This document shows positions 1 through 37,765 of a DNA stretch of 37,765 nt, piece by piece. Positions within the stretch are counted from its first letter, which is position 1. Each line of letters opens with the position of its first letter. Origin of the DNA: a virus (lineage: Duplodnaviria; Heunggongvirae; Uroviricota; Caudoviricetes); the IMG/VR virus record IMGVR_UViG_643348545_000015, positions 1 to 37,765 of that record. One strand, 5' to 3'. The position numbers were made by a program, and so were the translations under genes. A model generated the notes under the pieces. That model did no database searches. It worked only from the letters and a program-made list of their open reading frames with translations, and was not told the origin of the DNA.

Positions 1-483
1 ATGACGAAGAAAAAAGCACATAAACCTGGTTCAGCGACCATCGCGCTTAACAAGCGCGCCCGTCACGAATACTTTATCGAAGAAGAGTTCGAAGCGGGAC
101 TTGCCCTGCAAGGCTGGGAGGTTAAATCCCTGCGCGCAGGAAAAGCCAATATCAGCGACAGCTATGTCCTTCTGCGCGACGGAGAGGCATTTCTGTTTGG
201 CGCTAACATCACGCCAATGGCTGTGGCCTCCACGCATGTGGTGTGCGATCCTACCCGTACCCGCAAGTTACTTCTCAACCAGCGCGAACTGGACTCATTG
301 TACGGTCGCGTCAATCGAGAAGGCTATACCGTAGTGGCGCTCTCCCTGTACTGGAAAAATGCCTGGTGCAAAGTGAAAATCGGCGTCGCCAAAGGTAAGA
401 AACAGCACGATAAACGTTCAGATATCAAAGAACGCGAATGGCAGGTGGATAAAGCGCGTATCATGAAAAACGCCCACCGTTAA
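1..483 (+). CDS. smpB: SsrA-binding protein SmpB
   Basis: 160-aa [33 protein letters not shown]... recognisable as enterobacterial SmpB; sits directly upstream of the tmRNA gene. Confidence 0.95.
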
Positions 484-697
484 ACCTATATAAGCGATAC
501 TAATCAAATCCTCACCGCGCCTCCCTATCCGGTGGCGCGAATGAACATCTTATCGACTGTCAAATCTGACACAGATGTAGCCATCCCATTGCTTAATCGA
601 AAAAAAATCATACTATGCAGGCGCTAATTCCAGGATGATAACGCCTTTTGGGCTAGTCATGCTGCTCATAAATCTGGTATACTTACCGTTACACATT

Positions 698-1060
698 GGG
701 GCTGATTCTGGATTCGACGGGATTTGCGAAACCCAAGGTGCATGCCGAGGGGCGGTTGGCCTCGTAAAAAGCCGCAAAAAATAGTCGCAAACGACGAAAA
801 CTACGCTTTAGCAGCTTAATAACCTGCTTAGAGCCCTCTCTCCCTAGCCTCCGCTCTTAGGACGGGGATCAAGAGAGGTCAAACCCAAAAGAGATCGCGT
901 GGAAGCCCTGCCTGGGGTTGAAGCGTTAAAACTTAATCAGGCTAGTTTGTTAGTGGCGTGTCCGTCCGCAGCTGGCAAGCGAATGTAAAGACTGACTAAG
1001 CATGTAGTACCGAGGATGTAGGAATTTCGGACGCGGGTTCAACTCCCGCCAGCTCCACCA
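698..1060 (+). ncRNA. ssrA: tmRNA (SsrA), 363 nt
   Basis: Starts GGGGCTGATTCTGGATTCGACGGG, contains the tag reading frame GCAAACGACGAAAACTACGCTTTAGCAGCTTAA (ANDENYALAA*), ends with the tRNA-like acceptor ...GGTTCAACTCCCGCCAGCTCCACCA. Confidence 0.96.
1016..1060. repeat. attL core: 45-bp 3' end of ssrA, direct repeat of 36061-36105
   Basis: ATGTAGGAATTTCGGACGCGGGTTCAACTCCCGCCAGCTCCACCA is identical at both positions; flanking sequence diverges on both sides. Confidence 0.9.
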
Positions 1061-1070
1061 AATAAATCAA

Positions 1071-1103
1071 GGGGTTACGTGAAAGCGTAGCCCCTTTTTC
1101 TTT
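1071..1103 (+). terminator. Rho-independent terminator after reconstituted ssrA
   Basis: 9-bp stem GGGGTTACG / CGTAGCCCC (one G-U pair), 6-nt loop, then TTTTTCTTT. Confidence 0.5.
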
Positions 1104-1183
1104 GGTAGTGGCGGCAAAATGGCGACAGACTTTTGCGTCCATCTTGCCTGTCGCCATCTTGAAATCATGCAAAGAGGTTTCAC

Positions 1184-1666
1184 ATGGAAGAACTTCACTT
1201 TGTTTACATCAATGCAAATGGTCGTATCGGTGTTCACTCTATACAGAGCATCAGTTATAGCGAAAATCATATACAGGGCATTTGTAAGAACACCGATCGA
1301 ATAAAAACCTTCCGAAAAGACCGCATTCTTAAACAGTACGATTCACCAGAACAAGCCATTCAGGAGTGCGCGTCATTCCTCCCCGAAAACTACTCACATC
1401 TCACCAAGCAGTCTGGTCCGAAAAAAAATACATTCGATGTATGTTTCACCGGATTTAAGAAAGCAGATAAAGAAAGATTGGTTGATAAGGCGAATGAACA
1501 AGGATTAACGGTAAGAACCTCTGTAACCCAAAGCCTTCAGATGCTCTGTTGCGGTTACAATGCAGGCCCATCAAAAGTATCGGCAGCCCGGATGAAAGGC
1601 ACAATCATCATAGATGAGCCTGGCTTTATACATTTTCTTGAAACGGGTGAGATCCCAGATGAATAA
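1184..1666 (+). CDS. Hypothetical cargo protein with C-terminal BRCT-like domain
   Basis: 160-aa ORF with RBS AAGAGG 8 nt before the ATG. C-terminal half (FDVCFTGFKKADKERLVDKANEQGLTVRTSVTQSLQMLCCGYNAGPSKVSAARMKGTIIIDEPGFIHFL) follows the BRCT pattern of NAD-ligase C-termini. N-terminal half unassigned. Confidence 0.6.
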   Translation: MEELHFVYINANGRIGVHSIQSISYSENHIQGICKNTDRIKTFRKDRILKQYDSPEQAIQECASFLPENYSHLTKQSGPKKNTFDVCFTGFKKADKERLVDKANEQGLTVRTSVTQSLQMLCCGYNAGPSKVSAARMKGTIIIDEPGFIHFLETGEIPDE

Positions 1667-1667
1667 A

Positions 1668-1685
1668 AACCTGCCGTAGCAGGTT
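1668..1685. terminator. Bidirectional hairpin between the BRCT gene and ogr
   Basis: AACCTGC-CGTA-GCAGGTT, with a T-run on the minus strand (TTTTTAT) and CTCTTTCTC on the plus strand. Confidence 0.4.
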
Positions 1686-1692
1686 CTCTTTC

Positions 1693-1911
1693 TCAAAAAT
1701 TCATATGCCCCTGACCACCTGGCAATGGATGTGGAGGAGCAGTAGCAATCAGTGCGGGTGTCACAATAAACCGGACCACTGTTTCATGGGTAACAAAAGT
1801 GCTCCCGCAGTTAATATTTTGGCACTGGCAGTAACGCTCTTTGGTGCTTTCAGTTACTTGAAAACTGCTCCTTGTGTGTGCCGCATGACCACACTTTGGA
1901 CAATTCATCAT
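1693..1911 (-). CDS. ogr: Late-gene transcriptional activator, zinc finger (Ogr / 186 B)
   Basis: 72 aa from the internal ATG: MMNCPKCGHAAHTRSS...KERYCQCQNINCGSTF...PHPLPGGQ, the C2C2 Ogr pattern. The longer ORF-track extension to 1956 is probably not translated. Confidence 0.85.
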   Translation of the reverse strand: MMNCPKCGHAAHTRSSFQVTESTKERYCQCQNINCGSTFVTHETVVRFIVTPALIATAPPHPLPGGQGHMNF

Positions 1912-1979
1912 ATCCAGATCCCTACCTTTGCTATCAGAATCATTGTAATGATACACAAAATATCAATATTGAGAACACT

Positions 1980-3080
1980 TTATTCCATTTCAAGATCATC
2001 AATCTTCACTTCGAGTTCAATACTGGTTGTAAAACCGTTATCCGGGCTGACGGTATGTGTCAGAGTCGTAATGGTCCATTCCGCATCATCTATCGGCTGT
2101 TTAAAACCACTGACCTTCACAGGCATTTCCGTGTAGAGATCTGCCCGCCCTTCCGCCAGTTGTAGCGAGAATGACGCAACGCCACGTTGCAGGCGTTCCC
2201 ACTGCATTTTCGCTGCCCGTTCAGCGTTGCTCCGGTTGGCATAAGTGCGATTAAGTACCAGCACGTTTTCATCCGTCCCCACCAGGTAATCGCCCTGCTT
2301 CGCTTCCGGCTCTTTCTTCTGCTTCTTAGTCCTGCGCTTACGCTTCACCGTAGTGCTTTCTTTCTTCGCGGGTTCGCGGGTATGCAACCAGCTGGCAATT
2401 ACCCCCGTGTAAGCTCCGCGATCTGCCAGGGTAAAGCGGTGACTGTCGCCGTCCTTACGTGTGATAGTAATCACCGGCAGTGGTTTACCGCTGGCGCTTT
2501 TGCCCTGTCCCTGCCGGATGAATAACAGATTGCCATTTTTCACCGATGCAATGGCACCGTACTGGCGCGCCAGCCGCATCAAAAAACTGCCGTCACTCTC
2601 ATTAGTCTGGTCTATATGCTCCACAGGCTTATCCGACAGGTCTTTACCCAGTGCCATCTTCAGCTTGTGCCGCGCGGCTATTTCCTTCACCACTTCCCCG
2701 ATGGTGGTGTTATGCCACGATTTTTCACGGCGGGTATTCAGCGTTTCCCGAAAATCAGCACTTCGCGCCCGGATAGTCAGGCGGTCCGGTGCGCCAGTGT
2801 GTTCAATCTCGTCCACCGTGAATGCCCCTTTCGGGAAAAGCGGCTGCCCCTTCCAGCCCAGCGCCAGCGTAATGACCGCACCACGGCGCGGCAGCACGAT
2901 TTTTCCGTCGGCGTCGTCCAGCTCCAGATCAAGCTGGTCCGCTTCAAAGCCCCGGTTATCCGTCAGCGTAAGCCCCATCAGGCGTTTGTCCAGCACAGTG
3001 GTGATATCCTTCCCCTCAATACTGATGCTGAATGCGGGAGTTTTGTTGCCTTTGTTAAGCAGTTCAGAGCTGAAATTCAC
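1980..3080 (-). CDS. D: Tail protein D (late control gene D family)
   Basis: 366 aa, FSISIEGKDITTVLDKRLMGLTLTDNRGFEADQLDLELDD... GTG start overlapping the U stop (GTGA). Confidence 0.88.
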   Translation of the reverse strand: MNFSSELLNKGNKTPAFSISIEGKDITTVLDKRLMGLTLTDNRGFEADQLDLELDDADGKIVLPRRGAVITLALGWKGQPLFPKGAFTVDEIEHTGAPDRLTIRARSADFRETLNTRREKSWHNTTIGEVVKEIAARHKLKMALGKDLSDKPVEHIDQTNESDGSFLMRLARQYGAIASVKNGNLLFIRQGQGKSASGKPLPVITITRKDGDSHRFTLADRGAYTGVIASWLHTREPAKKESTTVKRKRRTKKQKKEPEAKQGDYLVGTDENVLVLNRTYANRSNAERAAKMQWERLQRGVASFSLQLAEGRADLYTEMPVKVSGFKQPIDDAEWTITTLTHTVSPDNGFTTSIELEVKIDDLEME

Positions 3081-3562
3081 GACAGCAGCCCTCCCACCGT
3101 TTTACTGATATCGCTTAAGGCAGACGTTGCCGTATCCTGCAAATTATTCAGCTGCGCACTGAGATCACCGAACATATCGGACAGGGATTCATCCACCCGT
3201 TTGAGCGACAGGGTAAACTCAATCCGGCGCGGCATACCATCGCGGAAAAACTCCGTTTTAGTCTGATTCAGTCCCTCAATCACATACATGCCGTAAATCG
3301 TGCCGCTGCCTTCAATCAGGGGCCATGCTTTTCCCTGTTCTGCCATCTGCTCCAGAGCCAGCAACGACAGCCTGCCGCCCGTTATCTCCGGCATAAGAAC
3401 ACCAGAAAGCGTCAGCATGTCGTTGTCCGGTCCCAGAAACTGCGTGGACGGACGACGGTTTACCCGGCTGTTTGCCGCATGTCGCCAGCTGCGTTGATAC
3501 TGCAGTTCCTGATACGGAACGGTGCGCAGCATAAACACGTACAATCCCAGCACCATCATCAT
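3077..3562 (-). CDS. U: Tail protein U
   Basis: 161 aa MMMVLGLYVFMLRTVPYQELQYQRSWRH..., P2 gpU-like; position between T and D. Confidence 0.88.
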   Translation of the reverse strand: MMMVLGLYVFMLRTVPYQELQYQRSWRHAANSRVNRRPSTQFLGPDNDMLTLSGVLMPEITGGRLSLLALEQMAEQGKAWPLIEGSGTIYGMYVIEGLNQTKTEFFRDGMPRRIEFTLSLKRVDESLSDMFGDLSAQLNNLQDTATSALSDISKTVGGLLS

Positions 3563-6500
3563 GCGTCGTATCCCCCCTGATCGCTGTAGTTACTCCTGGC
3601 TTTTGCCTTCAGCCTGCGTTCACGTTCATCAAGCTGGCGTGCCACCTCCCGCGCAATATCCTGCGCACTTTGTCCTGGCTGCGTCTGAATGATGATCTGC
3701 GTCGGTGCCTCAATCCGGTGAACGGGCGGCACAGTGGCTGCACGACTCACCATCGCTTCGCCGCCTTTCGCGGGAAGTGCCAAAGGATGCAACGGTGGAA
3801 GCTCTGCAGGCGCGGCAGCAACGCCCATCATTCCGGCAACAACGGCAGCCAGTGCAGCTGTATTTCTCCGGCTGGTCACATTTGCCGGGCCGTTAACAAT
3901 TTCCGGCCCGTTTTCACCGACGATGCCAAACTGCCCACGCGGGATATAGCCGCCGCTGTCATACATCCCCGCAAAGCCATATCCCCATGACGGAAAACCC
4001 CCCGATGGCATCATCACTTTACCGTCTGCATTCACCGTCGCAGGTTGCTGACGCGTCACTCTTTCCGGCAGTTTCGCCTTTGCAGCCTCTTTACTGACAA
4101 TGCCGAGTTTCTCCAGCAACCAGGAAACGCCGGATTTCAGGGAGTCCAGCGGATGCATGACCATATTCAGCCCTTCCGCCAGTGCCTCCCCGAATCGCCG
4201 CCCCATTGCCGCTGCACTCTGCAGTTCGGCAGAGGTCGACTTAACGGGCGTCAGCAGATCAGTAAACCAGCCCCACAGCGCCTGTACTTTGTCGCCAATC
4301 CACTGGAACACGGGCTTAAGCGGTTCGAATGCTGCACTGACGGGACCTGCCGCCGCTTTGAATCCTTCCACCACGCCACCAAGAAATGCGGTGATGGGTT
4401 GCCAGTATTTCCAGACAACCAGCGCCACGCCCGCCAGTGCAGTAACCACAAGACCTATCGGACTGAGCAGAGCACCTAACAGACCAGATACGGCATACAG
4501 GGCAACGCGCAGCATCGCCAGTGGACCAGATGCCAGTACTCGCAGCACCGTGCCTGCGGAGGCCAGTCCACCGCGCAGTACCGCCAGAGGATTCATAAAC
4601 ATCACAGCAACAGCACGTAAACCGGATAATCCAGACCGCAAAAGTGCAACCGGCGCACCTGCTACAGTTTTCAGGACATTTCCCGTCAGTGATGCCGTGC
4701 GGCGCAAAGACGACAACGGCGCAGTAAGTAAACCTGCGGCGTTGCCCGATGAAGCAAGCCCGCGTCGCAGCAGTGCAAGTGGTGCGCCAGCCAACCAGGA
4801 CAACGCGCTGCTGGTTCGCGTTACTGCTGCCGTAACGGAAGGTAACGTTTTGATACCCAGCACAGAGAATCCCAGACGGATGACTGCCAGCGGCCCCAGC
4901 ACAGCAGCCAACACCACAGCCAGGGTGCCGAGGCCCACAGTAACAGCAGCCACAACCGCGGCTACTTTCATCAGTGTGCCCGTCAGTTCAGGGTTAGCTT
5001 CCACCCAGCGACGCAACGCCCCCGTGATGCTTTTCACCGTGTACAGAATATCCATCAGCGGCTGGCGCAGCGTTTCGCCCAGGCTGCTGAAGGTGTTCTG
5101 CGCTCCGGTTTTGACCAACAACCACTGCGCAGAAAGTGAGTCCTTGTTAATGTCGGATTCTTTCTGCATCGAACCGAGCGCATCATTGCCCGCTGTCAGT
5201 TTTAGCTGGCGCTGCAGTTCCGGCAGGTTGTTTGCCAGTTTCGCCGCATCATCGCCAAACTCTTTACCAAACAACATGGTCATGGCAGACAGGCGCTTAT
5301 CCTGCGGCAGTGCGTTCACCTTCTCCAGTACGCGCTGGATAGTTCCCATCGCATCCTTCGTCATCTGCTTTTCAATCACTTCAGGATTGAGTTTCAGCAG
5401 ATTCATTCCTTCAAAGAAACTCTTGCTTTGCATGGTCGCAATGGACAATTCACGCACCATCGCGTTGGCAGCACTGGCAGCGACCTCCGGCGCAGCACCC
5501 AGTGTCAGGAAGGTGGAACCCAGCGCCGCCGCTTTACGATAATCCAGACGATCAGCCACACCGCCCAGGCGTTGCATGACATCAATGATGTCTGCCCCTT
5601 TCGACATAGCGTTATCATCCAGATAGTTCAGCGCATCACCGAGCTGTTCAATATTGCGGGTTGGTATTTTGTAGAGCTGGGCGATTTTCCCCAGACTTTC
5701 TGACAGTTCATCAGCTGGCAGCTCAAAGGCTGTTGCCGCCTTTGCTGCCGTACTGGCGAAGGCCAGCAGGTCACGTTTCTGGTCCTCCCAGCTGTCGTCA
5801 GGGTTTGCCACATTCATGCGCGCACCACCTTCAACCAGTGCGGCGAAGTCCACAGCACCGTTTTCCATTGGCAGCTGTTCACTGGCAGCTTTGATGGCAT
5901 CCTGCATTTCGTAAAAACGCGCAGTGCGGTTGCCATTATCGTCACGCAGACCATTGACCTGCTTTGCCACACCTTTCATGGCATCTTCCATGCTGGTATA
6001 GCTTTTTACCGCCGCCATCACTGGCGCGCCCATTGCCAGCCCTGCAGCCGTGGTGGTGGCTCCGGCTCCTGCGATGCGATCGCGCACTTCAAGCCGTCTT
6101 GAGTATTGTTCTCTGGCAGCGTTCATCCGTGCCTGTTGTTCACCCAGACGTTTAAGTGCTTTTTTCTGGCCCTCCAGTGCCTGACGAGTTTCTTCGGCAT
6201 TTTTCTTAAGTTCTCGCTGGGCACTACTGAGTTGTCTGGTATCAATCCCTGATTCTTTAAGTGCCTGACGTTGTCTCTGGACCGCCCCCAACAAGCCGTT
6301 ATAGGTCTGCTGAAGTTCCTGTACTCGTGTTTTGGCCTGACTGAATAACTTTGCCTGCGCGGCGGTTGGCCTGTTAGTGGCAGCAAATTGTGTGGCGAGT
6401 TTTGCCGCCTCTTCGCGGGCTGCGTTCAGGTTGTTGGCTGTTATGGCTAGTTGCGAGCGCGTCTTGCGAAATTCATCAATTCTGCCAGCCTGCTTATTCA

Positions 6501-6636
6501 GTTCTTTGAGGCTGTTTCGGGTATTCTGAATTGCGCCAGCCAGCTCTTTCGAACTGGCCTGTGCAGCACGGAATGGGCGGGTGAGTTTGTCAACCGCATT
6601 AAGAATGACCTGCAGGCGCAGGTTATTATCACTCAT
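3559..6636 (-). CDS. T: Tail tape-measure protein T
   Basis: 1025-aa Ala/Gly/Leu-rich ORF with coiled-coil N-terminus, following the E/E' frameshift pair. Confidence 0.9.
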   Translation of the reverse strand: MSDNNLRLQVILNAVDKLTRPFRAAQASSKELAGAIQNTRNSLKELNKQAGRIDEFRKTRSQLAITANNLNAAREEAAKLATQFAATNRPTAAQAKLFSQAKTRVQELQQTYNGLLGAVQRQRQALKESGIDTRQLSSAQRELKKNAEETRQALEGQKKALKRLGEQQARMNAAREQYSRRLEVRDRIAGAGATTTAAGLAMGAPVMAAVKSYTSMEDAMKGVAKQVNGLRDDNGNRTARFYEMQDAIKAASEQLPMENGAVDFAALVEGGARMNVANPDDSWEDQKRDLLAFASTAAKAATAFELPADELSESLGKIAQLYKIPTRNIEQLGDALNYLDDNAMSKGADIIDVMQRLGGVADRLDYRKAAALGSTFLTLGAAPEVAASAANAMVRELSIATMQSKSFFEGMNLLKLNPEVIEKQMTKDAMGTIQRVLEKVNALPQDKRLSAMTMLFGKEFGDDAAKLANNLPELQRQLKLTAGNDALGSMQKESDINKDSLSAQWLLVKTGAQNTFSSLGETLRQPLMDILYTVKSITGALRRWVEANPELTGTLMKVAAVVAAVTVGLGTLAVVLAAVLGPLAVIRLGFSVLGIKTLPSVTAAVTRTSSALSWLAGAPLALLRRGLASSGNAAGLLTAPLSSLRRTASLTGNVLKTVAGAPVALLRSGLSGLRAVAVMFMNPLAVLRGGLASAGTVLRVLASGPLAMLRVALYAVSGLLGALLSPIGLVVTALAGVALVVWKYWQPITAFLGGVVEGFKAAAGPVSAAFEPLKPVFQWIGDKVQALWGWFTDLLTPVKSTSAELQSAAAMGRRFGEALAEGLNMVMHPLDSLKSGVSWLLEKLGIVSKEAAKAKLPERVTRQQPATVNADGKVMMPSGGFPSWGYGFAGMYDSGGYIPRGQFGIVGENGPEIVNGPANVTSRRNTAALAAVVAGMMGVAAAPAELPPLHPLALPAKGGEAMVSRAATVPPVHRIEAPTQIIIQTQPGQSAQDIAREVARQLDERERRLKAKARSNYSDQGGYDA

Positions 6637-7065
6637 CGTTGGCCCCGCTTCTCTGAATCGCTTTATACCGCCATTCCAGCACTTCGGTCAGCGGCATAAC
6701 GTCAGTAACGGATGGCGGCCAGTGAAAGATGGTGGCGATATCAGCCACCAGATCGTCAACCGTCAGGCTGTCGGTAAACCGGCAAGCACCGACTTCTTCA
6801 ACAAAAAAGTGACAACCTCAACCGACATGGCAGTGAGATCTGCCGGGTCCATCTCTGCAATTTCCTGTGCAGTCAGTGCCGGACTGGAGATGCGGGGGAT
6901 CACGGTCATCATCGCGTTCACATCCATATCCATAATGGCCTGCAGGCGTGTACCGCGCAGCGCACCGGACTGCGGTTTACGCAGCACAATTTCGGTGATT
7001 TCTGTTTTACCGCGCTTGATGGGGGTATCCAGTTGAATAGTCTTTTCAGTCTGCTTATCGCTCAT
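6629..7065 (-). CDS. E: Tail assembly chaperone E and E+E' (programmed -1 frameshift)
   Basis: The 0 frame ends at 6763 (100 aa). Slippery heptamer T_TTT_TTG on the minus strand (6803-6809) lets the -1 frame continue to a TGA at 6629-6631 that overlaps the T start codon. Confidence 0.8.
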
Positions 7066-7119
7066 TTTGCTGTCCTGTAAATTGGGTTCTGGCGCGGTAT
7101 CCCGCGCCGTTCAGATACA

Positions 7120-7635
7120 TCAGAGGCCGAGGGCGTTGCGGTGCGCTTCCATCAGGTCCACACCGTCCACAATTTCCACCATGTTGATAAGGTCCACTTC
7201 ATAGAGCACCTCACCATTTATAGTCAGCTTCGCGTAGCTGTTGGTACTGGTCACTTTGGTGGTGTTGCTTTCGCCCGTCTTCCACTCGCCGGAATCCACT
7301 TCTTTGTGACGTCCACGCACCACAAGCTCCACGGCCTGCACTTCCCCGGTATCGTCACGCTGGATAGAGCCGGTAAAGCGCAACTGGATACCATCCACCG
7401 TGGCTTTGCCCATCTGCTTAAACAGCAGCAGTTCAGTACCACCAATGGAAAATTCCGTATCCAGTGCGCCGTCATCCAGCCCCAGATCCACATCCACTGC
7501 ACCCGGCATTCCGCCGCCGCGATACTTCTCATATTTGCGGGTAAATTTCGGCAGCGTCAGCGACTCAACGATCCCCTGCCAGTTGTTCCCGTCATTAAAC
7601 AGGTTCAGGTGTTTTAATTTGCGTGGTAAAGCCAT
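7120..7635 (-). CDS. FII: Tail tube protein FII
   Basis: 171 aa MALPRKLKHLNLFNDGNNWQG...; order FI-FII-E-T as in P2. Confidence 0.9.
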   Translation of the reverse strand: MALPRKLKHLNLFNDGNNWQGIVESLTLPKFTRKYEKYRGGGMPGAVDVDLGLDDGALDTEFSIGGTELLLFKQMGKATVDGIQLRFTGSIQRDDTGEVQAVELVVRGRHKEVDSGEWKTGESNTTKVTSTNSYAKLTINGEVLYEVDLINMVEIVDGVDLMEAHRNALGL

Positions 7636-7644
7636 GTTGTCCCC

Positions 7645-8817
7645 TTACGCGCTGACCTGGCTGGAGAAATTAACCAGGTACTGATCGGTGATGCGCTGAC
7701 GCAGCATCAGGTTTTCAAGTGGCGGCACTGGCGTGTAGTCGTAGTCGATGGTGAGTTTTCCGGCTTTCAGCGTGTCTTTGTCGTTCACCGACTCATCCAG
7801 CCAGCAATCACCACCAATGAGATAGCCCTGACTGACCAGGCTGCGCATTTTGGCGCGGATACCCTCGATAATGTCGCGGGCCAGCGACGGATTCAGCGGT
7901 TTATCCACCGCCCACATGTGCGCTTCTGCCATCGTGTCCGTCAGCACCTGCGCCGTGCGGGTGTAGTTTTCGAAGGCAAAGAGCGGGTCATCACTCAGGC
8001 AGCGGGAACCCCAGAAGCGAAAACCGTCTTTGCGGATAAGGGTGGTGACGTCGTTCTGGTTCAGCAGTCCCGCATCGGTTGCCGGGTCCTGCAGATCCCA
8101 GAACACATCAGCAGAAATTCCGGTGACACCGTTAACGCCCACGTTGGACAGGCTTTTGTGCCATCCGGTCTGCTCGTCAATTTTGGCGCGCAGACCAAGC
8201 GCACGGGCGGTGGCATAAGCCGTTGCTTCGGCATTCAGCACCGTGTCCCAGCCAGTAAAGTCGGGCCAGATCAGCATTCCTTCACGCTGACTGAAGTTTT
8301 CACGGTAAGTGATTGCTTCCTGCACCGTCTTGCAACCATACGCTGACAGGTAAGCAAATCCACGCAGGCTTTGCGCCACACTCAGCAACTCAGTAGCTAC
8401 CGCCTTCGTGTCGTGACCTGGCACGCCGAGAATGCGCGGTTTAACGCCGAGCTGTGACTGGGCAGATAACAGGGCTTTCATGCCTGTTTTTTTACCTTCA
8501 GCGGTCACTGCGCCGATGATATTGGTCGTGGTTTCTTCTTCCGTTTCACCCTGCGGCACACGCACAACAACGGTCACGGGTTTTGCCTGGTCAGCGATGG
8601 CATCCAGCGAACGAGCCAGCGTGCCTGACTCACCCGCTTTACCGCTGGCAGTCAGCACATCAGTGATCAGCACGGGTTTATTAAGAGGAAACATTTTTGC
8701 ATCGGCATCATCGCCCGTGCAGACCATACCCACGATGGCGGTGCTCACCGTGGTAATGGATCGGGTGCCTTCGTTGACTTCAACAACGCGCACCCCGTGG
8801 TGGTAATCCTGAGCCAT
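7645..8817 (-). CDS. FI: Contractile tail sheath protein FI
   Basis: 390 aa [24 protein letters not shown]...; RBS AGGAGG upstream. Confidence 0.92.
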
Positions 8818-8893
8818 AGTGGCGAACCTCCTGATTGGATTAGGCTTCGCCCTATGTTGAAGTGATTGTGCCTGACAAACAGCTAAGCGCAGT

Positions 8894-8911
8894 TGTACCG
8901 TTATTCACACA
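8894..8911 (-). promoter_or_regulatory. Candidate Ogr-dependent late promoter element (TGT-N12-ACA) for the F operon
   Basis: TGTACCGTTATTCACACA about 80 bp upstream of the FI start; same motif class as at 14972 and 20869. Confidence 0.5.
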
Positions 8912-8959
8912 AAATGACGGTATTTGTCTGCTTTCAGGGATAATCAAAATAAAGCTGAT

Positions 8960-9526
8960 TCAGGGAGATTTATTGTTCTTATTTGCCGGAAATTTTCGAT
9001 AAATGGTAGAAACGCCTACATCAAAAATCAGTGCAATACGCTGTCTTGATTCTCCGTCCTCGAGTAAACGCCCAATCTGTGCCCACTGTTCGCTGGTCAA
9101 CTTAGGACGGCGTCCACCTACTCTGCCTTTAGCACGAGCTGCAGCCAGCCCCGCCCTGGTACGTTCAACTATCAGTTCGCGTTCCATTTCAGCCAGGGCA
9201 CCCATGACATGAAAAAAGAAACGGCCCATTGGGGTGCTGGTATCAATACTGTCAGTCAGGCTTCGGAAATTCACGCCACGCTGGCGCAGCTCTTCTATCA
9301 GCGTAACAAGATGCCGCATACTGCGCCCCAGTCTGTCCAGCTTCCAGACAACCAGCGTGTCTCCTGCCGATAGTGTCCTGAGCAGCTTTTTCAGCCCCGG
9401 TCTGTCGGACTTGGTGCCACTGATTTTATCCTCAAAAATCCGCTCACATCCCGCACAGTTCAGTGCATTGCGTTGCAAATCGGTGTTCTGGTCATTTGTT
9501 GACACGCGTACATAGCCAATAAGCAT
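8960..9526 (-). CDS. Serine-recombinase DNA invertase (Hin/Gin/Cin/Pin family)
   Basis: MLIGYVRVSTNDQNTDLQRNAL...GDTLVVWKLDRLGRSMRHLV... with C-terminal HTH; start taken at the ATG 6 nt after GGGGG (the ORF track begins 2 codons earlier at 9532). Confidence 0.9.
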   Translation of the reverse strand: MLIGYVRVSTNDQNTDLQRNALNCAGCERIFEDKISGTKSDRPGLKKLLRTLSAGDTLVVWKLDRLGRSMRHLVTLIEELRQRGVNFRSLTDSIDTSTPMGRFFFHVMGALAEMERELIVERTRAGLAAARAKGRVGGRRPKLTSEQWAQIGRLLEDGESRQRIALIFDVGVSTIYRKFPANKNNKSP

Positions 9527-9581
9527 GATCATCCCCCTGAATAAAAACCGGAGATGATGCCAGTTAGCCGTTATCTCTGCA

Positions 9582-9607
9582 TTTTCATAAACGTTGGTTT
9601 GGGAGAA
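9582..9607. repeat. Invertase crossover site, left (26 bp)
   Basis: TTTTCATAAACG-TT-GGTTTGGGAGAA; 14 bp identical, in inverted orientation, to the site at 11440-11465. Confidence 0.75.
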
Positions 9608-10090
9608 GGCTCTGCATTACCGGTTGGGGTGCCTGTTCCGTGGCCTTCAGCCACACCGCCGACAGGCTGGCTGAAATGCAACGGTGCAGCTTTTTCTGCT
9701 GAAGAATACCCGGAACTGGCAAAGGCTTATCCGACAAATAAATTGCCTGATTTACGTGGTGAGTTTATTCGTGGCTGGGATGATGAACGTGGTGTGGATA
9801 GTGGGCGAACTCTGCTTTCAGCGCAAGGAGATGCTATTCGAAACATTACTGGCGGTTTTGGTCAGTTGCGCGTAAACAGCGAAATAAATGCAATTGTTGA
9901 TGTTCAAAGTGTGAGTGGTGCTTTTTACGGAGGTACCTCAGTCCGGAATAACATCAACGTATCTATGACATACGCTAATGACCGAAAAATCCGACAAGAT
10001 GTTCACTTCTCGGCGGCAAATGTTGTTCCAACAGCAAATGAAAATCGTCCACGTAACATCGCCTTTAATTATATTGTGAGGGCCGCATGA
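9596..10090 (+). CDS. Alternative tail-fibre C-terminal cassette (silent in this orientation)
   Basis: The frame opens exactly at the crossover site (INVGLGEGSALP...) and parallels AYLGLGE in H; it would fuse to the H constant part after inversion. Confidence 0.65.
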   Translation, partial: GLGEGSALPVGVPVPWPSATPPTGWLKCNGAAFSAEEYPELAKAYPTNKLPDLRGEFIRGWDDERGVDSGRTLLSAQGDAIRNITGGFGQLRVNSEINAIVDVQSVSGAFYGGTSVRNNINVSMTYANDRKIRQDVHFSAANVVPTANENRPRNIAFNYIVRAA

Positions 10091-10692
10091 TGAATAAAGC
10101 TGTATTAAATAGCGAACTCATCACCACAAAGGCGGGAGACATTACCGTTTACAATTATGATGGTGAGACACGAGAATATATTTCCACATCAACTGAATAT
10201 CTTGCTGTGGGTGTCGGTATCCCGGCATGTTCCTGTTTAGATGCTCCTGGAACACATAAGGCTGGTTATGCAATCTGCCGTTCGGCAGATTTAAACTCAT
10301 GGGAATATGTGCCAGACCATCGCGGTGAAGTTGTCTATAACACCGAAACGGGAGAATCAAAAGAAATCACAGCTCCGGGTAATTACCCTGAAAATACAAC
10401 CACTATCGTCCCGTTAACGCCATACGATAAATGGGATGGTGAGAAATGGGTGACGGATACCGAGGCACAGCATAGCGCCGCAGTAGAAGCGGCAGAAGCA
10501 CAGCGCCAGTCGCTGATTGATGCTGCAATGGCTTCCATCAGTCTGATTCAACTGAAATTACAGGCCGGGCGGAAGCTGACGCAGGCAGAAACCACCCGAC
10601 TTAACGCCGTGCTGGATTACATTGACGCGGTGACGGCAACAGATACCAGCACTGCGCCGGATGTCATCTGGCCTGAACTGCCGGAGGCGTAG
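10087..10692 (+). CDS. Alternative tail-fibre assembly protein (G')
   Basis: 201 aa; C-terminus ...[26 protein letters not shown] parallels the G C-terminus ...[24 protein letters not shown]. Confidence 0.75.
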   Translation: MMNKAVLNSELITTKAGDITVYNYDGETREYISTSTEYLAVGVGIPACSCLDAPGTHKAGYAICRSADLNSWEYVPDHRGEVVYNTETGESKEITAPGNYPENTTTIVPLTPYDKWDGEKWVTDTEAQHSAAVEAAEAQRQSLIDAAMASISLIQLKLQAGRKLTQAETTRLNAVLDYIDAVTATDTSTAPDVIWPELPEA

Positions 10693-11083
10693 GCCATTCA
10701 ATATCTGGAGCACTGGAGGTATCAACCAGTTCCAGTGCGTCCAGATAATCCAGCCACAAATTATATTGCGCCAGTTCCTCACCTTTCAGACGACCAATAG
10801 CGGCTTTACCAGGCCATTGCTTACTGTTCATGTATTCGTTGGCCTGTTCAATAAGTATACTTTTCATTCCCTCCGCTTCAGCTATTTCCTGTTCCTGTGT
10901 CTTCGCTGGATATTCAGTAAGTACAGGGTAGTTATCCGGGTTATTGATAATAATTTTCCCCGTACTCTGACCATTCATAAGTTCATAATAAAGAGCATCT
11001 TCAATATCGAAAGTATCATCGGGAATATCGCTGTTATTTTCAGAGAAAAATCCCTGAACAGATGGGGACCATTTCATTTTCAT
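10664..11083 (-). CDS. G: Tail-fibre assembly protein G (current orientation)
   Basis: 139 aa, directly downstream of H on the same strand. Confidence 0.85.
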
Positions 11084-12501
11084 AATTTCCCAATTCCTAA
11101 AATGTGGACATCATCAGCCTTACGGGCATTCCAGGTGACAATTACATCGGTAGAGTGACGATTAACTGAGATTGCATATGCTTCGTTAGTCGAGCCAGAA
11201 ACTTTTGTAGCAAACACAGCAAACAGGACACCAAATGACTGGGGCCATTTATAGCCTGACAGCTGATAATTACCATTATTCAGTGTTACAGCTTTGGCTG
11301 CTGCACTTGATGGAATCGTCAGCCACTGAAGTATCAACCCTCCTGGCAAAAGTTGTTTTCCGTAATAATCCCTCACCCCACTAAATGAAGCCATGTCCGG
11401 TATCTGATTTTCCCCTGTTCCCACACCCCGTTTTGCCGCTTCTCCCAAACCAAGGTATGCGAGAAGACCAGCTACATCCTTTCCACTCAAATTAGTCAGC
11501 GTATTGTCCAGCGGTTGTTTACCTGCTAGCGCATTAAGCATTGTCGTGGCAAAGTTCGGGTCATTCCCCAGCGCCGCCGCCAGTTCGTTCAATGTATCCA
11601 GTGCCGCAGGTGCAGAACCCACCATTCCTGCAATCGCCGATTTCACAAAAGCCGTAGTGGCAATCTGTGTATTGTTGACCGACTGCGCCGCAGTAGGTGC
11701 TGTTGGCGTTCCGGTAAGTGCCGGACTCGACAGCGGCGCTTTCAGTGCCAGCGCATTATTAATAGTGGTACTGAATTTCGGGTCATTGTTAATGGCTGCG
11801 GCAATTTCTTTCAGTGTGTCCAGCGTGGCTGGCGCACCGTTAATCAGAGCAGTAATAGCGGCCTGAACAAACTCTGTGGTCGCAATCCGAGTGGTGTTAT
11901 TTCCTGCTGCAGGCGTCGGCGCTTTTGGTTCTCCGGTAAATGTCGGATTATGTTTCTGCGCATACTGGGTATGAGGATCTTGTGCGGCAATGTGGTTTCT
12001 CATCTGGTCATCCACATACAGCTTTAATTCCAGGACTTTATCATCCACGTATTTACGGGTTGCCAGCACTACAGCAGGGTCGATTTTCAGGATGATATTG
12101 TCCGTGCTGCTGGTAATCAGCACCATGCGCACGGTCTGGGTACGCCCGCTGCCTTCAGCCAGTTGCGGCTTATAGCTTTCCGGGCAGTTTCCCACGGCAA
12201 TCAATGCCCCGGACTCATCAAACAGGCCCACTTCACGTATCCACCAACCGCCCTCGTTTTCAGGGATCACCTGTTCAGCAATAATCTGGCTACTGTTCTG
12301 CGGGTCGATATAAAGCATATTCAACGCAGCCCGGCGTTTCTCATTTACCAGTGCCGTCTGCTTTGCGTCCGGCGTCGGTAATACTCCGCCGCCATCGCCG
12401 ACCGCCATATGGGTAATTTTTAGCGGCACACCGAGCGCGGCGGCGCTGGCAAGTTTCGCCGCGCCAATATCCGTCAGCAGGGTATAAAATTTTGTGCTCA
12501 T
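11080..12501 (-). CDS. H: Tail fibre protein H
   Basis: 473 aa [39 protein letters not shown]... with repeated TTAFV/ALxGK fibre motifs; C-terminal ~128 aa lie inside the invertible segment. Confidence 0.9.
11440..11465. repeat. Invertase crossover site, right (26 bp), inside H
   Basis: TTCTCCCAAACC-AA-GGTATGCGAGAA; inverted partner of 9582-9607. Confidence 0.75.
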
Positions 12502-13103
12502 GGATTCACTCTCATTGTGTCAATAACATGGACCGCCCCGCCTTCATGCGCGGTGCCGCCAGAAATAATTGTTTCGTTGATATACGGATAGATCGTGATT
12601 TCTTCACCAAGATAGCTGGCGGCCCCTACCCAGTGCGGGCCACTGGTCTGCAGATTGATGGACATGCCGATCATGTGACGGCTACATGGTTTGGCATCGC
12701 TTATCAGCCGCTCAAGTTCCAGATAGGTATCTTCAGTGATGCCCTGATCCTGCACGCCGATATCCAGGCGAAACGTGCCTGGTATTTCTCCGGTCTGCCA
12801 CCACTCAATAATGCGGATCAGGAAGCCGAACGGCTCCACCACCCGCCGCACGGCACTGGTGGTTCCTTTGTGCTGATGAATATAAAAAGCATCCTTCACC
12901 ACCTGGCGTTTGACGCTTTCTGTCCAGCTCTCGTCCCAGCGATCCACAGAGAACGCCCAGGCGAGATAAGGCAGGAAACTGACCGGACAGGTCGCAGGAT
13001 TCCACAAGTCACGCAGTGGCACCTGCAGATCAGAAATCCCGCTGCAGGTTCGCGCCAGTCGGCGCTCCAGTGGTGTTGAACCCGGTGGCAGCAGACTATT
13101 CAT
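12498..13103 (-). CDS. I: Baseplate/tail protein I
   Basis: 201 aa [20 protein letters not shown]..., between J and H. Confidence 0.85.
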
Positions 13104-14004
13104 CCGTTCCTCCGTTGGTTACGCTCCACTGCGTACATGATGCCGCCTGTGTTTTGTTCAGGACCACATCCGCCAGCGGCGAAGCCAGCTCCACACGCTG
13201 CACCCCCTCAACATGCAGGGCGGCAAAGATGGCGCTACGGCGAATATCCCGACCAAGCCGCGTCTGACTGGCGATGTACTTCTGCAGGCTGGCTTTTGCC
13301 GCGGCCATTACCGGCTCTGCTTCCGGTCCCGGATAAAGAAAAATGGTGGCTTCCACGCGATACGGGATGATTTCTGCGCTGCGAACCGTCAGACGGTCAG
13401 CCACCGGGCGGACGTTCTCACTGTTCAGGGCGTTCTCCACCACATCCAGCAAGTCTTTTTCTGCTGTTCCGTCGCCTTCGCGGCTAAGGACAGTCAGCAC
13501 CACCTCTGCAGGTGCCGGACTGGTTGCACTGGCATCCGCCACCCGACCGTCGGCGCTTCGTGCATGAAACTCATAAGCGGCAGTTGGCCCCGCAACAGAA
13601 AGCCCCTCAAAGGCTGCAGGCACACGCAGGCGTAACGCTTCATCGCTTTCCATCACAGCTGCAACGGGCGGCACAGCGTCATTATCAGCAGGCGTCACCG
13701 TCAGGCGTTTCACGTTGTAGTTGGCAGCGAGCTGGTCAAGATCGCCGCCCATCGCGTAAGCCACCATCACAGCCTGCGCGGCTTCGTTAATGCGCTGGCG
13801 CAGAAGCAACTCACGGTAAGCGTTCTCCTGAAGCAATTTGGTGACGGGTTCAGATTCCAGTTCCAGCGTGCGGATCACGGCTTCCTGCTCATCTTTCGGA
13901 TGAAGCGCAACAAATTCGGCCTTGCGTTCGGCAAGCAGCGCCTCAAAGTCCGGCACATCGACAATCTGCGGCGCAGGCAACTGCGAAAGGTCAATCACTG
14001 CCAT
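13096..14004 (-). CDS. J: Baseplate protein J
   Basis: MAVIDLSQLPAPQIVDVPDFEALLAERKAEF...; start at the internal ATG (the ORF track extends to 14043). Confidence 0.85.
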   Translation of the reverse strand: MAVIDLSQLPAPQIVDVPDFEALLAERKAEFVALHPKDEQEAVIRTLELESEPVTKLLQENAYRELLLRQRINEAAQAVMVAYAMGGDLDQLAANYNVKRLTVTPADNDAVPPVAAVMESDEALRLRVPAAFEGLSVAGPTAAYEFHARSADGRVADASATSPAPAEVVLTVLSREGDGTAEKDLLDVVENALNSENVRPVADRLTVRSAEIIPYRVEATIFLYPGPEAEPVMAAAKASLQKYIASQTRLGRDIRRSAIFAALHVEGVQRVELASPLADVVLNKTQAASCTQWSVTNGGTDE

Positions 14005-14350
14005 TCTCTGCTCCTGTTGATACGGAAAGGGACACAGGCACACCGTTATTCCGCCGCCCGGTCAGCTCCACCACCATAGAACCGTCAAAGTTGCTGTTGA
14101 TGGTGATGGAATCCAGCGTCAGCCGTGGCTCCCAGCGACTCAGCGCCACATACACTGCCGACATGACCTGCAGGCGTAACGCCGGATTTTGTGGCTGGTC
14201 TATCAGTGCCGACAGCAGGGAACCATATTCACGACGAGCAATGCGGCTACCCTGCGGCGTCAGCAGAATGTCCCGCACCGACTGGCGCAGATGGTCAATA
14301 TCAGTAATGACTTTGCCGCTGGTATTGTTCATCCCGCTATAAAGCGTCAT
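13991..14350 (-). CDS. W: Baseplate wedge protein W (GPW/gp25 family)
   Basis: 119 aa, position between V and J. Confidence 0.85.
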   Translation of the reverse strand: MTLYSGMNNTSGKVITDIDHLRQSVRDILLTPQGSRIARREYGSLLSALIDQPQNPALRLQVMSAVYVALSRWEPRLTLDSITINSNFDGSMVVELTGRRNNGVPVSLSVSTGAENGSD

Positions 14351-14925
14351 ACCGGTCCTCCGGTTGTATCGCCGCCTTTCAGGACGCCAGTATGCTGATG
14401 CGCATCAACCACGATCCCGTTAGAACTCATCGCTCCGCCGCCCTGGGTAACACCACCATTGATCACCACTTCGCTGTTAATGCGCGTGCGGTCAGCCTCC
14501 AGTACAAACTCACTGGTTTTCATGGTGATGTTGTCAGCGGCCTCAATGACCATTGATTTGATGCCCCTGACATACCAGCGCCCGGTGGCGGGTTCGTATT
14601 CAAACCAGCCACCGTCAGGATGTTCTGTCACGCAGGCGTCTGCCGACGTCGACGGTGGTGCGAACTGATTCGAATAGACAGCGGGCAGCGCAAAGGCAGT
14701 TTCCAGATTGCCGCCCAAACTCAGTAGCACCACCTGCTCACCTTCCGATGGTTTCCACCATGTGCGGGCATTACCCGCGCGCAGCGTCAGCCAGTTAATC
14801 CAGTTGGTTTCAAGGTCGCCCGTTTTCACCCGACAAAGCCAGTGTTCCCGGTCCACTTCGGTGACTACACCAGTGCGGATCAGATTGGTGATAAGGCGCA
14901 TGATTTCGGTTAATTGTGCGTTCAT
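14347..14925 (-). CDS. V: Baseplate assembly/spike protein V
   Basis: 192 aa MNAQLTEIMRLITNLIRTGVVTEVD... Confidence 0.85.
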   Translation of the reverse strand: MNAQLTEIMRLITNLIRTGVVTEVDREHWLCRVKTGDLETNWINWLTLRAGNARTWWKPSEGEQVVLLSLGGNLETAFALPAVYSNQFAPPSTSADACVTEHPDGGWFEYEPATGRWYVRGIKSMVIEAADNITMKTSEFVLEADRTRINSEVVINGGVTQGGGAMSSNGIVVDAHQHTGVLKGGDTTGGPV

Positions 14926-14971
14926 AGGGAAAGGTTGCCATCAGGGGAAGAAAGGCGGCAGTGCTGCAACT

Positions 14972-14989
14972 TGTATCACTGCTGATACA
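14972..14989 (-). promoter_or_regulatory. Candidate Ogr-dependent late promoter element upstream of V
   Basis: TGTATCACTGCTGATACA, a perfect TGT-N12-ACA dyad in the S-V intergenic region. Confidence 0.5.
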
Positions 14990-14993
14990 AAAA

Positions 14994-15440
14994 TCACCCC
15001 GCCAACCATTGCAGAATCATGTCGCGGGTCATTGCCTCAACATCATCATTTACGCCCAGAAGGCGACGCTCTGCGTAACGGACCTCCGGTCCTTTGCGGC
15101 TGACGCGATCACGCAGGCCATAATGGTGAACGCGGGCAATGCGCTGCACCTTACCTTCAAACTGCACGCTGGCAGAATCCTCGCTGGCGGCGGTTTTCAG
15201 GTATTTTGTGGTGCGAAGTTTTGTAAACATCTGCCGTTTGATACGGCCTTTTTTACTGCGTGCTGTTACTCGCCTCGGTTCATAGCTGCTGCCATCAGGA
15301 TTGCGTTGCATCCTGATGTTCTGCTGCTGTGTCCGGCGCAGTTCCTGCGCCAGCTGGCGCATCATGCGGCTTCTGGCGGCTGGTTCCAGATTCGCCAGCA
15401 AGGCACTCAGCCAGTCGTCCACTTTCTGCAGTTCAGCCAC
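14994..15440 (-). CDS. S: Tail completion protein S
   Basis: 148 aa; GTG start overlapping the R stop. Confidence 0.75.
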   Translation of the reverse strand: MAELQKVDDWLSALLANLEPAARSRMMRQLAQELRRTQQQNIRMQRNPDGSSYEPRRVTARSKKGRIKRQMFTKLRTTKYLKTAASEDSASVQFEGKVQRIARVHHYGLRDRVSRKGPEVRYAERRLLGVNDDVEAMTRDMILQWLAG

Positions 15441-15864
15441 GTTTCACCGTCCACATTTCTTCAGGTTCATCAGGTTCCGCTATAGCTTCAACGCTCGACA
15501 CACTACCGTCAGTGCTGACCAGCACACGCTCCGTCAGTTGCAGGTTCAGGCTGATATCACAGACATCGTTGCGCAGAATATCCACCTCAAAGGTGAATAG
15601 TTTTTCCCGTAACGCCGGGTTATTGATGGCATCGGGCTGGTTATCCCTCAGCCACAGCAAAACCGGGGCCATCAGCAGATTCTGGTCGCCGCTGAAATCC
15701 TCAATCACCGCATTCAGGGTGTAACGGTACTCCCACGACATGGAGCTGGCCCCCGTGGCAACCAGCGAACCGTTATCCACAAACAGATGCAGTTTGTCCG
15801 GGTTATTGCGGACATAAGGCACCGCTTTATTGAGGGCGTGGCGCAGGGATTGTGGTTTGTTCAC
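15433..15864 (-). CDS. R: Tail completion protein R
   Basis: Start taken at GTG 7 nt after AGGAG (VNKPQSLRHALNKAVPYV...); the ORF track begins at an upstream TTG. Confidence 0.75.
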   Translation of the reverse strand: MNKPQSLRHALNKAVPYVRNNPDKLHLFVDNGSLVATGASSMSWEYRYTLNAVIEDFSGDQNLLMAPVLLWLRDNQPDAINNPALREKLFTFEVDILRNDVCDISLNLQLTERVLVSTDGSVSSVEAIAEPDEPEEMWTVKRG

Positions 15865-16117
15865 TGTTTCGCTCCTGACACGCAATAATCATATCCACTT
15901 TGTCTGCACAGACCGCCCAGGCGGCCTCCGTTTCATCCAGCAACGCATTCAGATCACCGTTAGTGCGCGGCGCTGCCTGATCCAGCCGACACGGCGTCAC
16001 TCGCGGACAACCACTGACGGTAAGCTGCACCTCCGGTGAGTGTGGGGCGTTCCCGCAGCCGGATAATGTCAGCAGGCAAAGGAGTATCAGCCCAGCGGCG
16101 TAAATCCTCGTTCTCAC
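15827..16117 (-). CDS. lysC: Outer-membrane lipoprotein spanin LysC (Rz1-like)
   Basis: Lipobox LTLSGC in MRTRIYAAGLILLCLLTLSGCG; embedded out of frame in the 3' part of lysB. Confidence 0.75.
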   Translation of the reverse strand: MRTRIYAAGLILLCLLTLSGCGNAPHSPEVQLTVSGCPRVTPCRLDQAAPRTNGDLNALLDETEAAWAVCADKVDMIIACQERNSEQTTIPAPRPQ

Positions 16118-16388
16118 GTTTCAGTTCCTCGATCCGGTGTTGTCGTTGTCTCAGCAGCGCGCTGGTCTGTTCTGCTTCGGCATAGAGCCGCGCCTGCTCC
16201 CGGTTATTGGTTTCAGTCAGAATAGACAGGCTGATAAGCTGGCTGTTGCTCTTTGCCAGTGCCTGGCTTTTGCTCTGCAGCTCGTCTGCCTGCGTGCTGA
16301 TGGTCTGGCTGGCATCAGCCAGCCGCCACGTCTGCCAGCCCAGCGCCGCCAGTAATAACGCCAGCACAACCAGCAGTAACCGGTTCAT
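15960..16388 (-). CDS. lysB: Inner-membrane spanin LysB (Rz-like)
   Basis: N-terminal TM helix MNRLLLVVLALLLAALGW followed by a coiled-coil-rich periplasmic domain. Confidence 0.8.
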   Translation of the reverse strand: MNRLLLVVLALLLAALGWQTWRLADASQTISTQADELQSKSQALAKSNSQLISLSILTETNNREQARLYAEAEQTSALLRQRQHRIEELKRENEDLRRWADTPLPADIIRLRERPTLTGGAAYRQWLSASDAVSAGSGSAAH

Positions 16389-16762
16389 GCTGCTACCCGT
16401 TGCGCCATCTGATTACGGGTGATCCAGAAGGCAATAACGGTCAGTAGATAAAAGACCAGGGTAATAGCCCACCCCGTCCAGGCGAGACTTACAACAATCA
16501 GCAATCGCATCACCCAACTGGTAAATACGTTTTCTTTTCGGGTAATTGTCTTCAGCAAAGATGCCCTCAACTCCTGCCAGAGCGGGCCATTCTTAATTAA
16601 CGCAACCAGTGCTACCGGAATTACCGCCCATGTCAGCAAACAGGCTACCCAAACGCCGGACGCTGCCAGTACCGGAAAAATCCCCTGCGGATACACCATT
16701 GCTGCGATTAACAGCGCCATCCATAACATCAGAAACAGTCCGCTGATTAATTTCTTTTTCAT
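16385..16762 (-). CDS. lysA: Lysis regulatory membrane protein LysA
   Basis: Multi-TM protein from MKKKLISGLFLMLWMALLIAAMV...; ATG one base after the K stop (TGAAATG). Confidence 0.75.
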   Translation of the reverse strand: MKKKLISGLFLMLWMALLIAAMVYPQGIFPVLAASGVWVACLLTWAVIPVALVALIKNGPLWQELRASLLKTITRKENVFTSWVMRLLIVVSLAWTGWAITLVFYLLTVIAFWITRNQMAQRVAA

Positions 16763-16763
16763 T

Positions 16764-17276
16764 TCAGTTTGCTCCCTGTAAACACCAGGCCATCTCCCGC
16801 GCACGGCGGTTATCCAGCCCCTGATTAAACACACCTTTTACATAAACCCAGCGCGGCAACTGTCGGCACGCATCCGCCCAGCGCCGCTGATTGAGCAATT
16901 TCACCAGCGTGGAGCTGCAGGCATTGCCCGTCCCCACGTTGAAGGCAAACGACACCGTAGCGTCATACACCTTCTGTGGTGGCTGTTGCTTCACACACCT
17001 TTCCAGTGCCCGCTCCACACGCAGCACGTTGGAGATCAGCCCTTCTGCTGCCTGTCGTTCCGTGATTGTTTTGCCGGGAATGACGCCCGATGTATTACCA
17101 ATGCCGTCGGTCCAGACACCCGCGCTGCACTGATACGGCTGCAGACGACAGCCTTCGTAATCGGCAATCAGTTTCAGCCCCTCCACGGAGGTGTGAAGCT
17201 GCTGAAAACCCGGCAGCGTGGCAGCAATAGCCAGCACGGCCCCGACAAGGCAGCGTTTAACGATTGATGGATTCAT
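16764..17276 (-). CDS. K: Endolysin, lysozyme family, with N-terminal signal-anchor-release (SAR) segment
   Basis: Weakly hydrophobic Gly/Ala-rich N-terminus MNPSIVKRCLVGAVLAIAATLPG, then a lysozyme-like domain (...LIADYEGCRLQPYQCSAGVWTDGIGNT...). Confidence 0.85.
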   Translation of the reverse strand: MNPSIVKRCLVGAVLAIAATLPGFQQLHTSVEGLKLIADYEGCRLQPYQCSAGVWTDGIGNTSGVIPGKTITERQAAEGLISNVLRVERALERCVKQQPPQKVYDATVSFAFNVGTGNACSSTLVKLLNQRRWADACRQLPRWVYVKGVFNQGLDNRRAREMAWCLQGAN

Positions 17277-17472
17277 AGTCCTCCCGCGAGATCTGCCCGT
17301 CGCGCAGAAGCTGGTAGGCTTTGTGTTTGTAGTACCAGTTGATAGCCAGCATCAGCACACCAATCATCAGGCCGCCCAGCGTTGAGGCATCCTTGATGGA
17401 CAAATCGCCCAGCCAGGCCAGCACGACGGCGATGCAATACGTGATAAAGGCGCTGATTCGCTCAAGCGTCAT
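17257..17472 (-). CDS. Y: Holin
   Basis: 71 aa with two hydrophobic helices and a charged C-terminus; directly upstream of the endolysin. Confidence 0.8.
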   Translation of the reverse strand: MTLERISAFITYCIAVVLAWLGDLSIKDASTLGGLMIGVLMLAINWYYKHKAYQLLRDGQISREDYESINR

Positions 17473-17475
17473 AAT

Positions 17476-17679
17476 TCAGTCCCATAGCTGGACGGTCTGC
17501 ACGGTGGTGGTGGTCGGAATGTCCGGCAGCTCCACCTGCAGCCCGTGAGGTAAAAAGGGGCCGTATTCGGCAAGCCCCGGATTTGCCTTCAGTACCTGCT
17601 CCGTGACACCCTGCGTGCGCCCGTAATGACGCCAGCAAAGCGCGTCCACCGTGTCATACTGATGCGCACGCACTTTCAT
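17476..17679 (-). CDS. X: Tail protein X
   Basis: 67 aa MKVRAHQYDTVDALCWRHYGRTQG... Confidence 0.8.
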   Translation of the reverse strand: MKVRAHQYDTVDALCWRHYGRTQGVTEQVLKANPGLAEYGPFLPHGLQVELPDIPTTTTVQTVQLWD

Positions 17680-18143
17680 CAGATAAGCTCCACTGTGCAG
17701 TGCGGCGCATCCTGCACCCGGCTGATGGCCCAGCGGGCGTCACGCCACAAATCACCGCTTGCTTCCGCCAGTTCCTCGCCCCGCTTCACACCGGACGCCG
17801 TGGCGTCATAGTCCTGGTAACGTTCGTTGAGCATGGCGCGTGCCCAGCAGTAAACCGCGTTGAAATAGTGCTGAATGCGCTCACTTTTGCCGTCCAGCTG
17901 TTCCGCCGGAACCTCTGCCAGCGAGGCATACCCCAGCATCTGCTGGCGTCTGCGAAACTCATACAGCTCTGCGTTGACCTCCGAAATTGCCGATAGCGCA
18001 ACCTGCTTTAAACGCGGCTGCGTCACCGTGCCGTCAGTGCGCATCACGCTGCGAAACTCCGACAGGTCCACATCAGGCCAGAACGGCGTATTCCTGATGA
18101 TTTCCGCCTGTTCCGGTGCCTGTTCTGGCGCAACAAACTTCAT
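17679..18143 (-). CDS. L: Head completion/stabilisation protein L
   Basis: Start at MKFVAPEQ... preceded by AGGAGA; the ORF track extends upstream to 18206. Confidence 0.8.
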   Translation of the reverse strand: MKFVAPEQAPEQAEIIRNTPFWPDVDLSEFRSVMRTDGTVTQPRLKQVALSAISEVNAELYEFRRRQQMLGYASLAEVPAEQLDGKSERIQHYFNAVYCWARAMLNERYQDYDATASGVKRGEELAEASGDLWRDARWAISRVQDAPHCTVELI

Positions 18144-18238
18144 GCTGCTTTCTCCTGAAATAGAGGGCGGTGGACGGGGTTTTGATGTGGCAGTGCCTTT
18201 CGCCACCCCGTGCCGCCCGTGCGCGGGGGCACGTTCTG

Positions 18239-18889
18239 TCAGCGGCTGTCATTGCGCAGTCTGCGCTCCAGCTGCTGTTTGTCTTTTTTCACGCCACAGC
18301 GGGGATCGAGCTGTAACGCATGGTTGAGATGATTAAGGGCGGACGCCGGATTGCTTTCACTCAGGACAGCGCCAATCGCTTTATGCAGACGCGCCCGTGA
18401 CTGGTCCGGCATATCCAGACCGTCTGTCAGTTCCAGCGTCTGCAGTAATAGATCCGCATCAAAGCCGGTGGCGGCAAGCATTGCGCTCTGCGCCGCGTCT
18501 GACATTTCCTCTGCCAGCACGGTCTGCACGTTGCGGTTACCCAGCGGCATCACCCAGCCATGACGCAGAGCATGACGCCCGATCTCCAGCGCCCCGGCAT
18601 AATCTCCGGCATCAATGCGCCACAGCATCACGTACATCAGCACGTCATCCTGTTGAGCGCCTCCGGCAGCCAGGACGCCCTCCGCCCAGGCGGCATATTT
18701 CGGCAGTAGCTCCACCTTGATTTCCGCTTTTTTCACCGTGGACTGAACGCCCTTGAGACGGCGGCGGTCTTCCGCCAGTTGCAGCAGCATCAGGTCATAG
18801 CCCGATGCGTGGCGAACACTGCCGCCCTCGCGGGCGGCCTGTTCAGCCTGAACGCGCAGGCGATGCTGCCGTGCGGGACTCAGGCTCAT
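18239..18889 (-). CDS. M: Terminase small (endonuclease) subunit M
   Basis: 216 aa; position between N and L. Confidence 0.8.
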   Translation of the reverse strand: MSLSPARQHRLRVQAEQAAREGGSVRHASGYDLMLLQLAEDRRRLKGVQSTVKKAEIKVELLPKYAAWAEGVLAAGGAQQDDVLMYVMLWRIDAGDYAGALEIGRHALRHGWVMPLGNRNVQTVLAEEMSDAAQSAMLAATGFDADLLLQTLELTDGLDMPDQSRARLHKAIGAVLSESNPASALNHLNHALQLDPRCGVKKDKQQLERRLRNDSR

Positions 18890-18892
18890 GGA

Positions 18893-19951
18893 TTACGCTC
18901 CGGTTTCGGCTGCGGCGGCGCTGAAATCACCAATCTGGATGTTTTCCACCAGTGCGGCACAGCGGTAGTCCTCAACCACATAGGCTTCGTTAACGGATTC
19001 AAAGTTTTCAATCCGGTCACGTTTCGGGTTGTCGATAACTGAACGGCGGCGGGTGTCTTCCTGCCAGTAGATGGACAGGTTATCCAGACGGGTGATCAGC
19101 AGCGCATTCGGCGGGAAGAACGGCGCACGCACGGCCTGCAGGCCACCCATGCGTTTCTGACTGATGATCATATCGGCAGCCAGTTTTTCACTGTTTTCCT
19201 GCTCTTTGTTGACCAGCGGGAAATACTTGTCAGACAGCAGTTCACGACCGCAAATCACCACCAGATCGTCATCGTCCTGGTAGACCACGTCGATAAGCTC
19301 ATTGACGGCATCCATCACCACGGCGTCCAGGTTGGCATATTCGCCACCTTTCCCGACTTTCACTGCGCCCGGTGTGGTTTCACCGCCCGTGGTGGTGCTG
19401 CCCATGACGTGATCCGGTGCATCCTCACGGATTTTCTGCAGCCAGCCTTTATTCACATCCTGCAGTAGCGGGTTTTCGCTACGGTTAGAGGTTTTCGCAC
19501 GCTTCACGCCGTTAAAGCCGATCATGATGCGGTCCAGTGCCTGACGTTTCACGATGGCGTTACGGATACGCACCTGGAAATCCTGAAACTTCGCCCACAG
19601 GTCCAGCTTCGCGTAGGTCAGCACCGTGTCAAAGTTGGTCTGTTCGCATTTGTATTCCACATCGACCATCAGCGTCGGATCGACAGGTTCACGCTCTTTC
19701 GCGGTGGTGTCAGTGGTTCCGGCAATGGTGCTGCCAACACCCAGCCCCAGCAGCTGACCGGACTGCTCAGTCACTGGCGTGACGTTAATCAGCGTCAGGA
19801 AAGCGGCGGACTGCTGGATCTGGTCTTCCAGCGTCTGCTGCACAGACGGCTCCACAGTGAACTTGCTGGACAGTTCTTCAACTGCCACACCGTTCAGACG
19901 CGCCAGCTGCTGCAGGTAAGCGTTAAAAGCAAAGCGGGTATTCTTCTTCAT
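18893..19951 (-). CDS. N: Major capsid protein N
   Basis: 352 aa MKKNTRFAFNAYLQQLARLNGVAVEEL... Confidence 0.9.
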   Translation of the reverse strand: MKKNTRFAFNAYLQQLARLNGVAVEELSSKFTVEPSVQQTLEDQIQQSAAFLTLINVTPVTEQSGQLLGLGVGSTIAGTTDTTAKEREPVDPTLMVDVEYKCEQTNFDTVLTYAKLDLWAKFQDFQVRIRNAIVKRQALDRIMIGFNGVKRAKTSNRSENPLLQDVNKGWLQKIREDAPDHVMGSTTTGGETTPGAVKVGKGGEYANLDAVVMDAVNELIDVVYQDDDDLVVICGRELLSDKYFPLVNKEQENSEKLAADMIISQKRMGGLQAVRAPFFPPNALLITRLDNLSIYWQEDTRRRSVIDNPKRDRIENFESVNEAYVVEDYRCAALVENIQIGDFSAAAAETGA

Positions 19952-19967
19952 CGGGTTTTATGCTCCA

Positions 19968-20801
19968 TCAGCAATTGGTCAGAGTGTCAGCAGGGGCGTT
20001 ACCGCCTGTTGCACGCTGGCGGTAGTCCTGGCGGCAGTCCTCATGGCTCAGCTTGTCCACCAGTTCGTTAAAGGCGGCCTGTTGTGCCTGCAGGGCAGTC
20101 TCCAACTTAGACAGGCGTTCTTCCTGCTCAGACAGGGATTTTTCGGTGCGTGCGCTCAGGTTTTGCTGCTCAGTGGCGACCAGCTCCACGGCCTTATGCA
20201 CATCAGAGAACCGGGCATCGTCGGACTGCTCTTTTTTGGTGAACAGCGCCGTGACGCGGGCAAACAGGGACGGCTTGTCCTCCTGGATTTCTTCCAGTTC
20301 GATCACCGTTTCCTCTGCGGCGGTAAAGAGATTGGCGGGATTCTGCTTGCGGTTTGCCAGCGGGTTATGGGCTGCACTGGCGCTGAATGTCAGCATTTCC
20401 GTACCCAGACTGGCTGGATCATCAGTGGCGGCCAGGCCAACCAGGTAGGCTTTGCCCGTATCAGCGAACTTCGGGCTGACTTCCATAGAGGTGAATAATT
20501 TCTGGCCTTTTTTCACCAGTTCCACCAGGGACTCCGTTGGCTCAACGTCGGCATACAGTGCCATCTTGCCCGCCAGCGGGCCTTCCGTGATTTCTTCAGC
20601 AAACAGCGCCGTCACCTTGCCGTAGCGGTTAAAGGTGCTGTCCGGCAGATAAGACTTGATGTGCTCAAGGTTAATCAGCGCGGTGTACACCGCCGGGTTG
20701 TAGCTGGCTGCCATCTGTTCCAGCCATTCACGCTGGATTTCGCGTCCGTCGGTGGTGGCACCTTCCACCCCGATGCGAAAACGCTTTGCTTTCACTGTCA
20801 T
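19968..20801 (-). CDS. O: Capsid scaffolding protein O
   Basis: 277 aa MTVKAKRFRIGVEGATTDGREI... Confidence 0.88.
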   Translation of the reverse strand: MTVKAKRFRIGVEGATTDGREIQREWLEQMAASYNPAVYTALINLEHIKSYLPDSTFNRYGKVTALFAEEITEGPLAGKMALYADVEPTESLVELVKKGQKLFTSMEVSPKFADTGKAYLVGLAATDDPASLGTEMLTFSASAAHNPLANRKQNPANLFTAAEETVIELEEIQEDKPSLFARVTALFTKKEQSDDARFSDVHKAVELVATEQQNLSARTEKSLSEQEERLSKLETALQAQQAAFNELVDKLSHEDCRQDYRQRATGGNAPADTLTNC

Positions 20802-20868
20802 GAGCCGTGCTCCGTTAGAAAAAACTTACTGGAGCCTTATGGTTGCGGTGATGGGGGCAGTGAAACAA

Positions 20869-20886
20869 TGCGCGGTATTTGTACCG
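20869..20886. promoter_or_regulatory. Candidate Ogr-dependent late promoter element in the divergent O/P intergenic region
   Basis: TGTACCGACTACCACACA, near-identical to the element upstream of FI. Confidence 0.5.
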
Positions 20887-20943
20887 ACTACCACACAAAC
20901 CGCAGGCGGGGAAAGCCTTCATTCAAGGCTGTAGGTTTGTGCC

Positions 20944-22710
20944 ATGAACACCACACTGACACCCGCAGATCTCGATCCCCGTCGGCAGGCCATGCTGCTG
21001 TACTTTCAGGGATACCGTGTAGCCCGCATTGCTGAAATGCTGGGCGAGAAAGTTGCAACCGTTCACAGCTGGAAGAAACGCGACAAGTGGGGTGACTATG
21101 GGCCGCTGGATCAGATGCAGCTCACCACCGCCGCACGCTACTGCCAGCTCATTATGAAGGAGCACAAAGAAGGGAAAGATTTCAAAGAGATTGACCTGCT
21201 GGCGCGCCAGTCGGAACGCCACGCGCGGATCGGCAAGTTTAACAATGGCGGCAACGAAGCCGACTTACCCCCTAACGTCGCCAACCGCAACAAAGGCCCG
21301 CGCCGTCAGCCGGAAAAGAATGTTTTCACCGATGAGCAGATTGAGAAGCTGGAAGAAATCTTCCATTCCTCCATGTTCAACTACCAGCGCCACTGGTGGG
21401 AAGCCGGAAAAACCAACCGCATCCGCAACCTGCTGAAGTCACGCCAGATCGGCGCGACCTTTTACTTTGCCCGTGAAGCCCTGATTGACGCTCTGCTTAC
21501 CGGACGTAACCAGATTTTCCTTTCCGCCAGCAAGGCACAGGCCCACGTCTTTAAGCAGTACATCATCGACTTCGCCAAAGAAGTGGAAGTGGAGCTGAAA
21601 GGCGATCCGATGGTGCTTCCCAACGGGGCCACACTGTATTTCCTCGGCACCAATGCCCGCACGGCCCAGAGTTACCACGGCAACCTGTATCTGGATGAAT
21701 ATTTCTGGATACCGAAATTCCAGGAGCTGCGCAAAGTGGCTTCCGGTATGGCTATTCACAAAAAATGGCGACAAACCTATTTTTCCACGCCATCCAGCCT
21801 GACACACAGTGCTTATCCGTTCTGGTCCGGTGCGCTATTCAACCGTGGGCGCAATAAAGCCGACAAGGTGGACATCGACCTGTCCCACAGCAATCTGGCT
21901 CCAGGCCTGCTGTGTGCAGACGGGCAATACCGCCAGATAGTCACCGTGGAAGATGCGGTGCGCGGCGGCTGTAACCTGTTCGACCTTGACCAGTTGCGCA
22001 TGGAATACAGCCCGGACGAATACCAGAACCTGCTGATGTGTGAATTCGTGGACGATCTCGCGTCCGTATTTCCGCTCAGCGAGCTGCAGGCATGCATGGT
22101 GGACAGTTGGGAAGTCTGGACCGACTTTCATGCACTGGCCCTGCGCCCGTTTGGCTGGCGAGAAGTGTGGATCGGTTATGACCCGGCAAAAGGTACGCAG
22201 AACGGCGACAGCGCCGGATGCGTGGTGGTGGCACCGCCAGCCGTGCCAGGCGGTAAGTTTCGCATTCTTGAGCGTCACCAGTGGCGCGGGATGGACTTCC
22301 GCGCCCAGGCTGACGCCATCAAAAAACTGACCGAACAGTACAACGTGACCTATATCGGTATCGACTCGACAGGTGTCGGTCACGGAGTTTACGAGAACGT
22401 GAAAGCGTTCTTTCCTGCCGTCCGGGAGTTTGTCTACAACCCCAACGTTAAAAATGCCCTGGTACTCAAGGCCTACGACATTATCAGCCACCGCCGTCTG
22501 GAGTTTGACGCCGGGCACACCGACATTGCGCAGTCATTCATGGCAATCCGTCGTGCCACCACCGCCAGTGGCAACCGCCCGACCTATGAAGCCAGCCGCA
22601 GCGAAGAAGCCAGCCACGCCGATCTGGCCTGGGCAACAATGCACGCACTGTTTAACGAACCGCTGCAGGGCGAGTCCGCCAATACCAGCAATATTGTGGA
22701 GATTTTTTGA
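20944..22710 (+). CDS. P: Terminase large (ATPase) subunit P
   Basis: 588 aa MNTTLTPADLDPRRQAMLLYFQGYRVARIAEMLGEK... Confidence 0.92.
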   Translation: MNTTLTPADLDPRRQAMLLYFQGYRVARIAEMLGEKVATVHSWKKRDKWGDYGPLDQMQLTTAARYCQLIMKEHKEGKDFKEIDLLARQSERHARIGKFNNGGNEADLPPNVANRNKGPRRQPEKNVFTDEQIEKLEEIFHSSMFNYQRHWWEAGKTNRIRNLLKSRQIGATFYFAREALIDALLTGRNQIFLSASKAQAHVFKQYIIDFAKEVEVELKGDPMVLPNGATLYFLGTNARTAQSYHGNLYLDEYFWIPKFQELRKVASGMAIHKKWRQTYFSTPSSLTHSAYPFWSGALFNRGRNKADKVDIDLSHSNLAPGLLCADGQYRQIVTVEDAVRGGCNLFDLDQLRMEYSPDEYQNLLMCEFVDDLASVFPLSELQACMVDSWEVWTDFHALALRPFGWREVWIGYDPAKGTQNGDSAGCVVVAPPAVPGGKFRILERHQWRGMDFRAQADAIKKLTEQYNVTYIGIDSTGVGHGVYENVKAFFPAVREFVYNPNVKNALVLKAYDIISHRRLEFDAGHTDIAQSFMAIRRATTASGNRPTYEASRSEEASHADLAWATMHALFNEPLQGESANTSNIVEIF

Positions 22711-23744
22711 TGGGAAAGAGTAAGAAAAACCGCGCTGCGGCGACGAATCAGATCCAGCATAAAAACCAGACTTCAGCCGAAGCATTCAGCTTCGGTGATC
22801 CCGTTCCAGTACTTGACCGCCGCGAACTGCTGGACTATGTGGAATGTGTTCAGACAGATCGCTGGTATGAGCCTCCCGTCAGCTTTGACGGACTGGCGCG
22901 CACCTTCCGCGCTGCCGTGCATCACAGTTCCCCGATTGCAGTAAAGTGCAACATTCTGACCAGTACCTATATCCCTCATCCGCTGCTCAGCCAACAGGCT
23001 TTTTCGCGTTTTGTGCAGGACTATCTGGTATTTGGTAACGCCTACCTGGAGAAACGCACGAACCGATTCGGTGAAGTTATCGCCCTTGAGCCTGCGCTGG
23101 CAAAATACACCCGACGCGGGTTAGACCTGGATACCTACTGGTTTGTGCAATACGGTATGACAACCCAGCCGTATCAGTTCACGAAAGGCAGCATTTTTCA
23201 TCTGATGGAACCGGACATCAACCAGGAGATCTACGGCCTGCCCGGCTATCTTTCTGCCATTCCATCCGCCCTGCTCAACGAATCCGCCACGCTGTTCCGC
23301 CGTAAGTATTACATCAACGGTAGTCATGCAGGCTTCATCATGTACATGACCGACGCCGCGCAGAATCAGGAGGATGTGAACAACCTCCGCAACGCGATGA
23401 AAAGCGCCAAAGGTCCAGGCAACTTCCGCAATCTGTTTATGTACTCGCCTAACGGCAAAAAGGACGGACTTCAGATTATCCCGTTGTCAGAAGTCGCAGC
23501 GAAGGATGAATTTCTTAACATCAAGAACGTGAGTCGGGATGACATGATGGCAGCGCACCGCGTGCCGCCGCAAATGATGGGGATTATGCCGAATAATGTT
23601 GGGGGGTTTGGGGATGTCGAAAAGGCGAGTCATGTATTTGTTCGTAACGAGTTAATTCCATTACAAAAAAGGCTAATTGAATTAAATGAATGGCTTAATG
23701 ACGAAATTATTCGTTTTGACGAATATAAATTAGGCAATACTTGA
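22710..23744 (+). CDS. Q: Portal protein Q
   Basis: 344 aa from the ATG overlapping the P stop (TGATG); the ORF track begins at TTG 22707. Confidence 0.9.
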   Translation: MGKSKKNRAAATNQIQHKNQTSAEAFSFGDPVPVLDRRELLDYVECVQTDRWYEPPVSFDGLARTFRAAVHHSSPIAVKCNILTSTYIPHPLLSQQAFSRFVQDYLVFGNAYLEKRTNRFGEVIALEPALAKYTRRGLDLDTYWFVQYGMTTQPYQFTKGSIFHLMEPDINQEIYGLPGYLSAIPSALLNESATLFRRKYYINGSHAGFIMYMTDAAQNQEDVNNLRNAMKSAKGPGNFRNLFMYSPNGKKDGLQIIPLSEVAAKDEFLNIKNVSRDDMMAAHRVPPQMMGIMPNNVGGFGDVEKASHVFVRNELIPLQKRLIELNEWLNDEIIRFDEYKLGNT

Positions 23745-23753
23745 TTAAAGCCT

Positions 23754-23787
23754 GTTTAAACTGGCTGTCGGAACAGCCAGTTTAAAC
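23754..23787. terminator. Bidirectional hairpin between Q and the convergent cargo operon
   Basis: Perfect 15-bp stem GTTTAAACTGGCTGT / ACAGCCAGTTTAAAC with loop CGGA. Confidence 0.55.
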
Positions 23788-24630
23788 ACCGGCACCAATG
23801 AAATCGCCATATGAATCTTCTTCAAGGCTGATGTATTCTACCCTCCATTGATCCATCCGCCTCAATGCATACAGGGAGAAATGAGTATCAGCAACAGCTA
23901 TGCACGTATTCAATTCTATAAGTTCTGAATGCCCCAAGGTTGGATCACCATAAAACTTATAAAACAAAGCCTTTAGATCAGAACATGTTTGTTCAGCCGC
24001 TCTTCTGGCATCGGGGCCACCTTCAGTTGCATCATAAACAACATTGATAGAAAGCTCATATGGTATGCCTTCCTCAAGATCGTTAAATCTTTCTTCGCCC
24101 AAATCGAAAAAAACTCCGATCAAATGCTCTGCGTTTGTGGCGATAATATCCGCAACTTCTTTTTCGAAAATAAACTTTTTATCCTCGTCGTAAGCCCGCA
24201 AGCGCTCTTCAAACGAGTTAGGAAACGCTGGACGACCATACTTAGCAGCTAACCATTGCTTAAGAGCTTGTTTCTCTTCTGTGCTAATGGAGAATGCTGG
24301 ATCGTTTTCCTCACAACAGAAAGCTTCTTTAGGAATGATGACTTTCCTTTCATGCCGGAGCTCTACTGCATTCTTCTTCGCACTTTCTGGGTTTTCAAAA
24401 CATAGATCGAGTATTCTCGGATGCTTAGCTCTTTTCATCCTGCTTGACCCCTTTTTCAAGGGGCCAAACATCAGTTCCACGTTTTTTTCTGAATTACTCT
24501 GTAAATCACAATCATGCGTTATAACTACAACTTTATGGTTCGTTTCATCAGGCTGCAGAATTCCAAGTGAAACGGCATCATCATGTTTAAGTACATGCCC
24601 CTGACGCCATGATGTTCCTCGTACCAACAT
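23782..24630 (-). CDS. Hypothetical protein, cargo operon gene 3
   Basis: 282 aa; ATG 9 nt after the gene 2 stop; no motif I can assign by eye; AT-rich codon usage. Confidence 0.6.
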   Translation of the reverse strand: MLVRGTSWRQGHVLKHDDAVSLGILQPDETNHKVVVITHDCDLQSNSEKNVELMFGPLKKGSSRMKRAKHPRILDLCFENPESAKKNAVELRHERKVIIPKEAFCCEENDPAFSISTEEKQALKQWLAAKYGRPAFPNSFEERLRAYDEDKKFIFEKEVADIIATNAEHLIGVFFDLGEERFNDLEEGIPYELSINVVYDATEGGPDARRAAEQTCSDLKALFYKFYGDPTLGHSELIELNTCIAVADTHFSLYALRRMDQWRVEYISLEEDSYGDFIGAGV

Positions 24631-24639
24631 AAATGTGAT

Positions 24640-25302
24640 TTATTCCTCTACCGTTCCAGGAATTGAAATAGATGACTTCCAATCATCTGTCGGTTTCGCC
24701 TTGCTTGCTAAGTAATTGGCCGATTCAGCAGCAGCATTCATCGCTTTAGCTTCATCAATCAATACCTGAACTGCCCTATTCCAATCCTCACCTTCTTTTA
24801 CTACGTCCATTAATGACTTACCATTAAATGCTTTCATTTTCACCAATAGCTTCGCATCATGGAGTCCAGCTTTGGAAAAAGAGTCAGCGACATTACTAAG
24901 GTTGGTAATGAATTGCACTTTTGAAGCATCATCAGGCTGGTTCTCCCCTGACAACCATTTATAGAGAGCCTGCCGAGTTATCCCCAAATCCTTTGCCAGT
25001 TCTGACATTGATGGAGACAGCACTTCTCGAATATTAGCTAAATGTTGGGCAACATTCCTGACATCAACCTCAGGAGAAATTGCAGGCGTGTACGTTGATT
25101 CTATGGAATCAAATGCAAACTGAACCCTTGGCTGAACATACTGACGCCATTGCTTATAAGCATTTACAGGGTATGAAGCCCCCGTACCAACTAATAGTAA
25201 AGATGCGGCGACAGCAACAACACCTGATACACATGAGCTTGACTGCAAATTTGGAGAATATCGATCTACAGAGCCTATGCTTCCGGTGGGAATTGCATAC
25301 AT
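24640..25302 (-). CDS. Hypothetical protein with N-terminal hydrophobic helix and HTH motif, cargo operon gene 2
   Basis: Start MYAIPTG... 7 nt after GGAGGTGA; hydrophobic CVSGVVAVAASLLLVGTGASY; HTH-like SMSELAKDLGITRQALYKWLSGE. Confidence 0.6.
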   Translation of the reverse strand: MYAIPTGSIGSVDRYSPNLQSSSCVSGVVAVAASLLLVGTGASYPVNAYKQWRQYVQPRVQFAFDSIESTYTPAISPEVDVRNVAQHLANIREVLSPSMSELAKDLGITRQALYKWLSGENQPDDASKVQFITNLSNVADSFSKAGLHDAKLLVKMKAFNGKSLMDVVKEGEDWNRAVQVLIDEAKAMNAAAESANYLASKAKPTDDWKSSISIPGTVEE

Positions 25303-25321
25303 TTTAGTCACCTCCGTTGTT

Positions 25322-26131
25322 TCAGTGCCATTTAGTACGGGCAAAATCTGAAACCATGCCTTCAAATGCTTCTTTAACTTTACTATGCAACGAAAGAATC
25401 TGTTTTTCAATTAACTGCAAATCAGTTGACATGTTGCCTTCAACATAATGATCTGTATCAATTATTGCGTGCATACGATGCTCTGTGTTACTAAATCTCG
25501 GCAACGGCAGTAAACCATTAGGAATCATATCTGGCGGAAAACCTAGCTGACCATTCATCTTATGTATTCGTGAAACCATAAATCCATTAGGGATCAATGG
25601 CTCAACACATGTCTGATATACGGACTCTTGTATAGACTGTATTGGCGTCCATCCGAAATCAACACCATGAAGTTCCTTTACAAGATACTGCTCAATTGTT
25701 TCGCTTTTCTCAGGAAACACAGCATCCAAATATCGAAGCCCAATCCGACTTAACAGCGATGGCTTAGCAAATTCTAGAACTTTGCTCAGACCAAGTATCA
25801 ATGACGAGATGAAAGATACATGGTTATCATAATATGTTGTATGGAACGTAATGAAATCGTTGCCTAAAACAAAACCAGATCTTCTATCTGCATCAATCAT
25901 CAACCAACTTGTCACAGGCTCAAATGAATGTACCGGTGGCTCATTGGGGTTTTTTATTTCAAATTTCAACTGAGTTGTATTGGAAACCTCAAATAAAGGA
26001 AATCCCTCAACTCTTAGCGCATCTTGTATGTCTGGAACATACTTACTCATTGCAGCTATTGGAGTAAACTTTACCTGTACCAATGCATAGTAAACGGGCG
26101 CATTGGACATACGTTCGCTGTTAGTACTCAT
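25322..26131 (-). CDS. Hypothetical protein, cargo operon gene 1
   Basis: 269 aa, RBS AAGGAGG before the ATG. The N-terminal pattern NAPVYYALVQVKF is vaguely reminiscent (from memory, unverified) of the uncharacterised TIGR04255 family. Confidence 0.6.
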   Translation of the reverse strand: MSTNSERMSNAPVYYALVQVKFTPIAAMSKYVPDIQDALRVEGFPLFEVSNTTQLKFEIKNPNEPPVHSFEPVTSWLMIDADRRSGFVLGNDFITFHTTYYDNHVSFISSLILGLSKVLEFAKPSLLSRIGLRYLDAVFPEKSETIEQYLVKELHGVDFGWTPIQSIQESVYQTCVEPLIPNGFMVSRIHKMNGQLGFPPDMIPNGLLPLPRFSNTEHRMHAIIDTDHYVEGNMSTDLQLIEKQILSLHSKVKEAFEGMVSDFARTKWH

Positions 26132-26271
26132 GCCGCCCTCCTTGAAATTGTTTCATCTCATATCTCTTTATCTTACTAACTGTAGTTTACACATAGGTTG
26201 ACACTTTCTCCATCATTAAGTTCACTATGACATCAATAGCCAAAACTCTTACGTAATCGCTTCGGCGCGCG

Positions 26272-26290
26272 CTCGTATCCCCGCCACGCC
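26272..26290 (-). other. Candidate cos site (cohesive-end sequence)
   Basis: Minus strand reads GGCGTGGCGGGGATACGAG. The first 13 nt match my recollection of the P2/186 19-nt cohesive end (GGCG[A/T]GGCGGGGAAAGCA[C/T]); orientation puts Q on the correct side. Confidence 0.35.
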
Positions 26291-26494
26291 TGCCCGCTTT
26301 ATGTAGTGGTTTTCATGCACCTGCATGATCTACGCAAAAGCCCACCAGTTCTGGCGGGCCTTAGCAAAAACGATCCTCAAACGATCATGCGATCTCATGC
26401 GGCATAGACATGCACTACAGAGCTAACGCCTCGCAAGGGCTCGTTGTTCAACCTTGCTGACGCCAGAAACAAGTTCAGACGCCAGCAACGTTTC

Positions 26495-26728
26495 TTAATG
26501 CAGCCAGCTGTCGTCTTCCCACACCTTCTGCATAATTTTCATCACTTGCTTCCTTTCTTCGTCCAGTTGCAGTCCGGTCAGTTCCACACCGTTAGAGCTA
26601 CCTTTGCGGATACGAATTACCGTTTTGGGATACAGGGGGCGCAGATTACGGTAAAGCTCGGATTCAAGGGCGTCCAGGGTAGACTGGCTAATCTTCTGCT
26701 CTTTATCGATCATTATTTCAATGCGCAT
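26495..26728 (-). CDS. dinI: DinI-family protein
   Basis: 77 aa MRIEIMIDKEQKISQSTLDALESELYRNLRPLYP...WEDDSWLH, resembling E. coli DinI; RBS GAGGTGA. Confidence 0.8.
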   Translation of the reverse strand: MRIEIMIDKEQKISQSTLDALESELYRNLRPLYPKTVIRIRKGSSNGVELTGLQLDEERKQVMKIMQKVWEDDSWLH

Positions 26729-26738
26729 AAAAGTCACC

Positions 26739-26927
26739 TCAGCTGATGACATCCATTGAGCGGTTGTATTCGTGGCTTCTGATTTTTGCCATGAGTTCAT
26801 CAGTCAATTCAGAAACCCACTGCAGAGCCAGTCCCTTCTCTTCATCACTACACTCACTGGCCGCTACAAGCTTAAGAAAAAAATCAATGCGCTGGAGCTT
26901 CAAAGACTCCAAAAAATAGTCCTGCAT
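26739..26927 (-). CDS. Small hypothetical protein, first gene of the LexA-box operon
   Basis: 62-aa ORF with RBS GGAGGAAAG, 10 nt upstream of the dinI-like gene; function unknown. Confidence 0.5.
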   Translation of the reverse strand: MQDYFLESLKLQRIDFFLKLVAASECSDEEKGLALQWVSELTDELMAKIRSHEYNRSMDVIS

Positions 26928-26970
26928 CTTTCCTCCTATGACACCACACGCAATACTGTATGTATAACCA

Positions 26971-26986
26971 CTGTTTATAATTACAG
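26971..26986. promoter_or_regulatory. LexA (SOS) box
   Basis: CTGTTTATAATTACAG, a perfect CTGT-N8-ACAG, 44-59 nt upstream of the 62-aa ORF. Confidence 0.7.
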
Positions 26987-27080
26987 TATATAATAATCTT
27001 ACTGATGTAAAACGTTTTTTTACGTTTATCAGCCTGATATGCCTGGTATTATTAAGAGCACGAATGGTTAACCATCGTAA

Positions 27081-27377
27081 TTAATACAGGTTTCGCCACT
27101 TATCATCTTCCTGCAAACGCTGGTTCCGATAGAAGATACGCAGGCCTGCTCCTGACGAAATACTGCCGCCGCGAAGGAGTAAATCGACCTCTTTCTCGCT
27201 ACCATCAAACCCTCTGGACTTCAGCTCATACACGAGCTGCTGTCGCTGATGGTCTGTAATTCGCTGTTTGTAGTCTTTACACCGTTTCGGTTTAACCAGG
27301 TGTAACCTTGCTGCCAGTTCCCGGCGTTCTTTTTTGCTCATACTGTGCAGGTAATCGTGCAACTCCTTGTCATCCAT
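27081..27377 (-). CDS. Hypothetical charged protein downstream of A
   Basis: ORF-track frame 27081-27437 opens at a TTG overlapping the A stop; first ATG at 27377 ([13 protein letters not shown]...). No clear RBS, so the call is uncertain. Confidence 0.35.
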
Positions 27378-27433
27378 GCGGGTGATATCCGTTCTGGTAT
27401 CCCCATCAGCTGATTTGTCTTTCCCTTGTTGGT

Positions 27434-29521
27434 TCAAATTTTCAGCAAGGGGACAGTTATTGCCACGAGTCCAAGGGGACAGTTATTGCCACGAGTCCAA
27501 GGGGCGCAAGCGCCCTGGTCGGCTGCCGCCTCCTGAACGTCAACGGCCTTACGAACCATTTTCCACTTCACGGCATGAGTGCAGATTTTGCCCTCTGCAA
27601 TGGGTGACCAGATGCCATAAATACGAATGCCGTGATCGCCATAGGCGGTCGGCTCTTCGTTGATTTCATAAGCGGTTCTGATGAGGTGATATTTACGGGG
27701 AACCAGTACGCCGCCCTGCTTCATGATGTAGGTGGCAAAACAACCAGCATCAGCTGCAGCCAGAATGGCATCAAGGCGCGGGTTATCCAGTACCGGCGCA
27801 CCTGCTTTTTTGTCACCCTGTTGCCTTGCCGCCTGACCAGCCAGCAATCGCAGTTCACGGTAAGCCTGACGCCCCGGAATGCCAAAGAAGCGGAATTGCT
27901 GAACACGATGCAGAGACGCCCAGGCATTAACGTATTCAGCGTTATCACGCAGAGATTTACCCGTTTCCTTGCTGATCTCGCCAGCCAGACCACGCCCGTC
28001 AATGTTCTTACTGATGTATTTCGCGATGTAGCTAGTCGGCGTTCCTTTGCGCGGGTTTATCAGCTCAGACTTAAAGCGTGGCCCCGTGTTATTACCCAGC
28101 TCCTCGCGGTCTTCACGGATAGCAAACTTACGCAACAATGCAGTAATGGCGCGGCGGTCTTTTTTGCGCATGAAACACAACAGGTGCCAGTGAACTGTGC
28201 CGTCATGATGCGGCTCAGCCACCCGCACGCCATACCAGCGCAACCCGGCTTTGTGCATCGCCTTACGAAATGCAGCAAACATGCCGACCAGATAATCACT
28301 GCTTTGTCTTACCGTCGCATTTGTCCAAGTCGGGTTGGGCCTACCGTTATTTAGCGTGGAATGGAAACGTGACGGACAGGTGATGGTGTAGAAAACGGCG
28401 CAGTCACCGCGCATTTCCGCGATAAGCTCCAGACCTTTAACACAGGCCATCATCTCATTGCGGCGATGCGCAGGGTTGCTGCTGCTGGCGTTTACCACAT
28501 CCTCCATGTCCAGCGTGTCGCCGTCTTCGTTCACCAGTTCATGAGAACGGAAAAACTCCAGCGACTTACGGCGCTGCTCACGTTTATGCATCACGGCTTC
28601 ATAGCTGACATAGGGAGATGCTTTTTTGCTGACCAGGCAAACAGCACGCAACTGCTCTTCCCGCCATTCGCAACGCATCTTCCACAATTTCCGATACCAC
28701 CAGTCGGCGCACAGCATACGCGCCAGCGACCCCGGAATGAGTTCATAGGGCACGGGTTTACGGCGGTTTCTTTTCCGGCGGAGTTGCTCAAACGCAGGCG
28801 GTATGACATCCAGTCGCAGGGTTTCCGCCGCCACCTTTTCCCATGTCTTGCGGATTTCTTCTGGCTTAACGTCATCGGTGGCATACAAATCGCCACAAGC
28901 GGCATCAAGGCACATGCTCATATGCGCAGCTACCAGGGTGGACAGGCGTTTCACCTGATCCTGACTCATTTCAGGCAGGATCAGCAGACCGTCCAGCCCT
29001 TCATGGCTTGCCATAAAGCGAAAAGAAGTGGATAGCTGACTGTCGCGTACATGCTCCAGTCGTTCCAGACATGGCTTAATCGTCTCACGCAAATAGCGGG
29101 AATAAGCCTTTGGCCTGCCCAGGCTGCTGAAGTATTCAATACGTTGCATCAGCGGCTTGCTGATATGGGAAGGCTGGGCGTTAACGTCCGCCAGAATGAC
29201 CATGCCCGGATTAAAACGCTGCTGCTCATGCGCCAGCTTTGCCCGGCTAATGAGCTTATCCTGCTCCATTTCGCGCTGGACAGGATCACGTGATTCATTA
29301 AAGAAATAACGCTCCCATACCTGATCACTCAGAGCCTCGCGGCGCAGTTGTTCCTGCTCGTTATCGGTAGCGTACAGAGTGATCAGGTTTGAAAGCGCAG
29401 AAACCGGCGCAACTTCCGCCGGGTCCAGATAAGGGTTAATGGCCTTTTTCGGGCTGTTCCATGAGAATGCTGCGGCGACCTCGTTAAAGCCGCTGCAGTT
29501 GTTCATATCAGCATGGCTCAT
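27434..29521 (-). CDS. A: Rolling-circle replication initiator endonuclease A
   Basis: 695 aa with HUH-type motif VHWHLLCF and tyrosine motif YIAKYISK. Confidence 0.9.
27446..27504. repeat. Tandem direct repeat, 2.3 copies of a 26-bp unit
   Basis: CAAGGGGACAGTTATTGCCACGAGTC at 27446-27471 and 27472-27497, plus CAAGGGG; lies in the last ~25 codons of A. Confidence 0.9.
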
Positions 29522-30375
29522 GCACGCACTCCGTACACGGCAGAACTATCCACGCCACGCGAAGGATCAAATCCCACCCAGCAGCGCGGCCCGGAAACAG
29601 CGATGATTTCTGTTGCAGATTTACTCTCACCAGCTGCTACACCGATGCTGCGTTTTGCCTTGATGTAGTGGTGAGTAAAATTGCGATACAGCGAACGGAT
29701 CAGGGATGTATCACTGTTAGAAACAATGACCGGATGTCCTTCTGATGACCGATGTTCAAGAACGGATGCCAGGTGATACTGGTCATCTTCAGTGAAACCA
29801 TCAGTGTGATAGCCGGAAAACGTACCGTCATACGGCGGATCGCAATACACCACATCCCCCACCTGCAGCATCGCCAGCGTTTCATCAAAGCTTGCGCAGA
29901 TAAACGTTGCTCGCTGGGCTTTTTCTGCAAATGTGCGAAGTTCTTTTTCAGGGAAATACGGATTTTTATAATTACCGTAGGGAATGTTGAAATGCCCGCT
30001 CTTGTTATAGCGACATAAACCACGGTAACCGTGACGATTGAGATACAGGAAATATACCGCTTTCATGAAATCAGTAATTTCAGTGGAGTAATTAAACTCC
30101 TGCCTTATGTTGTAATAAGCCACCTCCCTGTTTGCGATCTCAAATAAAACTCTGGCGCGAGATATAAACGATTCACAATCAGCGGCAACCTTTTTATAGA
30201 GGTTGATTAAATCAGGATTAATATCCGCAACCAGATAGCTGGGGTAATCCGTCTCCATCATCACAGCACAAGAACCCGCGAAAGGTTCAACCAGTCGCGG
30301 GCCTGCAGGAAGGTGTTTTTTCAGTTCGGACATAATGGCGGTTTTATTACCCGCCCATTTCAGGATGGTGCTCAT
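29518..30375 (-). CDS. DNA adenine methyltransferase (Dam-like)
   Basis: Start [11 protein letters not shown]... after AGGAGGTG; DPPY motif ([10 protein letters not shown]); stop overlaps the A start. Confidence 0.85.
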
Positions 30376-30550
30376 ACAGCACCTCCTGCAATAACATATC
30401 CTAAAGCTTCTAATGGGGTTAATGAGCGAATTGATAGCATCACCCATTGTTCTGAAACTGCCATGACGTCATTAACCGGAAGCACATGAGAGATAACCGC
30501 GGCCCATTCCCTACCCGTAAATACGCCATGCTTCCGGTAATGACTCCAAC

Positions 30551-31054
30551 TTACTGATAGTGTTTTATGTTCAGATAATGCCCGATGACCTTGTCATGCA
30601 GCTCCACCGATTTTGAGAACGACAGTGACTTCCGTCCCAGCCTTGCCAGATGTTGTCTCAGATTCAGATTATGTCGCTCAATGCGCTGAGTGTAACGCTT
30701 GCTGATAACGTGCAGCTTTCCCTTCAGGCGTGATTCATACAGCGGCCAGCCATCCGTCATCCATACCACGACCTCAAAGGCCGACAGCAGGCTCAGAAGA
30801 CGCTCCAGTGTGGCCAGAGTGCGTTCACCGAAGACGTGCGCCACAACAGTCCTCCGTATCCTGTCATACGCGTAAAACAGCCAGCGCTGACGTGATTTAG
30901 CACCGACGTAGCCCCACTGTTCGTCCATTTCAGCGCAGACAATCACATCACTGCCCGGTTGTATGCGCGAGGTTACCGACTGCGGCCTGAGTTTTTTAAG
31001 TGACGTAAAACCGTGTTGAGGCCAACGCCCATAATGCGTGCACTGGCGCGACAT
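30551..31054 (-). CDS. insB: IS1 InsB frame (transposase made as InsAB' by -1 frameshift)
   Basis: ...[44 protein letters not shown]... open frame overlapping the 3' end of insA. Confidence 0.9.
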
Positions 31055-31248
31055 CCGACGCCATTCATGGCCATATCAATGATTTTCTGGTGCGTACCGG
31101 GCTGAGAGGCGGTGTAAGTGAACTGTAGTTGCCATGTTTTACGGCAATGAGAGCAGAGATAGCGCTGATGTCCGGCAGTGCTTTTGCCGTTACGCACCAC
31201 GCCTTCAGTAGCGGAGCAGGAAGGACATCTGATGGAAATGGAAGCCAC
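30973..31248 (-). CDS. insA: IS1 InsA
   Basis: 91 aa [40 protein letters not shown]... Confidence 0.93.
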
Positions 31249-31447
31249 GCAAGCACCTTAAAATCACCATCATACACTAAATCAGTAAGTTGGCAGCATT
31301 ACCCATGCTTCCATTCGCAAAGAGAAAGAACATCACCAACTTTATAGCCACGATCGTCTTTACGAAGTTCAGCCGTCTTTTGACCTGCAACCACAGCGTT
31401 GAAATACTTAGGTGCAATTTTTAATTGATGGATACGCACAGCCCCTG

Positions 31448-31675
31448 TCATACAGCACCTCCGTTGTAATGTTTGCCTTTCAGCTCTGCGATTTCCTGGC
31501 AAGTAATGCAAAGCTGCACACCCGGAATGGCGCGGCGTCGTGCTGGCGGAATTGGCGCTTCACACTCAATGCAAAGCACGCGAGACACGCCCGGTGTTTT
31601 GGCACGAGCAGCACGGATATGGCGCTGGCGTTCTTCTTCAACGCGCTGCTGTACGAGATCCATTGCATCAGCCAT
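31448..31675 (-). CDS. TraR/DksA-type C4 zinc-finger protein
   Basis: 75 aa with [26 protein letters not shown]; stop overlaps the ASCH start. Confidence 0.7.
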
Positions 31676-31908
31676 TAGTGGATCTCCTGCGCTTCGTTCT
31701 GGATTGCTTCAGCAGTCACACGCAGCAGTTCTGCCGCTTCCACGTGGTTTAGCTGACGGGATGAGATATGACACGCCAGGCTATCAAGGCGAGCTGCCAT
31801 TGCTTCAGCCCTTGCCCGGCGTTCTTCCAGACGAGCCTCTGTCAGTAAAATATTAAGCCCTGCATCATCCGGTCCGGTTTTAGTCGTAAGGATTTCAATA
31901 TTACGCAT
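31675..31908 (-). CDS. Hypothetical early-operon protein
   Basis: MRNIEILTTKTGPDDAG..., 8 nt after AGGAGA. Confidence 0.55.
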   Translation of the reverse strand: MRNIEILTTKTGPDDAGLNILLTEARLEERRARAEAMAARLDSLACHISSRQLNHVEAAELLRVTAEAIQNEAQEIH

Positions 31909-31975
31909 AATCAATTCTCCTGAATTTAGATAAAGGGATGCCCGGCGGGTTTACGCCATTAATTTCATTAGTTGG

Positions 31976-32317
31976 TTAATTCGGCATGGTTAGCCGTTTG
32001 GGAAATAAGCTCACCACTGCACGAAAATGATTCATTGCTTTAATCAACTCCCGCTTTTCGTCAGTGGTCAGCTCATTAATGCTGATGCTATGACGTTCAG
32101 CTGGAATTTTTGCCATAAAGAATATGGCAGCCAGTGCTCGTTTATTTTGTTCGTTATTGATATCCCGTGGATCACGCATATCTTTAATAAACCGCTCAAG
32201 CTCTGACTCAATATTCAGGCCAAATACTTTCGCCCTTAACTCCGCAATGTGATTAAGTCCATTCAGGCGTTCACCGGGGCTTAATGGAACAGTCGCCGCA
32301 GCGCCATTAATTGCCAT
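31976..32317 (-). CDS. Hypothetical early-operon protein
   Basis: 113-aa ORF with ATG start, same strand as the early operon. Confidence 0.55.
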   Translation of the reverse strand: MAINGAAATVPLSPGERLNGLNHIAELRAKVFGLNIESELERFIKDMRDPRDINNEQNKRALAAIFFMAKIPAERHSISINELTTDEKRELIKAMNHFRAVVSLFPKRLTMPN

Positions 32318-32339
32318 AATTCATATCCCCAAAACGCAA

Positions 32340-32564
32340 CTATCGTTCTTTGTTCTTACGGTAACGTTCAAGAGGAGATACATTTTTTCGTATCGTCTCT
32401 TTAACCTGCTCTCCCCGTAAAAACGTCCCATCCCTTAGCGTGAAAAAGTAACTGCCATCGCCCGACAACGACGGATAACAACAGAGCAAATCATCTTCAG
32501 GTACTGAATAACTCTCCCCTCTGTAACGAAACTGATAAACCACTTCACTTTCCGCTGCATACAT
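32340..32564 (-). CDS. Hypothetical early-operon protein
   Basis: 74-aa ORF, RBS GGAGAAAG 5-6 nt before the ATG. Confidence 0.5.
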   Translation of the reverse strand: MYAAESEVVYQFRYRGESYSVPEDDLLCCYPSLSGDGSYFFTLRDGTFLRGEQVKETIRKNVSPLERYRKNKER

Positions 32565-32731
32565 TTTGACTTTCTCCGTTTCCTCGTGGTCAATTCAGAC
32601 AGCAATTCATCTTGTGAATGACATGGATGCCAGCGTTTACCATCCTCACCCATGATCCAGCCGTGACCGTAGTGCATTGCCGGGCTTTGTTTTACCAGCA
32701 GCGATGCAAATGATGGTTCTTTCGTCAGCAT
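32435..32731 (-). CDS. Hypothetical early-operon protein (3' end uncertain)
   Basis: Start MLTKEPSFASLL... 5 nt after GAGGTG just past the cII stop; the frame overlaps the next gene by 130 nt, so the true end or a frameshift is unresolved. Confidence 0.4.
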   Translation of the reverse strand: MLTKEPSFASLLVKQSPAMHYGHGWIMGEDGKRWHPCHSQDELLSELTTRKRRKSKCMQRKVKWFISFVTEGRVIQYLKMICSVVIRRCRAMAVTFSR

Positions 32732-32738
32732 AAGCACC

Positions 32739-33248
32739 TCACAGCAAACCGAATGAAGCACCGAGGCCAGTCACGGTATCAACTGCACTCACCATCGCAG
32801 GATTAGCCTGTAAACGGGCCTGCAATGAAACAGCCGCCAGCGCCATCAGTCGTGTTACAGAGTTAATGCTGCTGATAGCATCACGACGACCGGCACTAGT
32901 TTTTACATCACCAGATACCGCACCTGCTGCAACACGCCCGATCTCTGCAGTTGCGCTCATGACGTAATGCGGCAGTTTCTCTTTTGCCACCTCATTAATC
33001 GGTACACATGGCAGACAATGAATCTGTGCCAGAAAACCATCTACCAGCGTTGAATCTTCAGTCAGATCGGTAAGCAGCCAGATTTCTGGTGCGGTTAATA
33101 AATGAGGCTGAGCTGGGTTCAGCTTGTTCCGCAGAATCTGCACATTCATGCCTGCACGTTCTGCCAGTTGCACCAGGTTGTGACGCAGTGCAAAAGCCCT
33201 ACAGGCTTCATCGAAATGCGGATGTTTGGAAATCTTGTAATCAAACAT
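32739..33248 (-). CDS. cII: CII-type lysogeny establishment regulator (phage 186 CII-like)
   Basis: 169 aa [49 protein letters not shown]...SFGLL, closely matching my recollection of 186 CII. Confidence 0.85.
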
Positions 33249-33280
33249 GGTGCCCCCTTAGAAAGTTCCCATAATTGAAC

Positions 33281-33523
33281 TTACTTACCAACAATGACGC
33301 GGAAGTTGGAATGACCGAGGGATTCACGGACCTGATCAGTTTTGTACATCAGATAACGAAGGCTTACGCGGCCTTTATTTTTTTCTTTCTTGACCATGTA
33401 CTTAGCAAGTTGACCATGGTGAATTTTTTGGTAAACAGAGCCACGGGAAATGCCCTCCCACTCTGCGAACTCTGCAGGCGTAGCCATCTCTTTTGGTACA
33501 CGAATTGAAATATCAGTACTCAT
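33281..33523 (-). CDS. apl: Apl/Cox-type excisionase and lytic-lysogenic switch protein
   Basis: 80 aa with HTH TPAEFAEWEGISRGSVYQKIHHGQ; first gene of the rightward-promoter operon, divergent from cI. Confidence 0.8.
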   Translation of the reverse strand: MSTDISIRVPKEMATPAEFAEWEGISRGSVYQKIHHGQLAKYMVKKEKNKGRVSLRYLMYKTDQVRESLGHSNFRVIVGK

Positions 33524-33602
33524 AGTGCAGTATCTCTTACTTTGTGTGCGTGTTAGTTCGTTTTAGCTCGTCTCTTTAACTCTCACATCAAGAGACACGA
33601 AG

Positions 33603-33631
33603 ACATTACGATCTTGATTCAAGATTGTCAA
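33603..33631 (-). promoter_or_regulatory. Candidate lytic promoter pR with operator palindrome in the spacer
   Basis: On the minus strand: -35 TTGACA (33626-33631), 17-bp spacer containing palindrome ATCTTGA-T-TCAAGAT (33611-33625), -10 TAATGT (33603-33608). Confidence 0.55.
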
Positions 33632-33644
33632 ATGGAGATTACCA

Positions 33645-34277
33645 ATGTTAAACATCAGAATGGGTTCCGATACGGGAGGTAAGGCAGCTATTGAGAGGCT
33701 GCTTGAGGCTTATGGATTCACAACTAAGCAGGCATTAAGCGAGCACCTGAATGTCTCAAAAAGTACTATGGCAAACAGAGTGTTACGTGACAGTTTTCCT
33801 GCTGACTGGATAATTCAGTGTGCACTAGAAACCGGTGTTTCGTTACTTTGGTTAGCCACTGGACAGGGAAGCATGAAAGAAGGATACGAGCCTGAGAAAA
33901 GATCTCATAACGAGAACAAACAAGCAATTAAACCGTTATCCAAACTCATAACTCCATCTATTCCTAAAGGAACCTTGGAAAATGGACAACTCAGTATTGA
34001 TGAAGAGATTTTCCTAGACCACAGCATATTACCTGCAGATTATGAAGAATCGATGTTCTTAGAAACCCCTACTGATTGTTATCTCATCGATAAATCAGTT
34101 AAACAAGTCAGCAATGGATTCTGGCTTATCAATATTGATGGAATGATTATTATTGCAAAAATCATGCGGATTCCCGGCAATAAGATTGTAGTAAATCAAG
34201 ATGAAGCGTCTTTCGAGTGCTCTGCTGATGATGTGGAAGTTATTGGGCGTGCAGTCAAAGTAATAAAGAGTATCTAA
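33645..34277 (+). CDS. cI: Immunity repressor CI (186-type)
   Basis: 210 aa with N-terminal HTH (...LSEHLNVSKSTMANRVLRDSF...CALETGVSLLWLATGQG); I see no LexA-like Ser-Lys autocleavage motif; directly upstream of int. Confidence 0.8.
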   Translation: MLNIRMGSDTGGKAAIERLLEAYGFTTKQALSEHLNVSKSTMANRVLRDSFPADWIIQCALETGVSLLWLATGQGSMKEGYEPEKRSHNENKQAIKPLSKLITPSIPKGTLENGQLSIDEEIFLDHSILPADYEESMFLETPTDCYLIDKSVKQVSNGFWLINIDGMIIIAKIMRIPGNKIVVNQDEASFECSADDVEVIGRAVKVIKSI

Positions 34278-34279
34278 AC

Positions 34280-35296
34280 ATGACTGTCAGAAAACAGCCA
34301 AACGGTAAATGGTTGTGCGAGTGCTATCCCAATGGACGCAATGGCAAGCGCGTGCGTAAGCAATTTGCTACGAAAGGCGAAGCCATTGCTTTTGAAAGCT
34401 TCACAATGGAAGAAGTGAACAAAAAACCATGGCTGGGGGAAAAGGAAGATCGGCGACACCTATCAGAATTAATTGAGCAGTGGTATTCCCTGTATGGTCA
34501 AACACTCGCAGACCCCAAGCGCCTCATAGCGAAACTTAGAATTATCTGTAATGGTCTAGGCGATCCCATCGCTTCAGAACTGACAGCCGGTGACTTTACG
34601 AAATACCGCGAAGCACGGTTAAAAGGTGAAGTACGAAATGAAGATGGCACGTTTATGTCGCCCGTTAAGCCCCGCACGGTAAACCTTGAACAGCGCAATC
34701 TATCATCTGTTTTTGGTACACTGAAAAAGCTGGGCCACTGGTCAGCCCCCAACCCGCTTGCTGGGCTGCCAACATTTAAAATTGCTGAGAGTGAATTGGC
34801 GTTCCTGACCCCGGAAGAAATTAAACGTCTGCTGGATGCCTGCGCCGATTCTCAAAGCTCCAGCCTGCTTTTGATTGCAAAAATATGCCTGGCCACCGGC
34901 GCACGCTGGAGCGAAGCCGAAAACCTGCAGAGTCATCAGGTATCAAAATACCGTATCACTTATACCAAGACCAAAGGCAAGAAAAACCGAACTGTGCCTA
35001 TTTCTAAGGATTTATATGAAGAACTGCCTAAGAATAGGGGGAAGTTATTCACCCCATGCAGAAAAGCCTTTGAGCGTGCAGTAAAGCGGGCTGGTATCGA
35101 TCTGCCAGAGGGTCAATGTACTCACGTTCTGCGTCATACATTCGCTAGCCATTTTATGATGAATGGTGGAAACATATTGGTTTTGCGGGATATCCTAGGA
35201 CATTCAGATATAAAAATGACCATGGTCTATGCACACTTCGCCCCAGACCATTTAGAAGATGCCGTAACTAAAAATCCTTTATTTAATTTGAGGTAA
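34280..35296 (+). CDS. int: Tyrosine integrase (P2 Int family)
   Basis: 338 aa with C-terminal catalytic region ...HVLRHTFASHFMMNGGNILVLRDILGHSDIKMTMVYAHF... Confidence 0.93.
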   Translation: MTVRKQPNGKWLCECYPNGRNGKRVRKQFATKGEAIAFESFTMEEVNKKPWLGEKEDRRHLSELIEQWYSLYGQTLADPKRLIAKLRIICNGLGDPIASELTAGDFTKYREARLKGEVRNEDGTFMSPVKPRTVNLEQRNLSSVFGTLKKLGHWSAPNPLAGLPTFKIAESELAFLTPEEIKRLLDACADSQSSSLLLIAKICLATGARWSEAENLQSHQVSKYRITYTKTKGKKNRTVPISKDLYEELPKNRGKLFTPCRKAFERAVKRAGIDLPEGQCTHVLRHTFASHFMMNGGNILVLRDILGHSDIKMTMVYAHFAPDHLEDAVTKNPLFNLR

Positions 35297-35306
35297 GTAG
35301 TAATTT

Positions 35307-35975
35307 ATGAATAGCGAACTAGAGTTACTTATAAAAATATTATTCCCTTCCCTATCTGCCATTATATCCTTATTAGGGCTTAAAACAGGGTGGACTTATA
35401 AAAAAGACAAACTATTCACATCACGTAAAAACATTAGCGAATTTTCATATCAGATGTATAAAAGCAGTGAAGATCCGACCTTCAAAAAACTGGCGGAAGA
35501 TTACGGCATTGCTGCATTAACCAAAGATAACACATTGACAAAAAAACAAAGATTAATATTACTCAACACAACAAACCCCGTTAGCGATATAGATGATTAT
35601 TCCAAATGTCAAAGTCTAATTTCCATTACCACCCATAAAGAAATATTCGCATGGAATAAAAAAAGATATAAATACAGCATATATAGAAAATTAATAAAAA
35701 TTATAACAACTCTAATTTACTTCATGGGCAGTCTCATCGTAGCACTTCCTTTCAGTTATTCTGTTGTAGTAAGTGCTAAGATGATGGAGAAGATAAACCA
35801 TCTAACTACTTGGCAATACTTTGGTTTAAGCAGCTATTTTGTGGTATCGGGAGTAGCAATATGCTTTATCTGCCTAGATAAGCTCTCCAAGATTAAGATC
35901 GCCGAGAGATTAATCGTTTCAAATAGGCGTTTAGGCGACAAATGCAGTGGCGGCACTTTGGCGGCAGAAAGTTAA
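35307..35975 (+). CDS. AT-rich hypothetical membrane protein (cargo)
   Basis: 222 aa with about three hydrophobic helices (LELLIKILFPSLSAIISLLGL; IITTLIYFMGSLIVALPFSYSVVV; YFGLSSYFVVSGVAICFICL); Lys/Asn/Ile-rich; starts 11 nt after the int stop. Confidence 0.6.
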   Translation: MNSELELLIKILFPSLSAIISLLGLKTGWTYKKDKLFTSRKNISEFSYQMYKSSEDPTFKKLAEDYGIAALTKDNTLTKKQRLILLNTTNPVSDIDDYSKCQSLISITTHKEIFAWNKKRYKYSIYRKLIKIITTLIYFMGSLIVALPFSYSVVVSAKMMEKINHLTTWQYFGLSSYFVVSGVAICFICLDKLSKIKIAERLIVSNRRLGDKCSGGTLAAES

Positions 35976-36060
35976 AAACCCATAAAACGGACAGACACCG
36001 CATAAATCTAACCAACTGAAAATCAAAGCAAATCATTGTTTTTACAGACATTGAAATGCT

Positions 36061-36105
36061 ATGTAGGAATTTCGGACGCGGGTTCAACTCCCGCCAGCTC
36101 CACCA
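36061..36105. repeat. attR core: displaced 45-bp 3' end of ssrA
   Basis: Identical to 1016-1060. Confidence 0.9.
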
Positions 36106-36234
36106 ATCATGATTGGACGGTGTAAGGACTACACCAACAAAAACAGGAAGTTATAAGTCTCAGCAGGACACCGACCAGACGGTGAGGAGACAAAAAAGGA
36201 TACGCAACGGAGTCGCGACTCCCTATGACATTAA

Positions 36235-36257
36235 AGCCCGCTGATGCGGGCTTTTTT
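36235..36257 (+). terminator. Rho-independent terminator-like hairpin
   Basis: AGCCCGC-TGAT-GCGGGCT followed by TTTTTTATT. Confidence 0.5.
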
Positions 36258-36688
36258 ATTGGTCCTGACCCGCCCTGAATAGAATTCATCCAATTACAGT
36301 CCAGACATATACAGTATCCCTCAGCTCAGTATCAGCTTCTCGACAAATGGTCACTGTTATTTACCCGTTGCCAGAAAGAGAATAATTTGCCCCCATAGCC
36401 AGCCTTTCCGGAATCTGTATATTCATTAATATTGTTATCGATTCCATCAAGTAACATAGGTTGGATGCGATTGATCTTACTCACATTAGTCGACACGGAA
36501 CTCAGTAAGTTGAACTCTGGAAAAGCAGTTTAAATAGCATTTAAACAAATGCCACCAGTTCGAAAAAGAGTATAAGCACACTTAATATATTGTTTTAATT
36601 ATTCATTTCCTTTCAACCCAATTCTTATCCCTCACATTATTTGTTATTAATTTGTTGTTTTTGATCACAATAAGAAAACAATATGTAA

Positions 36689-37765
<1,077 letters not shown>

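Follow-up and report, generated by a model that had tools for sequence, protein, structure and literature searches.

We propose that a very recent, simple transposition of IS1 struck a 186/Fels-2-like prophage at ssrA, and that the insertion was probably a second, effectively neutral hit on a prophage whose replication gene A had already been frameshifted. In the proposed course of events, a 26-bp duplication at the replication origin would have frameshifted A first. An active IS1 copy would then have transposed into an accessory DUF3850/ASCH gene of the early lytic operon, between a DksA-like gene and the dam-A pair. The material analysed is a stretch of 37,765 nt, here called the window.

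An IS1 copy in the early operon of a 186-like prophage

Pfam and PHROG matches place the prophage in the 186/Fels-2-like branch of the P2 family (Peduoviridae), integrated at ssrA. Genes for CI, Apl/Cox, CII (CP76), a DUF2732 protein, a DksA-like protein, A and a DinI/Tum-like protein are present together with P2-type late genes. The window is collinear with an annotated prophage at 99.3-99.8%. The host record that it matches, GCA_000026305.1 (CU928162.2), we take to be that of E. coli ED1a. Compared with the early operon of coliphage 186 and Fels-2-like phages (apl-cII-fil ... DUF2732-DksA-like-accessory ORFs-A), gene order and gene families are the same, and the ORF upstream of A overlaps it as orf84 does in phage 186. 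The accessory slot holds DUF3850 and dam here and three ORFs, the last of them orf84, in 186. Also unlike phage 186, an intact A has 804 aa here and ssrA is the site of integration. In PADLOC the three cargo genes (23782-26131) were without a significant match, one of them giving a marginal match to RmrA (E 8.4e-4, 16 bits); the same comparison identified the prophage dam as an orphan methyltransferase. The features of the insertion and its surroundings are as follows.

1016..36106, no strand: whole prophage, between 46-bp att repeats at 1016-1061 (ssrA 3' end) and 36061-36106
31448..31675, minus strand: DksA/TraR-like zinc-finger gene, immediately upstream, with a stop that overlaps the start of DUF3850
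31304..31451, minus strand: DUF3850/ASCH gene up to codon 50 (5' fragment), with a stop in the first IS1 bases; product ends in ...CEWKHG*
31304..31312, no strand: promoter-proximal copy of the target-site duplication CATGCTTCC; the IS1-free contig L005 has one copy
30536..31303, minus strand: IS1, with insA and insB' read in the direction of the phage early operon
30973..31248, minus strand: insA, 91 aa, GTG start
30991-30999: A6C frameshift motif TTAAAAAAC, near the insA 3' end
30551..31054, minus strand: insB' frame, a 167-aa ORF reached via -1 frameshift
30527..30535, no strand: promoter-distal copy of the target-site duplication CATGCTTCC
30372..30535, minus strand: DUF3850/ASCH gene from codon 51 to codon 100 and the stop (3' fragment); its TGA overlaps the dam ATG
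29518..30375, minus strand: Dam-type (D12 class) N6-adenine DNA methyltransferase, 285 aa, PF02086 at 1e-76, with its own GGAGG Shine-Dalgarno sequence

The element measures 768 bp and has imperfect terminal inverted repeats of 23 nt (30536-30558 and 31281-31303), of the IS1 type beginning GGTAATG, that are 87% complementary. Pfam assigned Zn_ribbon_InsA, HTH_Tnp_IS1 and DDE_Tnp_IS1 to its called genes, and its 768 bp show 100% identity to copies that other E. coli chromosomes and plasmids carry under the annotation of an intact 'IS1 family transposase'. The perfect 9-bp repeat on both sides has a chance probability of 4^-9 (~4e-6) at these fixed flanking positions. The insertion is precise, adding 768 bp and the 9-bp duplication without a deletion. 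Length, 23-nt ends, insA and insB' with the A6C -1 motif and the 9-bp duplication all agree with the IS1 family of Enterobacteriaceae; the element itself shows no differences, and what sets this lineage apart is the insertion site alone. From the intact ORFs, the intact ends and the recent insertion we infer that this copy is active in transposition.

The age of the event can be judged from the metagenome contig L005, which agrees at 100% identity over 14 kb but has no IS1 and carries a single CATGCTTCC, the exact empty site. Judged by this twin, the insertion is very recent. At this site IS1 was found in none of 5,426 complete E. coli genomes, a collection that does not include the source record. 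Strain B-1109, the sole match with at least 80% coverage, was considered as a carrier of the same insertion and rejected: there, an IS1A borders on a dam that is truncated, with the remaining prophage deleted, which makes it a separate event.

Deleting IS1 together with one repeat copy restores an ORF of 303 nt (100 aa) that matches Pfam DUF3850 (1.1e-23, 83.6 bits; gathering cut-off 22.9) and ASCH (1.9e-5, 25.7 bits; gathering cut-off 21.2), PHROG 986 (2e-39) and the ASCH domain structure PDB 3IUW (E 7.8e-10). IS1 landed after codon 50, so the product is cut to 50 aa. Three ATGA stop/start overlaps link the neighbouring genes, namely DksA-like/DUF3850 (31448-31451), DUF3850/dam (30372-30375) and dam/A (29518-29521). 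On the putative translational coupling of A to the ORF upstream, structure prediction places the start codon of A inside a hairpin formed with the 3' end of dam (z = -2.2), and the phage 186 record notes that A seems to be translated only if translation proceeds to the end of orf84. These results bear out most of an earlier note on this DNA, which had described a recent IS1 insertion with intact 9-bp target duplication, the splitting of a 100-aa ASCH/PUA-like gene and the place of that gene in the early operon ahead of dam and A. The operon runs leftward, and its stop and start codons overlap here. The interval it gave for the insertion, 30372-31451, holds as the span of the split host ORF; IS1 itself is confined to 30536-31303. 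A natural split of the ASCH-like gene in IS-free relatives, which the note had considered, is not seen in the closest ones: 77 genomes match at least 80% of a 1,000-bp empty-site query, and among the matches listed an intact annotated DUF3850 gene is present in 40 of 40.

How much does the loss of this gene matter? It forms a facultative cassette of 299 bp bounded by 15-nt repeats. It is missing from related phage records (Cartapus, RE2010 and several Klebsiella phages), in which the DksA-like gene adjoins dam through one copy of GGAGGTGCTGTATGA. As the cassette is absent from these related isolated phages, the gene appears dispensable and its loss is unlikely to matter. The DUF3850 proteins of P2 (orf91) and Wphi (gp91) share the domain at 46-47% identity and are likewise encoded by small accessory genes adjoining replication gene A, with the difference that the gene lies at the 3' end of A in P2-type phages and upstream of dam-A here.

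The state of replication gene A

The earlier note had treated gene A as an intact target of IS1 polarity. This part of its reading had to be abandoned, as A is already frameshifted by a perfect tandem duplication.

27446..27497, no strand: perfect tandem duplication of 26 bp (27446-27471 = 27472-27497), the cause of the frameshift in A
27434..29521, minus strand: replication gene A, truncated form, 695 aa, with the frame lost from aa 684
27081..27433, minus strand: 3' remainder of gene A (intact-form codons 684-804), orphaned by the loss of frame and with no evident ribosome-binding site

The duplication cuts A from 804 to 695 aa; a 99.8%-identical prophage of strain 2012EL-2448 lacks it and encodes an A of 804 aa. 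The truncated protein keeps the catalytic Phage_GPA core (aa 188-510) and loses 121 C-terminal residues, a tail that shares a motif with A of phage 186 and that is, by its pN/pS of 0.12-0.49, under purifying selection. All seven equivalent duplication alleles examined were marked 'frameshifted' by PGAP. No record of the phage collection contains the duplication, which is weak evidence, as this A family is represented, at 80% identity and above, by only about 57 records. Homology to A of P2 stops near aa 681 and the catalytic core is kept whole; residual activity of the truncated protein is therefore possible.

The order of the two lesions follows from the IS1-free contigs L005, L006 and L010, which also carry the duplication. 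Since it is present in the IS1-free twin L005, the duplication predates IS1, and any replication defect probably has a primary cause other than IS1. On the sequence evidence, the prophage probably could not replicate even before IS1 arrived, which makes the insertion most likely a second, effectively neutral hit. In practice, the insertion makes the defect harder to reverse: a tandem duplication can collapse back, and precise excision of IS1 is rare.

Polarity on dam and A, and other readings of the insertion

A polar effect of IS1 on dam-A is plausible. If the insB' frame is reached only through rare frameshifting, as is established for IS1, the element would place a largely untranslated stretch between the early promoter region and dam-A. 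Transcripts started at the early promoter after induction would in part terminate within IS1 by classical Rho-dependent polarity, and expression of dam and A would fall. Polar IS1 insertions are classically known from the gal and lac operons; Rho-dependent polarity and the internal IS1 terminator were reportedly treated by Hubner, Iida and Arber in 1987. As in the classical cases, IS1 interrupts a polycistronic unit ahead of genes with a putative translational link; unlike in those cases, the downstream target gene was already inactivated and the early transcript of 186 is annotated as anti-terminated, which could override polarity. A rut-like C-rich, G-poor stretch, sought in the untranslated insB' part in this orientation, was not found there, the only one lying in translated insA; sequence alone thus predicts no strong Rho site. 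According to the phage 186 annotation the terminators of this region are anti-terminated in early lytic growth, and anti-termination of the 186 type could also suppress polarity of IS1. A promoter scan that covered the DNA downstream of IS1 as well as the outward end of the element stayed at chance level (7 sites versus 7.0 expected). A literature search on the prophages of the source strain, on IS1 polarity and on gene A of phage 186 returned nothing specific.

Such polarity could be taken, in line with the earlier note, as the primary lesion, which would have rendered an otherwise competent prophage induction-defective with the 695-aa A still functional. That IS1 separates the early promoter region from dam-A within a chain of closely overlapping genes, with no downstream promoters above chance, would suit this reading, as would the intact catalytic core of A, the mere 694 aa of A in phage 186 and the occurrence of the truncated allele on 21 contigs. 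We nonetheless regard it as unlikely. The A protein of 186 has 83 residues past its origin, including the motif lost here, and the lost tail is under purifying selection. Duplication alleles are moreover rare (8/5,426), stand beside near-identical duplication-free alleles, and were called frameshifted by PGAP throughout.

Alternatively, the insertion might be functional and selected, either by locking the prophage, with harmful early genes blocked after SOS induction, or because read-out from the promoter of IS1 itself supplies the lysogen with a low, constitutive level of prophage Dam. We consider this quite improbable. The IS1 allele does occur beyond the record of the source isolate, in at least two assemblies from metagenomes (L008 and L009), a spread that clonal descent of one strain can explain. 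Since insA is oriented as dam, transcripts from its promoter (minus strand, 31296-31269) could enter dam; however, this promoter is weak and autorepressed, a subject reportedly covered by Machida and Machida in 1989 and by Zerbib et al. in 1990, and the host possesses its own Dam. IS1 insertion is also known to create promoters, as stated where PMC12095673 cites Prentki et al. 1986, but the scan predicted no hybrid promoter where this element faces outward. With A already broken, little was left to lock. An artefact of assembly, or a chimera joined at a repeated IS1, can practically be dismissed: multicopy IS1 often breaks or misjoins assemblies, yet the element is bordered by its perfect 9-bp target duplication, the sequence on either side is collinear with the empty site in L005, and the independent metagenome contigs L008 and L009 cross the same IS1/phage junction.

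Recurrent duplication at the replication origin

The 26-bp duplication in gene A, rather than IS1, is the more unusual feature of this prophage. The 7-nt repeat CCCCTTG borders its unit, which overlaps the predicted nick site of the origin, the origin being placed by homology to phage 186 and to P2-type origin annotations. The unit can be written as GACTCGTGGCAATAACTGTCCCCTTG, starting from the position that aligns with the annotated origin nucleotide of 186 and lying inside the P2-type origin feature. The duplication junction is ambiguous over 8 positions, of which one placement coincides exactly with the predicted nick site; in origins of this type a second CCCCTTG follows 26 nt downstream of the nick site.

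Duplication alleles were counted with a 40-nt junction query, TGGCAATAACTGTCCCCTTGGACTCGTGGCAATAACTGTC; an earlier 72-nt query had joined two overlapping pieces, was uninformative for counting and was replaced. The junction occurs in 8 of the 5,426 genomes, compared with 1,120 to 2,481 that hold this A tail or the origin core. The duplication was found on at least seven flanking haplotypes, in E. coli prophages with differing accessory genes and cargo, and this recurrence suggests a mutational hotspot. A single origin followed by spread through recombination was rejected as the main explanation, as the nearest variable sites (-41 and +45) differ on both sides across 7 haplotypes; it is also disfavoured by the S88 allele, which is nearer to duplication-free alleles (99.2%) than to other duplication alleles. 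Duplication alleles adjoin near-identical duplication-free ones, and their rarity in such company fits short-lived dead ends.

But, how could a phage come to disable its own replication gene at this point? Tentatively, we suggest that protein A, an HUH nickase, may occasionally end a round of rolling-circle replication at a pseudo-site, which would leave a duplicated origin core and a frameshifted A; the product could still be packaged and could lysogenise, but would then be unable to replicate. Michel and Ehrlich are said to have reported illegitimate recombination at rolling-circle origins in M13 and pC194 in 1986. Similar to that case, one placement of the junction falls exactly on the predicted nick site and the second CCCCTTG offers a possible pseudo-site; different from it, slippage between the 7-nt CCCCTTG repeats explains the duplication equally well as protein A.

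The IS1 finding in itself carries little weight. Insertions of IS elements in prophage genes are already known as a routine step, and this one is ordinary prophage decay. Its value is corrective: the element struck a dispensable cassette, and as replication gene A was already broken, predictions on inducibility should not be pinned on IS1. The 40-nt junction offers genome surveys a simple marker for prophages that are probably unable to replicate. A recurrent origin-site duplication that inactivates A in unrelated P2-like prophages provides a testable mechanism for the grounding of temperate phages. If the nickase reading is true, it would constitute a recurrent, self-inflicted path from phage to dead prophage, a state that insertions such as this IS1 would then make permanent.

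Prophage layout and the inserted element

The last 46 bp of the tmRNA gene are repeated, and the two repeats enclose a 35.1-kb prophage. Its genes were identified by Pfam and PHROG matches, and its early genes are laid out as in the early lytic operon of coliphage 186.

698-1060, tmRNA gene
1016-1061 and 36061-36106, 46-bp att repeats
27434-29521, minus strand, replication gene A
29518-30375, minus strand, Dam-type methyltransferase gene (dam)
30372-31451, minus strand, split DUF3850 gene
30372-30386 and 31448-31462, 15-nt GGAGGTGCTGTATGA copies with Shine-Dalgarno and overlapping start/stop, either side of DUF3850
30536-31303, IS1, 768 bp
30551-31054, minus strand, insB' frame, overlapping insA
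30973-31248, minus strand, insA (InsA, 91 aa, GTG start)
30991-30999, slippery motif TTAAAAAAC
31448-31675, minus strand, DksA-like zinc finger
31675-31908, minus strand, DUF2732
31976-32317, minus strand, DUF5347
32739-33248, minus strand, CII (CP76)
33281-33523, minus strand, Apl/Cox-like excisionase
33645-34277, plus strand, CI repressor
34280-35296, plus strand, integrase

The stop/start overlaps are real, with ATGA at the DksA-like/DUF3850, DUF3850/dam and dam/A boundaries. The element has 23-nt terminal inverted repeats (GGTAATGACTCCAACTTACTGAT and ATCAGTAAGTTGGCAGCATTACC) and lies between identical 9-bp direct repeats CATGCTTCC (30527-30535 and 31304-31312), which bears out the earlier note's IS1 with a 9-bp target duplication. 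It is a canonical IS1, 100% identical over its full length to annotated intact IS1 family transposase copies on other E. coli chromosomes and plasmids. Judged by sequence, the copy looks active; its insA has the orientation of the early operon.

The rest of the prophage appears intact: it has both att sites, and its late-gene ORFs run collinear with those of a relative in E. coli 2012EL-2448. Collinearity is lost over part of a 1.83-kb segment with 27-nt inverted repeats (9582-9608, 11439-11465), which adjoins a recombinase gene (8960-9532, minus strand); 8960-11465 resembles an invertible tail-fibre segment of the Gin/Cin type. About 25 single-base deletions in the tail-fibre region of this relative (13594-15141 of its locus versus 9659-11227 of the window), where genes are annotated as frameshifted, are probably sequencing errors rather than biology. 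A cargo slot between the portal gene and a DinI/Tum-like gene (23782-26131, minus strand) holds three genes, annotated in the 2012EL-2448 relative as TIGR04255 family, transcriptional regulator and hypothetical; a PADLOC search of them gave no convincing match. Related prophages carry quite different sets there (LA2681 HEPN and PIN, TIR, DUF4062, STAS-like), and the slot fits a defence-type hotspot. An ORF just after int and inside the att bounds (35307-35975, plus strand) encodes 222 aa with hydrophobic stretches, and another between attL and ogr (1184-1666, plus strand) encodes 160 aa with a weak PADLOC match to PDC-S48 (1.8e-7). To the right of attR (36107-36787), the window leads directly to a csiD-like gene, read from translation, from 36788 onward, whereas AIDA-repeat, IS3 and ypjA remnants come after the same prophage in 2012EL-2448 (39321-42281 of its locus); the window's host is thus without that island material beside ssrA.

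In a related prophage of E. coli B-1109 (NZ_CP117971.1; 4020-5070 of the compared locus), an IS1A adjoins a dam gene without its C-terminal end, which is followed by chromosomal mdfA. An IS1-associated deletion looks to have taken out gene A and all late genes in this prophage; IS1 thus entered this operon independently there.

The interrupted gene and the age of the insertion

The interval 30372-31451, assigned to the insertion in the earlier note, gives the bounds of the interrupted host ORF and not those of IS1. With IS1 and one copy of the repeat taken out, the ORF is whole again at 303 nt (100 aa); it matches DUF3850 (1.1e-23, 83.6 bits) and ASCH (1.9e-5) in Pfam, PHROG 986 'RNA-binding protein' and the ASCH structure 3IUW (7.8e-10), in agreement with the proposed split 100-aa ASCH/PUA-like gene. 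The 5' fragment now stops after codon 50, at a stop codon made by the first IS1 bases.

A 1,000-bp reconstruction without IS1, our empty-site query, aligns to phage records of Cartapus, RE2010 and many Klebsiella phages as two pieces covering 701 bp only, and there the DksA-like gene immediately adjoins dam. Prophages of S88, M8 and O9:H10 strains have the junction ...CAACGGAGGTGCTGTATGAGCACC... with one GGAGGTGCTGTATGA copy (one mismatch in S88), while the window and its close relatives have two, one on each side of a 299-bp DUF3850 cassette. Since the gene-less relatives have one copy, DUF3850 is a cassette of exactly 299 bp that can plug in or drop out. DUF3850 genes are common phage accessory genes (533 matching records); P2-type orf91 and Wphi gp91, both adjoining gene A in their phages, belong here too. 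A dispensable accessory gene is the best explanation, and because related phages do without this facultative cassette, lytic growth is unlikely to suffer from its loss, and any effect of the insertion on it would have to be polar.

The IS1-free metagenome contig L005 (ERZ27246453) is 100% identical to the window over 9,102 nt on the dam side and 99.98% identical on the other, where the two differ solely by a gap at the edge of IS1; it has a single CATGCTTCC copy and an intact 100-aa DUF3850 gene. IS1 at the same site was found in none of the 5,426 genomes of an annotated E. coli collection, which is without record CU928162.2. Both results support well the earlier claim of a recent event. An exact substring of the window is the reverse complement of a locus from that record (GCA_000026305.1), which we take to be E. 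coli ED1a. The empty-site query was matched over at least 80% by 77 genomes of the collection; in the 40 listed the match is in one piece from end to end (best identity 99.9%) and DUF3850 is annotated as intact, so the gene is not naturally split in these IS-free relatives. An assembly artefact is rejected, as two further assemblies contain contigs (L008 and L009) that extend from dam through the IS1/phage junction and end within IS1; the insertion thus circulates in a lineage. A very recent, ordinary hop is the best explanation.

Gene A and polarity

The 2012EL-2448 prophage, the closest one free of IS1, shows 99.3-99.8% identity with the window over its length, and its replication endonuclease has 804 aa. 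Over 11439-30535, the two differ by just 10 substitutions and one 26-bp insertion (27446-27471), a perfect tandem duplication of 27472-27497 within A on the minus strand (span 27446-27497). The duplication puts A out of frame from codon 684 on, so that A ends at 695 aa and 121 residues are gone; all seven fetched equivalent alleles carry the PGAP label 'frameshifted'. The lost tail shows a pN/pS of 0.12-0.49 between alleles and a motif common to phage 186 A (S-K/R-K/R-ERREL..RL), sequence-based evidence that these residues matter. The Phage_GPA catalytic core (aa 188-510) is kept, hence residual activity of truncated A is possible.

As the IS1-free contigs L005, L006 and L010 also have the duplication, it is older than the IS1 insertion. 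The earlier note had taken IS1 as likely polar on dam-A and the prophage as perhaps induction-defective. Its observation is confirmed and its interpretation partly supported: the recent IS1 and the split gene stand, but A was already frameshifted, and IS1 is probably not what disabled replication. A very recent hop into a dispensable accessory gene would thus have met a prophage whose gene A had been frameshifted beforehand.

Polarity is a classical property of IS1 insertions, and the element carries a terminator. A promoter scan of the window gave 7 sites versus 7.0 expected, i.e. chance level, with no promoter-like site placed to drive dam-A except a 9-of-12 match within insB'; no C-rich, G-poor region was found in the untranslated insB' stretch. 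The dam gene has its own Shine-Dalgarno (GGAGG), and the A start codon lies within the 3' arm of a predicted hairpin pairing with the dam end. According to the phage 186 record, translation of A appears to need translation to the end of orf84, and a terminator just inside A acts when A is untranslated. Terminators of this region are anti-terminated in early lytic development in the same record, and this could suppress IS1 polarity as well. We infer that IS1 may add polarity on dam-A; it makes reversion harder. The existence of Hubner, Iida & Arber (1987) and Prentki et al. (1986) was confirmed via a reference list.

Recurrent duplication at the predicted origin

By coding-strand alignment of phage 186, a P2-type origin (phage fiAA91-ss) and the window, the 26-bp duplication overlaps the predicted origin nick site.

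Phage 186 origin, annotated origin nucleotide bracketed: GCGCCCTCTCG[G]AGTTCTGTCAATAACTGT
P2-type origin feature (phage fiAA91-ss): GCGCCTCGGAGTCCTGTCAAT
Window at the origin: GCGCCCCTTGGACTCGTGGCAATAACTGTCCCCTTG

The duplicated unit, flanked by the 7-nt repeat CCCCTTG, can be written as GACTCGTGGCAATAACTGTCCCCTTG, starting at the position aligned with the annotated nick. In its unduplicated form, the core (46 bp) is conserved across 2,481 E. coli genomes.

The 40-nt junction created by the duplication occurs in 8 of 5,426 complete E. coli genomes (S88, MS7163, N53, M8, two O9:H10 strains, EC261 and 19KM1863). Accessory genes and cargo vary among the prophages bearing it, and over 2,625 aligned positions their A alleles show as many as about 250 differences. 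At least seven haplotypes can be told apart in the flanks out to 400 bp, with differences already at the first variable sites on either side, -41 and +45. The window's A allele is two substitutions apart from one duplication-free allele, and the nearest such allele to that of S88 is 99.2% identical. Repeated independent origin is the parsimonious reading of these alleles. A phage collection gave 0 records with the junction, weak evidence with about 57 records having an A protein at least 80% identical. Two duplication-bearing alleles switch haplotype between -41 and +45: contig L006 is window-like upstream of the duplication and unlike the window downstream, and 19KM1863 is O9:H10-like upstream and briefly window-like downstream. 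Such switches may mean that a mosaic or recombination boundary also falls at the origin.

Slippage between the CCCCTTG repeats could make the duplication, and so could aberrant termination by the A nickase at a pseudo-site, for which illegitimate recombination at the M13 and pC194 origins provides an analogy; both fit the data alike. IS1 insertion in a prophage is known biology, and of these results only the recurring duplication at the origin might be worth following further.
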